Of a DNA stretch of 64,000 bases, positions 1 to 64,000 are shown piece by piece. Both the position numbers and the translations under genes were made by a program. The stretch is from Hydrurus foetidus. Its lineage: Eukaryota. How positions within the stretch are numbered: the first letter of the stretch is position 1; each line of letters begins with the position of its first letter. The notes beneath the pieces were generated by a model. It worked only from the letters and a program-made list of their open reading frames with translations, made no database searches and was not told where the DNA came from. The stretch lies in NCBI GenBank assembly GCA_900617105.1, contig UYFQ01000001.1, positions 1,054,001 to 1,118,000 of the forward strand. The letters run 5' to 3'.

Positions 1-791
1 GGCCGTGCCGGGATGCTGTTACCCGCCAGCACACGGCCTTGAGCATCGAGCAGTGCGACGGCGTATTTTGTCCACACATCGGCGAGCACACCGAGCTGCA
101 AGATGCTTTCTACCGAGTATTCGGCCAGCAGCTCACCCGTGACGCGGGCTTGTTTGGGGAAAGGCAGGTGGAGTTCCAGGATGGCAGGGCGCTCTTGGCG
201 GGCCATGGGTTGGGCATACACCGGCTGCTGCATGGCCATCGCCAGCGCGAAACTCCGCTGTGTGTCGCTGGGCGGCAGTGCGTCGCCGGTCAAACGCAGT
301 TGCTGGCTGTTCATGCTGGGCGCAGCGTAGCTGGCCAAGATGCGGCCAGTGCGGTCTACCCAGCTCAGGATGTGCAGCTCAGGGTACTGGTCCATCAGCG
401 ATTCGGCGCGGCCTATGAACTCTTCGGTGTCGATCTCGGCATTGGCGGTTTCCCGGGCAAGGCGCACCAGCTGGTCTTGGCGTTCCAGCAGGCGCAGGCG
501 GATTTGCTGCTGGGCGTATTCCACATCGCGTTTGAGCGCTTCGTGTTCGCGTTCCATTTCTTCGAGCCGCAGGTAGCTGAACGACGCCACGATGGCGGCG
601 AGGAACAGCAGCACGGCGGCAATGGGAGCCAGCAGGGCCAAACGATCTTGCCGGGTGGCGGGCTGGCGAGTCCACCACAAGCGCCACCAACGGTTAACGT
701 TTTTTCGGCGTTCAGGCCCAGGAAAAGGCTTGGGCGGCGGCGTAGAAGCAGGTGTCGAAGAGGGCGTGGAAGAAGGGAGGCGATCTTGCAT
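1..791 (-). CDS. Membrane-anchored sensor histidine kinase, N-terminal part (runs off the window edge)
   Basis: Manual translation from ATG at 791: MQDRLPSS...RWWRLWWTRQPATRQDRLALLAPIAAVLLFLAAIVASFSYLRLEEMEREHEALKRDVEYAQQ (TM helix then coiled coil). Resembles the PAS sensor kinase usually divergent from aceE in Burkholderiales. Kinase domains lie outside the window. Confidence 0.6.
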   Translation of the reverse strand, partial: MQDRLPSSTPSSTPASTPPPKPFPGPERRKNVNRWWRLWWTRQPATRQDRLALLAPIAAVLLFLAAIVASFSYLRLEEMEREHEALKRDVEYAQQQIRLRLLERQDQLVRLARETANAEIDTEEFIGRAESLMDQYPELHILSWVDRTGRILASYAAPSMNSQQLRLTGDALPPSDTQRSFALAMAMQQPVYAQPMARQERPAILELHLPFPKQARVTGELLAEYSVESILQLGVLADVWTKYAVALLDAQGRVLAGNSIPAR

Positions 792-894
792 GCGCGGGAG
801 TGTAGGCGAGTGTTCATTAAACGCTCGGTACTTACCCGTGCCTCACAAGTATTTACCCTTCTTTTGGCATGGAATACGCAGTTTTACGTAGGTA

Positions 895-911
895 ATTTCA
901 CATAATGAGAT
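895..911. promoter_or_regulatory. Imperfect palindrome ATTTCA-CATAA-TGAGAT upstream of aceE, possible regulator site
   Basis: Inverted repeat in the AT-rich divergent intergenic region; cognate factor unknown. Confidence 0.3.
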
Positions 912-998
912 CATTGATCACTATTTGAAATTTTTGAAAATCATGAGAGAATAGACTTGCACCACTAAATCACGACCTTACTTTTTCAGGAGACAAGC

Positions 999-3716
999 AT
1001 GTCAGCTATGCCCCAAAACCTGTCTGGCGCGCCTGCCGCAGACGCAGACAGCCAAGAAACCCGCGAATGGATGGACGCGCTGTCAGCCGTCATTGAGGCC
1101 GAAGGCCCAGAACGCGCCCATTACCTGCTGGAGCAGCTCTTGGAGCACGCCCGCCAAAGCAGCATCGACATGCCGTTTTCGGCCAACACCGGCTACGTCA
1201 ACACCATTGAGGTAGACCAAGAAGCGCGTTGCACAGGCAACATCGAAATCGAAGAGCGCCTGCGCTCGTACATGCGCTGGAACGCGATGGCGATGGTGGT
1301 CAAAGCCAACCGCCATCACCCCATCGACGGTGGCGATTTGGGCGGCCATATCGGCTCATTCGCTTCACTCGCCCACATGTTTGGCGCGGGTTTCAACCAT
1401 TTTTGGCACGCTGAAAACAACACCCCCGGCAAAGAGCACGGCGGGGACTGCCTCTACATCCAGGGCCACGTATCGCCCGGCGTTTACGCCCGCGCTTACC
1501 TGGAAGGCCGTTTGACCGAAGAGCAGTTGCTCAACTTCCGTCAAGAAGTGGATGGCAAAGGCTTGTCCAGCTACCCGCACCCCAAGTTGATGCCTGAGTT
1601 CTGGCAGTTCCCCACTGTGTCGATGGGCCTTGGCCCGTTGATGGCGATCTACCAAGCCCGTTTCCTGAAGTATTTGCACGCCCGTGGCATTGCCAACACC
1701 GAGAATCGCAAAATCTGGGTGTTCTGCGGGGACGGCGAGATGGACGAAGTTGAATCCTTGGGTGCTATCGGCTTGGCCGCACGCGAAAAGCTGGACAACC
1801 TCGTGTTCGTCATCAACTGCAACTTGCAACGCTTGGACGGCCCTGTGCGCGGCAACGGCAAGATCGTGCAAGAGCTGGAAGGCGAATTCCGTGGTGCTGG
1901 TTGGAACGTCATCAAGCTGCTCTGGGGCAGCGAGTGGGATCCGCTCTTGGCCCGCGACAAAGACGGTGCCCTCAAAAAGCTGATGATGGAAACGCTGGAC
2001 GGCGATTACCAAGCCTTTAAAGCGAACGACGGCGCTTATGTGCGCAAACACTTCTTTGGCCGCGACCCCCGCACGCTAGAGATGGTTGCCCACATGAGCG
2101 ACGATGAAATCTGGGCGTTGAAGCGTGGCGGCCATGATGCTAAAAAGGTCTACGCGGCCTTTGACGCAGCCGTCAACCACAAAGACGAGCCCACCGTGTT
2201 ACTCATCAAAACCGTCAAAGGCTTTGGCATGGGCAAGAGCGGTGAAGGCAAAAACAACGTCCACCAGACCAAGAAGCTCACCGATGAAGACATCAAAATC
2301 TTCCGCGACCGCTTCAACATCCCAATCCCTGACAGCCAGCTGGCCGAGATTCCGTTCTACAAGCCCGCTGACGACACCCCCGAGATGCGTTACCTGCACG
2401 AGCGCCGCGAAGCCCTGGGTGGCTACTTGCCGCACCGCCGCACCAAGGCCGATGAGCAGTTCACCGTGCCCGCGTTGGAAACCTTTAAAAGCGTGATCGA
2501 GCCCACCGCCGAAGGCCGTGAAATCTCCACCACGCAAGCCTATGTGCGTTTCTTGACCACGCTGCTGCGCGACCAAGCCCTTGGCCCCCGTGTGGTGCCT
2601 ATTCTGGTGGACGAAGCCCGTACCTTCGGCATGGAAGGCTTGTTCCGTCAAATCGGTATCTACAACCCAGCAGGTCAGCAGTACACCCCGGTCGATAAAG
2701 ACCAGGTGATGTACTACCGCGAAGACAAAGCCGGTCAAATCTTGCAAGAAGGCATCAACGAAGCCGGTGGCATGTCCAGCTGGATCGCAGCCGCCACCAG
2801 CTACAGCACCAGCAACCGGATCATGATCCCGTTCTACGTGTACTACTCGATGTTCGGCTTCCAGCGCATTGGCGACTTGGCCTGGGCTGCGGGCGACATG
2901 CAAGCACGTGGCTTCTTGTTGGGCGGCACCTCGGGCCGTACCACGCTGAATGGCGAAGGCTTGCAGCACGAAGACGGCCACAGCCACATCATGGCTGGCA
3001 CCATCCCGAACTGCATCAGCTACGACCCCACCTTTGCCCACGAAGTCGGCGTGATCTTGCACCACGGCTTGAAGCGCATGGTCGAAAAGCAAGACAACGT
3101 CTACTACTACCTGACCCTGTTGAATGAAAACTACCCCATGCCCGGCCTCACCGCTGGCACGGAAGAGCAGATCATCAAGGGCATGTACGAGTGCAAGAAG
3201 GGTGGCAATCACGAACACCGCGTGCAGCTGCTGGGTTCCGGCACCATCCTGCGTGAATCCATTGCGGCACAAGCGCTGCTGGAAAACGACTGGGGTATTT
3301 CCGCTGACGTGTGGAGCTGCCCAAGCTTCAACGAGTTGACCCGTGACGGCCAAGACGCTGAGCGTTTCAACCTGTTGCACCCGATGGAAGAGGCCCGTGT
3401 GTCCTTCGTTGGTCAACAGCTCGCTGGCAGCACCGGCCCCGTGGTCGCATCGACGGATTACATGAAGGCTTACGCCGAGCAAATTCGCCCCTTCATTCCC
3501 AAGGGCCGTGTTTACAAAGTGCTGGGCACCGACGGCTTTGGCCGCAGCGATTTCCGCTCGAAACTGCGCGAACACTTCGAGATCAACCGCCACTACATCG
3601 TGCTGGCCGCCCTCAAAGCGCTGAGCGAAGACGGCAGCGTGCCTGTGAGCCGCGTGATGGAAGCCATCACCAAGTACGGTATCAAAACCGACAAGATCAA
3701 CCCGCTGTACGCTTAA
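999..3716 (+). CDS. aceE: Pyruvate dehydrogenase E1 component, homodimeric type
   Basis: 905 aa; GLSSYPHP, PTVSMGLG, TPP motif GDGEMDE...NCNLQRLDG, GEGLQHEDG; AGGAG RBS. Confidence 0.98.
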   Translation: MSAMPQNLSGAPAADADSQETREWMDALSAVIEAEGPERAHYLLEQLLEHARQSSIDMPFSANTGYVNTIEVDQEARCTGNIEIEERLRSYMRWNAMAMVVKANRHHPIDGGDLGGHIGSFASLAHMFGAGFNHFWHAENNTPGKEHGGDCLYIQGHVSPGVYARAYLEGRLTEEQLLNFRQEVDGKGLSSYPHPKLMPEFWQFPTVSMGLGPLMAIYQARFLKYLHARGIANTENRKIWVFCGDGEMDEVESLGAIGLAAREKLDNLVFVINCNLQRLDGPVRGNGKIVQELEGEFRGAGWNVIKLLWGSEWDPLLARDKDGALKKLMMETLDGDYQAFKANDGAYVRKHFFGRDPRTLEMVAHMSDDEIWALKRGGHDAKKVYAAFDAAVNHKDEPTVLLIKTVKGFGMGKSGEGKNNVHQTKKLTDEDIKIFRDRFNIPIPDSQLAEIPFYKPADDTPEMRYLHERREALGGYLPHRRTKADEQFTVPALETFKSVIEPTAEGREISTTQAYVRFLTTLLRDQALGPRVVPILVDEARTFGMEGLFRQIGIYNPAGQQYTPVDKDQVMYYREDKAGQILQEGINEAGGMSSWIAAATSYSTSNRIMIPFYVYYSMFGFQRIGDLAWAAGDMQARGFLLGGTSGRTTLNGEGLQHEDGHSHIMAGTIPNCISYDPTFAHEVGVILHHGLKRMVEKQDNVYYYLTLLNENYPMPGLTAGTEEQIIKGMYECKKGGNHEHRVQLLGSGTILRESIAAQALLENDWGISADVWSCPSFNELTRDGQDAERFNLLHPMEEARVSFVGQQLAGSTGPVVASTDYMKAYAEQIRPFIPKGRVYKVLGTDGFGRSDFRSKLREHFEINRHYIVLAALKALSEDGSVPVSRVMEAITKYGIKTDKINPLYA

Positions 3717-3734
3717 ACGCCAGGAGAGAACAAC

Positions 3735-5447
3735 ATGGCCAACGTAGAAATTCAAGTTCCTGATATCGGTGATTTTGATGAAGTCACCGTGATCGAGTTG
3801 ATGGTGAAACCCGGCGACACGGTGAAGGCCGACCAGTCGCTTATCACCGTCGAATCCGACAAAGCGTCGATGGAGATCCCCTCCAGCCACGCCGGTGTGG
3901 TGAAAGAGCTGCGCATTAAGCTGGGCGACAAAGTCAAGCAAGGCTCCATCGTGTTGGTGCTCGAGACCGAGGGCGGCGCTGCTGCTGCCCCAGCCGCTGC
4001 ACCCGTTGCAGCACCTAACCCTGCGCCAGCGCCTTCTGTACAAGCACCTGCTGCTCCTGTTGTTGTAGCGCCTGTCGCCGCAGCAGCCAGCGTAGGCTTG
4101 ATCGAAGTGCGCGTGCCTGACATCGGCGACTTCAAAGACGTGGCCGTGATTGAGCTGCTGGTCAAAGTGGGCGACACCATCAAGGCTGAGCAATCGCTGA
4201 TGACGGTGGAGTCTGACAAAGCGGCGATGGAAATCCCCTCATCGTCAGCAGGTGTCATCAAAGAACTCAAAGTCAAGCTGGGTGACAAGGTCAACATTGG
4301 CGACTTGGTGGTGATTTTGGAAGGTGCCATTACTGCATCGTCAACGGCATCGGCTTCTCCTGCCGCAGCGGTTGCAGTGCCTGCACCTGCTGCAGCGCAG
4401 GCTGCACCGACACTAGCAGCTACAACTTCTGTAGCGGTTGCGGTGTTTGCCCCTTCCCCTGTTGCTGCCAGTGTCCCCGCGCATGACCCTACCGCCAGTG
4501 CGCTGCACCTGCCTCACGCCAGCCCCTCCGTGCGCAAATTCGCCCGCGAACTTGGCGTGCCGTTGGAAGAACTCAAAGGTACAGGCCACAAGGGCCGCAT
4601 CACCGAAAGCGATGTACAAGGCTTCACCAAGTCCGTCATGGCCGGTGCAGTGCAGACCAAAGCCCAGGTGGCGAATGCCCCTAAAGCGGCTGCGGGTGCC
4701 AGTGATGGTGGCGGCTTGGGTCTGTTGGCTTGGCCCAAGGTCGATTTCGCCAAGTTCGGCCCGGTTGAGCGCAAAGACATGTCGCGCATCAAGAAGATCA
4801 GCGGTGCTAACCTGCACCGCAACTGGGTCATCATCCCGCACGTCACCAACCATGACGACTGCGACATCACCGACCTGGAAGCCTTCCGCGTCAGCATGAA
4901 CAAAGAGAACGAGAAGTCTGGCATCAAGCTCACGATGCTGGCCTTCATGATCAAAGCCAGCGTGGCGGCTTTGAAGAAGTTCCCCGAGTTCAACAGCTCG
5001 CTTGATGGCGACCAGCTGGTGATGAAGCAGTACTTCAACATCGGTTTCGCGGCAGACACGCCAAACGGCTTGGTCGTCCCCGTCATCAAAGACGCAGACA
5101 AAAAAGGCGTGATGCAAATCTCTACCGAAATGGGTGAACTCGCTAAAAAGGCCCGTGATGGCAAGCTGGGCCCGGCCGACATGAGCGGTGCCTGCTTCAC
5201 CATCTCGTCGCTGGGTGGCATTGGCGGGCGGTACTTCACCCCCATCATCAACGCCCCCGAAGTCGCCATCATGGGTGTGTGCAAGAGCGCGATCGAACCC
5301 AAGTGGGACGGCAAAGCCTTCCAGCCGCGTTTGATGTTGCCGCTGTCGCTGTCGTGGGATCACCGCGTGATCGACGGTGCCGCTGCTGCCCGCTTCAACG
5401 CGTTCTTTGGCCAAGTCTTGACGGACTTCCGTCGAGTCCTTCTGTAA
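3735..5447 (+). CDS. aceF: Dihydrolipoyllysine acetyltransferase (PDH E2) with two lipoyl domains
   Basis: Two ESDKA lipoyl motifs, Ala/Pro linkers, HASPSVRKFARELG subunit-binding domain, catalytic DHRVIDG. Confidence 0.98.
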   Translation: MANVEIQVPDIGDFDEVTVIELMVKPGDTVKADQSLITVESDKASMEIPSSHAGVVKELRIKLGDKVKQGSIVLVLETEGGAAAAPAAAPVAAPNPAPAPSVQAPAAPVVVAPVAAAASVGLIEVRVPDIGDFKDVAVIELLVKVGDTIKAEQSLMTVESDKAAMEIPSSSAGVIKELKVKLGDKVNIGDLVVILEGAITASSTASASPAAAVAVPAPAAAQAAPTLAATTSVAVAVFAPSPVAASVPAHDPTASALHLPHASPSVRKFARELGVPLEELKGTGHKGRITESDVQGFTKSVMAGAVQTKAQVANAPKAAAGASDGGGLGLLAWPKVDFAKFGPVERKDMSRIKKISGANLHRNWVIIPHVTNHDDCDITDLEAFRVSMNKENEKSGIKLTMLAFMIKASVAALKKFPEFNSSLDGDQLVMKQYFNIGFAADTPNGLVVPVIKDADKKGVMQISTEMGELAKKARDGKLGPADMSGACFTISSLGGIGGRYFTPIINAPEVAIMGVCKSAIEPKWDGKAFQPRLMLPLSLSWDHRVIDGAAAARFNAFFGQVLTDFRRVLL

Positions 5448-6031
5448 TGACCACCGTCGTTGTTGTTAAGAAAAATGGCCAAGTCGCCATCGCCGCCGAT
5501 TCGTTGGTGACGTTTGGCGACACCATGCTGGGGCCCCGCTTTGAGGCCAACAGCAAGATCGTCATGGTCGATACGCTGGTCGGGCCGACCTACATTGGTG
5601 CGGCAGGCACGGTCGCGCACTTCCCCGTGCTGCGCCGGGCCTTGAACAGCTTGTCCCTTGACCAGCGCTTGTTGGGCAGCAAAGACGAGGTGTTCGACAC
5701 CTTCACCCGGCTGCACCCCTTGCTCAAAGAAAACTTCTTTTTGCAAACCAAAGAAGACGACAACGACCCCTACGAGTCCAGCCAGTTCAGCGTGCTGGTG
5801 GCCAATGCCACCGGCATCTACGGCCTGTACAGCTACCGCGAAGTCTTCGAGTTCAAAGAATTCTGGGGCATCGGCTCAGGCCGCAGCTTTGCACTCGGTG
5901 CCATGCAGGCGGTGTGGGCCAAAGCCAAAACTGCCAAAGAAGTGGCCGTTGCGGGCATCACCGCCGGCTGCGAATTCGATAAAAGCTCTGGCCTGCCGGT
6001 GGACGTGTTCACCGTCAAGCTCAAAGCTTAA
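5447..6031 (+). CDS. Ntn-hydrolase, proteasome beta/HslV-like (probable betaproteobacterial proteasome homolog, BPH)
   Basis: ATG overlaps the aceF stop (TAATG); N-terminal MTT, AIAADS, GIGSG and D..SG motifs typical of proteasome-fold Thr proteases. Confidence 0.75.
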   Translation: MTTVVVVKKNGQVAIAADSLVTFGDTMLGPRFEANSKIVMVDTLVGPTYIGAAGTVAHFPVLRRALNSLSLDQRLLGSKDEVFDTFTRLHPLLKENFFLQTKEDDNDPYESSQFSVLVANATGIYGLYSYREVFEFKEFWGIGSGRSFALGAMQAVWAKAKTAKEVAVAGITAGCEFDKSSGLPVDVFTVKLKA

Positions 6032-6078
6032 AAATCCTCAATTGACATCACATCACGTTTTTGCGTGGAGAACCTCTC

Positions 6079-7923
6079 ATGGCACTGATTGAAATCAAAG
6101 TCCCCGACATTGGCGATTTCGCCGAAGTCACCGTCATCGAATTGATGGTCAAACCCGGCGATACCGTCAAGGTAGACCAGTCGCTGCTGACCGTGGAGAG
6201 CGACAAAGCCTCCATGGAAATCCCTTGCAGCCACGCCGGTGTGGTCAAAGAATTGCGCGTCAAGCTGGGCGATAAAGTCGCCGAAGGCACCGTGGTGCTG
6301 ATGCTGGAAGCCGCTGGCGAGGCGGCTGCTGCACCTGTGGCCGCAGCGCCTGCACCTTCCACACCTGCTACCCCCGCACCTGTGCAAGCTGCACCGGTAT
6401 CAGCAGCTATCACTTCCGTAGCATCAACTTACACCGGCGCTGTTGATCTCGACTGCGATCTGCTGGTGCTGGGCGCTGGCCCTGGTGGCTACAGCGCGGC
6501 TTTCCGTGCGGCTGATTTGGGCCTCAAAGTCGTGATCGTCGAGCGCTACGCCACCTTGGGCGGTGTCTGCCTGAACGTCGGCTGCATCCCGTCCAAAGCC
6601 CTGCTGCATGTCGCATCCGTCATGGATGAAGTCAAGCATTTTGAAGCCTTGGGTGTCACCTTCGCCGCCCCAGAAATTGACCGTGCCAAGCTGCTCGGCC
6701 ACAAAAACAAAGTCGTCAGCAAGTTGACCGGCGGCCTCAGCGCCATGGCCAAGATGCGCAAAGTCACTGTCGTGCGTGGCTACGGCGCGTTCCTCGATGC
6801 CTTCCACGTTCAGGTGGAAGAAACCACCGGCACGGCGCAAGAGAAGACCGGCAAATCCCAAACCATCAAGTTCAAAAACTGCATCATCGCCGCAGGCAGC
6901 CAAGCCGTACGCTTGCCGTTCATGCCCGATGATCCGCGCGTGGTTGATTCCACCGGCGCACTGGCGATGGGCACGGCCCCCAAGCGCATGCTGATCCTGG
7001 GTGGCGGCATCATCGGCTTAGAGATGGGCACCGTCTACAGCACCCTGGGCGCACGCCTGGACGTGGTGGAAATGATGGACGGCCTGATGCAAGGCGCTGA
7101 CCGCGATCTGGTCAAAGTCTGGCAAAAAATGAACGCCTACCGTTTCGACAACATCATGTTGAATACCAAAACGGTCGGTGCCAAAGCCACCCCCGAAGGC
7201 ATCGAAGTCACCTTCGCCCCAGCGGCAGAAGGCGGCACCTGCCCCGCACCGCAAACTTACGATCTGGTCTTGCAAGCCGTAGGCCGCACGCCCAACGGCA
7301 AAAAGATCGCCGCTGACAAAGCTGGTGTCACCGTCACCGACCGTGGTTTCGTGCCCGTCAACATCCAAATGCGCACCAACGTGCCCCACATCTTCGCCAT
7401 CGGCGACATCGTGGGCCAACCCATGCTGGCCCACAAAGCCGTACACGAAGCCCATGTCGCTGCCGAAGTCATCGCCGGTGAAATCCAAGGCAATAAAGAA
7501 CTCGCCAGCGCCGCCTTCAACGCCCGCGTCATCCCCAGCGTCGCCTACACCGACCCCGAAGTCGCCTGGGTTGGCCTCACCGAAGACCAAGCCAAAGCCC
7601 AAGGCATCAAGGTCAAAAAAGGCCTGTTCCCGTGGACGGCATCAGGCCGCGCCATCGCGAATGGCCGCGACGAAGGCTTCACCAAACTGCTGTTTGACGA
7701 CAGCCCCGAAGCCCACGGCCACGGCAAAATCCTGGGCGGCGGCATCGTCGGCACCCACGCTGGCGACATGATCGGCGAGATCTCTCTGGCGATTGAAATG
7801 GGTGCTGATGTGGTCGATATCGGCAAAACGATTCACCCGCACCCAACGCTGGGGGAGAGCATTGGCATGGCGGCTGAAGTGGCGCATGGGTCATGCACGG
7901 ACTTGCCGCCTGGGAAGAAGTAA
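6079..7923 (+). CDS. lpdA: Dihydrolipoamide dehydrogenase (E3) with N-terminal lipoyl domain
   Basis: GAGPGG FAD motif, GGVCLNVGCIP redox disulfide, GGGIIG, HPHPTLGE; start set to the ATG after GGAG. Confidence 0.98.
   Translation: MALIEIKVPDIGDFAEVTVIELMVKPGDTVKVDQSLLTVESDKASMEIPCSHAGVVKELRVKLGDKVAEGTVVLMLEAAGEAAAAPVAAAPAPSTPATPAPVQAAPVSAAITSVASTYTGAVDLDCDLLVLGAGPGGYSAAFRAADLGLKVVIVERYATLGGVCLNVGCIPSKALLHVASVMDEVKHFEALGVTFAAPEIDRAKLLGHKNKVVSKLTGGLSAMAKMRKVTVVRGYGAFLDAFHVQVEETTGTAQEKTGKSQTIKFKNCIIAAGSQAVRLPFMPDDPRVVDSTGALAMGTAPKRMLILGGGIIGLEMGTVYSTLGARLDVVEMMDGLMQGADRDLVKVWQKMNAYRFDNIMLNTKTVGAKATPEGIEVTFAPAAEGGTCPAPQTYDLVLQAVGRTPNGKKIAADKAGVTVTDRGFVPVNIQMRTNVPHIFAIGDIVGQPMLAHKAVHEAHVAAEVIAGEIQGNKELASAAFNARVIPSVAYTDPEVAWVGLTEDQAKAQGIKVKKGLFPWTASGRAIANGRDEGFTKLLFDDSPEAHGHGKILGGGIVGTHAGDMIGEISLAIEMGADVVDIGKTIHPHPTLGESIGMAAEVAHGSCTDLPPGKK
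7517..7923 (+). repeat. Direct repeat copy 1 (lpdA 3' end, 407 bp)
   Basis: Colinear with 13385-13791 at a constant offset of 5868 at both ends; mostly synonymous differences. Confidence 0.95.
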
Positions 7924-7953
7924 ACTGCTAAAACACTATTAAATTAATAGCTA

Positions 7954-7989
7954 GCTGCGCAATCCCTACTGGGGGTACGCGGCTTTTTT
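7954..7989 (+). terminator. Putative intrinsic terminator after lpdA
   Basis: gctgcg...cgcggc stem followed by a T run; a related sequence follows the second lpdA copy. Confidence 0.5.
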
Positions 7990-8052
7990 AATGCGTAATG
8001 AGAATGTGACTCTCAGTACTTGTTCAGACGCGTACAGAATTGGGCCTGCAGG

Positions 8053-11000
8053 TCATGGTCGCTCCGCTGCTCTCAACCATGTGTTGATGCCATCGACACC
8101 TAATTCCAACAATGTGTCTTGTAGCGCGACCACACGTTTAATCATTTCACCGTCGTCAGACTCCTCTCGCTCCTCCGCATTGGCAAATAAGCGAGTCAGC
8201 AATTGGGTTAGGTTGTTTTCGTAGTCGTGCAGGTAGGGCTTGGTGCGTTTGACATAGGCCAGATAAATTTCAGTAACGGCTAAGGCTTGCTCTGGATCGT
8301 GTTGTGCCGTGCTGTTCAGCCATTCATCAACGCCAATCAAGCGGTGGTGCTTGTTCTCATCATCTTTTTCGAGGACATCGAAGTGGCGCTGGATCAGTGC
8401 TGTTGGCACAGAAACCACCTGTGTTTTATCTCTGAATAAGTGATCCATCTGTCCCGCAACTGATTTGGCGTGTGCATTTCTGGCATTCAAACCAGCTTCA
8501 AGTCCTGCAAGACATTGTTCACGGTATTTACGGATATTTTCAGGGTGCGTCCAAACGCTTGCAGCACCCCACCACGCTTCAGTGGCATCCAGCACTTTCA
8601 ATTCTTCGAGAAATACGGAAAAGTCGAGGTGTCCCACCAGGGCTGCTAACGCAGATATGCGCCCCCAAATTTCAAAGTCCTTGCCTTTTCCTTCTTTGAG
8701 AATACGCGGCAGCATGGCTGCAACTCTCTCAAAATGATCGTGATAAGCGTAATAAAGACAAGTTTCCGCACTTTCCCATAATCCCTGTGAGTCCACCATC
8801 GCGCTGTGGAATAAATCCCAGCCTAGTGCTGGGTTACGACTTTGAATTGAGGGTAAACGACGCAAGACCAGCGCACGTATTGCTGGGTGTTCGTCTGCGG
8901 CAAAACGGCGTAGCGTGGCCGAAAGAAGTTCTGGAAATATGGCGTTTTTTTCCAGGAACTGATTGGCCAAAATCATCAAGGTTTCGACAACGTGGCCGCG
9001 CACCATGTTGATGCCAGTGGTCAGTAAATCAACGGAGTCGCCGCGGATAGAGCTTTCTTCTCTCAGTGTTTCATATCCGATGGCTAAAAATACCAGCCGC
9101 GCTGTATCTTGGCTGTCAGTCACAACATGTGCGCAGGCTTGCAATGCATTGGATGCCGAGCGGTTGTGGTGCCAGTAGCTAGGGTGCCTTTCGAGTTCGT
9201 CAATGATTTGTCGTGCCAAGCTGGGCGCATCCGGTTCTTCGCTCGGTTTCCAGGTGGCATTGGCTTGCAAGCTGCCATAGCGGTGTGCCAGATAGTTGGC
9301 GACACCGTCCATGATGTCATTGCAAAAACTGTCGGAAATATCCGTCCAATGCGCGGGCAACAGATGCAAGAAACGCGTAGGTTGGCGGGACGCTGCTTCG
9401 CGCAGTTGCCAGCCAACCTCTCGTTCGCCACCGATCAGAAAGTCATCGCCGTGCGAATTTGATTGCCCGGTGTAATGCGCCAGTAATCGCAGCACCCCAG
9501 CATCGGTAGCCTTCAAAAAAACCTCGTATGAAAACGGTGCGCCGACCATACCGCCACGCATTCCTATGCGCGGCTGGCGGATGAGATAGCCCACTGTTTG
9601 TACTTGTGCGTCCAACAAAGCTTGTGCTTTTGGTGAACGCAGATAACAAGGTACTGTGACGATCAGTTGAGCTTGCTCGCGTAATATCCAGTCGCGGTTG
9701 AGATCGTCGTTAGCCTCATCTTCATCGCGTAGGGACAAGATGGCTTCCAGCACCGCATCCTGAGCGGGAACCGTCAGGTGCCTGAATGCTGCTTGTACCA
9801 AGGTGCCTATTTCATACGATAAATCAGACTTCAACAACGGCTTGTCGCACAACATCTGCGCAATTAGGTCAACGTTGGCTTCTGGCTCTGCTGTGCAAGC
9901 GAGGACGGCGAAGTAGCGCAATGCCCCCTCGTTGTTGGAGCAGAGGCTTTTACGGTTGTTCTGCCACCAGTCGGAATGAGCCTGGGCATGGGTCAAAATT
10001 GCAGCTTCCACGGCATCCAATAGCACTCGTTCACCGTCAATATGGCGATGGTCGGTTTGACTGTGGGCATCGTTGTACGAGGTTTTACGCAGGAATCCAC
10101 TCCAATAATTGATTCCATATTGAGATAGCCGGGCTTGGCTCCATTGCTCAATCGACGCAAGTGCTAAATCCAGTAGTAACGGAGATTGCTGCATCCTTTG
10201 AAGGAGAAATTTTTCATTGCTGTCGCCAAACTCATGGGGTTGACAGAATAGCTTGTCACCAAATTGATGCGAGAGTGCGTCAACACTGCTGATGTCACCG
10301 ACTACATAGCGCCAAAGCAATGTGTCACTCAGCCCACCTGAAGTGATACCGCGTGCGATAGCAAGTCCTAGAAAGCTGTGTTGACGTCGCGGGAGGTTGA
10401 TTAATATTTCAAGTAAAGGGGCAAGTAGTGCGGTATCAGCAATTCTGATGTCGAAAAGATACAAGCCCAAACGTTCAGCCATTTGATCGCGTGCTACCCA
10501 GTCCAGCGACAGAGCTTCAGTCCAGAAGGCCAAAATGCCCGCTGTGTCGTCATCTTTCCACTGCTGTACCCGATGCACATGTATCGCTATTCCTTCTGCA
10601 TCGTGCGTGGTTTTTAAAGCCGGGACGAGATGTTTAAACCAAAAGTGATGCCATTCAATTGCTGTAGCCTGGGTGTAAATGACCTGATACACGTCACGAT
10701 ACGTTGTGCGCAAATCGTTTATCAAGCTCCAGTCGTCATTCTCCGGTTTTTGCTCTGCAAAGGATTCGGCTACCAAGCGGCGGATGTGGAAGGGAGCCGT
10801 GCCAGTCAGAACCGTACGCAATTGCTTCCGGAATTCGTTGCGCGCTCCAATGGCCAATTGTGCTACAAAGCTACGGATGCTGGGGCGTACAAAGGGCACG
10901 GGAGGCAAGCGTTGAATGAAGGCGTTCAATGTGACACCCTGTCGCACCGCGCCGCTAATCACCAGAACATCCAGCAGGGTTTGGTGTCCGAACGTCAGTT

Positions 11001-13278
11001 TTCCATCTTGTGTTTCGTGCAAAACGTTATGGCTGCGTAATGCCTTCAAGATATCTTCTGACGCTGAAAATCGTTGGCGGGGGACTGCCAAGCTTCGAGT
11101 TTTTAGCATTTCGTCAGCAATAGCTTCAATTGCTTGCATCGCCGGGTCACCCAGTACTTCGTTGTTCTGCACAATGGTTTTGAGGTAGTTCTGGGAAAGT
11201 TCGTGGCTGGTAACCGCATTGACGCTGGCAGACTGTTTGGACAGTTCAACAAACAAGGCCAATTCGCGTGGGTTTTGAATCAATTCGCGGGTTACTGCAT
11301 CAGTCGTGCTTGTGTCGATGTTTAGTTTGGTTAGCAGTGGTGCAATTTCGGTGTCCCAGTTCAAGGCTGGGCACGTCAATTCAACATCCCATTTGCGCTC
11401 GGCTATGCTGCGGTCGTATTTGCGGTCGAACTCACGGCATGCTGTGACCACGGTTACGTTTGGAATTAAAAGCAGTCGGTCTATTTGCGCCAGAAAATAT
11501 GTCAGAACTGTGTGCTCGCGGGCAATGGAAAGCACATCCAACGAGTCGATCACCACAACCACTCGCGCTTCTTTTGCGATGCGCGCCACTTGTTCTACCC
11601 ACTGTATTGGTAGGCCTTGGGCTTGGCGGTCTTTCGCGGTGGATTGGTCTGCGAACTCTCGTGACTGGATAAAGAGTGGTACTAGGTCAGTATGGGTTTG
11701 TGCGCGCTGCTCCAGCAAGTCTTGTAGCGCTAACATCGCGCAGGTTTTTCCAGAGCCGGGTAAGCCAGTGAGCAAAATGGCGCGTTTACCTTCGTCAATG
11801 GCTTCAAAAAGCCTGTTTACGATTTGGCTGGAAATTTTTTCTCCCGAGATGTCTCTATGCCACCCCCTTCCAATGGCGGAAATACTGGCAAACGATGCCC
11901 GTATTTCAGCAATATCTATCTCCGGATTTACTGCGGTTGTAGGCGAAGTAGCGGGTGTTGTTGTTGAGCTTGTCGGTGGCTCTATGGTGGCTGGGCTATC
12001 ACCGAAATGCCAACCTAACGCGTCGGCTAACTGCTTTGCGCATTGGTTCCAGCTGCAATGTTCGAGTAAGCCGCGGTGAAGTTGTGCGGCCTTTTGTCTG
12101 TGTATTGCAGGGTCTTTTGCAATTTGGATCAGGGCATTGGAGAGTGCTTTGAGGTCTTCGGGGCGAAAGTATGGGGACTGGTTGCTGCCCGCTATTTCAA
12201 TCGCATGCACCATCGAGGTGTAGAGTCCATTTTCAAGCTCACGCAGGTAGTGGTAAGCACCACTTGTGGTACTCACGATCAAAGGAACGCCGGCGGCGAT
12301 CGCTTCCCAGGCGACTAAACCAAAACCTTCATGCCACGAGGGCATCATCGCAACGCTAGCTGCGCGTAAATCATTGAATAATTCTTCGCGGTCTTTGGTG
12401 AATGGCAAGGCATGCATGGCTAGCACGCCTTTCGCGTATTTCTCTGCAAACGCTTTTAGATCTCGCTCGGCATGTGGGTCAATCGTTCCGGTAGATTTTT
12501 CAAACTCAACCCCGCGTAAAACGAGCAAGGGCTCGTTTCGCCGGTGCAATGCATCCGGTAGTCCACCATCCTGCGAGCACCGGCTTATAGCTTCGCCAAA
12601 GGCTGCCACGCCTAAGTAGGCCTGTTTTATCTTGCTTGCGCTGTCGTCAAGGCGGCCACTTAAAAACGCCTTAAAAGTTCGTGGTTCTGGTCGATGTGTG
12701 ATTGCCGGAAAGCCTGGCACCAGCATTGGTACATCTTCACCATCAAGCATGTCGCTCATAGCATCGCGCAGCAGAGGGCCGACTGCCAGTACGATGTCAG
12801 CTTGCGCAAACAATTTTTTCTGCTCTGTTACTTTTGAGTGTGTTTGAACACTGTTTTCGGCAAAAAATTCATAGTGTTTGTAACTCATGTGGTGAATCAA
12901 TGCCGATCGCCCCCCGAGTTCTTTAGCTGATGCCAAGGCTATGTCGCCGGTAATACGGTCATGGCCTAGCCAAACTGTTTCGGCTGTGTTGGCTTGGATG
13001 TCTGCATCTTGCAATGCTTGGGATACCTTGGATTCCAATTCAGCGTTGAATTTATCCGTCCCAGGTAGACCACCTAGTGAAACCAGCGACACGTTTTTAC
13101 TGCGAGCCGCATCAATTTCGGCACTACTGGCATGCGGAACAACACAAACAGTTTTAACTTCTTTTTGAAAATCGGCTGCGATAGCTGGTAGTAAGTCGGC
13201 GTTAAAGCTGTTGATTCCCCCGAACTGCGGCCCCCAGCCGGTAGCAAACGCAACCAGTGTTTTTTTAATCTGAGTCAT
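8053..13278 (-). CDS. GT4 glycosyltransferase - STAND (NACHT/Avs-like) NTPase fusion with a long C-terminal region; putative antiphage protein
   Basis: 1741 aa. N-terminal GT-B domain (FGGINSFN; MMPSWHEGFGLVAWEAIAAGVP containing EX7E), Thr/Pro linker, Walker A GLPGSGKT, Walker B VVVVIDSLD, VVTACR, NPRELALF, FGHQTLLD, then ~950 aa C-terminus. Confidence 0.8.
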   Translation of the reverse strand: MTQIKKTLVAFATGWGPQFGGINSFNADLLPAIAADFQKEVKTVCVVPHASSAEIDAARSKNVSLVSLGGLPGTDKFNAELESKVSQALQDADIQANTAETVWLGHDRITGDIALASAKELGGRSALIHHMSYKHYEFFAENSVQTHSKVTEQKKLFAQADIVLAVGPLLRDAMSDMLDGEDVPMLVPGFPAITHRPEPRTFKAFLSGRLDDSASKIKQAYLGVAAFGEAISRCSQDGGLPDALHRRNEPLLVLRGVEFEKSTGTIDPHAERDLKAFAEKYAKGVLAMHALPFTKDREELFNDLRAASVAMMPSWHEGFGLVAWEAIAAGVPLIVSTTSGAYHYLRELENGLYTSMVHAIEIAGSNQSPYFRPEDLKALSNALIQIAKDPAIHRQKAAQLHRGLLEHCSWNQCAKQLADALGWHFGDSPATIEPPTSSTTTPATSPTTAVNPEIDIAEIRASFASISAIGRGWHRDISGEKISSQIVNRLFEAIDEGKRAILLTGLPGSGKTCAMLALQDLLEQRAQTHTDLVPLFIQSREFADQSTAKDRQAQGLPIQWVEQVARIAKEARVVVVIDSLDVLSIAREHTVLTYFLAQIDRLLLIPNVTVVTACREFDRKYDRSIAERKWDVELTCPALNWDTEIAPLLTKLNIDTSTTDAVTRELIQNPRELALFVELSKQSASVNAVTSHELSQNYLKTIVQNNEVLGDPAMQAIEAIADEMLKTRSLAVPRQRFSASEDILKALRSHNVLHETQDGKLTFGHQTLLDVLVISGAVRQGVTLNAFIQRLPPVPFVRPSIRSFVAQLAIGARNEFRKQLRTVLTGTAPFHIRRLVAESFAEQKPENDDWSLINDLRTTYRDVYQVIYTQATAIEWHHFWFKHLVPALKTTHDAEGIAIHVHRVQQWKDDDTAGILAFWTEALSLDWVARDQMAERLGLYLFDIRIADTALLAPLLEILINLPRRQHSFLGLAIARGITSGGLSDTLLWRYVVGDISSVDALSHQFGDKLFCQPHEFGDSNEKFLLQRMQQSPLLLDLALASIEQWSQARLSQYGINYWSGFLRKTSYNDAHSQTDHRHIDGERVLLDAVEAAILTHAQAHSDWWQNNRKSLCSNNEGALRYFAVLACTAEPEANVDLIAQMLCDKPLLKSDLSYEIGTLVQAAFRHLTVPAQDAVLEAILSLRDEDEANDDLNRDWILREQAQLIVTVPCYLRSPKAQALLDAQVQTVGYLIRQPRIGMRGGMVGAPFSYEVFLKATDAGVLRLLAHYTGQSNSHGDDFLIGGEREVGWQLREAASRQPTRFLHLLPAHWTDISDSFCNDIMDGVANYLAHRYGSLQANATWKPSEEPDAPSLARQIIDELERHPSYWHHNRSASNALQACAHVVTDSQDTARLVFLAIGYETLREESSIRGDSVDLLTTGINMVRGHVVETLMILANQFLEKNAIFPELLSATLRRFAADEHPAIRALVLRRLPSIQSRNPALGWDLFHSAMVDSQGLWESAETCLYYAYHDHFERVAAMLPRILKEGKGKDFEIWGRISALAALVGHLDFSVFLEELKVLDATEAWWGAASVWTHPENIRKYREQCLAGLEAGLNARNAHAKSVAGQMDHLFRDKTQVVSVPTALIQRHFDVLEKDDENKHHRLIGVDEWLNSTAQHDPEQALAVTEIYLAYVKRTKPYLHDYENNLTQLLTRLFANAEEREESDDGEMIKRVVALQDTLLELGVDGINTWLRAAERP

Positions 13279-13384
13279 GGTTGGTTTTTATGTAAAAGCG
13301 ATTTCTCATTTTGCAGGCAAATCGAACTGCTCAACTGCCTGGTTTGTTAAGTCTGTTTCGAGGGGCGACATTGCTGTTTTCTGC

Positions 13385-13791
13385 TCAACGCCAGAGTGAT
13401 TCCGTGGGTGGCCTACACCGACCCCGAAGTCGCCTGGGTTGGCCTCACCGAAGACCAAGCCAAAGCCCAAGGCATCAAGGTCAAAAAGGGCTTATTCCCC
13501 TGGAACGCCTCAGGCCGCGCCATCGCGAATGGCCGCGACGAAGGCTTCACCAAACTGCTGTTTGACGACAGCCCCGAAGCCCACGGCCACGGCAAAATCC
13601 TGGGTGGCGGCATCGTCGGCACCCACGCTGGCGACATGATCGGCGAGATCGCTCTGGCGATTGAAATGGGTGCTGATGTGGTCGATATCGGCAAGACAAT
13701 TCACCCGCATCCGACGCTGGGGGAGAGCATTGGGATGGCGGCTGAGGTGGCGCATGGCAGTTGTACGGACTTGCCACCTGCGAAGAAGTAG
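13385..13791 (+). pseudogene. lpdA: Duplicated 3' fragment of lpdA (direct repeat copy 2)
   Basis: Encodes VAYTDPEVAWVG...HPHPTLGE...DLPPAKK only; FAD and NAD domains absent. Confidence 0.9.
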
Positions 13792-13821
13792 GTTGTTGAA
13801 TTGCTACTGATTCAGTAGCTG

Positions 13822-13858
13822 GCTGCGCAAATCCTGTAAAGGCTGCGCGGCTTTTTTT
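13822..13858 (+). terminator. Putative intrinsic terminator after the lpdA fragment
   Basis: gctgcgc...gcgcggc stem plus T7. Confidence 0.5.
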
Positions 13859-14131
13859 ATGTTTTTAAGGGGCAGTCCGAAAAAACCAGGAAGCCAAAAA
13901 TCCGCTGAGAGTTCACCAGAATTGAATGGATATATTGGCCATGCCACCTCTACTTTGCAATTGAAAAAAATTGCGTGCCCCGACAGAGTACCTGCTGAAA
14001 AAGAGGTGACTTCACTGTTCAAGCCATGCCTATACTGTCCTCATAGATATTTGAATATGTTCCCAGTGCTTCGAACATATGCCTGTGTTTGTGACCCACC
14101 TCGTTCTCGGCCCTCATCTGGAGTTGAACCT

Positions 14132-15025
14132 ATGAAGTCTTTTCCCTCTCGTTTCAAGACAATGGCTTGTCTGAGTGCCTTGCTGGCGCTAGGAGGCTGC
14201 GCAACTTCAATGGTCAGCACCGTACCAGTGGTAACTGCCACTGCAGCCAAGGCCATCAACACGACCGGGCCGTCGGGCAGCGGTGTGAACAATGCGCTGA
14301 TTCATGCCGTGGCTTGGAAGCAAACTGCTGCGGAATACCGTGCTTTGTACTACCAAGGTTTTAACGTGGCACGCATGCATGTAGAGGCTGCTATTGCCAA
14401 GCGCAAACCAGGGGAGAAACCGCTGGCGGTGGTCACCGACATGGACGACACGGTTCTTCATGCCATGAATTACTGGGGCCACTTGGTCAACAAAAATTTA
14501 GATTATTTTGACGACCCGATTTGGGATGCCTGGATTCCCGAGAATAAAGTCACTGCCTCACCAGGTGCCAGTGATTTTTTAAAGTTTTGTGCCGACAACA
14601 ACGTCGAGGTCCACTACATAACCAGCCGTGAGCAAGGCGAAAAGACCTACGAATATGCCATGGGCCACCTCAAGTACCTGGGCTTTCCGTATGCAGACAG
14701 CAAGCATTTGACAGTTCTGCGCGACACCTCCAATAAAGAAAAACGTCAAGACGAGGTGATGAAAGACTATAACGTCGTAGTCTTTCTGGGCGATAACCTG
14801 AACGATTTTCGCCGCAAGTACTACCTCAAGAACGATGTGGATGGCCGCATCAAAATCATGGAAGGTGATCGCGACAAGTACGGACGCAATTACATCCTCT
14901 TCCCCAACCCTACCGATGGCCACTGGCTGGCGGCCATCTTTGGTGACTCGGAGCCACCTCCTACCGATGCCAATCGCGAGATCATGAAAAAGGCTGCGAC
15001 GAAATCGGCTTGGGGTGTCAACTGA
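14132..15025 (+). CDS. Lipoprotein e(P4)-family acid phosphatase / 5'-nucleotidase (HAD class C)
   Basis: Lipobox LALGGC; WKQTAAEYRALYYQGFN, DMDDT, GDNLNDF, PNP motifs; start moved to the ATG after GGAG. Confidence 0.85.
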   Translation: MKSFPSRFKTMACLSALLALGGCATSMVSTVPVVTATAAKAINTTGPSGSGVNNALIHAVAWKQTAAEYRALYYQGFNVARMHVEAAIAKRKPGEKPLAVVTDMDDTVLHAMNYWGHLVNKNLDYFDDPIWDAWIPENKVTASPGASDFLKFCADNNVEVHYITSREQGEKTYEYAMGHLKYLGFPYADSKHLTVLRDTSNKEKRQDEVMKDYNVVVFLGDNLNDFRRKYYLKNDVDGRIKIMEGDRDKYGRNYILFPNPTDGHWLAAIFGDSEPPPTDANREIMKKAATKSAWGVN

Positions 15026-15932
15026 GTCTGACAGGTAAAAACCCAGCAGCTGACTTGGCTTTCAAAGCCGCTTCCACGGTATCCCAGTACAGCAGCTCCA
15101 AGCGCCCGTCCTGGTGTTCAACCAGCGCGGTGCGGCTTTCCACCCAATCGCCATCGTTGCAATAGAGCGTGCCCTGAATGTCACGCATTTCAGCGCGGTG
15201 AATATGGCCACAGACCACGCCATCGTGCCCGCGCCGCCGGGCTTCAGCGGCCACGGCGGCCTCAAAGTCCATCACGTAATTCAGCGCTTTTTTCACCTTG
15301 TGCTTAAGGTACGCCGAGAGTGACCAGTACGGCAAACCTAAACGCCCACGCCAATTGTTCAGGTGACGGTTCCACCGCAGCGTAAGTTCGTACAGTGTGT
15401 CGCCCAGGTAGGCCAGCCACTTGGCGCACTGGATCACCGCATCAAAATAATCCCCGTGCACCACCCACAGCTTGCGGCCATCGGCGGTGGTGTGAATGGC
15501 TTCTTGCTGCACATCGATACCGCCAAACTGGTGCCCCACAAAGCCGCGTGCAAATTCGTCATGGTTGCCTGGCACAAAGACCACACGACAGCCTTTGCGG
15601 GCGCGTTTGAGGAGTTTTTGCACCACGTCATTGTGTGATTGCGGCCAAAACCATTTGCGCCGCAACTGCCAGCCGTCCACGATATCGCCCACCAAATACA
15701 GGTTGTCGCTGGGGTACATCTTCAAAAAAGCCAGCAGCGCCTCGGCTTGGCAGCCTGCGGTGCCCAGGTGGATGTCGGAGATGAAGATGGTGCGCAGACG
15801 TGGTGCCGTGCCTTCTTCCGGCTCCGAAGTGGGCTCAACCGTTGCCGTGTCTCGGCCACCCAAAACAGCGGCCACAGTGGCTTCGCGCCATGTGTGGTGC
15901 TGGGTACTGAGCGTGTCGAAAGTGGCAAGCAT
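15018..15932 (-). CDS. LpxH/PlcP-like metallophosphoesterase (putative phospholipase C for lipid remodelling)
   Basis: SDIHLG, GDIVDGW, PGNHDE, HGD, GHIH, NDGDWVES motifs. Confidence 0.8.
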   Translation of the reverse strand: MLATFDTLSTQHHTWREATVAAVLGGRDTATVEPTSEPEEGTAPRLRTIFISDIHLGTAGCQAEALLAFLKMYPSDNLYLVGDIVDGWQLRRKWFWPQSHNDVVQKLLKRARKGCRVVFVPGNHDEFARGFVGHQFGGIDVQQEAIHTTADGRKLWVVHGDYFDAVIQCAKWLAYLGDTLYELTLRWNRHLNNWRGRLGLPYWSLSAYLKHKVKKALNYVMDFEAAVAAEARRRGHDGVVCGHIHRAEMRDIQGTLYCNDGDWVESRTALVEHQDGRLELLYWDTVEAALKAKSAAGFLPVRLS

Positions 15933-16798
15933 CAGCGAACCACAAGCTTTTGCTGGCGAAAGTGCTTGCGGTAACGCGGCGACATATCGCTGATGCGCAG
16001 CAGCATAGGTAAATCAGCAGCGTTGAAATCAGGGTCCCAAGCCGGTGCGCCCAGCACCTTGGCGCCTAACCGCAAATAGCCTTTGATAAGGGCGGGTGGT
16101 TCGACGTGAACGCTGGGGTCAGCCACGTCGAATGCGTCAACAGGCAGCGCCAAGCGCGGCTGCACATGAAGTTCGAACGGGGCCAAGTGGGTTTGCCGCA
16201 ACTGGTGCCAGACAGCGGCTGCAGCTTGGGTACTGATCACGCCGTTGCTCAGCAGCGGGATACTGGCGCAGCCGATCATGGTGTCCAGATCATTGCGCAG
16301 CATGAACTCGGTCAGCGCCCCCCACAGCGCCAAAATCACGCTGCCATGCCGGTGTTCAGGGTGTACGCAGCTGCGCCCCAGTTCCACCATGCGGCTTCGT
16401 AAGCTGCGCAACCGCGTCAAATCAAACTCCATATCGCTGTAGGTGCTGCCCACCCGCTTGGCCTGCACCGGCGTTAGCACGCGGTAAGTGCCAATGACTT
16501 GCTGGGTAGCGGCATCGCGCACCAGCAAATGCTCGCAGTAGTCGTCAAACAAATCCATGTCATGGCCGGGAATGGGCGCACGCAGTTTTGCGCCCATTTC
16601 AGTCGCAAACACATCAAACCGCAAGCGCTGAGCGGCACGAACTTCATCTTGGTGCTTGGCCCATGAAACCACGATAACCCTTTGCTCAGATACGGCTGGT
16701 GGAGCCACAGAAGGCCTGCTACCGTCACCGTGGTGCAGTGAGTCCCAAGCCATCAGCGGAGGGGGCAGTGTGAAGCAAGGGCTGTGAAACTCATTCAT
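15932..16798 (-). CDS. GNAT N-acyltransferase, OlsB-like (amino-lipid synthesis)
   Basis: AQRLRFDVF, DLFDDYCEHL, GTYRVL, ELGRSCVHPEHR, PALIKGYLRLGA, DPDFNAAD motifs. Confidence 0.8.
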   Translation of the reverse strand: MNEFHSPCFTLPPPLMAWDSLHHGDGSRPSVAPPAVSEQRVIVVSWAKHQDEVRAAQRLRFDVFATEMGAKLRAPIPGHDMDLFDDYCEHLLVRDAATQQVIGTYRVLTPVQAKRVGSTYSDMEFDLTRLRSLRSRMVELGRSCVHPEHRHGSVILALWGALTEFMLRNDLDTMIGCASIPLLSNGVISTQAAAAVWHQLRQTHLAPFELHVQPRLALPVDAFDVADPSVHVEPPALIKGYLRLGAKVLGAPAWDPDFNAADLPMLLRISDMSPRYRKHFRQQKLVVR

Positions 16799-16841
16799 GA
16801 AGGCGATCCTTGTGTTTTAAATTTCACAAAGTTTGTCAACT

Positions 16842-16885
16842 AGGTGTGACACTGGTGTGGCAGTTGGATGCGGCCTGTGTGACAG
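16842..16885 (-). promoter_or_regulatory. Putative Pho boxes (PhoB sites)
   Basis: Minus strand reads CTGTCACacag GCCGCATccaa CTGCCACacca GTGTCACacct: 11-bp periodic matches to CTGTCA(T/C), ~45 bp upstream of the GNAT start. Confidence 0.65.
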
Positions 16886-17008
16886 CGGTAGATGATGCAT
16901 TCGGGACGGAACTGGTGTGATACTCGTGTTGTGAGTAATTTTTTGAAAAACTTCGCCTATTTGTTTCAAATGGTTACAATTTGTGTGTTTTTCTAAATTT
17001 ATATCGCC

Positions 17009-17494
17009 ATGTTAAAAAAATCACTTGCTGTTTCTGTTGCGCTTAATGTGGTGTTTGTAGCCGCATTTGCGTACAGCTTTGGTCGCCATGCAATGGATGT
17101 GCCTGAGCCTTCAACCTCCGCTCTAACCAAAGCCATGCAGCCGATGCACGTTGATCAGACATGGATTAAATCGGGCACACCGCGCTTTATGGTGACCGAA
17201 TCAGCGGTCATCAAACCGCCCATTGGCGGCGTGAGCACAGGGCTGTGGTCGTGCGATGGCCCCACGACTTTCGAATGGACTTACGGTACAGATGAAACGG
17301 TTCACATCATTGAAGGTGAAGTTCACATTGATTACCTGGATCAAAAGCTCACCTTGAAAGCGGGGGATACTGCGTTTTTCCAAGCGGGCACCAAGGCTAC
17401 TTGGACGGTGCCTGATCGGGTGTTCAAATCGTTTGTGCTGCACGACCCCGGTGTCCTTTCGCGCCTGTATCGCCGGGCCACGGCTGTTCTTTAA
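17009..17494 (+). CDS. Cupin (DUF861/cupin_3) protein with N-terminal hydrophobic anchor
   Basis: TGLWSCDGPTTFEWTY..DETVHIIEG, LKAGD..FF.AG..ATW motifs. Confidence 0.75.
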   Translation: MLKKSLAVSVALNVVFVAAFAYSFGRHAMDVPEPSTSALTKAMQPMHVDQTWIKSGTPRFMVTESAVIKPPIGGVSTGLWSCDGPTTFEWTYGTDETVHIIEGEVHIDYLDQKLTLKAGDTAFFQAGTKATWTVPDRVFKSFVLHDPGVLSRLYRRATAVL

Positions 17495-17520
17495 CCCGGC
17501 GGGCGTATTTGCCGAGTTTA

Positions 17521-18591
17521 TCAGTCAGGCTTGACGTTGGCCGCCTTGATGACACGGCCCCAGCGCACCGTTTCCGCTTTCACAAAGGTGGCAAAACTGG
17601 CTTGATTGCCGGTGTTCACCACCGCACCCAATTCCGCAATGCGGCTGCGTACCGCAGGCTCGGCCAACAGCTTTTGGGTTTCCGCATTCAGCCGACTCAC
17701 AACCTCTACAGAGATGTGTGCCGGTGCCACCAAGCCCCACCAAACGGACATTTCCAAACCTGGCACCCCCACTTCTGCGAGGGTGGGCACGTCAGGCAGC
17801 AGGGGCAGGCGCTTGGCGCTGGTAACGGCCAAGGCACGCAGCTTGCCCGACTTGATGTGTGGCATCACCTCAACGGGGTTCAAGGGCATGAACGAGATGC
17901 GCTCACCCAGCAAATCAGTCAAGGCCGGGGCTCCGCCTTTGTAGGGGATGTGCAGCACAAAAATACCTGTGGCTTGCTTCAGCGCTTCGCCCGCCAAATG
18001 GCCGGAGCTGCCATTGCCAGCGCTCGCGTAGGTCATGGCCCCGGGCTGAGCTTTGGCCTGGGCCAGCAGCTCTTTCCATGATTTGGCGGGGGAGGCCGCT
18101 GGCACCACGACGACCAGGGGAGCATCGGCGATTTTGACGATGGGCAGCAAATCTTGTTGCGGATTGAAGGGCAGGGTAGTGAACAGGCTGGCATTGGTGG
18201 CCAGCGCGTTGGCGGACATCAGCAGCGTGTGGCCGTCAGGCGCCGCTTTGGCGACCGCATCCATCCCCAAGTTGGCGCTGGCACCAGGGCGGTTGTCCAC
18301 CAAAACGGGTTGCCCCAAACGCTCTGCGAGCTGCTGGCCTACCAAGCGGGCTACCGTGTCCACCGCGCCACCTGCGGCATAGGGGACGATGAGGCGGATG
18401 GGCTTGGAGGGGTAGGTTTGTGCCCAGCAGTTTAAGGCTCCAAAAAGGCCGGTACTGAATGCCAGTAGGGCGATAATTGCTCTTTTTTTGAGAGCATTTA
18501 AAGCATTTAAAGCGTTTAAAGCGTTTGAAGCGTGTGAAGCGTTGGGAGGTGCGTGTGAAGCGTTGGGAGGTGCGTGTGAAGCTGAGGTCAT
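17521..18591 (-). CDS. Bug/TctC tripartite tricarboxylate transporter substrate-binding protein
   Basis: YPSKPIRLIVPYAAGGAVD, DNRPGA, APDGHTLL, YASAGNGS, IPYKGGAPA motifs; exact start uncertain. Confidence 0.9.
   Translation of the reverse strand: MTSASHAPPNASHAPPNASHASNALNALNALNALKKRAIIALLAFSTGLFGALNCWAQTYPSKPIRLIVPYAAGGAVDTVARLVGQQLAERLGQPVLVDNRPGASANLGMDAVAKAAPDGHTLLMSANALATNASLFTTLPFNPQQDLLPIVKIADAPLVVVVPAASPAKSWKELLAQAKAQPGAMTYASAGNGSSGHLAGEALKQATGIFVLHIPYKGGAPALTDLLGERISFMPLNPVEVMPHIKSGKLRALAVTSAKRLPLLPDVPTLAEVGVPGLEMSVWWGLVAPAHISVEVVSRLNAETQKLLAEPAVRSRIAELGAVVNTGNQASFATFVKAETVRWGRVIKAANVKPD
18494..18582. repeat. Compound tandem repeat (9-bp and 21-bp units) in the 5' end of the Bug gene
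   Basis: Four gcatttaaa/gcgtttaaa-type 9-mers followed by about 2.5 copies of gcgtgtgaagcgttgggaggt; encodes SHAPPNA and NAL repeats. Confidence 0.9.
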
Positions 18592-18646
18592 GCTGTCTCT
18601 TTGGAGGTTGTAGGAACGAGAAATTAAACCATCCACAATCAGGTTT

Positions 18647-19579
18647 TCACGCTGATTCCGGCATAGCTGATAGAACGGCTTTCATCACCACACGCTTGAC
18701 CACCTCCAGCGCCACTTTATGGGTTTCGGTGGTGGGTCTGCGGGCCGACCAGACCAGAGTCAACTGGCTCATCAGCGTGGGTTGTTCAATCGTGTGCGTT
18801 TGCAGGGGGTGCGGTTGGGCTAAATTGCGCAAGGTGTAGCTGGGCAAGACGGCATAGCCCAGGCCTTCTTTGACCAAATCCAAAATAGCGTTGAGCCCGT
18901 CAATTTCCAGCACGATGTTGGGTTTGCAGCCTATGCGCGCCATTTCAGACTCGATCAACAAACGAAACGCATTGGGGCGACTGGGCACAATCAAGGGCAG
19001 TGTTGCCAATTGCTTGAGCGTCACCGTGTCGGGCAAGGTAATGGCTGCTCGCCCCATCGCTTTGGAACCCGCAGAGATGAGCACCAAGGCCTCCTCATGC
19101 AGCAGTGTCATCTCTAAATCTGGCGACGGCGGTGGGTTGTACAGCACCGTTAAATCCAGCCGACCTGCACGCAAGCCCTCGTACATCAGTACCGAAAACC
19201 CTTCTGTCAGACTTAAGCCTGCATAGGGCAAACAATGCCGAAACTCATGTGTGAGCGGTACCGTGATGAGTTTGGACAAACTGGGCGGCAAACCAATCGA
19301 CACACGCCCCGCCAGTCCGCCGCGAATCGAGCCTAGCTCTTCGCGCGTCAAGGCCACTTGGTGCAGAATGCCTCGTCCATGCTCAAGCAGCACCAAGCCT
19401 GCTTCGGTCAGCGTCACACCGCGCCCATTGCGCAGCAAAAAAGTTTGGTGGTATTCCACCTCTAACTGGCGCACATGGCGGCTGAGCAAAGGCTGCGCTA
19501 TGCCTAGCGCCACTGCGGCGCGGCTGAAGCTGCCTAACTCAGCCACCCGTACGAACGATTCAATTTGTTTCAAGTCCAT
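18647..19579 (-). CDS. LysR-family transcriptional regulator, divergent from the lig operon
   Basis: N-terminal HTH MDLKQIESFVRVAELGSFSRAAVALGIAQPLLSRHVRQLE, LTEAG, substrate domain. Confidence 0.95.
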   Translation of the reverse strand: MDLKQIESFVRVAELGSFSRAAVALGIAQPLLSRHVRQLEVEYHQTFLLRNGRGVTLTEAGLVLLEHGRGILHQVALTREELGSIRGGLAGRVSIGLPPSLSKLITVPLTHEFRHCLPYAGLSLTEGFSVLMYEGLRAGRLDLTVLYNPPPSPDLEMTLLHEEALVLISAGSKAMGRAAITLPDTVTLKQLATLPLIVPSRPNAFRLLIESEMARIGCKPNIVLEIDGLNAILDLVKEGLGYAVLPSYTLRNLAQPHPLQTHTIEQPTLMSQLTLVWSARRPTTETHKVALEVVKRVVMKAVLSAMPESA

Positions 19580-19687
19580 CAGGTAAACCCTTTATTTGCA
19601 TACCTTTGTATCGGCTATGTTAATTTGTTATACCAGCTAGTGTGATTGGTGTGCTTGTTTTTACACAGTGCTTTCTACAATTTGCGC

Positions 19688-20452
19688 ATGAACAACACGC
19701 CTGCTCACGCCCCATCTGCCTCTGTTATCACCGCCCCCGTTAAGGGTATTTCGTCCATGGCCACGCGCCAGATACTGGCCGAGTTGTGCGAGCAGTACCA
19801 GCGCCAAACCGGCGTGGTGGTGGCGATTGAATCGGTGGGGGGTGTGGATGCCGCCGGGCGGGTTGCCGCGGGTGAGTCGTTTGATCTGGTGGTACTGGCC
19901 TCGGATGCCATTGACCGCTTGATCGCAGCGGGCCACATCCGTGCAGGCACCCGTTGTGATTTGTTCAGTTCAGGCGTGGCCGTAGCGGTGCGTGCGGGCC
20001 AGCCCTTGCCCGATATTTCAACTGAAGACGCGCTCAAGCGCAGCGTGCTTGCTGCCAAAAGCATCAGTTACTCCACCGGCCCCAGTGGCGTGGCCTTGGC
20101 CCAATTGTTTGAGCGATGGGGCATTGCTGACGTGCTGAGCCGCCGCACGGTGCAAGCCCCACCCGGTGTGCCTGTTGGCAGCTTGGTCGCAGCCGGACAG
20201 GTTGACCTGGGGTTTCAGCAGCTGAGTGAGCTGCTGCATGTAGACGGCATCGCCCTTGTTGGCCCCTTGCCTGCGGCGGTGCAAATCACCACGGTTTTTT
20301 CAGCAGGGCTGCCTACCGCCTCAGCCTGTGTATCTGATTCCGTATCTGCCAGCGATTCCCCCCAGGCCGCGCAAGTGCGGGGTCTGCTGAGTTTCATGAC
20401 CTCTGCATCCGCAGTGGCCACCATTGAACGCCAAGGCATGGCTGCGGCCTGA
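19688..20452 (+). CDS. ModA-like substrate-binding-fold protein without signal peptide
   Basis: GESFDLVVLA, ISYSTGPSG, GFQQLSEL, VGPLP..VQITTVFSAG motifs; no hydrophobic N-terminus. Confidence 0.75.
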   Translation: MNNTPAHAPSASVITAPVKGISSMATRQILAELCEQYQRQTGVVVAIESVGGVDAAGRVAAGESFDLVVLASDAIDRLIAAGHIRAGTRCDLFSSGVAVAVRAGQPLPDISTEDALKRSVLAAKSISYSTGPSGVALAQLFERWGIADVLSRRTVQAPPGVPVGSLVAAGQVDLGFQQLSELLHVDGIALVGPLPAAVQITTVFSAGLPTASACVSDSVSASDSPQAAQVRGLLSFMTSASAVATIERQGMAAA

Positions 20453-20503
20453 GCGCACAGCCTGCTCAAAACTTTTTAAGACCTTTCACAGGAGACACGG
20501 AGC

Positions 20504-21544
20504 ATGACGAAACCCCTCATCATCGACTGCCACGGCCACTACACCACGGCCCCTAAATCGCTGGAAAACTGGCGCAACCAGCAAATCGCGGGCATCAAAG
20601 ACCCGGCGATGATGCCCAAAGTAGCTGATCTCAAAATCAGTGACGACGAGCTGATCGAAACCATCGAGTCCAACCAGCTGCGTCTGATGCGCGAGCGTGG
20701 GAGCGATCTGACCATCTTTTCGCCCCGTGCCAGCTTCATGGCCCACCACATTGGTGACTTTCAGGTGTCCAGCACCTGGGCGGCGATTTGCAACGAGCTG
20801 TGCTACCGCGTGGCGCAGTTGTTCCCCGACAACTTCATCCCCGCCGCCATGCTGCCCCAGTCGCCCGGTGTGGACCCTGCAAGCTGCATCCCTGAGCTGG
20901 AAAAGTGCGTCAAGGAATACGGCAACGTTGGCATCAACCTGAACCCTGATCCGTCCGGTGGCCACTGGACTTCGCCCCCGCTGTCCGACAAGTCGTGGTT
21001 CCCGATTTACGAGAAGATGGTGGAATACGACATCCCCGCGATGATCCACGTCAGCACCAGCTGCAACGCCTGCTTCCACACCACCGGCGCCCACTACCTG
21101 AACGCTGACACCACGGCCTTCATGCAGTGCCTGACCAGCGATTTGTTCAAAGAATTCCCCACGTTGCGCTTTTTGATTCCCCACGGCGGCGGCGCGGTGC
21201 CTTACCACTGGGGCCGTTTCCGGGGCTTGGCGCAAGAACTGAAAAAGCCGCTGCTGGAAGAGCACCTGCTGAACAACATCTTCTTTGACACCTGCGTTTA
21301 CCACCAGCCCGGCATTGACCTGCTCAACACCGTGATTCCGGTGAAAAACGTGCTGTTCGCCTCCGAGATGATCGGTGCCGTGCGGGGTATTGACCCTCAA
21401 ACCGGCAATTACTACGACGATACCAAGCGCTATATCGAAGCGTCCAAAATTTTGAGCGATGACGACCGTTTCCAAATTTACGAAGGCAACGCCCGCCGCG
21501 TCTTCCCGCGTTTGGATGCGGCATTGAAGGCGAAAGGCCAGTAA
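20504..21544 (+). CDS. ligJ: 4-oxalomesaconate hydratase
   Basis: [55 protein letters not shown]. Confidence 0.93.
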
Positions 21545-21564
21545 AGGCCGTGTTTTTTCTTACT

Positions 21565-21664
21565 CCCTCGCCCGCTTGCGGGAGAGGGCAGGGGTGAGGG
21601 GCATTCGCTCCCGCTCCTGGTTTGCAGACCCTCACCCTAACCCTCTCCCGCAAGCAGGCGAGGG
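21565..21664. repeat. REP-like long inverted repeat (36-bp arms, 28-bp loop)
   Basis: 21565-21600 and 21629-21664 are reverse complements with 4 mismatches (CCCTCACCC/CCCTCTCCC type). Confidence 0.85.
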
Positions 21665-21692
21665 GATAAGAAAGCGATTTATGGACTTATCT

Positions 21693-22376
21693 ATGAACCA
21701 ACTCGGCATCGTCAAACGCAACATCACCCGTGCTGACAAAGCCGCTGTAGAGCGCCTCTCCAAACTCGGTGTCGCCACCATCCACGAGGCGATGGGCCGC
21801 GTTGGTCTGATGAAGCCTTACATGCGCCCCATTTACAAGGGCGCCAAAATCTGCGGCACCGCCGTCACCATCCTGCTGCAACCCGGTGACAACTGGATGA
21901 TGCACGTCGCCGCTGAGCAATTGCAACCCGGTGACGTGGCGGTTGCCGCCTGCACCACCGACAACGAAGACGGTTTCTTTGGCGACTTGCTCGCCACGAG
22001 CTTCCAGGCACGCGGTGCCAAGGGCCTCATCATCGACGGCGGTGTGCGCGATGTGGCTGATCTGGAGCAGATGGGTTTCCCTGTGTTCAGCAAGGCCATT
22101 CACGCTAAGGGCACCATCAAAGCCACGCTCGGTTCAGTCAACATCCCCATCGTTTGCGCCGGTGCGGTCGTCAACCCTGGTGACGTGGTGGTGGCCGATG
22201 TGGACGGCGTGGTCGTTGTGCCTGCAGCCATTGCCGCCCAAGTGGCCGATGCTGCCGAAAAGCGTGAAAGCTTTGAAGGCGAAAAGCGCGCCAAACTGGC
22301 TGCTGGCGTGCTGGGGCTGGACATGTACAAGATGCGCGAGCCGCTTGAAAAAGCCGGTTTACGCTACATAGACTGA
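21693..22376 (+). CDS. ligK: 4-carboxy-4-hydroxy-2-oxoadipate aldolase / oxaloacetate decarboxylase
   Basis: RraA-like; [46 protein letters not shown]; alternative start 21681. Confidence 0.93.
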
Positions 22377-22474
22377 TTCATCACCGGATGATGATCGGAT
22401 GATAGACAGGCCGATGAAGCGGTGGATGACACTGCTGACAAAGCTGCTAACTTTTAACCCCAACGGAGACAACC

Positions 22475-23467
22475 ATGACTGTAACTATCGCTAAACGCCC
22501 CCTGCTTGCCCTGGCCGTAGCGGCCCTTGGCTTGAGCGCCTTCGCTCAAGCTACCCACGCCCAAGAGTGGCCCACCAAGCCGGTGCGCATCATCACGCCG
22601 TTCCCCGTGGGCGGTGGGCCAGACGGCGTGGCACGCTTGGTGGCTGACAAGCTGTCGCGCCTATGGGGCAAGTCGGTGATTGTGGAAAACAAGCCCGGTG
22701 GCAATGGTTTTATCGCTATTGACACCTTCAAACGCGGTGCCACTGATGGCCATGACCTGATTCAGCTCGACAGCGTGCATCTTTCTGCCTACCCGCATCT
22801 GTTCAAAAAGCTGCCTTATGACCCCAAGGGCGACTTTGAGCCGCTGTTGCCGCTGTTTAAAACCTACTTTTTCTTTGCCGTGCCGACAGACAGCAAATAC
22901 AAAACAGTGGGTGACATCATTGCGGATGCCAAGGCCAACCCCGGCCGGTTGAACTACGGTTCGTGGTCGGTGGGCAACCCGGTTCATTTGGGCTCAGCAC
23001 TGTTTGAATCGGTCACGGGCACTGAGATGCAGCATGTGGTCTACAAAGAAACCACCATGCTCTACACGGGTGTCGCGAACGGCGAACTCGCGTTTGCCTT
23101 GGGCACCAACGCCACCGCTGGCGCCATGTACCGGGCCGGCAAGGTTCGCTATGTGGGTGTCGCCGCCCCCAAGCGCGTGGTGGGCTTCCCCAATGTGCCT
23201 ACCGTGGGCGAATCTGGTGGCCCTGTGGGCTTTGAGGTGAGCGGTTGGACCGCCATTGCGGCACCCAAGGGCTTGCCTAAAGCGTTGACGGACAAGATTC
23301 AGCACGATATCGAAAAGGCACTGGCTGAGCCGGATGTGAAAGAGAAGTTCGCCACCTTCGCCTATGAGCCTTTCCCGCAAACCCGCGATCAGTTCAACGC
23401 TTACATCCAAACCGAGTCAGCTCGCTTTGCCGATGTGGTGAAGAAGGCCAAAGCTTCGCTGGATTGA
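22475..23467 (+). CDS. Bug/TctC substrate-binding protein
   Basis: Signal peptide, WPTKPVRIITPFPVGGGPD, ENKPGG. Confidence 0.9.
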   Translation: MTVTIAKRPLLALAVAALGLSAFAQATHAQEWPTKPVRIITPFPVGGGPDGVARLVADKLSRLWGKSVIVENKPGGNGFIAIDTFKRGATDGHDLIQLDSVHLSAYPHLFKKLPYDPKGDFEPLLPLFKTYFFFAVPTDSKYKTVGDIIADAKANPGRLNYGSWSVGNPVHLGSALFESVTGTEMQHVVYKETTMLYTGVANGELAFALGTNATAGAMYRAGKVRYVGVAAPKRVVGFPNVPTVGESGGPVGFEVSGWTAIAAPKGLPKALTDKIQHDIEKALAEPDVKEKFATFAYEPFPQTRDQFNAYIQTESARFADVVKKAKASLD

Positions 23468-23553
23468 GCATGGTTGTGTCGGGTTACGCGCTTTGCGTTA
23501 ACCCGATAAAGACTCCTAAATCAATAGCTGTTACCGCATATTTCATAAGCACT

Positions 23554-24465
23554 ATGAGCACATCTTTCACCAAAACACCCGGTTGGTTTGACTGGTACAA
23601 CGGCCCCGCCAAACCCCGCTTCACCGTGCCCGCAGGTGCGGTGGATGCGCACTGCCATGTCTTCGGCCCCGGTGCTGAATTTCCCTTCGCCCCTGAGCGC
23701 AAATACACGCCCTGCGATGCGTCCAAAGCCCAGCTGTTCGCCCTGCGCGATCACCTCGGGTTTGATAAAAATGTGATCGTGCAAGCCACTTGCCATGGGG
23801 CCGACAACAGTGCGCTGGTCGATGCCCTCAAAGCCTCGAACGGCAAAGCCAAAGGGGTCGCCACCGTCAAGCGGAGCATCAGCGATGCCGAGTTGCAAGA
23901 CTTGCACGATGCGGGTGTGCGTGGCGTGCGCTTCAATTTCGTCAAACGGCTGGTCGATTTCACACCCAAAGACGAACTGCTTGAAATCGCCAACCGCATC
24001 AAGCCGCTGGGTTGGCATGTGGTGATTTACTTTGAAGCGGTGGATTTGCCTGAGCTGTGGGATTTCTTCACTGCACTGCCCACCACGGTGGTGGTTGACC
24101 ACATGGGCCGCCCCGATGTGAGCAAGCCTGTGGACGGCCCCGAGTTCGCGTTGTTCGAAAAATTCATGCGCGAACACACCAACGTCTGGAGCAAAGTCAG
24201 TTGCCCTGAGCGCTTGTCTGTCACCGGCCCCAAGGCTTTGAATGGTGAACAGAATGCCTACCAAGACGTGATCCCCTTTGCCAAACGCATTGTCGAGCAG
24301 TTCCCTGACCGCGTGCTGTGGGGCACCGACTGGCCACACCCGAATTTGAAAGACCATATGCCTGATGACGGCCTGCTGGTGGATTTCATCCCGCACATTG
24401 CGATAACGAGGGAGCTGCAACAAAAGCTGCTGGTGGACAACCCGACGCGCTTGTATTGGGCTTGA
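23554..24465 (+). CDS. ligI: 2-pyrone-4,6-dicarboxylate hydrolase
   Basis: DAHCHVFGP, VQATCHGADN, RGVRFNFVKRLVD, DHMGRP, WGTDWPHPN. Confidence 0.93.
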   Translation: MSTSFTKTPGWFDWYNGPAKPRFTVPAGAVDAHCHVFGPGAEFPFAPERKYTPCDASKAQLFALRDHLGFDKNVIVQATCHGADNSALVDALKASNGKAKGVATVKRSISDAELQDLHDAGVRGVRFNFVKRLVDFTPKDELLEIANRIKPLGWHVVIYFEAVDLPELWDFFTALPTTVVVDHMGRPDVSKPVDGPEFALFEKFMREHTNVWSKVSCPERLSVTGPKALNGEQNAYQDVIPFAKRIVEQFPDRVLWGTDWPHPNLKDHMPDDGLLVDFIPHIAITRELQQKLLVDNPTRLYWA

Positions 24466-24479
24466 TAGGCATTTAAATC

Positions 24480-24518
24480 AGGACTTACGCAACTTCCGGG
24501 GAAGTTTGCGTAAGTCCT
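24480..24518. repeat. Intergenic hairpin AGGACTTACGCAA...TTGCGTAAGTCCT
   Basis: 13-bp perfect arms plus an inner cttc/gaag stem, between ligI and the esterase gene. Confidence 0.8.
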
Positions 24519-24546
24519 ACAAATTTCTAACCAACAAGAGATAGCT

Positions 24547-26244
24547 ATGGCATTGAAAACAACCGGGATCGTCGCGAGTGCTACGTTTTTAGTAGCGTGC
24601 GGTACATTAAAAATAAGCACTACAGAGGTTTTAAGCCTCGGAAATCTTGAAAAAGACTCCGCCACGGCCTGTGGCGCGTTGGTCAAAGTGGTGGATGCCT
24701 CCGCTATTGGCCTGCCCACACGCGGTGCCGCCATCGACTCGGCCACGCTGATACCCGCCACCCCCATCAGCGTGGCCCCCGGTGGCCCAACCCCTGCGAG
24801 CCGCGTTAACCCGGAGACCCCAGCGTTTTGCAAGGTCTTGGGTCGAGTGACTCCAGTCGATGCCAACGCACCGCCCATCTTGTTTCAAATCAACCTGCCG
24901 CAGACCTGGAATGGCCGCACGGTACAGTTTGGTGGTGGCGGGTTCAATGGCAGCGTCATTTCCGCGACAGGGCTGGTGCCGGGCGGACGCTGGGATCAAC
25001 CTTCGCCCCTGGCCCAGGGCTTTGTGACCTACGGCACCGATTCAGGCCACCAAAACAAGCCTGACGTGGCTCCGCAAGCTTTTGCCGCCAACGCTGAAGC
25101 GCTGGAAAACTTCGCCCACGCATCGTACAAAAAAGTGCGTGATGTGGCCGTCGCCCTGACCCGGCGGGCATATGGCAAAGCGCCTACCAAGCTGTATTTC
25201 ATGGGCAGTTCCGAGGGCGGGCGTGAGGCGTTGACGATGGCGCAGCGCTACCCGAATGACTTTGACGGCATCTTCAGCCGCGTCCCGGTCATCAACTGGA
25301 CGGGCTTGCAACACGCGGGCACCCGCTCTGGCGTGACCACCCAAGGGGCTGCGTGGTTAGCCCGTCCGCAGGTGGAACTGGTTCACAACGCGGTGCTAGC
25401 AGCATGTGACGAGTTAGACGGTTTGAAAGATGGCTTGGTTGCTAACCCAGTGGCCTGCAAGCAAAAGTTTGACGTGACGCGGTTGCAATGCGGCGTGGCC
25501 CCGGCTAACGCTTGTCTGTCCGAGCCTCAAGTCAAGGCGGTGCAGTCGCTGCATTCGACCTATACCTTCCCATTCCGGCTCGCTAACGGCGTTACCAGCT
25601 ACCCTGGTTACGGCGTGTCAGGGGAGGGTGTGCCCGCTGCGGGACCGACAGGCGGCTGGAGCGCTTGGTACACGGGCAACAGCGCCCCGACGCAGCCCGC
25701 CAAGCCGGACAACGGCATCACCTGGTTATATGGCAGCGGAGCGATGCGGCATTTTTACATGCAAGACGGCAACGCGGACATCCTCAGTTACAAGCCTGAA
25801 AACCACATTGCCAGAATCCAGGCCGTGTCCGCGCTGATGGACTCGACCAACCCGGATTTGAGTGCCTTCAAAGCCCACGGCGGACGGCTGGTGGTGTTGG
25901 AGTACATGGCGGACTACGCGCAAAGCCCGTATGCCGGCATCGCGTACTACGAATCGGTGGTGCAGCGCATGGGCGCTGAGGCGACAGGCCAGTTCATGCG
26001 GCTCTACACCGCCCCCGGCGTTGACCACGTGGGCAGCGGTGCGCCCAGCAATGTGGATGCGTTGTCGGTGCTGGTCAACTGGGTTGAACGCGGCGAGGCA
26101 CCGGGTAAGTTGACGGTGGTGGCGCAAGACCTGGAAACCCCGTTCGCCACGCTGCGTGAACTCCCGCTGTGCGAATGGCCCACATGGCCGAAATTTCGCG
26201 CTGGTGATACCAACGTAGCCACTTCCTTTGAATGCACCCGCTGA
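24547..26244 (+). CDS. Tannase/feruloyl esterase/MHETase-family alpha/beta hydrolase, probable lipoprotein
   Basis: Lipobox LVAC; LPQTWNGR..QFGGGGFNG, GTDSGH, GSSEGGRE, AQRYPNDFDG, CDELDGLKDG, PDLSAFKAHGG, APGVDH, PLCEWP. Confidence 0.88.
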   Translation: MALKTTGIVASATFLVACGTLKISTTEVLSLGNLEKDSATACGALVKVVDASAIGLPTRGAAIDSATLIPATPISVAPGGPTPASRVNPETPAFCKVLGRVTPVDANAPPILFQINLPQTWNGRTVQFGGGGFNGSVISATGLVPGGRWDQPSPLAQGFVTYGTDSGHQNKPDVAPQAFAANAEALENFAHASYKKVRDVAVALTRRAYGKAPTKLYFMGSSEGGREALTMAQRYPNDFDGIFSRVPVINWTGLQHAGTRSGVTTQGAAWLARPQVELVHNAVLAACDELDGLKDGLVANPVACKQKFDVTRLQCGVAPANACLSEPQVKAVQSLHSTYTFPFRLANGVTSYPGYGVSGEGVPAAGPTGGWSAWYTGNSAPTQPAKPDNGITWLYGSGAMRHFYMQDGNADILSYKPENHIARIQAVSALMDSTNPDLSAFKAHGGRLVVLEYMADYAQSPYAGIAYYESVVQRMGAEATGQFMRLYTAPGVDHVGSGAPSNVDALSVLVNWVERGEAPGKLTVVAQDLETPFATLRELPLCEWPTWPKFRAGDTNVATSFECTR

Positions 26245-26291
26245 TTTAAAAGCATAAAAAGCAACTGGAAAAACTGACTGGACTACACCCT

Positions 26292-27606
<1,315 letters not shown>

Positions 27607-27615
27607 AAGATACCC

Positions 27616-28593
27616 ATGAGCACCCCCCCCCAGACCTCAAAAACCATCAAAGTCGCCCTGGCTGGTGCAGGTGCCTTTGGCGTCAAGCATTTAGACGGCA
27701 TCCAAAACATTGACGGCGTAGAAGTCATCTCCCTCATCAGCCGCGATTTGGAGAAAACCCAAGAAGTCGCGACGAAATACGGCATTGGCCACGTCACCAC
27801 CGACTTGGCCGACAGCTTGGCGCTGAAAGACCTTGATGCGGTCATCCTCTGTACCCCCACCCAAATGCACGCCGAGCAAACCATAGCTTGCCTGAAGGCG
27901 GGCAAGCATGTGCAGGTAGAAATCCCCTTGGCCGACAGCCTGAAAGGTGCAGCTGAGGTTTTGGCCCAGCAAAAATCCAGTGGGCTGGTGGCGATGTGCG
28001 GCCACACCCGCCGCTTTAACCCTAGCCACCAGTACGTCCACAACCAAGTCACAGCGGGTAAGTTCAACGTGCTGCAAATGGACGTGCAAACCTACTTTTT
28101 CCGCCGTACCAACACCAACGCATTAGGCCAAGCCCGCAGTTGGACGGATCACCTGCTGTGGCACCACGCAGCGCACACGGTGGATTTGTTTGCCTACCAG
28201 TGCGGCAGCCCCATCGTGCAAGCGAACGCCGTGCAAGGGCCTATTCACCCAGTGCTGGGTATCGCGATGGACATGAGCATCCAACTGAAAGCCGCAAACG
28301 GCGCGATCTGCACGCTGAGCCTGAGCTTCAATAATGACGGCCCTTTAGGCACCTACTTCCGCTACATCGGCGACACCGCGACTTACCTCGCTCGCTATGA
28401 CGACCTGTACACGGGCAAAGATGAAAAAATCGATGTGAGCACTGTGGCTGTCAGCATGAACGGCATCGAGCTGCAAGACCGCGAATTCTTCGCCGCCATC
28501 CGAGAAGGCCGCGAGCCGAATTCGAGCGTGGCGCAGGTGTACAACTGCTATCAGGTGCTACATAATTTGGAGCAACAGTTGAATGCTGGGTAA
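27616..28593 (+). CDS. ligC: 4-carboxy-2-hydroxymuconate-6-semialdehyde dehydrogenase (Gfo/Idh/MocA family)
   Basis: GAGAFG, GKHVQVEIP, GHTRRFNPSHQ, RSWTDHLLWHH. Confidence 0.92.
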   Translation: MSTPPQTSKTIKVALAGAGAFGVKHLDGIQNIDGVEVISLISRDLEKTQEVATKYGIGHVTTDLADSLALKDLDAVILCTPTQMHAEQTIACLKAGKHVQVEIPLADSLKGAAEVLAQQKSSGLVAMCGHTRRFNPSHQYVHNQVTAGKFNVLQMDVQTYFFRRTNTNALGQARSWTDHLLWHHAAHTVDLFAYQCGSPIVQANAVQGPIHPVLGIAMDMSIQLKAANGAICTLSLSFNNDGPLGTYFRYIGDTATYLARYDDLYTGKDEKIDVSTVAVSMNGIELQDREFFAAIREGREPNSSVAQVYNCYQVLHNLEQQLNAG

Positions 28594-28600
28594 GCGATAT

Positions 28601-29608
28601 ATGCCACACCGCCCCATCGGCCCCTTCCCGCTCAGCCCCATCGGCCTGGGCTGCATGAACCTCAGCCATGCCTACGGCGTGCCACCTTCTGCTGATGAAG
28701 CAGAGCGGCTGCTGCTGACGGCTTTAGACCAAGGTGTCACCTTGTTCGATACCGCTGCGCTTTATGGTTTTGGGGCTAATGAAACGCTGGTGGGGCGCAT
28801 TCTGAAACCCCACCGTTCATGTATCACGCTGTGCAGCAAGGGCGGTATGGCCGGGGTGCAGTTTGACGATGGTGTGCGGCGCGTGATTGATGGCCGACCC
28901 GAGGCGATTCGGCGTAATTGCGAAGACAGCTTGCGTCGCCTGGGCACGGACGTGATTGACCTGTACTACCTGCACCGCTGGGACAAAGCCGTGCCCATCG
29001 AAGACAGCGTGGGCGCGATGGCTGATTTGGTGCGGCGCGGCCATGTTCGTACTTTAGGGCTGTCCGAAGTGTCCGCCCCCACGCTGCGGCGGGCCCATGC
29101 GGTTCACCCCATCAGTGCCGTGCAAACCGAGTATTCCCTGTGGACGCGAAACCCTGAAATCGCGGTGTTGCAAGCCTGCCAAGACATTGGCGCTGCTTTC
29201 GTTGCCTTCAGCCCCGTCGGCCGCGCTTTTTTGACGGGCAAGTTGACCGATGTGTCGGCCTTGGGTGCCAAAGATATTCGGGCCAGCATGCCCCGGTTCA
29301 CGGCTGACAACTACGCCGCTAACTTGAAGCTGCTGCCCGGCTACCAGCGTATCGCCGATGAGGTGGGCTGTACCCCTGCGCAGCTTGCTTTGGCTTGGTT
29401 GCTGCACAAAGCGCCGCACATCATTCCCATCCCTGGCACGACCAGCGTGGCGCATTTGACTGAAAACCTGGCTGCGCTGCGTGTCAAGCTGATCCCTGAG
29501 GTGATGGCGCGGGTAGAGTTACAGATCAACCAGCGCACAGTGGTCGGGCAGCGCTACAGCCCGCAAGGCACGGGTGAGGTAGACACCGAGATTTTTGTCA
29601 CACCTTGA
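28601..29608 (+). CDS. Aldo/keto reductase
   Basis: IGLGCM, FDTAALYG, DSLRRLGTDVIDLYYLHR, GLSEV, QTEYSLW, PIPGT. Confidence 0.9.
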   Translation: MPHRPIGPFPLSPIGLGCMNLSHAYGVPPSADEAERLLLTALDQGVTLFDTAALYGFGANETLVGRILKPHRSCITLCSKGGMAGVQFDDGVRRVIDGRPEAIRRNCEDSLRRLGTDVIDLYYLHRWDKAVPIEDSVGAMADLVRRGHVRTLGLSEVSAPTLRRAHAVHPISAVQTEYSLWTRNPEIAVLQACQDIGAAFVAFSPVGRAFLTGKLTDVSALGAKDIRASMPRFTADNYAANLKLLPGYQRIADEVGCTPAQLALAWLLHKAPHIIPIPGTTSVAHLTENLAALRVKLIPEVMARVELQINQRTVVGQRYSPQGTGEVDTEIFVTP

Positions 29609-30992
29609 TGTCTACATTCCAATGGTCTAACGGGTTTTCACCTTCATCGTCTTCTGTGAGGGTGGATTGGGGCGATTCAATCTGCGCAAATTCAATCGTG
29701 ATGCTGGCCCCAAATCCTTGCACCGATTCGGCAAGGATGGTGCCGCTGGCAGCTTGCACGATTTGGCGACAGAAGGTCAGACCCAGGCCATGGCCAGCCC
29801 GTCGGTCGGTTGAGAAAAAAGCATCAAAGGCGTGTTCCAGTGTCTCGCGGCTCATACCTATGCCACGGTCAGAGACGGTGATGCGACCATGTCCGCCGAA
29901 CACGCCCACCTCGATCAACACGTCCCCTGCAACCAGTTTGCGCTGGGTTGCCAAGACGGCTCGCAAGGCGTTGCGCATCAGGTTGTTCAGCACCTCACCA
30001 AACAGTGAGCGCGATGAGGTGAAGTTGAAGTCTCGGCGCACCACGATCTGCACGCATTCGCGCTCACGGTCTGAGCGATAAGGGTAGGTCTTGTGCAACT
30101 CTTGAACCGTCACAGAGGCTTGCAGCAACATGTTTTGACCGGGAAGCCCCAGTTCCAACAAGTGTGCGTTGGCGATCTGGTTGCTCATGGTGGAATTCAT
30201 GGCGCTGCTTAAGCGTTCCAGTCGGTGGCCCCAGTTTTTAAGGCGCGCCGCTTGACGGAGTTCGCTTGCGGCATTGGCTTCGCTGCGCAAAGCTTTACCC
30301 ACCAGTGTGATGGTAGAGATCGCTGGCCGCATTTCGTTGGCCATGACAGCCATGGTGGTGACTGCTTGACTCAGTTGCTCATGGCGCAGATTGGCCCGTG
30401 ACATGCTCAAAAAGAGACCAATCGCCCAGGTGATGAACAGTGTCCACAACGCCACACCGGGTTCTGCCAGCAGGGGTGTGTGCATGCTCACGGCCAAGCT
30501 GCCCCCGAGCGTCAAACCCGTGACCAAGCCGACCGTTGCCAAGCGCCAGTCCGTGACTTGGTGGTAAATCAGTATCACGCTGCACAGGGTGGTCAAACGC
30601 ATGGCGTTGCCGTCGTTCATGATGAACATGAAGCTGAACATCACGGGCAATTGCATCCACAGTACAAACGCCATCCAGTTTTGGGTTCTGTGCGAAGTGG
30701 GGTCTTTGCTGAGCGGGCCAAAAATAAAGGGCAACCCTGAAGCTGCCATAACTGCTCGCAACCAAATGCTTTCATAGGTCTGCGCATTGGCGGACATCAG
30801 CACAACATAAGAAACCACATGGTTAATGATGATGAGAATGCCAAATCCCCGCAGCCGCATGGTGGTGGGGTAGAGCATGGTCTCCACAGGCTCGCGCAAA
30901 GCAGCGCTGCGTGTCATGGCTTTGAACCGATGGCTTAGGGCAAAGACCCAGTCTTCTAACTTGGCGATGGTGGTAGTGAATAGCTTACTCAT
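29598..30992 (-). CDS. CqsS/LqsS-like membrane sensor histidine kinase with degenerate H-box
   Basis: About 6 TM segments (QTYESIWLR, LPVMFSFMFIMN, DWRLA); HATPase boxes NNLMRNA, DRGIGM, FFST, GHGLGL; H-box reads ANEMRP. Confidence 0.7.
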   Translation of the reverse strand: MSKLFTTTIAKLEDWVFALSHRFKAMTRSAALREPVETMLYPTTMRLRGFGILIIINHVVSYVVLMSANAQTYESIWLRAVMAASGLPFIFGPLSKDPTSHRTQNWMAFVLWMQLPVMFSFMFIMNDGNAMRLTTLCSVILIYHQVTDWRLATVGLVTGLTLGGSLAVSMHTPLLAEPGVALWTLFITWAIGLFLSMSRANLRHEQLSQAVTTMAVMANEMRPAISTITLVGKALRSEANAASELRQAARLKNWGHRLERLSSAMNSTMSNQIANAHLLELGLPGQNMLLQASVTVQELHKTYPYRSDRERECVQIVVRRDFNFTSSRSLFGEVLNNLMRNALRAVLATQRKLVAGDVLIEVGVFGGHGRITVSDRGIGMSRETLEHAFDAFFSTDRRAGHGLGLTFCRQIVQAASGTILAESVQGFGASITIEFAQIESPQSTLTEDDEGENPLDHWNVDIKV

Positions 30993-31242
30993 GAATGCAC
31001 GGAGTAACGGCCCTCCCAGGCCGGTCTGAAAATAGCTGAAGAGCTGTCAGTAGCAGGATCTAAGCCCAGTCATCCACTGTTTGCACCCTGTTCATGGTGC
31101 TCGCTACGGTCAGATCGTCCGAAGCGTCAACGATTATCATTAAGAGAAGTTCTAAACTTGTAACGGTAGCCGTGCGTTTGCGTGTGGTGAGTCTTCATTT
31201 TTATGTTTTGTGTCTGTCTTTTGCCTTCCTTTGCCATTTTTT

Positions 31243-32712
31243 ATGAACTACTGCTCAACCCGAGGGGACACCACCCCTAAAAAATTCTGCGACATCTTGC
31301 TGGAGGGCTTGGCCCCCGACGGTGGCTTGTACCTGCCCACGCACTACCCCCAAATAAGCTCGCCACAGCTGGACAAGCTGCGCAGTGTTTACCAACATGA
31401 TGGCTACGCCGCGTTGGCGTTTGAGATTTTGTCGCTCTATATTGACGACATTCCGGCGGCTGATTTGAAGGCGATTTGCGCCAAAACCTACACTGCCGAA
31501 GTCTTTGGCACAGCAGCCATCGTGCCCCTCACGCGCTTAGAGGAGGGCGTCTACTTAGAGTCACTTTCCAACGGCCCCACACTCGCCTTCAAAGACATGG
31601 CGATGCAGCTTCTAGGCAACTTGTTCGAGTACGAGCTGGCCCGCCGTGGCGAATCGCTCAATATTTTGGGCGCTACCTCAGGCGATACGGGCAGCGCTGC
31701 CGAATACGCCATGCGTGGCAAAAAGGGCGTGCGTGTCTTCATGACCTCGCCCGAAGGCCGTATGAGCCCTTTTCAGCAGGCGCAAATGTTCAGCTTGCAA
31801 GACGAGAACATCCACAATCTGGCCCTCACGGGCGTGTTTGACGACTGCCAGGACATCGTGAAAGCCGTCTCCAACGATTTGGCCTTCAAGCGCCAGTACC
31901 GCATTGGCACGGTCAATTCGATCAACTGGGCGCGGTTGCTGGCGCAAGTGGTTTACTACTTTGCCGGTTACTTCCAAGCCACACAGGCGAGTAAGACAGT
32001 TGACCAAAAAGTCAATTTCGCCGTGCCATCTGGCAATTTTGGCAATGTCTGTGCCGGTCACGTGGCCCGCATGATGGGCTTGCCTATTGACCGCCTCATC
32101 GTTGCCACCAACGAAAACGACGTGCTCGACGAGTTCTTTCGCACCGGCGTTTACCGTGTGCGCAGCAGCGCCGACACGCACGAGACCTCCAGCCCGTCGA
32201 TGGACATCTCCAAAGCCAGCAATTTCGAGCGCTTTGTGTTTGATCTGTTGGGACGTGATGCCGAGAAGACGCGCGAGCTGTTTGGCGCGCAACTCTCCAC
32301 CACAGGCCGCTTCGATTTGAGCGCTGACGCCCGCTTTGCCACCGCTGCGACACGCTACGGTTTTGAGAGTGGCAAGAGCACGCACAGCAACCGCCTCAGC
32401 ACGATCAAGGCCACGTTTGAGCAGTTCGGTGTCACCATCGACACCCACACCGCTGACGGCCTGAAAGTGGCCCGCGAATGCCTGAGCGCCCGCCCCTTGG
32501 CGGCTGGCACCGTCGCCACCGTGGTGCTGGAAACCGCCTTGCCCATCAAGTTCGCGCAAACCATCGTCGAAGCGCTGGGCCACGAGCCAGACCGCCCGTC
32601 CAAATTTATCGGCATCGAAGCCTTGCCCAAGCGCGTGACCGTGTTCCCTGCTGATGTGGCGGTGGTGAAAGCCTATATTGAGGCGCATTGCCCAGAACCG
32701 CTTGCTGTATGA
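31243..32712 (+). CDS. thrC: Threonine synthase
   Basis: YCSTRG, GLAPDGGLY, GPTLAFKD, GATSGDTG, NSINWAR, PSGNFGN, SPSMDI. Confidence 0.97.
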   Translation: MNYCSTRGDTTPKKFCDILLEGLAPDGGLYLPTHYPQISSPQLDKLRSVYQHDGYAALAFEILSLYIDDIPAADLKAICAKTYTAEVFGTAAIVPLTRLEEGVYLESLSNGPTLAFKDMAMQLLGNLFEYELARRGESLNILGATSGDTGSAAEYAMRGKKGVRVFMTSPEGRMSPFQQAQMFSLQDENIHNLALTGVFDDCQDIVKAVSNDLAFKRQYRIGTVNSINWARLLAQVVYYFAGYFQATQASKTVDQKVNFAVPSGNFGNVCAGHVARMMGLPIDRLIVATNENDVLDEFFRTGVYRVRSSADTHETSSPSMDISKASNFERFVFDLLGRDAEKTRELFGAQLSTTGRFDLSADARFATAATRYGFESGKSTHSNRLSTIKATFEQFGVTIDTHTADGLKVARECLSARPLAAGTVATVVLETALPIKFAQTIVEALGHEPDRPSKFIGIEALPKRVTVFPADVAVVKAYIEAHCPEPLAV

Positions 32713-33242
32713 ACGTGGTTGGCTTTTCGGGCTTCTCAGGCTCGGGTAAAACCACCTTGGTCGAGCGCTTGATCCCCGCCCTCAAACGGCATGGGCAGCG
32801 CGTCTCGGTGGTCAAGCACGCCCACCACCGCTTTGACATTGACCACCCTGGCAAAGACACCTACCGCCACCGCGAGGCCGGTGCTTTTGAGGTGGTGGCC
32901 GCGTCAGACAAGCGTTTGATGCTGGTGCGCGAATTCGAGCGCCCCGGCGCGTTGACGGTTCACCACCTCATCGCTGAGCTGTACAGCGGCGTAGATTGGG
33001 TGCTGGTGGAAGGCTTCAAACACAGCGATTTGAAAAAAATCGAAGTCTGGCGTGCAGCAACCGGTGTTGACGTGCGCTACGTGGACGATGATTTCATCGT
33101 CGCCATCGCCACAGACTCCCCCGAGTTGTTGCCCGTTGCTACCCAGCGCCCGGTGCTGGATGTGAACGACCCCGAAGCCATCGCCTCCTGGCTGCTGGCC
33201 CATGCCGACCGGTTTGACTACCACGCCGAAAATTACCTGTAA
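32709..33242 (+). CDS. mobB: Molybdopterin-guanine dinucleotide biosynthesis protein B
   Basis: GFSGSGKTT, VKHAHH.FDID..GKD, LVEGFK; ATGA overlap with thrC. Confidence 0.92.
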   Translation: MNVVGFSGFSGSGKTTLVERLIPALKRHGQRVSVVKHAHHRFDIDHPGKDTYRHREAGAFEVVAASDKRLMLVREFERPGALTVHHLIAELYSGVDWVLVEGFKHSDLKKIEVWRAATGVDVRYVDDDFIVAIATDSPELLPVATQRPVLDVNDPEAIASWLLAHADRFDYHAENYL

Positions 33243-33254
33243 AACCAAGAACTT

Positions 33255-34493
33255 ATGAAGCCAGCCCTGGGCCGTGTGCCTCTCAAACCCTTGGACGACG
33301 CACTGGCCGAACTGCTCATCCTCGTCACGCCTTTGGCCGCCGTCGAGCAAGTCGCCACCTTTGATGCCGATGGCCGCGTGCTGCGTCAAGACGTGGTGTC
33401 TGCGTTGCAAGTGCCACCCAGCGACAACAGCGCTATGGACGGTTACGCGGTGCGTTGCGCTGATGTCACGGCTTTATCTGCTTTACCTGTCTCCCAGCGC
33501 ATCCCCGCGGGCAGTGTGGGTGTAGCCCTGCAACCCGGCACCGTCGCCCGCATCTTCACGGGTGCCTCGGTGCCGCCCGGTGCGGATGCCGTGGTGCCAC
33601 AAGAAGAGTGTGACGTGCTGACTTCCCCCGAAGGTCATGTGCGCATCAACGCCGTCCCCAAGCCCGGCCAGTGGATTCGCCGTGCCGGTGAAGACGTGCA
33701 TTCCGGTCAAACTGTGCTCTCAAAAGGGAAGCGGCTCACGCCTGCTGAACTTGGCTTAGCGGCCAGTATCGGCATGGAAACCCTGCATGTCAGCGCCCGC
33801 CCTCGTGTCGCGCTGTTTTCCACCGGCGACGAGCTGGTCATGCCCGGTGAAGTCGCCCCAGCGGACATGTGCCCCGGGGCCATTTACAACTCCAACCGTT
33901 TTTTTCTGCGTGCCTTGCTGCAACGCCTGGGCTGCGTGGTGACGGACTACGGCATCGTGCCCGACCAGCGTGATGCCACCGTGCAAGCGCTGGCGGATGC
34001 TGCGGCCCACCACGATGTGGTGCTGACCAGCGGCGGCGTTTCGGTGGGCGAAGAAGACCATATCAAACCCGCTATGCAAACCCTGGGCACGCTCGATTTG
34101 TGGCAAATCGCCATCAAACCCGGCAAACCCTTTGCCCACGGCAAGATAGGTGCAGCCCATTTTGTAGGCCTGCCGGGCAACCCCGTTTCGAGCTTCGTCA
34201 CCTTTTTGCTTTTGGTGCGCCCGCTGCTGCTCAAGCTGCAAGGCATGGTGAATTTTGCTCCTGAATCAGTAGCTTCTACCGCCCATTTTGATTGGCCTAA
34301 AGCTGATAAACGCCGTGAATTTTTGCGTGTTAAACGCAACGCCCAAGGCGGCTTGGACTTGTTCCCCAACCAAAGCTCAGGCGTGCTGACCTCTGCTGTA
34401 TGGGGCGACGGCTTGGTGGACAACCCCCCAGAGCGCGTCATTCGCCCTGGCGACACCGTGCAGTTCTTGCCCTTTTCAGCCCTGATCCAGTGA
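33255..34493 (+). CDS. moeA: Molybdopterin molybdotransferase
   Basis: NSAMDGYAV, RIFTGA, STGDEL, TSGGVSVG, KPGKP, LPGNPVS. Confidence 0.95.
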   Translation: MKPALGRVPLKPLDDALAELLILVTPLAAVEQVATFDADGRVLRQDVVSALQVPPSDNSAMDGYAVRCADVTALSALPVSQRIPAGSVGVALQPGTVARIFTGASVPPGADAVVPQEECDVLTSPEGHVRINAVPKPGQWIRRAGEDVHSGQTVLSKGKRLTPAELGLAASIGMETLHVSARPRVALFSTGDELVMPGEVAPADMCPGAIYNSNRFFLRALLQRLGCVVTDYGIVPDQRDATVQALADAAAHHDVVLTSGGVSVGEEDHIKPAMQTLGTLDLWQIAIKPGKPFAHGKIGAAHFVGLPGNPVSSFVTFLLLVRPLLLKLQGMVNFAPESVASTAHFDWPKADKRREFLRVKRNAQGGLDLFPNQSSGVLTSAVWGDGLVDNPPERVIRPGDTVQFLPFSALIQ

Positions 34494-34529
34494 TCCAGCC
34501 TTGATTCCCTGACCGCTACTAAGACGACG

Positions 34530-36195
<1,666 letters not shown>

Positions 36196-36207
36196 TCTTT
36201 AAAAGCT

Positions 36208-37308
36208 TCAAGGTATCCAGCGCGGCACCTTGAAGCGCACGATGGCCACATACGCGGCCACGTAGCTTACGGCGAACATGCCACAAAACATCATCAGCAC
36301 GGTGGTGTTGTTCCAAAATAAAACCGCTGGCAGGGTGGTCATGCCCGCCATCACCCACAGGTAGGGCGAGGTGCGGTTGTTGCGCATCAACATTTGCTTG
36401 GCATCGTCATGGTGGAACACATTGCGAACGATACGGCGGTGAATCAGTTGGTGAAAGTGCAGAGCATCAGCCGCACCGGGTGAACCACCACGTGCAGCTT
36501 TGCGGTAGATTGAGAAGATGGCTTCCCACACCGGATAAATCAGCAGCAGCATAGGGAACCAGGGGGACACTGCAGCATGGCGCTGCACCAGCAAGATGCT
36601 GGCAATGGCTGTTACCACGCCCCACAAGTAGGCACCGCCATCACCTGCAAAAATCAGGCCGTGGGGGTAGTTCCAGACCAAAAATCCAGCTGTGGCTCCT
36701 ACGGCGCACAGCACAAGGGCGGCCAGCTCACGGTCGCCCACTTGCAGGCTCACATGGGCTAGCGCCAAGCAAATCATCACCGCCACAATGCCCGCAAGGC
36801 CGTTGTAGCCGTCAATCATGTTGAAGGCATGGGGCAGGCCACAAATGGCGACGATGGCCAGCAGTGCGGCTAACCAAGGCATTGCCCGTAACCAGCTGTC
36901 TGCAATGGGGATACCTAAACGGCTGATCGACACGTCCAGCAGCCACCAAGCGAGCACGGCGGACAAAGCGGTCAGTGCCAAACGCTGCTTAGCGTTGAGG
37001 CGCTGAGTGGCATCTTCGACAGCTCCCCCCAAAACCGCAGGGGCCAAAGCCACCAACCACGGCCAAACTTGCGGCCACATCAGGTGAACTTTGAAATCAT
37101 CTGTCACGACCCCCCCAAAAGGGCCAAACACCCAGCCCAGCGACATGCCCACCATGATGGCCAAACCACCCAGACGTGGCACGTTGCCGACGTGAAATCG
37201 CTGCGGCATCTCATCTGAATAGTGCTTGGTGTGGCCTTGTGTGCGGTGAATCAGCACAAACGCCAAAATCATGGCGGCTAAAAAACTCAGGGTAATCAAC
37301 AAAACCAT
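36208..37308 (-). CDS. MraY/WecA-family polyprenyl-phosphate sugar-1-phosphate transferase
   Basis: Multi-TM; VPRLGG, AFNMIDGYNGL, WNYPHGLIFAGDGG, DALHFH. Confidence 0.85.
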   Translation of the reverse strand: MVLLITLSFLAAMILAFVLIHRTQGHTKHYSDEMPQRFHVGNVPRLGGLAIMVGMSLGWVFGPFGGVVTDDFKVHLMWPQVWPWLVALAPAVLGGAVEDATQRLNAKQRLALTALSAVLAWWLLDVSISRLGIPIADSWLRAMPWLAALLAIVAICGLPHAFNMIDGYNGLAGIVAVMICLALAHVSLQVGDRELAALVLCAVGATAGFLVWNYPHGLIFAGDGGAYLWGVVTAIASILLVQRHAAVSPWFPMLLLIYPVWEAIFSIYRKAARGGSPGAADALHFHQLIHRRIVRNVFHHDDAKQMLMRNNRTSPYLWVMAGMTTLPAVLFWNNTTVLMMFCGMFAVSYVAAYVAIVRFKVPRWIP

Positions 37309-37350
37309 GGGGGATTTCTAATTTTTGTCTATGGGGGGCTAAGCGTGTCC

Positions 37351-37878
37351 CTAGCGGCTGCGGCTTTTCATCGCCCGTTCCACTTCTCGCTTGCCTTCGC
37401 GGTCTTTGATGGTATCGCGCTTGTCGTGTTCTGCCTTGCCTTTGGCTAGCGCGATTTCGCATTTAATCTTTCCAGCCTTCCAATGCAGGTTCAGCGGCAC
37501 CAGGGTATAGCCTTTTTGCTCAACCTTGGTAATCAACTTGCGAATTTGATCTTTGTGCAGCAGCAGCTTTTTGGTACGCACCGAATCGGGGTTGACGTGG
37601 GTAGACGCAGTGCCCAGGGGGTTGATCTGGCAACCCAGCACAAACAGCTCGCCTCCGCGAATGACGACGTAGCCGTCTGTTAGCTGTACCTTGCCTTCAC
37701 GCAGGGATTTCACTTCCCAGCCTTCGAGCACCATACCTGCTTCGAAGCGCTCTTCAAAGAAATAGTTGTACGCCGCTTTTTTGTTGTCGGCAATGCGGGT
37801 GTTCTTGGGCGTGCTTTTGTTGCTGCTTTTTGATGTGGCAGATGATGAGGATGAGGATGAGTCTTTTTTGGTGGCCAT
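37351..37878 (-). CDS. smpB: SsrA-binding protein
   Basis: [44 protein letters not shown]; Ser-rich N-terminal extension. Confidence 0.96.
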
Positions 37879-37956
37879 AGGGTTCAAATCATGTCGCATG
37901 GCTTCAATACAATCGCCAATCGTTGTCGCCTTGGTGGAGACAAGACCCTGCATTCT

Positions 37957-38439
37957 ATGAAAACCGTTCACAAGTCCGTATTGATCTGGTACAGCGCCGA
38001 AGAAATGTTCGCGCTGGTGACCGATATCCCCAGTTACCCTTCCTTTTTACCTTGGTGCGATCGCGCTATCGTCCAAGCTGTAGAGGCAGATGGTGTTGTG
38101 GCTGAAGTGGGCATTTCTATCAGCGGCATACGCCAAAGCTTTGTGACGCGCAATGTCCACAGCCACATCGGTAGCTTGAGCCGCAAGGTGCAGCTGACCT
38201 TGGTCAAAGGGCCGTTTTCTGATCTGAACGGCGAATGGTGCTTCACGCCTTTGGAAGCTGCGCCAGACGCTGATGCCAGCGTCCCCCCCGCGCCCCCCCG
38301 TGCTTGCCGGGTTGATTTGCGCCTCAACTACAGCTTTGACAACGCGGCGTTGTCAGCCTTGGTCGGGCCGGTGTTTGACCGGATTGCTGGCAGCTTGGTG
38401 GATGCTTTCGTCAAGCGAGCTGAGCAGGTTTACGCATGA
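37957..38439 (+). CDS. ratA: RatA/PasT START-domain protein
   Basis: [37 protein letters not shown]; divergent from smpB. Confidence 0.9.
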
Positions 38440-38747
38440 AACTTTTGCGCGTGACTGTGGTGTTTTCGCCCGAACCCCGTACCGTGCGCGAATGGGTTCT
38501 GGCGCTTGCCCCTGGCACGGTGGTGTCCCAAGCCTTAGCCCAAGCAGCGGGCTTGCCAGTCGATTTATCGACTTACCGGGTGGGTGTTTGGAATAAAGCC
38601 GTTGAACTCTCATACAGTTTGCGCCAGGACGACCGTATTGAGGTGTACCGGGCGCTGAAGGTTGACCCTAAAGTCGCACGGCGCGAGCGTTTTGTGCAGC
38701 AAGGCAGGCGGTCTGCTGGTCTGTTCTCCCGGAAAACTGTGCTGTAG
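38436..38747 (+). CDS. rnfH: RnfH/RatB ubiquitin-like protein
   Basis: DRIEVYRALKVDPKVARR; ATGA overlap with ratA. Confidence 0.88.
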   Translation: MKLLRVTVVFSPEPRTVREWVLALAPGTVVSQALAQAAGLPVDLSTYRVGVWNKAVELSYSLRQDDRIEVYRALKVDPKVARRERFVQQGRRSAGLFSRKTVL

Positions 38748-38759
38748 ATCCTCCAGCAA

Positions 38760-39302
38760 TTACTGGCAATCGCTGGTTGCGATGCCCTGCACCCGTTGCG
38801 TTTCTGACTGACGCGCTTCATCGGACATGAACTCGCGCTCACCCTGCGCGTTGACTTGGGCGATTCGGACACCCGATTGCAAAGACGTTAACGCCCGCTT
38901 TGCTCGCTCGCAGTTATCGGCCTTGGCAGCGGCTACTTTTTGCTGTTCAGCTTCTTTTCTGCTGGCTTCTGCGGCCTCAGTTTCAGCCTTCTTTTTTTCT
39001 AAAGCGGCATCTTTGCCATTGATTTTTAGCGTGTTGGTTACTGCAGCGGGGGCTGCGGGCGGAGAGGCTGACGCTGTGCTAGCGGATGTTGCAGGTGCCG
39101 ATGCGGAACTCGATAGCCCACCGGGGCGTTTCAAGATATTTTTGTCCGGTATCTCTGAGGGGGGGGATTGATCGCTGAAGACTTTGCGCCCACTCTTGTC
39201 CAGCCACAGCCATTGGGCCGAGGCCGACAGGGGGATGGCGACTGTCGCAGCGCAGAGCAGCGCCAAGGCCGCAGTGCGGATAGGGAATAAGTTGGGCGTC
39301 AT
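38760..39302 (-). CDS. DUF4124 domain exported protein
   Basis: Signal peptide, QWLWLDKSGRKVFSDQSPP, NCERAK, C-terminal Cys. Confidence 0.75.
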   Translation of the reverse strand: MTPNLFPIRTAALALLCAATVAIPLSASAQWLWLDKSGRKVFSDQSPPSEIPDKNILKRPGGLSSSASAPATSASTASASPPAAPAAVTNTLKINGKDAALEKKKAETEAAEASRKEAEQQKVAAAKADNCERAKRALTSLQSGVRIAQVNAQGEREFMSDEARQSETQRVQGIATSDCQ

Positions 39303-39356
39303 GATCGAATTTTAACGACTCTGTATCAGCCGCAGCTACCATGAGCACTCTCTCGC

Positions 39357-40790
39357 CTACCCGTGCCTGACCGCCACTGTCTTCAGCGTGCTGAATCCAT
39401 ACAGCGCCTCAAATCCCTTTTCCCTTCCATAGCCCGATGACTTCACCCCTCCAAAGGGCAGTTCAACACCGCCGCCTGCGCCATAGTTGTTGATGAACAC
39501 TTGACCGCTGCGCACGCGCTTGGCCATGCGGAACTGGCGGGCACCGTCTCTCGTCCAGATGCCTGCGACCAAACCGAAGGCCGTGGCGTTGGCGAGTTGA
39601 ATGGCTTCTTCTTCGCACTCGAACTTCATCGCGCACAGCACGGGGCCGAAGATTTCTTCTTGGGCCAGACGGTGGTTGACGGGTACATCGCGCAACAGGG
39701 TAGGGGCTTGGTAGTAGCCGGTTTCGGGGGCCTCATCGACGATGTGACCTTGCGCGACCATGGTGACGTTGGCGACTTGGGCATCGCTTAAGAAATCCCA
39801 AACACGCTGCTGCTGGGTTTGGCGAATCAGTGGGCCTACATCCAAATCCATAGCAGCCGGGCCAACCCGGAGCTGCGTGAAAGCATGCCCCAGGCGCTCT
39901 AACAGCGGCTCGTAAATTTCTTGCTGCACCAGGAGACGCGAACCTGCTGAGCAGGTTTGACCGGCGTTTTGCACGATGGCGTTGATCACGGCGGGGATAA
40001 CGGCATCCAGATCGGCATCGGCGAAGACGATTTGTGGACTTTTGCCGCCCAGCTCCAGCGTGACGGGGCAATGGCGCTCGGCAGCGACTTGCTGAATCAG
40101 CGTGCCTACCGACGGGCTGCCGGTGAAGCTGATGTGGTCGATACCGGGGTGGCGGGCCAAAGCGTCGCCCACTTCGTGGCCGTAGCCGGTGACGATGTTG
40201 AGCGCCCCGGCGGGAAAACCCACTTCAGCGGCGAGTTGGGCCACGCGCAACAGAGACATGCAGGCGTCTTCTGAGGGCTTGACCACGCAGACGTTGCCTG
40301 CGGCCAGCGCACCGCCCACGCTGCGCCCAAAAATCTGCATGGGGTAGTTCCACGGCACGATGTGGCCGGTGACACCGTGCGGCTCGTACCAGGTGAACAC
40401 GCTGTAGCCGTCCTGGTAGGGGATGGTTTCGCCGTGCAGCTTGTCACAGGCACCGGCATAGAACTCGAAGTAGCGGGCGAGGGCCAGGGCATCGGCGCGG
40501 GCTTGCTTGGTGGGTTTACCACAGTCGCGCTGCTCGATGGCGGCCAACTCATCGCTGTGCTCGGTGATTTTGAGCGACAGGCGCATCAGCAAGCGGCCCC
40601 GCTCAGCCCCGCTGAGCTTGTGCCACACGGCCTCGAAACACTGACGGGCCGCGCGCACGGCGGTATCGATGTCTTGCGCATTGCTGCGCTGCAATTCGTC
40701 AAACGGCTCGCCATAGGAAGGGTCGATCACCGGGATGGTGCGACCCGAGGCACTGGGGACGGCGGCGTTGGCGATGTGGTTGTATTGCAT
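39357..40790 (-). CDS. Aldehyde dehydrogenase
   Basis: PWNYP, KPSE, FTGS, LELGGKSP, NAGQTC, EEIFGP, PFGGVK.SGYG. Confidence 0.95.
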   Translation of the reverse strand: MQYNHIANAAVPSASGRTIPVIDPSYGEPFDELQRSNAQDIDTAVRAARQCFEAVWHKLSGAERGRLLMRLSLKITEHSDELAAIEQRDCGKPTKQARADALALARYFEFYAGACDKLHGETIPYQDGYSVFTWYEPHGVTGHIVPWNYPMQIFGRSVGGALAAGNVCVVKPSEDACMSLLRVAQLAAEVGFPAGALNIVTGYGHEVGDALARHPGIDHISFTGSPSVGTLIQQVAAERHCPVTLELGGKSPQIVFADADLDAVIPAVINAIVQNAGQTCSAGSRLLVQQEIYEPLLERLGHAFTQLRVGPAAMDLDVGPLIRQTQQQRVWDFLSDAQVANVTMVAQGHIVDEAPETGYYQAPTLLRDVPVNHRLAQEEIFGPVLCAMKFECEEEAIQLANATAFGLVAGIWTRDGARQFRMAKRVRSGQVFINNYGAGGGVELPFGGVKSSGYGREKGFEALYGFSTLKTVAVRHG

Positions 40791-40865
40791 GGTGTGGCGT
40801 TCTGTGAGGCGTGTGGCGCAGGCTGCGTTCACGTCAAAAGTTAATGTCGAAAGTTAGCGTCGAAA

Positions 40866-42335
40866 TTAACGCAACAGGTCTTCAGGTTGGGCGCACATTT
40901 GCACGTCTTTCAGGCTAAAGCTGGTGGCGTTGCCGGGGAACAGGCGGATTTTGGTGAAGCCTTTGCCTTTGGAGAGCAGGGCGGTGCGCAGGTTGTGTTC
41001 TGCATCGTCACCGGCGACTGGCAGGGTGAATTTGCGGGCAGCGGCACCGTTGCCTGAGGCTTCAATGGTGATGGTTTTCGAGCCTGAAACCTGCATCTTG
41101 GCGCTGAGGTAGCTCAGGCGTTCGACGGGTTTGTCAAAGTTGATTTCGACAAAATCTTGGGCGGTGCTGGGTTTTGCATCCACGGTTTTGAGGGCGCTGG
41201 TAGCACTGGAGGTAGCCCCCAAACTGGCCGCTTCAACCTTGGCTTGGATGCCTGCGGGGGCGCACTCTTGCTGCACCAGGGCAGACGCTTGCAACAACCA
41301 CTCGGTGTTGTCCATCGAGTAGCGGGCATCGCGCCATTTGTACTGAGGTGGCGCGGCCATGTCGCGCTCTGGCATTTCCCAAATCAACAGCTTGGGTTTG
41401 TTGGTTTGGAAGGAATCGTCGCGCAAATAGGTGTGCAAACCCACCCATTGGCCTTGGGATGCATCGACGGAGATGCTCAAAATATCGCGCTGCAAAGCGA
41501 AGCTGGTGGCACCGGGGAACTTGGTCCACTCGTGGGTGTAGCTGCTGCCCAAGAGGGTGATGTTGACGGCGGATGCACCCATCAGGCTCGCGGCGGCACT
41601 GCCCGAACCGGCGGGGGCAGGGAGCTTATCTACCTCGAAATACTTGGTGACTTCAGGCTCTAGGCTGGGTGAGCCTTTGGGCAACTGGGGCACCAAATCG
41701 CCTTTTTTGAGTGGCTCTTGCGTGGCCCAGGTGAGTTTGTAGGGGGCTTCGGGGGTGGTGTCTAGCACGGCTTTGAGAGCCGGGTCAGCGTTGATCGCAT
41801 CACGAATGGTTTCTGCGGCCAGCAAGGCACCAGGAGCGGACCAGTGCGTGTCTTGCTTGAAAAACAAGGGCATAGGGCTGTTGCGGTTGGGACTTTTGAC
41901 GAATGCGGAGTTCAGGTCAGCAGCCATTACGCCGCCGTCGCGCAGGCTCTTCAAAATACTGCCGTACTGGCCATCCAGGGCGCTGGTGAGTTTGACGCTG
42001 GAAGGTAGGTTCTCGGGGTGGACGCGTACTTTCAGCGGCACCATCGCCACGATGACGGCCACGCCGTTTTTCTGGAACACCTTGTTGATGCGGCGCACCA
42101 GATCGACGGTAGTGCCGATGGCTGCGGGGTCTTGGCCGCTGGTCAGTTCGTATTTGTAGTAGAGCCAGCCGTCTTTACCGACGATGCCAGGTGCGTCTTG
42201 GGCGAAGGCGGGCAGGGCTGCAAAGCTGGTGAGCAAGGCCAACGCTAATGGAGCAAGTTTTGGCAACTTGTCACTTATGGAATCAGCGTAAGTTGCTATT
42301 GATTTTGATAAGAATAGAGATGAAGATGAAGTCAT
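40866..42335 (-). CDS. AlgX/AlgJ-family SGNH polysaccharide O-acetyltransferase with C-terminal accessory domain
   Basis: Signal peptide; GKDGWLY, DTHWS, LLGSSY, KLLIWEMPER. Confidence 0.8.
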   Translation of the reverse strand: MTSSSSLFLSKSIATYADSISDKLPKLAPLALALLTSFAALPAFAQDAPGIVGKDGWLYYKYELTSGQDPAAIGTTVDLVRRINKVFQKNGVAVIVAMVPLKVRVHPENLPSSVKLTSALDGQYGSILKSLRDGGVMAADLNSAFVKSPNRNSPMPLFFKQDTHWSAPGALLAAETIRDAINADPALKAVLDTTPEAPYKLTWATQEPLKKGDLVPQLPKGSPSLEPEVTKYFEVDKLPAPAGSGSAAASLMGASAVNITLLGSSYTHEWTKFPGATSFALQRDILSISVDASQGQWVGLHTYLRDDSFQTNKPKLLIWEMPERDMAAPPQYKWRDARYSMDNTEWLLQASALVQQECAPAGIQAKVEAASLGATSSATSALKTVDAKPSTAQDFVEINFDKPVERLSYLSAKMQVSGSKTITIEASGNGAAARKFTLPVAGDDAEHNLRTALLSKGKGFTKIRLFPGNATSFSLKDVQMCAQPEDLLR

Positions 42336-42394
42336 GGCGCAGAGTTTTAGACCGTTTTAGGCAGTTTTAGAAATAAAAAAATCGGTGAATAGGT

Positions 42395-43111
42395 TCACTT
42401 GCCGGTGTAACGCTCTAGCGCGTTGGCACTGCTTTTCATGACCAGCTTGTCGCCCTCGCCGGGCAGCAAGAGCAGACTGTAGGTGAGGCCTTGGGTCATG
42501 GTCAGCGGAGCTTTGGCGAGCGCTGTTTTATCCCCAACTTTAGAGGCTTGAAGTTCGATGGTGACCGGGTTCACCGCCAAAGAGCTTGATGTGCCGGGGG
42601 CAACACCTGCGAACACTTTGGTGTTGCCGTCTGCCGTCAGCGTGTCGATCACACCGGCTTTGGGGGCAAGGTGGTAGACCGTCAGCACAGCTTTGAGTTT
42701 GTTGGAATTGGCTTTGTCGGCGAAAAACAGCGGTTTGCTGTCTGCACCCAAATGGGCCAGGGCCACGGTGACTGAGCGGCCAGCGACGACTTCCAGCGGA
42801 ATTTCCGTGCTGCCCGATTTGCCACTGCCTTGCACTTTAAGTTGATGCTGCCCAGCTTTGAGCACCATGTAATCGCTGGCGGTGGCGGCAACCAAGCCTT
42901 GCAGGCGGGGCTTGCCGTCGAGTTGCACATCCATTGGGCCATCCGCGCTGATCACGATGACGCGGACGTAGGCCGAATCGGCAGGAGGCTGCGGGTCGTA
43001 CAGCGTTCCGATGGTTTGGGCTGTGGCATAGGGGGCAAAGCCTGCCGCCGATAGCGCCAAAAGAAGAGGGGTAAGAAGACGATAGAGACGCGGGGCGACA
43101 GGTGTTTTCAT
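42395..43111 (-). CDS. AlgF-family O-acetylation accessory protein
   Basis: Signal peptide; LYDPQPPADSAYVRV, VNPV motifs; adjacent to the AlgX/J-like gene. Confidence 0.75.
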   Translation of the reverse strand: MKTPVAPRLYRLLTPLLLALSAAGFAPYATAQTIGTLYDPQPPADSAYVRVIVISADGPMDVQLDGKPRLQGLVAATASDYMVLKAGQHQLKVQGSGKSGSTEIPLEVVAGRSVTVALAHLGADSKPLFFADKANSNKLKAVLTVYHLAPKAGVIDTLTADGNTKVFAGVAPGTSSSLAVNPVTIELQASKVGDKTALAKAPLTMTQGLTYSLLLLPGEGDKLVMKSSANALERYTGK

Positions 43112-43229
43112 CGGTATATAAGGAATGATGAAGGGATGAACCTAGAGTGAGGCTACACAAACCTCTGGCGCTGAGGGCTTGTGATTTGAATTCTACAGAG
43201 CGACCATGAATGCCCGGTAACATTCGCAG

Positions 43230-44345
43230 ATGACTTTTCTTGACTGCCTCAAGCTGTGGCGCGCTCTTTTAAAAAGCTTGCTGCTGGTGACTGTCTTGGG
43301 TTGTACTTTGCCTGCCAACGCAGGGCCGCAGCGGGTGTGGGGCTATGTGGCGTGGTGGATGCAAGACACCTGGAAAACGCTGCCGCTCGCTAATTTTGAG
43401 CGTTTGATTTTTTTCCAAATCGACATAAGCAGTAACGGTGCGCTGGAAGAGTTGCACGGTTGGCCTGACCAGTGGACAGGTTTGACCACCGCAGCGGCTG
43501 ACAGCGGCGTGGCGCTGGATTTGGGGTTGACCTTGCTGGAGCCGGCCATCTTCAATGCTGTGTTCAGCTCGAATGCCGCCACCCAGCGGCTGCTAGGCGA
43601 TGCGCTGGCGCTGGCATCCCAGCCAGGGGTGAGTGGTTTGCACCTGGACGTGGAAGTCAACAGCCGCACGGCTGGTCTGCGGGTGGGTACGCTCAAGCGC
43701 TTTCGCAGCTTCGTCGCCACCCTCGCGCAAAAGCTCAAGCAGCAATCCCCACCGCGCAGCTTGACGGTCTTTTTGCCGTTTGGCGACTATGGTGCTGTTT
43801 ACGATGCCCCCACGCTGGCCCGTGTCGATCATGCGGTGCTGCAAGGCTATGACGCTCACTATTTAGACAGTCCGAACGCTGGCCCCATCTCACCGCTGGC
43901 GGGTGAGGATTTCGCCACCTGGGAAAAGATGCTGGCCCAAGCCGACAAACTGGGCTTGGCGCGTGGGCGTACCGTGATGAGCTTCCCGCTGTACGGTTAC
44001 GAGTGGAATGTGCCCAGCTGCACGCCACGCGGTCAGCACGAGGGCAAGGGGGAAACCACCACGCTGCTACCGATGGATCCTCAACTGGCGCCCACGCTGA
44101 ACATCAGCATCACCGACAGGGTGGCACGCTACGGTGCGCAGGCGGAGCCGTTGAGCGATTCGCTGTACTACACGTTTGTCTCCCCCGCTGGCGTGTGTAC
44201 GGTGGGGTGGTTTGAGGATTCATACAGCCTCAAGCGCAAAGCGGATTGGCTGGAAAAGCAAAATCTGCGGGGCTTGGCATTTTTCCCGCTGGGGTATGAC
44301 CAGGGGGCGCTGGTCAGTATTATGTTGCAGCGCTGGAAGCGCTAG
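43230..44345 (+). CDS. GH18-family glycoside hydrolase-like protein
   Basis: Signal peptide; GLHLDVE (DxDxE variant), LQGYDAH, AGPISPL, PLYGYEW, WFED..SL..K, LRGLAFF.LGYD. Confidence 0.75.
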   Translation: MTFLDCLKLWRALLKSLLLVTVLGCTLPANAGPQRVWGYVAWWMQDTWKTLPLANFERLIFFQIDISSNGALEELHGWPDQWTGLTTAAADSGVALDLGLTLLEPAIFNAVFSSNAATQRLLGDALALASQPGVSGLHLDVEVNSRTAGLRVGTLKRFRSFVATLAQKLKQQSPPRSLTVFLPFGDYGAVYDAPTLARVDHAVLQGYDAHYLDSPNAGPISPLAGEDFATWEKMLAQADKLGLARGRTVMSFPLYGYEWNVPSCTPRGQHEGKGETTTLLPMDPQLAPTLNISITDRVARYGAQAEPLSDSLYYTFVSPAGVCTVGWFEDSYSLKRKADWLEKQNLRGLAFFPLGYDQGALVSIMLQRWKR

Positions 44346-44349
44346 AGTT

Positions 44350-46206
44350 TTAAAAATTGACTTGGTAAAAGTAATTGCCTGGCTCTAGCGTCTCAAACAC
44401 CACAGAGACTCTGAACTCGTCAAGCAGCGTGACTTTGGGCATGGGCATGTTGGGTTTCACGCCCGTGATAGTGGGCAGCACGCCTTTGCGGGGCAGCATC
44501 ACGATCAAAGTGCCGCCTTTGACAGGCAGCTTGCCACCCACGGCCACATCGAACTCGGTGCGAGGGCCATTCAGGCGCACCACCAAGCGAAAGCGCTCAC
44601 GGTCACGCCACCAGGCATTGACAGCGCTGGGGGTGGTCAGCCAAACCGTATTTTTTTGGGCGCTGACATGCGCCAAATAAGCTGGCATGGCCAGGTTGAG
44701 CGGTTGACCTTCCCCCAGGTTTTGGCTGTGAAGGCTGAACAGCCCCAAGGAGCCGGTGTCTCGCGCTAAATTGAAATCGTCCACCATGGCTTGGGTCAGC
44801 TTGGGCGCTTCGTTCATGCTGGTCAGTAGTTTGATGTCATCGCGCTGGGTGCGGGGTAGCACCATCAAGCCGTTCACAATGTCTGTGTCGGCGATGGGGG
44901 CAAAAAAGGGTAGCCGGGTGTCGGCGTCATGCGCGTCGGAGAGGTGGTGGCGGATACCGGCCTTTTGCAATGCAATCTCGGTGGTTTTGTCATAGCCTTC
45001 GTTCGGAGCACGAAACCCTGTGATGGCGCTGGTGTTAGCAACCACGCTTTGCATTTGCGACTGCATGTTGCTGATGCGTTGGGCTTGCACCTCGGAGGTC
45101 TGGTCTTTAAAGCTGACATGGATGTCACCGTGGTAGGCCACTTCAAAATCTCGCGCTAAACTTTTCAACACATCAGGGTATTCCAAGCCACTGCTGGTCA
45201 GCACGTAAAACGCACCTTTGTAGGCGATATCGCGCATCATTTTGGCGAGGAAGACGGCGTTCGGGAAGCCTTGCTCGGTGTCCATTTCGATCACATGGGC
45301 CGCTTTGTACCCATCAGGCCAAGCTGCTTTGGCAATGGAGGGGCGGTGCTTGAGCCATGTGAGGCTGTCTGTGACCAAGTTGTTGATGTCGGTAGGTTGC
45401 TGTTCCCAGCTGGATTCTGCAAAACCAAAAATCACTGAACGCCCGGCTTGTGGGCCGGTTTCTGCATAAAGAACCGCGCCTTCATCGAGGCGTGCAGGGT
45501 CAGGTGTGCGGGCCCAATTCATAAAACGGCCACCTACCCCAGTGCCTCTGAAACGCAGGGCGCGCTCTGAGGTGTTGCCGAGCAAAATGCGTTTGCCAGC
45601 ACCTTGGTTGAACGAGACGGGGGATTCGCCGCTCAAGATCAAATAGCCCGCATCGGCTTCTTTGGAAAGTTCACCCACGAATTTGGCAGCGCCCAGTTTT
45701 TCTAAAAACTCCCAGCCCGTCCATTCGCCAGCAGGGCCGCGTGTGCCTGTTGCCCAGGTCGCCAAAACGCTGCCACCTCGGTCGCGAAAAGCCAAAATCT
45801 CTTGGCGCTCAGCCATGCTCAAGGCCGCTGCTGAGGGCAACACGAGCACACCTGATTTCAGCGCACTCAATTCAGCCACATCTGTTATTTCTTTGGTTTT
45901 AGGCTTGATGGTGTCAAAGTACTTGCGCCACGGTGTCAACAGCGTGTCGTAGTTGCCGCCGATGCCCGTGTAAAAAGTTTTGCTGTTGGGTGAGATGTAC
46001 AACCATACGGATGCGCTTTCCGAGAAGGCTGTTCCCGTGCCTGGCCCGCCACCAATAACGGCAGTGGGCCAGCCCATGCCCTGCATGGCCATGGTGAAAA
46101 CCATCACGCTGGCCGCGATACCCATCACGAAAATACCTACCAAGTAGGTGCCAATACGCCGGTGTGCCGGGCGTACTTCAAAGGAATCGGGGTCTTCAGT
46201 TTGCAT
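44350..46206 (-). CDS. Membrane-anchored polysaccharide deacetylase (CE4/NodB-like)
   Basis: N-terminal TM; IEMDTE, YHGDIH, GFRAP, SLHSQ, VWLTT motifs. Confidence 0.75.
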   Translation of the reverse strand: MQTEDPDSFEVRPAHRRIGTYLVGIFVMGIAASVMVFTMAMQGMGWPTAVIGGGPGTGTAFSESASVWLYISPNSKTFYTGIGGNYDTLLTPWRKYFDTIKPKTKEITDVAELSALKSGVLVLPSAAALSMAERQEILAFRDRGGSVLATWATGTRGPAGEWTGWEFLEKLGAAKFVGELSKEADAGYLILSGESPVSFNQGAGKRILLGNTSERALRFRGTGVGGRFMNWARTPDPARLDEGAVLYAETGPQAGRSVIFGFAESSWEQQPTDINNLVTDSLTWLKHRPSIAKAAWPDGYKAAHVIEMDTEQGFPNAVFLAKMMRDIAYKGAFYVLTSSGLEYPDVLKSLARDFEVAYHGDIHVSFKDQTSEVQAQRISNMQSQMQSVVANTSAITGFRAPNEGYDKTTEIALQKAGIRHHLSDAHDADTRLPFFAPIADTDIVNGLMVLPRTQRDDIKLLTSMNEAPKLTQAMVDDFNLARDTGSLGLFSLHSQNLGEGQPLNLAMPAYLAHVSAQKNTVWLTTPSAVNAWWRDRERFRLVVRLNGPRTEFDVAVGGKLPVKGGTLIVMLPRKGVLPTITGVKPNMPMPKVTLLDEFRVSVVFETLEPGNYFYQVNF

Positions 46207-46287
46207 GGATGGAGTGCGGTGTACGCCGTGGTGCCAACAGTGCAGCTTTAGAGGGTTAGCCGCATGAACTGCACGACGTGCGCAAAG

Positions 46288-46554
46288 CTATTTGGTGGCA
46301 ACGGTGACCATGGGCGGCGCGTCGGCCGTGAGCGGAGCAGGCACTGTGGTACCACTCAGCCCGCTTTGCTTTTGAGGCTTGTAGCGGGTAAGGAAGATCG
46401 GCTCAGAAGGGTTGTGGGCAAGGGTTGTGGGGTCTTTTTTGCTGGGCTTGCGTTTGTCGCGCAGCTTAAAGGCCACATACGCCGCTACCGCCACCACCAG
46501 GGTGCCGATGGTCGTCAACAAAATGACGGTAGCCAGAATTGAGATTAAATCCAT
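46288..46554 (-). CDS. Small single-TM protein in the EPS operon
   Basis: 88 aa, hydrophobic N-terminus then basic stretch; starts 3 bp after the GT2 stop. Confidence 0.65.
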   Translation of the reverse strand: MDLISILATVILLTTIGTLVVAVAAYVAFKLRDKRKPSKKDPTTLAHNPSEPIFLTRYKPQKQSGLSGTTVPAPLTADAPPMVTVATK

Positions 46555-46557
46555 GTG

Positions 46558-47916
46558 TTAAAGCTTTCCTTCCCGTTGCAATTTGCCCCAGGTCATTGCT
46601 GTTCCTCGCCATTCTTCTAAAGTGGCAAATACTTTGGATACATCCACGATCGTGATGTAAAACAAACGAAATCCAATCGCGTAACCAATCAGTGCAGGAT
46701 CTTCTTCCTCCACTACCACGCAGTAGGTGGCGGCAATCACATCCAGCATGGTGAGCTGTAGCCACCAGTAAAAAATGAACAGCACAATACCGTAGCGTAA
46801 ACCCACGTAAGCAAAAAAAACACTGCCTGCGACCGTAGAAATAGGCCAAATGATGCCCTCAAAGAGCATGTACCACAGGATGTAGAAATTAATACCCGCT
46901 TTGCTGGGTTGCCACAGCGCTGAACGATGCTTGCGCATAGCCTGCAAAATACCTCGTGTCCAGCGGTAGCGCTGCTTAAGCAAATCCAGCAAACCACTGG
47001 GTGTTTCTACCCAGGCGATGGCGGTGGGCTCGTAAGCGATATGCCAGCCACGCATCAGCATTTTGAGGGTGAGATCGCAGTCTTCAGCAAAAGTGTCTTG
47101 GTCGTAGCCACCCACTTGTTGGAGTACTGTTTTGCGGAACATGCCCAGCGGGCCAGGAATGATGTTGACCGAGCGCATGAAACTTTGCGCTTTGCGTGCC
47201 ATTGCCAAACCTTCGACGTATTCCAAAGCCTGAACCCTTGTCCAGATGTTTTCGCGGTTCAGCACCTTGACGTTGCCGGCCACAGCGCCGATACGGGGGT
47301 CGTCAAAATGCCGAATGCAGGCGCGCAGGGTATTGCGAGAGAGCTTGGTGTCGCCATCCATGTTCAAAACAAACTCGCCTCGGGCGTTGGTCATTCCTGT
47401 GTTGAGTGCATCGGCTTTGCCGCCGTTGGCTTTGGAAATCACGCGAACGGGGATCACGGTGCTTTGGCGAGCGACTGCCAAGGCTTTTTCATAGGTATCG
47501 TCGGTGGAGCCGTCGTCAACAATCAACACCTCGTAGTTGGGGTAGTCGAGCTTCAGCAGCGAACGGATAGCAGCCTCAATGACGGGGCCTTCGTTGTAGG
47601 CGGGAACCACCAAACTTATCATCGGCAGTGAGGCATCGTCTTGCACACTCTGCTCTTTTTGCTGACGTTTTTTGACTTGGTATTCCAGATGCTCCATGAA
47701 GGAGAGCAGTATCAACAAGCCATATCGGAAGATCAATAGCGTCAAGAAAAACAGCAGGTAGAGCGAAATAGCACTCAGGATGAAGTTCTCAATCAGAACC
47801 TGGAAAGCATTTAAGCCAAGTGACAGCAGTTGTAAATGGTTGAAAGCGATGAGCATCATCGCAATACCAACGACAGTCAAGCCTAATACGTAGCGGAAGA
47901 TGCGACCCTTTACCAA
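46558..47916 (-). CDS. Processive GT2 glycosyltransferase, PgaC/IcaA-like
   Basis: PAYNE, DDGSTD, GGKADALN, DGD, PGPLGMFR, AED, QRYRW; N- and C-terminal TMs; TTG start overlapping the upstream stop. Confidence 0.88.
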   Translation of the reverse strand: MVKGRIFRYVLGLTVVGIAMMLIAFNHLQLLSLGLNAFQVLIENFILSAISLYLLFFLTLLIFRYGLLILLSFMEHLEYQVKKRQQKEQSVQDDASLPMISLVVPAYNEGPVIEAAIRSLLKLDYPNYEVLIVDDGSTDDTYEKALAVARQSTVIPVRVISKANGGKADALNTGMTNARGEFVLNMDGDTKLSRNTLRACIRHFDDPRIGAVAGNVKVLNRENIWTRVQALEYVEGLAMARKAQSFMRSVNIIPGPLGMFRKTVLQQVGGYDQDTFAEDCDLTLKMLMRGWHIAYEPTAIAWVETPSGLLDLLKQRYRWTRGILQAMRKHRSALWQPSKAGINFYILWYMLFEGIIWPISTVAGSVFFAYVGLRYGIVLFIFYWWLQLTMLDVIAATYCVVVEEEDPALIGYAIGFRLFYITIVDVSKVFATLEEWRGTAMTWGKLQREGKL

Positions 47917-49322
47917 AGCTTTTCCAAATTCAGTGACACCGCTCTGGCTCGGTAGTTTGCCCCATCACGGCGGCTGGACAGACCCCACAGGTTTACACCC
48001 ACGGCATAGTCTTTGTTCAACCAGCGTTTGGCTGCGGCGCTGGCGCTCCAGCTGTTGCCGGCTTCCCCGTACAGCGGTGTGCCTAACTGGCCTGCGGTAT
48101 AGAAAAACCAATCTTTTTGCGCCCACTCGGCCAACAGTCCTACGCTGGCGGTGCCTGAGCCTTGGGTGGGTGACCAGTAGTTACCGGTGTTAAAGCGAAC
48201 ATCCCGCGTATCGGTAGCCACATAGGCTTTGATGCCCGGCCCCAAGGGCCGCCAAGAGGGGGTAAATTTCAGAGAAGTGGTGAGCAAGGTGTTGCTGTCA
48301 GACACCCGATAAACGCTGGCACGACCATAAAATTCACCCGCGCTGAAGCTTTGGCGCGTGTCAATACCCGCATGGATGGCGGACAAGCCGGCATCTAAGG
48401 CTTTGGCGCTGACCGAGGTGATGCCCCAGTTGAGCCGATCGAGGTAAACCTGGGTAGGCGCATCGCTGGCCCCCGCCACTTTCAAGCGGATACCGCCGTA
48501 AGCGGCTGCTTTGGGCGTACCTTGGACGTTCAGGTAAATTTTGGGTTCGTAGGCCACGGCCAGGGCTTGAAAGCGCAGGGTGATGTCGCGCTCTTGCAGC
48601 TTCAACCCAGCAGGATCAAGGCGGTTTTGCATGGTACGGGTTTCGACTTCGTAGACTTTGGTGCCGCTGTCATCGCGCCAACGGTGGGCGACCGTCAGGT
48701 AACGGGTTTCCATCTCGCCTGAGTCTTTCGATCGGCCCAGTGAGATCGTGGTGCTTGGGCGCAATTCACGGTCGCCGTATTCCATGCCTTCGCGTGCGCC
48801 GGTGTTCGACGGGTCAAGCGCCAGCACCTGGCTGTACATGGGTTTGGCCACATCAGCACGGCCTTGCCAACGGGCAGCATTGGCAAGTGCCAAGCGGGCT
48901 TCAGTGTCAAAAGGGCCATTTAACAGCAAAGCGTACTGGTCGTAGGCTTCGTTCAATCGGCCGGTCCAGGCTAGGCTGTTGGCGATTTTGAGGCGCAAAT
49001 CATCGTTTGGCTTCGCACCTTGTTGAATCAGTGCCAAGCCTTGAGTGCCTGCGGCTTCGTGGTTCACGTCAGCGTACAGCTTTTCAACTTCGGCCAAGCC
49101 CGTCAACTGACTTTGTTGTGCGGGTGAGAGGTTTAAAGCTCGGCTGGAGGCCAAAGCGAGGTTGCCCGCAGAGGTGCCAGCTGGGCTAGAAACACGTTCA
49201 CCAGCTGCAAATGCTGGGCTGCTGAGCACACAGGTTCCTATCAGTGCTCCTAGCACTGATAGCGCAACCGGAGCGGCCATGCTGGTGCGGGAACGGGGGA
49301 GGGGCACATTGCGATCAACCAT
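47910..49322 (-). CDS. TPR plus outer-membrane beta-barrel protein (PgaA-like export candidate)
   Basis: Signal-like N-terminus, TPR-like IANSLAWTGRLNEA / LANAARWQGR..A..MY..VLALDP.N, YWSP, C-terminal Trp; start chosen where it overlaps the bcsE stop. Confidence 0.65.
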   Translation of the reverse strand: MVDRNVPLPRSRTSMAAPVALSVLGALIGTCVLSSPAFAAGERVSSPAGTSAGNLALASSRALNLSPAQQSQLTGLAEVEKLYADVNHEAAGTQGLALIQQGAKPNDDLRLKIANSLAWTGRLNEAYDQYALLLNGPFDTEARLALANAARWQGRADVAKPMYSQVLALDPSNTGAREGMEYGDRELRPSTTISLGRSKDSGEMETRYLTVAHRWRDDSGTKVYEVETRTMQNRLDPAGLKLQERDITLRFQALAVAYEPKIYLNVQGTPKAAAYGGIRLKVAGASDAPTQVYLDRLNWGITSVSAKALDAGLSAIHAGIDTRQSFSAGEFYGRASVYRVSDSNTLLTTSLKFTPSWRPLGPGIKAYVATDTRDVRFNTGNYWSPTQGSGTASVGLLAEWAQKDWFFYTAGQLGTPLYGEAGNSWSASAAAKRWLNKDYAVGVNLWGLSSRRDGANYRARAVSLNLEKLW

Positions 49323-51693
49323 TTTTATCGGCTTCAAATTCTGAAGTGCGGCGTGCTGCTCTACGCAAGGGACGCACCACTTCAATGACGGGCGGCAGAG
49401 GTGTGAGAAGGCCGAAAACATGGGGCTCATCGGTGGGCACGGAGGTTTGAGCCGCTGGGTTTTGCACGGCCACAGAAGCTGCAACAGGCCTAGCTAGCGG
49501 GGCAACCACAGGCACAGGAGCCATAACAACCAATGTCTCTGCAACTTCTTTTGCCCTGACGGTTTCAGCGCTTGGCTTGGTAAACATGCGCTGCAACAGA
49601 CCACCCGATGCCGATTTGACGAGGGGTTTTACCAAGGGTTTGACGGTTTCGGGCATCACTCGGCTCTGCGCACGGACACCGCCAAAGTCTTGACTCGATG
49701 GCGCAGGCGGTACAACGGGCTCTGCAACCATAACGGGTTCAGCGACCCAAGGTACAGGTGTGGGTTCATGCTGAAGCTCAGCGATGGCAACCGTTTCAGC
49801 GATAACCACGAATGGTGCAGGTGCTGGTACAGGAATAGGGGCCGGTGCGGCATTAGGTTCAGGTGTCTGTATCTGGACGGGTACGGATATTTGCACAGGC
49901 GCTGGCACTGGCACGACAAGCACGGGGGCTGATACCGGTGAGGGCAAAGGCATTTTGGTCTCAACCTGCATCAATTCCGGTGCAGGAGGCACTGCAGGCG
50001 CTGGCAGAGGCTGTGTCTGTATTTCTGGCTCTTGCATGACACGTTGGGCAGGCATGTGAACGACAAGTTTCGGCACCACTTCTTTGGGTTCAATGGCTTG
50101 CACGATGGTGTCAGGAAATGCTTTACCCTGAATATCTTGGCCCAGACTCACCAAGCGGGTGCGAATATCAGGACGCATCACCACAAATTGCATATCAGCA
50201 AACAATTGCTCTAAGCCATCGCCCAGTACAGCTTGCAGCGCACGCTTGAGGCTACTTTCAGGGCAGCCACTGAAGAAGATATAGCAAAGCTTGCCGTCGG
50301 TTGTGGTCAGATCGCCTGCACGGGTGACGCGTACTCTGGTGAGCAACTCGGTACAGGCTTTGCTGCTGTCTGGCTTGGCGACGACCAAGGCGCAGGGCAG
50401 GTTGAGCAGATCAGAGCGGTCTACCACGCTGGTCGTTTCACGTACAAAGCTGGCTGGGGGCAAGTAACCGCGTTTTGCAGAAGTCACCACGCTGGAAAGC
50501 GCCGCGTCAAAGTGCATTTCAATGTCACGGTTGAAGACTTGGCCTCGCAGGGATTCCAACATCAAGGGGATGCGGTTTTCTTGCACGTCGCGGTGAACAA
50601 CCAAACTGGTTCCCAAACGCAGAAGCAAAATTTCATTTTGGTAACGAAGCGAGGCCTCGCGTTCAATCACCACAATGCGCGTGCGCCGCCCCAGCGACAA
50701 GCGCAGGGTATGCACAGCTTCGGCTAAGTCCCGCAGTACACTGGTACGCTCAAAGCTCAGCAATACGGTGGGGGCAACCGTACCGAAAGCGGCACGAATC
50801 ACGCTCATCACAGAATCGCAGGCCTGCCATTGGCCGATCATTTGTTTGCCCAAGCCTGCAAGCGTGGGGTCAATGAACAAGTAGCGTAGATTTTCTGGCG
50901 ATTCTTCCGGTTCAACCACTTCAGCGGGCGGTACTCCGGGTGCCGTTGCCGCAACCACAACAGGTGCTGCGGCGATTTGTTTGCGGACTTGGTAGTTTCC
51001 ATTGTCCAGAATAGCCAGGTGGTAAACCTTGGCCGCCACCGTACCGTCCGGGGATTGCCAGTACTCGAACGTCAAATCCAAACCGTCTTGGTGTCCGCCC
51101 AAACGCACAATACCGGCCAAATAGTCCATCAACCCGGTCAGTGTCGCCAGCGAGCTGGACACCGTCGCCACACGGGTGAACACCAGCAAAATCGTCACTT
51201 TAAGCTTGCGGGCCCACTGGCCAAGCGCTTCGGCTTGCTCCAGCGCGAGTGAGATGTCATGCAGGCTGAGCAATTCATCCGCTTGGTCAATGATTAAATA
51301 GCTCTGGGCCGGCAAGCGAAAGTGATCCAGTTCGCTGACGAAAGCTTCAGCGCCAAAGCGGAACATTTTTTTACTGAAATCGTCTTGAAGCTGAAAAACC
51401 TGCAAATGCCCTGTTTCAATCGCCGCATCAGCGCCCGGGAATCCCACCTGAGTCAAGCGGTCGATAAAAACTTTGGGCGCTGACGGCACCAGCAAGGTGG
51501 TGGGGATGTTGCCAGTTACAGCCCCAGCCATGCTGGCTGCCAGAATAGGAAAGCGTGCAGGAGGTGTTTCCGCGATCATCGCGTATACCCCGCCAGGAAG
51601 CATGGCATCGGTAGTTTCGGGAAGATCGGAGACAAAAAGCCGGATCGCTGCATTCTTTCGATCCATTGCTTGACCTGTTTGTTGAGTCGCCAC
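49315..51693 (-). CDS. BcsE-family c-di-GMP-binding protein with Pro/Val-rich C-terminal tail
   Basis: LAEAVHTLRLSLGRR..IVVIERE.SLRYQNE.LLL.LG..LVV, LRGQVF.R, RAGDL; resembles the BcsE GIL region. Confidence 0.7.
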   Translation of the reverse strand: MATQQTGQAMDRKNAAIRLFVSDLPETTDAMLPGGVYAMIAETPPARFPILAASMAGAVTGNIPTTLLVPSAPKVFIDRLTQVGFPGADAAIETGHLQVFQLQDDFSKKMFRFGAEAFVSELDHFRLPAQSYLIIDQADELLSLHDISLALEQAEALGQWARKLKVTILLVFTRVATVSSSLATLTGLMDYLAGIVRLGGHQDGLDLTFEYWQSPDGTVAAKVYHLAILDNGNYQVRKQIAAAPVVVAATAPGVPPAEVVEPEESPENLRYLFIDPTLAGLGKQMIGQWQACDSVMSVIRAAFGTVAPTVLLSFERTSVLRDLAEAVHTLRLSLGRRTRIVVIEREASLRYQNEILLLRLGTSLVVHRDVQENRIPLMLESLRGQVFNRDIEMHFDAALSSVVTSAKRGYLPPASFVRETTSVVDRSDLLNLPCALVVAKPDSSKACTELLTRVRVTRAGDLTTTDGKLCYIFFSGCPESSLKRALQAVLGDGLEQLFADMQFVVMRPDIRTRLVSLGQDIQGKAFPDTIVQAIEPKEVVPKLVVHMPAQRVMQEPEIQTQPLPAPAVPPAPELMQVETKMPLPSPVSAPVLVVPVPAPVQISVPVQIQTPEPNAAPAPIPVPAPAPFVVIAETVAIAELQHEPTPVPWVAEPVMVAEPVVPPAPSSQDFGGVRAQSRVMPETVKPLVKPLVKSASGGLLQRMFTKPSAETVRAKEVAETLVVMAPVPVVAPLARPVAASVAVQNPAAQTSVPTDEPHVFGLLTPLPPVIEVVRPLRRAARRTSEFEADKNG

Positions 51694-51932
51694 GGCTTGA
51701 TGTCTAGGTTGGTGCAGCGCAATGCAAACGGCACTTCGCTGGCAATAAAGAAATGAAAAAAAAGTTATTTTGATGCATTACAAAGTGCTGTAGATTGCCT
51801 CAATAGCTCTGTATTGCATTCTGATTTTACGCAGCAGTTTGTAGCACGAACCCAAGTATTTCCTGTGTCTGGGGGGATAAATATCACGCTTCAATCAACG
51901 TCGGTTCGATCGGGTTGACGCTTTGGGTGCCG

Positions 51933-54581
51933 TCATGGTGCGGCAATCGCGGCCAACAGCTCGGTTTCAATCTCAATTTGCGTGCGGTTGTGCTGCAACT
52001 CGATACCTGAAATCAAAAAAGTATCTTCTACCCGCTCACCCAAGGTGGTGATTTTGGCCAGTTGCAGATTCAGTTTGTGGCGAGCGAGTACTTTGGCAAT
52101 GCCATAAAGCAGGCCTACACGGTCGCTGGCCGACACATTCAGCAGCCAGCGCTGCGCTTTTTCGTCTGGGCGCAATTCAACGCGCGGCGCTACAGGGAAG
52201 CTCTTAACCCGGCGCGACACCCGTCCTCGGCTTGATTGCGGCAACGGCCCCGAGGCCTCAATCGCCCGCAGCAGCTCGCTTTCCACCATGCTGACCAGTT
52301 CACGGTAATGCTCAGAAAGCAGGGTGGTGACGACTTGGAAGGTGTCCAGCGCGTAGCCGTCGCGAGCGGTGTGGATTTTGGCGTCCAAAATACTGAAACC
52401 CGCTTGCTCAAAATAGCCGCAAATACGGGCAAACAAATCAGGCCCATCGCGGGTATAAACCAGCACCTGCAAGCCTTCACCCAAGGGCGAGAGACGCGCA
52501 CGCACGATGGTTTTTTCCACCCGGCGCTCTTCAATCGTGGTGTTGTCTTTGCCTGGCACATGCCGCCCCACATGGCGCGACAGGTGCCGGGTGTGCCATG
52601 CGATGTCTGCGGCCTCATGGCGCATGAAATAGCCCACGTCCAGTGTGTTCCATAGCGCCACATGGGCTTGGTGGGGCTGGGCGTGCAGGGCCAAGTTGAC
52701 CAGAGCTTCGCGCTTGCGGGCTTCTACCTCGGCATCCGGGTCAGGTGCATGACCCCCTAGCACCCGCAGCGTGGCGCGGTACAGGTCTTCCAGCAACTTG
52801 CCCTTCCAGGCATTCCAGACTTTGGGACTGGTTCCACGTATGTCGGCCACGGTCAGTAAATACAGCGCCGTCAAATACCGCTCTGTACCCAGGCGCTTGG
52901 CAAACGCGCTGATGACTTCCGGATCGCTCAGGTCTTCCTTTTGGGCGATACGGCTCATGGTGAGGTGCTCTACCACCAAGAACTCGATCAACGCGGTATC
53001 GCTGCGGGCAATGCCGTGCTGCTTGCAAAAAATACGCACCTCACGCGCACCCAGCGTCGAGTGGTCACCGCCACGGCCTTTGGCAATGTCGTGAAACAGC
53101 GCGGCGATGTACAGCGTCCACGGTTGATCCCAGCCTGCGGCCAACTGCGAACACAGCGGGTACTCGTGGGCGTGCTCAGGCATGAAAAAGCGCCGCATGT
53201 TGCGCAGCACCATCAAAATATGCTGGTCTACCGTGTAGACGTGGAACAAATCATGCTGCATTTGCCCCACGATGCGGCGAAACACCCACAGGTAACGCCC
53301 CAGCACCGAGGTCTGGTTCATCAGGCGAATGGCGTGGGTGATGCCAGCCGGCTGCTGCAAAATTTGCAAAAACGTCTGTCGGTTGACCGGGTCACGTCGA
53401 AACGCGCCGTCCATCACCTTGCGGGCGTTGTACAAAGCCCGCAAGGTGCGTGCTGAAAACCCCTTGATGCCCACCGTGGTTTGGTACAGCAAAAAGGTTT
53501 CCAAAATCGCGTGGGGTTCGCGGGTGTACAGATCGTCCGATGCCACCTCCAGCATCCCTGCTTTGTCGTGAAACCGTTCGTTGATAGGCCGCAGCACATG
53601 CATCTTGGGGTTCAGCCGCTCTTCAATGTTCAGTAGCAACACTTGGTTCAGTTGCGCTACCGCCTTGGCCGCCCAGTAGTAGCGGCGCATCAGCGCTTCG
53701 CTGGCACGCACGGGCAAGCGTGAGGCTTCGTTTGTTGCGGCGGCGTAGCCGAAAGACTCAGCTACCGCTGTTTGCAAATCAAACACCAAACGGTCTTCGC
53801 GTCGATGAGCTGTCAGATGCAGACGCGCACGAATCAGCGAAATCAGGGCTTGATTGCGGTTGATCTGCCGCACCTCAAACGGTGTAGCCAGCCCTTTGCG
53901 GGCTAATTCGTCCCAGCTTTTACCCAGTTTAGCAGCTTTGGCCACCCATAAAATCACCTGCAAATCGCGCAAACCACCGGGAGATTCTTTGCAGTTGGGC
54001 TCCAGCGCGTAGGGTGTGTTTTCGTATTTGTTGTGCCGCTGGCGCATTTCCAGCGTTTTGGCGACAAAAAACACCTTGGCGTCCATGGCAGATGCGAACC
54101 GTTTTTGGAACAACTTGAACAGCGGTGCCTGGCCCACGATCAGACGGGACTCCAGCAGCGAAGTTTGCACCGTCACGTCTTTTTCAGACTCTTGCAGGCA
54201 CTCGGTCAGGGTGCGCACGCTGGAGCCAATCTCTAAGCCGAAATCCCAGCAACTGGTGATGAAGCGCTCAATCTGCGCTTTCAGCACCGCATCCGTGTCG
54301 GGCGAAAACCCATCGGGCATCAGCAGCAGCACATCCACATCTGAGCAGGGGAACAACTCGCCCCGACCAAACCCGCCCACAGCCACCAGCGCATGGGGCG
54401 ATGCCGGTACACCTAAACCTGCGGCATCCCACAGCACCCGTAAAGCACCGTCCACCAACATGGCCAACTGGCGCAATGCACTGCGGACATGGCGGGTGGA
54501 CGATCCGCTGCCGCCCAGTTTGTGCAACACCACACCTTTTTCACGCAAGTAATCGGCCTTGACTGCAATCAAATCATGCAT
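51933..54581 (-). CDS. glnD: [Protein-PII] uridylyltransferase / uridylyl-removing enzyme
   Basis: [56 protein letters not shown] domains. Confidence 0.97.
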
Positions 54582-54641
54582 AGGATGCTATAAATACAAG
54601 AGCGAAAAAAGTGAAAATGGATTGAGGGAGTAAACTGAAAA

Positions 54642-55457
54642 TTAAGTGCGTGCAGGCACAAAATCAGGTACCGCAGGGCTGTTTGCCGACACGGTGAGCA
54701 CCTCATAGCCCGTTTCTGTCACCAGCACTGTGTGTTCCCATTGGGCGGACAGTGAGCGGTCTTTGGTAACGATCGTCCAGCCGTCTTTGGCCGGGCCATC
54801 GGTGATTTCTTTGCGGCCAGCGTTCACCATCGGCTCAATGGTGAAGGTCATGCCGGGCTGTAGCACGTCCAGCGTGCCCGCCTTGCCGTAGTGCAGCACC
54901 TGAGGCTCTTCGTGGAACACGCGGCCAATGCCATGCCCACAAAACTCGCGAACCACCGAAAAGCCTTGGCTCTCGGTGAAACGCTGGATCGCAAAGCCAA
55001 TGTCGCCCAAACGCGCACCCGGCTTGACGCGGGCAATGCCGTGCCACATCGCGTCATAGGTCAGTTTGCACAGCCGCTTGGCCTGAATCGACACCTCGCC
55101 CACCATGAACATGCGGCTCGAATCGCCATGCCAACCGTCTTTGATGACCGTCACGTCAATGTTGACGATATCGCCTTTTTTCATCGCCTTGTCGTTGGGG
55201 ATGCCGTGGCACACCACATGGTTCAGCGAGGTACACAGGCTTTTAGGGTAAGGCGTATAGCCGGGCGGCTGGTAGCCCAGCGTGGCGGGGATGGTGTGCT
55301 GCACCTGCGTCATGTAGTCATGCGCGAGCTTGTCAATCTGGTTGGTGGTGACTCCGGGGAGCACGTGGGGGGTCAGGTAGTCCAGAAGCTCAGAGGCCAA
55401 TCGGCCCGCAATGCGCATTCCGGCAATACCTGCTTCGTCTTTGATAGTGATACTCAT
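54642..55457 (-). CDS. map: Methionine aminopeptidase type I
   Basis: VCHGIP, NIDVTVIKDGWHGDSS, GHGIG..FHEEP, TIEPM, SAQWEHT. Confidence 0.97.
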   Translation of the reverse strand: MSITIKDEAGIAGMRIAGRLASELLDYLTPHVLPGVTTNQIDKLAHDYMTQVQHTIPATLGYQPPGYTPYPKSLCTSLNHVVCHGIPNDKAMKKGDIVNIDVTVIKDGWHGDSSRMFMVGEVSIQAKRLCKLTYDAMWHGIARVKPGARLGDIGFAIQRFTESQGFSVVREFCGHGIGRVFHEEPQVLHYGKAGTLDVLQPGMTFTIEPMVNAGRKEITDGPAKDGWTIVTKDRSLSAQWEHTVLVTETGYEVLTVSANSPAVPDFVPART

Positions 55458-55536
55458 GCCGTAATTATCCCGCACAGCGAAAAAGGCGCTTTGAGAGGCT
55501 AGGGTGAGCGAATAGGGGTGTGACTGCAGATGAGTC

Positions 55537-55610
55537 TGGAGCGGGTGATGAGAATCGAACTCACGTATCGAGCTTGGGAAGCTAGCGTTCTACCATTGAA
55601 CTACACCCGC
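55537..55610 (-). tRNA. tRNA-Gly (anticodon CCC)
   Basis: Minus strand GCGGGTGTAGTTCAATGGTAGAACGCTAGCTTCCCAAGCTCGATACGTGAGTTCGATTCTCATCACCCGCTCCA; 74-nt cloverleaf with TTC loop and encoded CCA. Confidence 0.96.
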
Positions 55611-55701
55611 ATTTCAAGCTGTTGATTTACAACAACTTATTGAAGTCAGCGTAACCTTGGTTGGGCCATCTGATCGTCGATTGTACCCCGCAGTTGATGC
55701 C

Positions 55702-57060
55702 TCAGAACTCGGTATGCAGCCGTACCGAGGCCACCTTCACCGGCCCACGGTCGGCGTTGTAGGCGGGGTTTTGGATGTACTGGAAGCCCAGCGTCAGCGC
55801 CGAGTTGCGTACCCGGGATAAGTCAAACCCTATGCGGTAATAGGTTTCGGTGATGATTTCGGTGCGGTAGTTCAAGCGCCCGTCGCCTACAAAGAAGCCA
55901 TAGCCGCCTGCAGCCAAAAAGTCCCTATGCGCTGCAGAAAGACCGTGGCGGGCCTGGGCCAGACCCACGGCGTCATTGGCGCGGCCCCACAGCGCACCGT
56001 TGATGACAGTGCCAACAGAGGCTGACTGGTCGATCTCGGCAAAGGCGTAGGTTTCTGATGCACCGTCATGCTTACCCAGCCGGGCGAACACGCCGATCTG
56101 GGGTGACAGCGCTTGCTCTAAGTTGATGCCCCAGCCGCGCTTGCTGCGCAGTTTGCGCACCTGCCCTACATCGGGCGTGGTGTTGTTGGTGCGGGCGTAG
56201 GTCAGTGCGTCGCTGAAGCTGCCCATCACGGCCACGTTGCGGTAGGCCAGCAGGCGGACTTTGCCGGGTTGGCCTGCCAGGGCGTAGCTTTTTTCCAGCT
56301 CGATCTGGTCACCGTAGTGCTTTCCGAGAGAAAAATCAATCGCTACACCGTTCGATTCCTTGGGCATGGCAAAGCGGCCTGCGCGCAGCACCCAATCGTC
56401 TTTGTAGTATTCAACCGCAGCGCCCCATGAGTAGCCGCGTGCATCGGCGGCAAAGTCATATGAGCCGTGGGTTAAAAACCCCCAATTCATGAAGTCGGTA
56501 CGGGCATCGTGGGCGTAGGTGTTGTCGTCAAAAATATCGCCTACCGCCAAGTTGCCTGCCGTCAGTACCACGCGGTTTTTATCGCGCATACCGGCCAATT
56601 GGTTCAAATCAGCCTCTACTTTTTCACGGTCGCCACCCATTCCCCAGGTGTGGCGCATGAAAGCGCGGGCGCGGTAGGTTTTGAGGCTAGCCCCCGCTGT
56701 TTTTTGCAGCTCGCCGTTGGTTAAGCCCCCCAAGCCTGTCAAGCGCGACATGGGGATGCCCTGCACAATTTCAGGGTTGAAGTAGAACTCGGTGTTTGAG
56801 CCTGCCCGCAAACCCAGAAAAGCGGTGGTGGTGAAGGAGTAGCTTTTTTCAGCCTCGGACGACAAGCTGTTGTCGCCCGAATAAGCCGCACGGAACGAGG
56901 GCTTTTTTTGCCAGATGTAGGTGGATTGGAACTTGGCCGTCCAGCTTTCAGATTCCGTGTCTTGTGCGGTGGCAAGGGCGGGCAGCAAGGCCGACAGGGC
57001 TATCAAGCCGTGCAGTGGAAGCAGAGGGTGACGAAGAAGGTTGAAAGAGGGGATATTCAT
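55702..57060 (-). CDS. OprB-family porin (MnoP-like clade)
   Basis: Signal peptide, F.AAYSG.NSL, YDFAADARGY.WG, ETYAFAEID, NPAYNADRGPV, C-terminal Phe. Confidence 0.75.
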   Translation of the reverse strand: MNIPSFNLLRHPLLPLHGLIALSALLPALATAQDTESESWTAKFQSTYIWQKKPSFRAAYSGDNSLSSEAEKSYSFTTTAFLGLRAGSNTEFYFNPEIVQGIPMSRLTGLGGLTNGELQKTAGASLKTYRARAFMRHTWGMGGDREKVEADLNQLAGMRDKNRVVLTAGNLAVGDIFDDNTYAHDARTDFMNWGFLTHGSYDFAADARGYSWGAAVEYYKDDWVLRAGRFAMPKESNGVAIDFSLGKHYGDQIELEKSYALAGQPGKVRLLAYRNVAVMGSFSDALTYARTNNTTPDVGQVRKLRSKRGWGINLEQALSPQIGVFARLGKHDGASETYAFAEIDQSASVGTVINGALWGRANDAVGLAQARHGLSAAHRDFLAAGGYGFFVGDGRLNYRTEIITETYYRIGFDLSRVRNSALTLGFQYIQNPAYNADRGPVKVASVRLHTEF

Positions 57061-57214
57061 GGCGAGCGAGTCTATGTCGGTTTGATGACCTTTTAACGAC
57101 ACACGCCTATGCCGCGCCTGTCTTGGTGCCCGAGGGGGCTTACCTATAATGCCACCACACCAAAGATGCTTGCCCAAAGCACCCCACATACACATCTAAG
57201 TCTTTGATTCCACA

Positions 57215-59851
57215 ATGAATACACCCTTGATTTCTGTTGCCGACATCCGCAAAACCTTCCTCGACTTTTACGAGAGCAAAGGCCACACCGTGGTGGCCAG
57301 CAGCCCGTTGGTGCCGGGCAATGACCCCACGCTGATGTTCACCAACTCGGGCATGGTGCAGTTCAAAGACGTGTTTTTGGGTACTGACAAGCGCTCTTAC
57401 GTGCGTGCCGCGTCCGTCCAGGCCTGCCTGCGGGCTGGCGGCAAGCACAACGACTTGGAAAACGTGGGCTACACCGCACGCCACCACACCTTCTTCGAGA
57501 TGATGGGCAACTGGAGTTTTGGCGATTACTTCAAGCGCGACTCGCTCAAATGGGGTTGGGAGTTGCTGACGCAGGTCTACAAGCTGCCCGCTGAGAAATT
57601 GCTGGTGACGGTCTACATCGACGACCAAGAGGCTTATGACATCTGGCACAACGAAATCGGCCTGCCACCCGAGCGCATCGTACGTATCGGCGACAACAAG
57701 GGTAAAAAATACGCCTCCGATAACTTCTGGATGATGGCCGACACCGGCCCCTGTGGCCCGTGCAGCGAGATTTTTTACGACCACGGCGAGCACATCCCCG
57801 GCGGCCCACCCGGCAGCCCTGGTGAAGACGGCGACCGCTTTATCGAAATCTGGAACCATGTGTTCATGCAGTTCGACATGCAGCCTGATGGCTCACTGAT
57901 TAAGTTGCCAGCCCCCTGCGTGGACACCGGCATGGGCCTAGAGCGCCTCGCCGCCATCTTGCAGCATGTTCACAGCAACTACGAGATCGACATTTTCCAA
58001 GGCTTGATCGCCGCTGCCGCCCGCGAAACAGGCTGCGAAGATGTGGGCAACAACTCGCTCAAAGTGATCGCCGACCACATCCGCGCGACCGCCTTCCTGG
58101 TCAGCGACGGCGTAATCCCCAGCAACGAAGGCCGAGGCTACGTCCAGCGCCGCATCATCCGCCGCGCCATCCGCCACGGTTACAAACTGGGCAAAAAGAC
58201 CCCGTTCTTCCACCGCTTGGTGAAAGATTTGGTCGCCTTGATGGGCGCGGCTTACCCCAGCTTGGCCGCACAAGAAACACGCATCACCGAGGTGCTGAAG
58301 GTGGAAGAAGAGCGCTTCTTTGAGACGCTGGAAATCGGCATGGAAATTTTGGACAGCGCACTGTCGGGCGGCGTGAATGTCCTGCCCGGCGACGTGGCGT
58401 TCAAGCTGCACGACACCTACGGCTTTCCCTTGGATTTGTCCGCTGACGTGTGCCGTGAACGCGGCTTGACCGTGGACGAGGCAGGTTTCAACGCCGCGAT
58501 GGCCACGCAAAAGGCGATGGGCCGGGCGGCGGGCAAGTTCAAAATGGACCGCGCGCTGGACTACACCGGCGCTGGCAACGAATTTGTGGGCTATGACAAG
58601 CTGGAGAGTGCTACGCAAATCGTAGCACTCTACGCCGATGGGGTAAGCACTACCGAGCTGAATGCCGGTCAAACTGGCGTGGTGGTGCTGGCCACAACGC
58701 CGTTTTACGCCGAAAGCGGCGGGCAGGTTGGTGATGAGGGGCTCATCGTGGCGGGTGAATCGTCCAAAGCCGCTAAGTTTGAGGTGCAAGACACCCAAAA
58801 AATCAAATCCGACGTGTTCGGCCACCACGGCACGGTGCAGCAAGGTTGTCTGAAAGTCGGTGATGCCGTCACCGCCCAGGTCAATACCGCCGTGCGTGCC
58901 GCCAGCATGCGCAACCACAGCGTGACCCACCTGATGCACAAAGCCCTGCGCGAGGTGCTGGGGGCGCATGTGATGCAAAAGGGCAGTTTGGTCAACGCCG
59001 AGCGCACCCGTTTTGACTTCGCCCACAACGGTGCCGTCACCGACGCGGAAATCGCGGACATTGAAGCCCGTGTCAACGCTGAAATTTTGGCCAACGCCGC
59101 CACGCAAGCCCGTGTGATGGAGATTGAAGCCGCCAAAGCCACCGGCGCCATGATGCTGTTTGGCGAAAAGTACGGCGACACCGTGCGCGTGCTAGATATC
59201 GGTTCCAGCCGCGAACTCTGCGGCGGCACCCACGTGACGCGCACTGGCGACATTGGTTTGTTCAAAGTGGTCGCAGAAGGCGGTGTGGCCGCTGGCGTAC
59301 GCCGCATTGAGGCCATCACCGGCTTGAATGCACTGATCCACACCCAGCAGCTCGAAGCCTCGGTCGCCCGGGCCGCGAATGCGCTCAAAACCGCACCCGC
59401 TGACTTGCAAGAGCGCATAGCCCAGGTGCTTGACCATGTGAAAGCGCTGGAAAAAGAAGTCAACCAACTCAAAGGCAAACTCGCATCCGCCCAGGGCGAC
59501 GAGATGCTCAAGCTCGCCATCGACGTGAACGGCCTGAAGCTGTTGGTCGTCAAGATGGACGGCGCGGATGCCAAGACGCTGCGCGAAACCATGGACAAGC
59601 TCAAAGACAAGCTGAAAACCGCTGTGATTGTGCTCGCCACGGTGGACGGCGACAAGGTGCAACTGGCCGCTGGCGTGACCCCCGACTGCGTGGGCAAAGT
59701 CAAAGCCGGTGAGCTGGTCAACTTTGTCGCGCAGCAAGTGGGCGGCAAGGGCGGCGGCAAGCCCGACATGGCGATGGCCGGTGGCACCGATGCCAGCAAG
59801 TTGACTGGGGCGTTGGCTTCGGTGCAGGCTTGGGTGGCAGAGCGGGCTTAG
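57215..59851 (+). CDS. alaS: Alanine--tRNA ligase
   Basis: [52 protein letters not shown]. Confidence 0.98.
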
Positions 59852-59939
59852 TTCTATTAAGCTTCCACCGCGGTGGTGATCATTTTTTTGCTAAGCTTCG
59901 CACCACAGTAATTGTTGCGCTTATGTACAGGTTCGCCCT

Positions 59940-60977
59940 ATGAAAAAGCTTATCGACGGTTTGGCCAATTTAACCAGCCTGCGAGACCACGATGCCCTGG
60001 ATCTAGCACTCACAAAGCTGGTGCAAACCTTGCACCAACCGCACCCTGTCAGTGTGCGGTTGGTGCGCATTGTGGGGGAGCCCAATGACCAGCGTTGCAT
60101 GACGTGCGTCCTGCTGGGGGCACAAGGCGCAGAGCCACAACGTGATTCAACATGGATAAGCTGGGAGGCATTGCCTGCCTTGGTGGATTTTCCAGCCCGT
60201 CAAGCAGCCATTGGCCGCGAAGAAATTGAATATTCCACCGCGCTTTTACCTACGACGGTTTTTCCTATGGGGGAAAACAGAGGAACTTCCCTGCTGTTGG
60301 AGCTTGAAACGACGCAGCCACTCATGCATGACACTGAGGGCTTGATTCAAAGCGTTTTGCAGGTTTACAAAAATCTACTGGGATTGCTAGACTATGGCGA
60401 AAAAGACGCGTTGACTGAGCTGCTGAACCGCAAAACGTTCGACGGTGCTTTCTTCAAAGCAGCGGCAGACCAAGACACCGTGAGCGAACTGGGTCACCCA
60501 GACCGTCGCATGAAGAGCGAAGGCCATAGCTATTGGCTGGCGGTGTTGGACATTGACCACTTTAAACATGTCAACGACAATTTTGGCCACTTGATTGGTG
60601 ACGAAGTGCTGCTGCTACTGGCGCAACTCATGCGCAGCAGTTTTCGCTTCCACGACCAGCTGTACCGCTTTGGAGGTGAAGAGTTTGTGGTAATGATGCG
60701 CTGTGCTTCGCACAGCGATGCCGTTTCTGCGCTGGAACGCTTCCGCTGCCTGGTGGGGTCGCATGCTTTTCCGCAGGTGGGTACGATCACCATCAGTACG
60801 GGATTCGCCGGATTGGCCAACGGTGACACGCCAAGTGGTGCGTTTGGCCGAGCTGACAAGGCGGTGTACTACGCCAAAGGCCATGGCCGTAACCAAGTGT
60901 GCAGCTACCTGGAACTTGTGAAGGCGGGTGAACTGGTCGAGCAGGTGGTAGAAACCCACGATGTTGATCTTTTTTAA
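59940..60977 (+). CDS. Diguanylate cyclase (GGDEF), copy 1
   Basis: DALTELLNR, DIDHFK.VNDNFGH..GD, RFHD I-site, RFGGEEF, ADKAVYYAK..GRN. Confidence 0.93.
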   Translation: MKKLIDGLANLTSLRDHDALDLALTKLVQTLHQPHPVSVRLVRIVGEPNDQRCMTCVLLGAQGAEPQRDSTWISWEALPALVDFPARQAAIGREEIEYSTALLPTTVFPMGENRGTSLLLELETTQPLMHDTEGLIQSVLQVYKNLLGLLDYGEKDALTELLNRKTFDGAFFKAAADQDTVSELGHPDRRMKSEGHSYWLAVLDIDHFKHVNDNFGHLIGDEVLLLLAQLMRSSFRFHDQLYRFGGEEFVVMMRCASHSDAVSALERFRCLVGSHAFPQVGTITISTGFAGLANGDTPSGAFGRADKAVYYAKGHGRNQVCSYLELVKAGELVEQVVETHDVDLF

Positions 60978-61008
60978 CCAACTAACGCTCTTACTTTGAT
61001 AGATTACT

Positions 61009-61111
61009 GTGCATAAAGCTGGTGGGGGAAGGTTATGCGGTGCTGTTCCCTGACAGTCTGATTTTACGCGGTGTGCGCGAACTCTGTACCCAAAAAATCG
61101 GCAGCCGCAGC
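61009..61111 (+). pseudogene. Deleted remnant of the dienelactone hydrolase gene
   Basis: GTGCATAAA start joined directly to a 94-bp copy of 62507-62600. Confidence 0.8.
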
Positions 61112-61165
61112 TTTTGCTAAGCTCCGCACCACAGTCAATGTTGCGCTTATGTACAGGTTCGCCCT

Positions 61166-62203
61166 ATGAAAAAGCTTATCGACGGTTTGGCCAATTTAAC
61201 CAGCCTGCGAGATCACGATGCCCTGGATCTAGCACTCACAAAGCTGGTGCAAACCTTGCCTCAGCCGCACCCTGTCAGTGTGCGGTTGGTGCGCATTGTG
61301 GGGGAGCCCAATGACCAGCGTTGCATGACGTGCGTCCTGCTGGGGGCACAAGGCGCAGAGCCACAACGTGATTCAACATGGATAAGCTGGGAGGCATTGC
61401 CTGCCTTGGTGGATTTTCCAGCCCGTCAAGCAGCCATTGGCCGCGAAGAAATTGAATATTCCACCGCGCTTTTACCTACGACGGTTTTTCCTATGGGGGA
61501 AAACAGAGGAACTTCCCTGCTGTTGGAGCTTGAAACGACGCAGCCACTCATGCATGACACTGAGGGCTTGATTCAAAGCGTTTTGCAGGTTTACAAAAAT
61601 CAACTGGGATTGCTAGACTATGGCGAAAAAGACGCGTTGACTGATCTGCTGAACCGCAAAACGTTCAACGGTGCTTTCTTCAAAGCAGCGGCAGACCAAG
61701 ACACCGTGAGCGAACTGGGTCACCCAGACCGTCGCATGAAGAGCGAAGGCCCTAGCTATTGGCTGGCGGTGTTGGACATTGACCACTTTAAACATGTCAA
61801 CGACAATTTTGGCCACTTGATTGGTGACGAAGTGCTGCTGCTGCTGGCGCAACTCATGCGCAGCAGTTTTCGCTTCCACGACCAGCTGTACCGCTTTGGA
61901 GGTGAAGAGTTTGTGGTAATGATGCGCTGTGCTTCGCACAGCGATGCCGTTTCTACGCTGGAACGCTTCCGCTGCCTGGTGGAGTCGCATGCTTTCCCGC
62001 AGGTGGGTACGATCACCATCAGTACAGGGTTCGCCGCATTGGCCAACGATGACACGCCAAGTGATGCGTTTGGCCGAGCTGACAAGGCGGTGTACTACGC
62101 CAAAGGCCATGGCCGTAACCAAGTGTGCAGCTACCTGGAACTTGTGAAGGCGGGTGAACTGGTCGAGCAGGTGGTAGAAACCCAAGATGTTGATTTTTTT
62201 TAA
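61166..62203 (+). CDS. Diguanylate cyclase (GGDEF), copy 2
   Basis: 345 aa; 12 amino-acid differences from copy 1; GGEEF and RxxD intact. Confidence 0.93.
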   Translation: MKKLIDGLANLTSLRDHDALDLALTKLVQTLPQPHPVSVRLVRIVGEPNDQRCMTCVLLGAQGAEPQRDSTWISWEALPALVDFPARQAAIGREEIEYSTALLPTTVFPMGENRGTSLLLELETTQPLMHDTEGLIQSVLQVYKNQLGLLDYGEKDALTDLLNRKTFNGAFFKAAADQDTVSELGHPDRRMKSEGPSYWLAVLDIDHFKHVNDNFGHLIGDEVLLLLAQLMRSSFRFHDQLYRFGGEEFVVMMRCASHSDAVSTLERFRCLVESHAFPQVGTITISTGFAALANDDTPSDAFGRADKAVYYAKGHGRNQVCSYLELVKAGELVEQVVETQDVDFF

Positions 62204-62234
62204 CCAACTAACGCTCTTACTTTGATAGCTTACT

Positions 62235-63110
62235 GTGCATAAATTTTCTTTGCTTAATGCAGTTTTTATCGTCAGCGTTATCACGAGCGTCCGTGTGCAG
62301 GCTGTACCGCTGGAACAAGCCCAGTTCACGAGCTTAGACGGCACGTCACTTACAGCGTGGCTGGCATTACCTGATACCAGCAACACAACCAATGCGACAA
62401 AGCCTGTTGCAACGGTCGTGGCGCTGCATGGTTGTGGTGGCTTGTTCGCCACCACCGGCCCTCGCCAGGGGCTGCTGAATGCCCGTCACCAAGCGATGGC
62501 TGACAGGCTGGTGGGGGAAGGTTATGCGGTGCTGTTCCCTGACAGTCTGACTTCACGCGGTGTGCGCGAACTCTGTACCCAAAAAATCGGCAGCCGCAGC
62601 ATCACCCAGCGTGAACGCCGCCGCGATGCGCTTGCCGCCCTGAACTGGGTACGTCAGCAATCTTGGGGGCAAACGGGAGGTGTTGCGCTCTTGGGGTGGT
62701 CGCACGGTGGCAGTGCGGTGCTAGCGGCAACCGATGCCAACCAGCCCGAAGTCGCTGCTCAAAAAAGTCCTTTTAAAACAGCAATTGCTTTCTACCCTGG
62801 TTGCGCAGCAGCATTGAAGAGTGGCTACCAGCCCAATACCACGCTCACGATGCTGGTGGGTGAAAAAGACGACTGGACACCCGCAGCCCCTTGCATTGCA
62901 TTAGGCAAGACCGTAGGTGCCAGCGTCACGGTTTACCCTGACAGTTACCATGATTTTGACAATCCTGTAGGCACAGTTCGCTTGCGAACCGATGTGCCGA
63001 ACGGCGTTAACCCAGGACAGGGTGTGCATGTCGGGGCAAACCCCGTAGCGCGCGAAGCTGCCAATACCGAGGTGTTGTCTCGGTTAAAGGCGGCTTTCAA
63101 CAGTCTCTGA
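62235..63110 (+). CDS. Dienelactone hydrolase-family alpha/beta hydrolase, exported
   Basis: LHGCGG, GWSHGG, AFYPGC, GEKDDWTPA, YPDSYHDFD. Confidence 0.85.
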   Translation: MHKFSLLNAVFIVSVITSVRVQAVPLEQAQFTSLDGTSLTAWLALPDTSNTTNATKPVATVVALHGCGGLFATTGPRQGLLNARHQAMADRLVGEGYAVLFPDSLTSRGVRELCTQKIGSRSITQRERRRDALAALNWVRQQSWGQTGGVALLGWSHGGSAVLAATDANQPEVAAQKSPFKTAIAFYPGCAAALKSGYQPNTTLTMLVGEKDDWTPAAPCIALGKTVGASVTVYPDSYHDFDNPVGTVRLRTDVPNGVNPGQGVHVGANPVAREAANTEVLSRLKAAFNSL

Positions 63111-63182
63111 TGGTTCCTAATAGCCCCTGGCTGCTGTTTTATATGAAGCTCAAGAACCTTTAGTACGTAACATATTCCGTTT

Positions 63183-64000
63183 ATGAACACCATGATTGCG
63201 TTCGCACAAAGGGTATGCCGAATCGGACTTTTCTGGAGTGCGTTACTCAGCCTGTCTGTTGTGGCTCAAGATATCCCCAATGGGCAGGGTTTGCGTGTCA
63301 ATGGTTTTGGCACATTGGGTATCTTGCACGATGCCACTGATTTTGGTGGCAGCTTTCGCCGCGAATTGTCTCAACCTATTCCCGCGCCAGGCACGCATGT
63401 GCGTACCGACAGCCGCTTGGGTGTACAGCTCAACTACGCCGTCAACCCGCAATGGGAAATGGTCGGGCAGGTTGTGCTGAAAGACCGCGCATCGCCTTAC
63501 CCTGCCAGCGATGCTGTGGAGTGGGCCTTTCTCGCCTACCGCCCTCGACCTGACATAAGCCTGCGGCTTGGGCGTACCAGCCCAGATTTGTTTTTGATGT
63601 CAGACTACCGGAATGTAGGTTTTGCTTACGCGACTGCGCGTCCTGCGATTGATTTTTACAGCCACCTAGCTTTAGCTGTACTTGACGGTGCCGATCTCTC
63701 TAAAACCTGGATGTTGGATGATGTGCAGTGGCGTGCCAAGGTGTTTGCGGGCAAAAGTACCTACCATGCAACTGGGGGGCAGGCCGGTACTGTGAAGGGG
63801 GATGTGAGGGACTTGGTAGGGCTGATGCTGGCACGCGAACACGATGGCTTGCTGCTGCGAGCGACTTTGACCAAGTCGCGTATTAATTTCAACATAGCGG
63901 GTGTGTCTGATTTGCAGTTGGGCTTAGACAGCTTGGGGGGTGTGCCTGAGCCGGCAGTGGCTGCGCAAGCGGCTGAATTGCGCAAAAATGTTTTATCGGG
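63183..64000 (+). CDS. Outer-membrane porin-like protein, partial (runs off the window edge)
   Basis: Manual translation: signal peptide, LRVNGFGTLG, DSRLGVQLNY, VEWAFLAY, LRLGR..PDLFLMSDYRNVGFAY; alternative start 63192. Confidence 0.65.
   Translation, partial: MNTMIAFAQRVCRIGLFWSALLSLSVVAQDIPNGQGLRVNGFGTLGILHDATDFGGSFRRELSQPIPAPGTHVRTDSRLGVQLNYAVNPQWEMVGQVVLKDRASPYPASDAVEWAFLAYRPRPDISLRLGRTSPDLFLMSDYRNVGFAYATARPAIDFYSHLALAVLDGADLSKTWMLDDVQWRAKVFAGKSTYHATGGQAGTVKGDVRDLVGLMLAREHDGLLLRATLTKSRINFNIAGVSDLQLGLDSLGGVPEPAVAAQAAELRKNVLS

Follow-up and report, generated by a model that had tools for sequence, protein, structure and literature searches.

An islet with a predicted defence gene between two lpdA 3′ ends, probably left by capture of the ISPps1/ISCR8 type

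In a 64,000-nucleotide stretch of contig UYFQ01000001.1 (assembly GCA_900617105.1, entered as Hydrurus foetidus), hereafter the window, the 3′ end of the dihydrolipoyl dehydrogenase gene, lpdA, is present twice, and the sole long ORF between the copies encodes what is predicted, from sequence and a structural model, to be an Avs-like anti-phage defence protein. By analogy with related loci, the islet was probably laid down by a rolling-circle transposon, ISPps1/ISCR8, that is likely to have been deleted since. A lone islet of this kind is a modest finding and the weight rests on the family-wide pattern, where own lpdA tails recur downstream of the gene and the transposon itself is often found directly behind it. 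It is tentatively proposed that the chromosomal lpdA 3′ end is both the native home and the built-in homing arm of ISCR8/ISPps1, a Comamonadaceae-wide, integrase-free and integron-like platform for capturing, stacking and swapping defence and other genes between species, of which a piece may have escaped to become the plasmid element responsible for spreading catabolic genes, those for atrazine included.

The repeat and its surroundings

On realignment the two 407-bp copies match without a gap at a constant offset of 5868 and with 92.4% identity (31 differences), as the first-pass annotation had described, and the codon changes between them are mostly synonymous (21, including the TAA/TAG stop, as against four non-synonymous, S/W, T/N, S/A and G/A). 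On the 5′ side of 7517 and 13385 the identity of the copies falls to chance level. The same annotation had each copy followed by related palindrome and terminator sequences, and these are twin hairpins (Table 1), with which the whole repeat measures 477 nt at 88.7% identity (7517-7993 and 13385-13861). The twin hairpin type is kept 3′ of lpdA in about 19 genomes. The twin hairpin was considered as a possible end of the transposase's element and rejected, no tie being found and the type being a common lpdA terminator with weaker dispersed relatives. Weak dispersed relatives of the first palindrome after lpdA are present at window positions 23513, 24577 and 34255, which suggests a REP-like family.

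Table 1. Features of the islet and its borders in the window
Feature	Position	Strand	Remarks
Intact lpdA, encoding dihydrolipoyl dehydrogenase (lipoyl domain at the N-terminus)	6079..7923	+	TIGR01350 459 bits, above cutoff; Pfam
Left repeat copy, functional lpdA 3′ end	7517..7923	+	probably host 5′ part and incoming 3′ part
Twin hairpin after left stop: REP-like palindrome, terminator-like stem and T run	7932..7993	+	alignment, folding, nhmmer E 3.5e-13
Slot between left hairpin and cargo, about 60 nt	7994..8052	.	in relatives ISPps1/ISCR8 or its remnants are here
Cargo gene, sole long ORF between the copies: GT4-conflict glycosyltransferase, STAND/NACHT-like ATPase and helical repeats, 1,741 aa	8053..13278	-	
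Right repeat copy, promoterless lpdA 3′ fragment, still open, without 5′ part	13385..13791	+	
Twin hairpin after right stop	13799..13861	+	nhmmer E 7e-20; nearer the family pattern than the left hairpin
Gene for an e(P4)-like acid phosphatase lipoprotein, directly beyond the repeat	14132..15025	+	GC 0.52

Depth and junctions were checked in the Logan unitigs of run X11, which is probably the source sample and so not biologically independent. One unitig of 5,644 nt joins 7797-13380 to the start of the right copy at depth 50, as against 42-46 in lpdA, and both repeat alleles are found among the unitigs. With the junctions kept in a separate unitig assembly at flat depth, misassembly and amplification are both unlikely, and so the earlier idea that the repeats allow RecA-mediated excision or amplification of a 5868-bp unit is not borne out in this sample, among whose contigs no circular form was seen. 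A layout like that of the window is also found on large isolate contigs (L010, L018 and L069).

The gene involved is the last of an aceE-aceF-(HslV-like)-lpdA cluster. The HslV/proteasome-like Ntn-hydrolase gene between aceF and lpdA (window 5447-6031) is in that place in about 50 relatives and absent from others. In 134 of 141 loci the preferred third base changes from C to G or T over the last 45 codons of lpdA (window 7789-7923); such G/T-rich third positions were tried as a mark of the islet and abandoned, as they are family-wide and differ little between loci with and without fragments. The e(P4)-like phosphatase gene was not found in four congeneric genomes and is probably a second acquired gene. 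Elsewhere in the window a GGDEF gene has undergone a recent tandem duplication (59886-62243; 1,132 nt, 98% identical, spacing 1,226), and the 94 nt between its copies (61018-61111) are a copy of an internal piece (62507-62600) of the next gene, which encodes a dienelactone hydrolase. The glycosyltransferase, polysaccharide deacetylase-like and BcsE-like ORFs at 42395-51693, labelled from their translations, are presumably an exopolysaccharide locus.

The cargo gene

The GT4-conflict domain of the cargo protein (residues 10-417) matches PF20706 with an E value of 1.7e-80 and 271 bits (cutoff 26), and it is fused to a STAND NTPase with a Walker A motif at residue 505 and a PF05729 match (E 6e-6) that at 26.6 bits is marginally below the cutoff of 26.7. 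GC content is 0.51 in the islet and 0.60 in lpdA. The eleven shorter shadow ORFs of the islet match no Pfam family and no recombinase family, and for the cargo itself PADLOC and NCBIfam, including the curated Avs models, gave no named defence family. A model of residues 442-1293, built from eight sequences with a mean pLDDT of 76, folds into a STAND core with helical repeats; in the PDB it comes closest to Avs4, NLRs, SAMD9 and Avs3, the top match being Avs4 8dgf (E 2.6e-8, with TM scores low at 0.26-0.32), and its Atlas neighbours are unnamed AAA/NACHT proteins. In the predicted mode of action the repeats would sense an invader, the STAND domain would oligomerise and the glycosyltransferase would be switched on.

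Relatives of the cargo with 30-70% identity have neither lpdA nor ISCR8 nearby at 30 metagenome loci, and at L159 a STAND relative is directly 3′ of lpdA with neither fragment nor element, so that cargo of this kind arrives at the lpdA site by other routes too. At L159 and L206-L209 the STAND-repeat module (54-63% identity) has a different N-terminus of about 230 residues with no Pfam match, and with a motif that may point to a Cap4-like nuclease. Cargo at about 93-97% identity adjoins lpdA at 7510/7513 in contigs from three runs of two studies, and thus a cassette with a near-identical junction is present in other populations; at the one resolved joint 91 other letters stand between lpdA and cargo. 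Judged from contigs only, the species-specific part of lpdA (6247-6493) is almost uncovered in runs X1 and X2 and the cargo is covered, which would fit its presence in another host, although gaps in contig cover are no proof. Run X4 contributed no aligned pieces and run X5 four short ones. Loose contig ends at 8038 (30 letters) are like the window's own spacer and hold no oriIS, and no contig of the same species turned up in the metagenome collection in a search for an exact 47-nt pattern of lpdA.

The lpdA 3′ end as a family-wide hotspot

Loci for comparison came from two sources. A pattern scan gave 126 stretches, about 80 of them with flanks, and a sample of 401 genomes of the family gave 20 regions picked partly for closeness or multiple hits and 60 taken in rank order. 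With hand-picked loci left out and at least 4 kb of downstream sequence required, same-strand copies of a locus's own lpdA 3′ end are present in 27 of 113 related loci, or roughly between a fifth and a quarter (12 of 55 in the rank-order set and 15 of 58 in the pattern set, where duplicated loci are over-represented), whereas a comparable copy was found for 2 of 763 other long ORFs of the same loci. The relatives with repeated tails are freshwater and soil bacteria. All sets together provide 49 fragments, none of them inverted, that start from 40 to about 1,000 nt 5′ of the stop, and so the length of the duplicated anchor varies between events, as expected of ISCR-type capture. One fragment reaches aceF, several are stacked in arrays, many have internal deletions, frameshifts or stops, and for 18 of 35 the best match is the lpdA of the same locus.

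That lpdA is a hotspot for cassettes, as had been surmised from the window, is upheld by the downstream regions of congeners. One (G328) represents the empty state, with lpdA followed directly by a convergent gene pair that also follows in a second (G103); the second has about 4 kb of other genes after lpdA without a fragment, and a third (G233) has two lpdA fragments and element remnants. The narrower surmise that the cargo consists of defence genes is right in part. Of the 120 ORFs between repeats at 41 duplicated loci 104 were scanned (transposase pieces, antisense frames and some distant ORFs being omitted), and defence or toxin-antitoxin cargo is present at 16 of the 41 by raw count; the cargo of the others is metabolic, signalling or unknown. 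Among the former are a second GT4-conflict STAND-TPR gene, at L010 and oriented as in the window, and HEC-01, PDC-S01, HD-CE, a type II restriction-modification pair and Fic. Neither a tyrosine nor a serine recombinase is among the 104 ORFs, which include a single IS-type rve fragment. Candidates for new defence genes are the large or paired genes of no clear family at L077:2637-6425, L142:4503-8474 and L129:6858-8509.

ISPps1/ISCR8 behind lpdA

In many relatives a transposase of the IS91 family is encoded 50-120 nt 3′ of the lpdA stop, with the domains PF14319 and PF04986 (HUH, Y2) and, as seen in eight related elements, a LexA-box-like site 5′ of it; LexA control of ISCR8 is shown in sections of PMC13393415. 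The conserved end of the element, oriIS, reads CCTATCC and abuts variable cargo, the first two bases after it being GT in 21 of 23 distinct junctions; beyond the cargo there is often another lpdA 3′ fragment. Plasmid matches, with about 81% DNA identity and the same oriIS, carry the name ISPps1 (equivalent to ISCR8), and in pADP-1 and similar plasmids lpdA sequence is directly 5′ of ISPps1.

A search with the 5′ part of the transposase gave 30 loci, nine of which were set aside as truncated, distant or with less than 300 nt upstream, and in 19 of the 21 close copies with an intact start the element comes after an lpdA 3′ end, with several alleles and several terminators represented. Element remnants occur at 7 of the 27 duplicated and 6 of the 86 other loci (Fisher p=0.013) and, in the slot after the main stop only, at 6 of 27 and 6 of 86 (p=0.035), both tests being uncorrected for kinship and overstating significance because related genomes are not independent. 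They range from the whole element to a 60-nt piece and are mostly between the lpdA terminator and the cargo; in the control search reversed sequences gave no E value below 1.9. Two loci (L018 and L166) have remnants behind the hairpin type of the window, and at L127, L129, L130, L133, L148 and L165 there are full units. Of the 17 fragments whose best match is not their own lpdA, five are closest to alleles from loci where the element is nearly whole; kinship may account for part of this. Fragments start at GT in 8 of 46 cases as against 4.2 expected (p=0.055), which does not clearly bear out the GT start that the capture model predicts. A preference for G as the first base (19 as against 16.3 expected) was discarded, as it is gone against a codon-phase-matched background, and the GCTC of the window where 28 relatives read GTTC is a post hoc and weak observation.

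Some individual loci merit separate mention. L129 (G151:C1:1297000-1316999) has a nested array in which two ISCR8 ends have different cargo, together with a gspE fragment and a near-full second copy of the aceF end and lpdA. On a Piscinibacter plasmid (L268, NZ_CP136337.1 161660-176059) a unit of lpdA tail and ISPps1 stands at a distance of about 4 kb from a gene for a PET hydrolase. On another plasmid (L272, AP026971.1 193730-207787) the oriIS of ISPps1 abuts a chromosomal-type metZ-purF-cvpA-dedD-folC block that looks like captured core genes.

Traces of exchange in the window

In the window islet itself no transposase or other IS91 remnant was found by tblastn or nhmmer, no oriIS matches at either end of the cargo with up to six substitutions allowed, and there is no LexA box of the form CTGT-N8-ACAG in 7900-14200. 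On these grounds the islet is not itself an ISCR8 element, since the defining parts are absent, and with no trace of the element in the window an ISCR8 origin is what we infer. The description of the islet as integrase-free is accordingly true of the window copy, which has no recombinase gene, and probably not of its origin, given the HUH transposase in relatives. Its cargo is between direct partial duplications of the anchor, as is that of ISCR captures.

The right copy is of foreign type over its first 26 nt, where the two closest relatives match the left copy at 7 of 8 and 8 of 8 differing sites, in agreement with the earlier proposal that incoming DNA brought its own lpdA 3′ end and recombined in. 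Long blocks in the middle of the repeat are identical between the copies. The further part of that proposal, that the former 3′ end was displaced downstream, receives a weak indication from the last 147 nt of the right copy, which are slightly nearer the closest relative (129 as against 126 matches); genes to the right of the islet are not syntenic with those of congeners, so the former end is not confirmable that way. The mosaic of the right copy runs in the direction predicted by a single crossover, with a donor-type start and a host-type end. A second foreign-type block, at 7620-7641, suggests more than one exchange.

Origin of the islet

Parts of the literature on IS91 elements describe how copying from oriIS often overruns the end of the element and takes adjacent DNA (PMC13181058, PMC5737581), with one-ended transposition also treated in the former. 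For ISCR1 it is thought that two overruns yield a circle, made up of cargo and anchor, and that homologous recombination brings it back in (passages in PMC7707992), with the outcome that cargo stands between partial duplications (PMC9376610, likewise in part). Applied to lpdA, replication from oriIS would overrun the weak end of the element into lpdA, and the element would from then on travel with an lpdA tail of variable length. At a new site a second overrun would take a neighbouring gene as cargo and release it, with the lpdA tail and the element, as a circle, which RecA could cross into the chromosomal lpdA; the gene would stay whole and be followed by the element, the cargo and the second tail. 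Later deletion would remove the element, useful cargo being kept. With lpdA as the anchor, the ISCR1 model predicts the order lpdA, terminator, element, cargo, fragment, and this is the order found in the six loci with full units.

A route without any transposase is the foremost alternative, and is considered unlikely. By this account lpdA would be a homology anchor with an illegitimate join at the other end, by homology-facilitated illegitimate recombination or by way of a chance circle, and ISCR8 would be a passenger at a recombination-friendly conserved site. In its favor are the absence of element remnants from 20 of the 27 duplicated loci and from the window, the scatter of fragment starts with no clear motif, and the variable cargo without fragments at L125, L142 and L159. 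It leaves unexplained why lpdA is duplicated and equally conserved neighbors are not (the 27 of 113 as against 2 of 763), and why, on plasmids too, copies of the element are almost always joined to an lpdA tail. Homology-facilitated illegitimate recombination usually deletes target DNA rather than duplicating it, which also counts against such a route.

The gross layout of gene, insert and displaced 3′ end would be alike for an island whose integrase targeted the lpdA coding sequence, restored its 3′ end and has since been lost. The wide spread of fragment starts means that there is no fixed att site, and this, together with the lack of tyrosine and serine recombinases in the scanned inter-repeat ORFs and in the shadow ORFs of the window, largely refutes an integrase-driven origin and makes it very improbable. 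Selection could alternatively have kept the fragments as silent donor cassettes with which the C-terminus of LpdA is varied by gene conversion, and the still open right copy, its long blocks of identity with the left and the frequent best match of fragments to their own lpdA are what would be expected; the disrupted state of many fragments speaks against this, as does the mostly synonymous nature of the differences, which means that little protein variation is on offer, and the notion is hardly credible. An assembly artefact, conceivable as the repeat exceeds short-read length, has a negligible chance of being correct with copies that differ at 31 sites, both junctions in a separate unitig assembly and the same layout on the three isolate contigs.

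Relation to known systems

What is known of gene capture by ISCR elements comes chiefly from clinical integrons, and most of it remains a model, for which a natural version on the chromosome, showing dozens of independent events at every stage of decay, would be a testbed. The lpdA hotspot would also provide a likely origin for ISPps1, found beside catabolic genes in pADP-1 and other plasmids, and the DNA between lpdA and its repeated tail offers a route for mining new defence genes. The mechanism of capture is already known, and the adjacency of lpdA and ISPps1 is already visible in plasmid annotations. A literature search brought up no account of an lpdA hotspot in chromosomes or of defence genes captured by ISCR8; of earlier papers, Schleinitz et al. 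2010 on ISCR8/22/23 may already note the lpdA link, and Toleman 2006 may say more as well.

The prophage e14 and phage 21 integrate in icd and restore its 3′ end. As at lpdA, a long 3′-end duplication leaves a core metabolic gene intact; there, however, an integrase and one crossover site are involved, in contrast to the widely varying boundaries at lpdA. The cargo protein shares with the GT4-conflict STAND proteins, in the portion of Kaur et al. 2021 (PMC8195603) that deals with them, the fusion of a GT4 effector to a STAND NTPase and the predicted role as counter-invader effector. Avs3 and Avs4 are among its best fold matches, but it differs from them in having low TM scores and no PADLOC or named Avs match.

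The closest parallel is with the ISCR1 (CR1) complex class 1 integrons, in which, as set out in parts of PMC7707992, PMC9376610 and PMC13393415, an IS91-like element is fused to a fixed upstream sequence, the cargo follows oriIS and has a partial duplication of the anchor on either side, and re-entry of a circle by homologous recombination is thought to occur. The anchor there is qacEdelta1-sul1 of the 3′ conserved segment, whereas that role falls here to the 3′ end of lpdA, an essential gene on the chromosome; the cargo at lpdA is defence, toxin-antitoxin, signalling or metabolic, and the element is often eroded and in the window absent. ISPps1/ISCR8 of pADP-1 and other catabolic plasmids has the same transposase family, oriIS and upstream lpdA sequence, and a dihydrolipoamide dehydrogenase homolog common to pADP-1 and pTC1 is mentioned in a passage of PMC1713258. 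It is described as a plasmid element in the relevant part of PMC13393415, whereas here many Comamonadaceae have it on the chromosome, behind lpdA genes of differing alleles, and the window holds the inferred product alone. Most likely the islet in the window originated in an ISCR capture event and functions in the same manner as one.

Follow-up and report, generated by a model that had tools for sequence, protein, structure and literature searches.

The minus-strand gene at positions 8053..13278 of the window (the whole 64,000-nucleotide stretch of DNA that was analysed) encodes an intact protein of 1741 residues in which the NTPase and sensor of the Avs7 family are joined to a GT4-conflict glycosyltransferase at the N-terminus, where the Cap4 nuclease would otherwise stand. 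The gene represents a new effector variant of the known Avs7 system and not a new system. We consider it probable that the protein works as an Avs7-family STAND that forms an oligomer when triggered by phage capsid protein, whereupon the GT4 domain would transfer sugar, likely onto an essential host target, and the infected cell would be arrested. The architecture, homology, conservation and effector exchange behind this proposal were observed, whilst capsid sensing and oligomerisation are carried over from SeAvs7 by homology.

Translation of 8053-13278 gives a single frame that is unbroken over 1741 residues, as an earlier note on this DNA had described, and the motifs that it named were all recovered: EGFGLVAWE (nt 12304-12330) and GLPGSGKT (11743-11766) lie at the places given there, and VVVVIDSLD, TACR, NPREL and FGHQ are each found in the ORF. 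In a search of solved structures, residues 449-1741 align in a single stretch to SeAvs7 229-1523 (1710.7 bits, E=0), with the 1523-residue chain of 9N00/9N01/9YIX as the only strong match; these entries are deposited as SeAvs7 from Salmonella enterica (Lee et al., Nature 2026, PMC13581612). NTPase and sensor thus align end to end with those of SeAvs7, which is likewise a single-gene system. The NTPase module comprises aa 449-780 (10939..11934, minus strand; SeAvs7 229-560 in the alignment to 9N00) and, by homology to SeAvs7 561-1523, the bilobed TPR-like sensor comprises aa 781-1741 (8056..10938, minus strand); the sensor boundary at SeAvs7 561 and the residue roles given below are those described in Lee et al. 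2026 (PMC13581612). The sensor alignment runs to the last residue, and the final 442 residues alone score 574 bits (E 1.9e-171). The earlier note had left it to be checked whether the NTPase groups with STAND/Avs proteins: on the strength of the SeAvs7 match it is assigned to the Avs-family STANDs and belongs with Avs7 rather than with NACHT, for which the profile score of 26.6 falls just below the cut-off of 26.7.

The positions that matter for nucleotide binding, autoinhibition, capsid contact and EF-Tu contact in SeAvs7, mapped by hand onto printed pairwise alignments, are kept in the window protein. In case of the NTPase these are Walker A K511/T512 (nt 11743-11766) together with D578, R587, R615 and H765, the equivalents of SeAvs7 D358, R367, R395 and H545, with all six positions invariant in 22/22 GT4 and 42/42 Cap4 forms (64/64 aligned rows). 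The predicted EF-Tu contact patch, located by alignment to SeAvs7, consists of Q1219, D1223, R1264, H1268 and D1279 (9442..9624, minus strand) and equals SeAvs7 Q999, D1003, K1044, H1048 and D1059, four residues being identical and K1044 being replaced by R1264; the Q, D, H and D are retained in 22, 21, 21 and 21 of the 22 GT4 forms, and the K1044 site is variable among them (R in 10/22). On the capsid side, N1424, Y1509 and N1581 are identical to SeAvs7 N1204, Y1289 and N1361 and invariant in 22/22 GT4 forms. Since the capsid-side contact residues are dispensable in SeAvs7, where recognition is by shape (Lee et al. 2026, PMC13581612), their retention is evidence of family membership and not proof of the same ligand. 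Across the mapped nucleotide, EF-Tu and capsid positions, 13/14 are identical and 14/14 are kept when the Lys to Arg exchange is counted.

SeAvs7 is described as ADP-bound and autoinhibited at rest, as binding the phage major capsid protein with the help of EF-Tu, as recognising only some capsids and, upon activation, as exchanging to ATP, forming a tetramer and degrading DNA via the Cap4 nuclease (Lee et al. 2026, PMC13581612). Phage portal and terminase, suggested by the earlier note as triggers, were rejected: the sensor is that of Avs7 and not that of Avs1-4, and by analogy the major capsid protein is predicted to be the more likely trigger.

The difference from SeAvs7 lies at the N-terminus. 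SeAvs7 carries a Cap4 PD-(D/E)xK nuclease at aa 1-228, for which there is no alignment to the window protein; in its stead stand a 420-residue GT4 domain, the predicted effector, and a Pro/Thr/Ser-rich linker (about aa 425-448; 11935..12006, minus strand) that is variable among GT4-Avs7 proteins. The GT-B glycosyltransferase profile GT4-conflict (PF20706) matches aa 10-417 (12028..13251, minus strand) with 271.4 bits (cut-off 26; E 1.7e-80) over model positions 2-385 of 385, against 42 bits for the generic GT1 profile on the same domain; no NCBIfam metabolic GT family scores above its cut-off on the protein. Among 140 aligned homologs (2/142 were omitted for short coverage), no exception was seen for G20, G21, H130, K218 and E317, and a single one each for R209 and E325 (139/140). 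These residues make up a GG loop, a His, an Arg/Lys pair and an EX7E motif (E317-E325; 12304..12330, minus strand), which we take to be the GT4 catalytic motifs. On the acceptor side, W15, N23, N26, C45, H106, H130, M131, Y136, K149 and Q153 are each found in 140/140 homologs. The intact GT-B/GT4 domain noted previously at aa ~1-420 is therefore present with its catalytic residues kept, and by its sequence the enzyme looks active. The AlphaFold/Foldseek comparison that had been recommended for this domain gave a GT-B fold with GT4 enzymes as matches: the AlphaFold2 model (101-row alignment) has a pLDDT of 90.8 and a best Z of 32.7 with an rmsd of 3.0 over 362 residues, with MshA as the top Foldseek match and with sucrose-phosphate synthase (Z 32.7) and BshA (Z 31.6) among the structural matches.

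With 13-18% identity, the closest solved folds belong to GT4 enzymes that act on small molecules or lipids, and they indicate neither donor nor acceptor. They do speak for one alternative, in which sensor and trigger are the same and the activated GT4 kills by draining the nucleotide-sugar pool, either by hydrolysis or by transfer to a small metabolite: sucrose-phosphate synthase, BshA and MshA are enzymes of this small-molecule kind, and metabolite depletion is, as a matter of general knowledge, a common effector logic, with TIR, SIR2 and PNP effectors draining NAD or ATP. We nevertheless regard this alternative as rather unlikely, given that identity to these enzymes is so low and that the strong conservation of the ten acceptor-side residues fits a specific acceptor better than it fits water.

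A second alternative is that GT4 serves as a binding or adaptor domain, or that the protein serves a purpose other than defence, for instance the synthesis of envelope glycans. Relatives are indeed named "glycosyltransferase involved in cell wall biosynthesis" in databases, and the neighbouring genes are mostly housekeeping genes. Such roles are, however, difficult to reconcile with catalytic residues that are invariant among the 140 homologs (R209 and E325 in 139), with the large margin of the conflict-specific profile over generic GT1, with the lack of metabolic GT families above cut-off, with the absence of a glycan gene cluster beside the gene in the window and with the patchy distribution of Avs7, which occurs in 8/401 related genomes and is AT-rich compared with its hosts. 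We hold this alternative to be very improbable; an envelope-biosynthesis GT in particular was rejected on the PF20706 score, the missing glycan cluster and the patchy Avs7 distribution.

Relatives were collected with aa 455-1741 (914 among 7987 candidates scored, best 120 used) and with aa 1-430 (401 among 7988 candidates scored, best 120 used), and the listed matches of both searches together with 26 genome loci gave 256 sequences: 22 GT4+Avs7 proteins, including that of the window, 109 Cap4+Avs7 proteins, 120 proteins with GT4 on another chassis and 5 N-terminally short Avs7 proteins. At least 21 GT4-Avs7 proteins besides that of the window are hence found among the matches listed. Most close homologs carry a Cap4-like nuclease and not a GT, which answers a check proposed by the earlier note; its view of an effector-STAND-sensor layout with a swappable effector slot that here holds a glycosyltransferase also stands, in that GT4 replaces Cap4 at the same boundary and the two occur in 22 and 109 sequences, respectively. 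One Cap4 form (P0013) has a chassis 68% identical to that of the window, and its alignment to SeAvs7 begins at residue 1. Of 1278 representatives at the 50% level the best 150 were inspected, and 111 of these have at least 180 residues before the chassis: 108 Cap4 forms, 1 GT4 form and 2 with neither. By these counts GT4 is the rare form and Cap4 is what distant relatives carry.

A chassis tree (quick IQ-TREE, weak root) was calculated from 35 rows, comprising 14/22 GT4 forms, two of them on long branches, and 21 Cap4 forms. The effector label needs 3 changes on this tree, each forced by strong branches, provided that there was no recombination inside the chassis, and a single GT4 clade is rejected (p-AU 1.4e-6); narrower chassis sets agree on exchange, with 2 changes. 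As read from the Avs7 tree, effectors have been exchanged at least three times. In the GT4 tree, where several deeper nodes are weakly supported, the 21 Avs7-fused domains come out as a single clade (FastTree 0.971) that is embedded in the remaining 119 domains. The non-Avs7 GT4 proteins have a GxGGxGKT Walker A in 113/120 cases; all eight that were scanned contain TPRs, and seven of these eight give a weak nSTAND_NTPase5 match. On these unrelated STAND-TPR chassis the GT4 clade is the same, at 45-63% identity. The simplest reading would be that Avs7 took GT4 once from a GT4-STAND-TPR protein, with later exchange of GT4 and Cap4 between Avs7 chassis.

Several further features of these genes were recorded. 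In four genomes of the Geobacter group, the stop codon of the GT4-STAND-TPR gene is overlapped by a gene for a 469-residue Schlafen AlbA_2 + HATPase_c_4 protein (L015:14068-15474, L017:14209-15615, L018:13927-15333, L020:13915-15321), and the pair is a possible two-gene system. The GT4-STAND-TPR sensors contain tandem DNA repeats, at most 89-94% identical in some loci (about 12800-13700), with a period of 138 bp in L007, L008, L009, L012, L021 and L023 and of 147 bp in L025 and L026; several of these contigs end within the repeats. Some Avs7 copies have lost internal segments or have a broken frame (L092:808-3828 in G011, L087 in G359, and L058), as would be expected of costly defence genes or of assembly errors.

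By homology to SeAvs7, the resting receptor of the window would be ADP-bound and autoinhibited, would capture newly synthesised phage major capsid protein, aided by EF-Tu, and would form a tetramer upon exchange of ADP for ATP. Clustering, or release from the sensor, may then switch GT4 on, which would use a nucleotide-sugar to glycosylate an essential host target, the toxicity of the product leading to arrest of the infected cell. A counterpoint lies in the mode of control: Cap4 domains help to build the SeAvs7 tetramer and are kept shut by the NBD and C-lobe (PMC13581612), as against a 420-residue GT on a flexible linker in the window protein. Given an active effector, we put the chance that the acceptor is a host protein or other host macromolecule at about even, the translation machinery being the foremost guess; a drained nucleotide-sugar pool or a small-molecule product is a distinctly weaker candidate, and a phage component is weaker again. 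What favours a host macromolecule is that the domain travels between unrelated sensors, suggesting that its target is shared by all hosts, together with the tightly conserved acceptor side and the precedent of SidI, a Legionella GT-B mannosyltransferase toxin that blocks translation by glycosylation (10.1101/2022.06.10.495705). SidI shares the GT-B fold and shows that a GT-B enzyme can stop translation, but it is secreted, acts on eukaryotes and is not part of a STAND protein, and the match is at the level of the fold only (49th among the structural matches of the GT model, Z 19.1, 11% identity). The more specific proposal, that a capsid-triggered GT4-Avs7 glycosylates the host translation machinery and possibly the very EF-Tu recruited by its sensor, gains appeal from the prediction that the sensor holds EF-Tu; since the same GT4 also occurs on chassis with no known link to EF-Tu, we regard it as speculative and rather doubtful.

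A phage component as acceptor forms a third alternative: GT4 would glycosylate, for example, the bound capsid protein, blocking assembly with the cell not being killed. The sensor does hold capsid protein in the same complex (Lee et al. 2026, PMC13581612), and modified invader molecules or interfaces are what Kaur et al. 2021 (PMC8195603) propose; against this, the presence of the same GT4 clade on unrelated STAND-TPR chassis makes it unlikely that the acceptor is tied to the ligand of one sensor, a ligand bound 1:1 is a poor catalytic substrate, and tested Avs proteins cause cell death (Lee et al. 2026, PMC13581612). This alternative therefore appears improbable, and modification of an essential host target is the reading that we prefer.

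The earlier note had considered this a candidate new system, which does not hold: the chassis is that of the published Avs7 family, and Kaur et al. 2021 had already predicted GT4 effectors for bacterial STANDs. Avs7 sensors are reported with at least 20 effector types (Lee et al. 2026, PMC13581612), and GT4 may be among these; the word "transferase" is absent from the main text in its journal and preprint versions, and a single, unrelated match was found in the seven source-data supplements. In Kaur et al. 2021 (PMC8195603), GT4 is predicted to be a counter-invader effector on AP-ATPase, NACHT and SWACOS STANDs, with modification of invader molecules or interfaces being proposed; source table rows of this eLife paper contain N-terminal GT4+APATPase+TPR proteins as well as a 1759-residue betaproteobacterial "GT4+NACHT" protein from Rugamonas (WP_176652673.1). 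The latter lies in the length class of GT4-Avs7 and may have this architecture; it was not among the cluster members examined. The effector position in the STAND proteins of Kaur et al. is likewise occupied by this GT4 clade, but these proteins are predictions with no trigger assigned, whereas the chassis in the window has a known trigger and structure. GT4 is also named among candidate protein-modifying effectors of bacterial NACHT proteins (Kibby et al., 10.1101/2022.07.19.500537), and GT4+NACHT rows from Acropora and more than 500 GT4-conflict copies in a coral are given in Kaur et al. 2021 (PMC8195603); these bacterial and coral proteins share GT4, although the NTPase of the window groups with Avs7 instead. 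The Atlas clusters nearest to the GT domain are cnidarian PF20706 clusters, which is a lead only. Our literature search, with most subscription journals outside it, found no experimental study of a GT4-conflict domain or of a GT4 antiphage effector.

The probable antiphage role put forward by the earlier note is supported by Avs7 homology and not by genomic context. The expectation that homologs sit in defence islands was not borne out: the readable GT4-Avs7 loci show no recognisable island, PADLOC gives no match beside the GT4-Avs7 genes at L001, L057, L059 and L060, and most scanned neighbours of Avs7 genes are housekeeping genes. Defence neighbours were seen beside four Cap4 forms (L002, L004, L094, L095). 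The best match of the protein in PADLOC-DB 2.0, a library dated 2023 that predates Avs7, is PtuA (E 0.039). In two metagenome loci an ORF of 1355 residues lies directly upstream of GT4-Avs7 (L060:1688-5752, L059:89-3079) and has no Pfam or PADLOC match at strict thresholds.

The gene lies in an AT-richer islet, as previously described: the GC content of 7924-13384 is 0.505 compared with 0.588 and 0.570 on its left and right, respectively, and third-position GC is 0.513 compared with 0.69-0.76 in aceE, aceF and lpdA. No second gene was found within it, leaving GT4 as the sole candidate effector in cis, so that the single cargo of the earlier description also stands. Low GC alone does not, however, mark the right edge, given that the adjoining 13859-15025 has a GC of 0.503; the bounds are instead given by a 477-bp direct repeat on both sides, which the earlier description lacked. 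The adjoining stretch, AT-rich like the islet and outside the repeat, encodes an acid phosphatase family protein (lipoprotein e(P4)-like) whose gene could not be found behind lpdA in the four nearest genomes retrieved. In one study, contigs from two runs contain 7797-13440 as one exact piece with no differences and at flank-level depth, although these may be the source sample and are then not independent support. Neither a sigma-70-like promoter nor a consensus terminator was scored near the ends of the gene, no match was found in the viral contigs searched, and a plasmid search with the GT domain returned 12 records, all below 60% identity. Elsewhere in the window, 59886-62600 holds a direct repeat of at least 300 bp and 98% identity (59886 and 61112), a 94-bp repeat (61018 and 62507) and a 31-bp inverted repeat (60032/61262).

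The insertion site is the 3' end of lpdA (dihydrolipoyl dehydrogenase; 6061..7923, plus strand, start codon not fixed; TIGR01350 above cut-off), the last gene of aceE-aceF-lpdA, with which the GT4-Avs7 gene stands tail to tail. The left copy of the repeat (7517..7993, plus strand) contains the lpdA 3' end and a stretch with a hairpin and T-run, and the right copy (13385..13861, plus strand; 88.7% identity to the left), just upstream of the Avs7 gene's start, contains a displaced lpdA 3' remnant, with Pyr_redox_dim in a 131-residue frame at 13396-13791, and the stretch following it. The copies are nearly identical mid-way and divergent at both ends, a pattern to be expected if the chromosome had undergone one crossover with incoming DNA that carried a related lpdA end: the gene likely arrived via a single recombination at the lpdA 3' end, leaving a duplicate behind. 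In G122, the nearest genome to be found (96.6% identity in LpdA), the 9.5 kb that follow lpdA contain no Avs7. Pieces of the gene at about 94-98% identity were found in related strains (three metagenome runs, two other studies), where lpdA-end sequence is joined on one or both sides (joints 13321 and 8038), short contigs that fit an integrated copy or a circle alike.

An Avs7 match occurs in 8/401 genomes of the family of G001, and in three of the eight lpdA 3' sequence lies tail to tail with Avs7: G001 (L001) has a GT4 form, 72% identical, in which the lpdA end is decayed (score 127, shuffled sequences at most 58), G144 has a Cap4 form with intact lpdA 69 bp away, and G359 has a broken Avs7 with a decayed lpdA piece (74.5, shuffled at most 54). 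G011, with 15 kb of ordinary genes in between, was not counted. No lpdA sequence was found at 16 other Avs7 loci, several of them on short contigs, and self-comparison of 26 loci revealed no long flanking repeat like that of the window. At least two lpdA-end matches were found in 35 of the 279 genomes having any (2 candidates scored per genome; some are paralogs); 21 stretches fetched from 19 such genomes include 8 with tandem copies, 7 of these with partial remnants of variable length. Scanning of 30 cargo ORFs gave a methyltransferase-HNH fusion, a YefM-YoeB pair, pieces of IS91-type transposase and three metabolic or transport genes, with most ORFs having no match; an integrase was not seen among them. 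The lpdA 3' site is a hotspot for cargo that includes some defence genes and does not amount to a pure defence island. The lpdA remnants (window 7517-7993 and 13385-13861; L001:5663-5900; L090:13009-13078; L087:640-800; L030, L031, L033-L036, L044) follow varied cargo, namely Avs7 with either effector, methyltransferase-HNH, YefM-YoeB and unknown ORFs.

The IS91-type element ISPps1, or pieces of it, begins directly after the lpdA 3' end in L027:8001-10604 (pADP-1), L032:3863-5339 and L044:214-999, with an SOS-box-like motif before the transposase; in L031, L033 and L036 the sequence after lpdA is similar to the ISPps1-associated one. ISPps1 may use or carry the lpdA 3' site. For the window a rolling-circle transposase route is unproven, since the islet has no IS91/ISPps1-like end (blastn of both junctions matched none of the IS-bearing loci fetched) and the SOS-box-like motif is absent from window 1-20000. 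A literature search on ISPps1/pdhL found nothing relevant among the matches listed.

As a secondary lead, the lpdA 3' site offers a place to mine for defence cargo in this bacterial family. GT4-conflict domains are present on many bacterial STANDs, and here one of them is coupled to a sensor for which trigger, structure and assay have been published: the known Avs7 trigger makes the uncharacterised chemistry of the GT4 effector testable. If glycosylation by GT4 were confirmed, it would join the antiphage effector chemistries. Should the translation-machinery reading prove true, GT4-Avs7 would be the first abortive-infection system to execute by glycosyl transfer and would provide the first substrate for the GT4-conflict family that is common to bacteria and coral NLR-like proteins.
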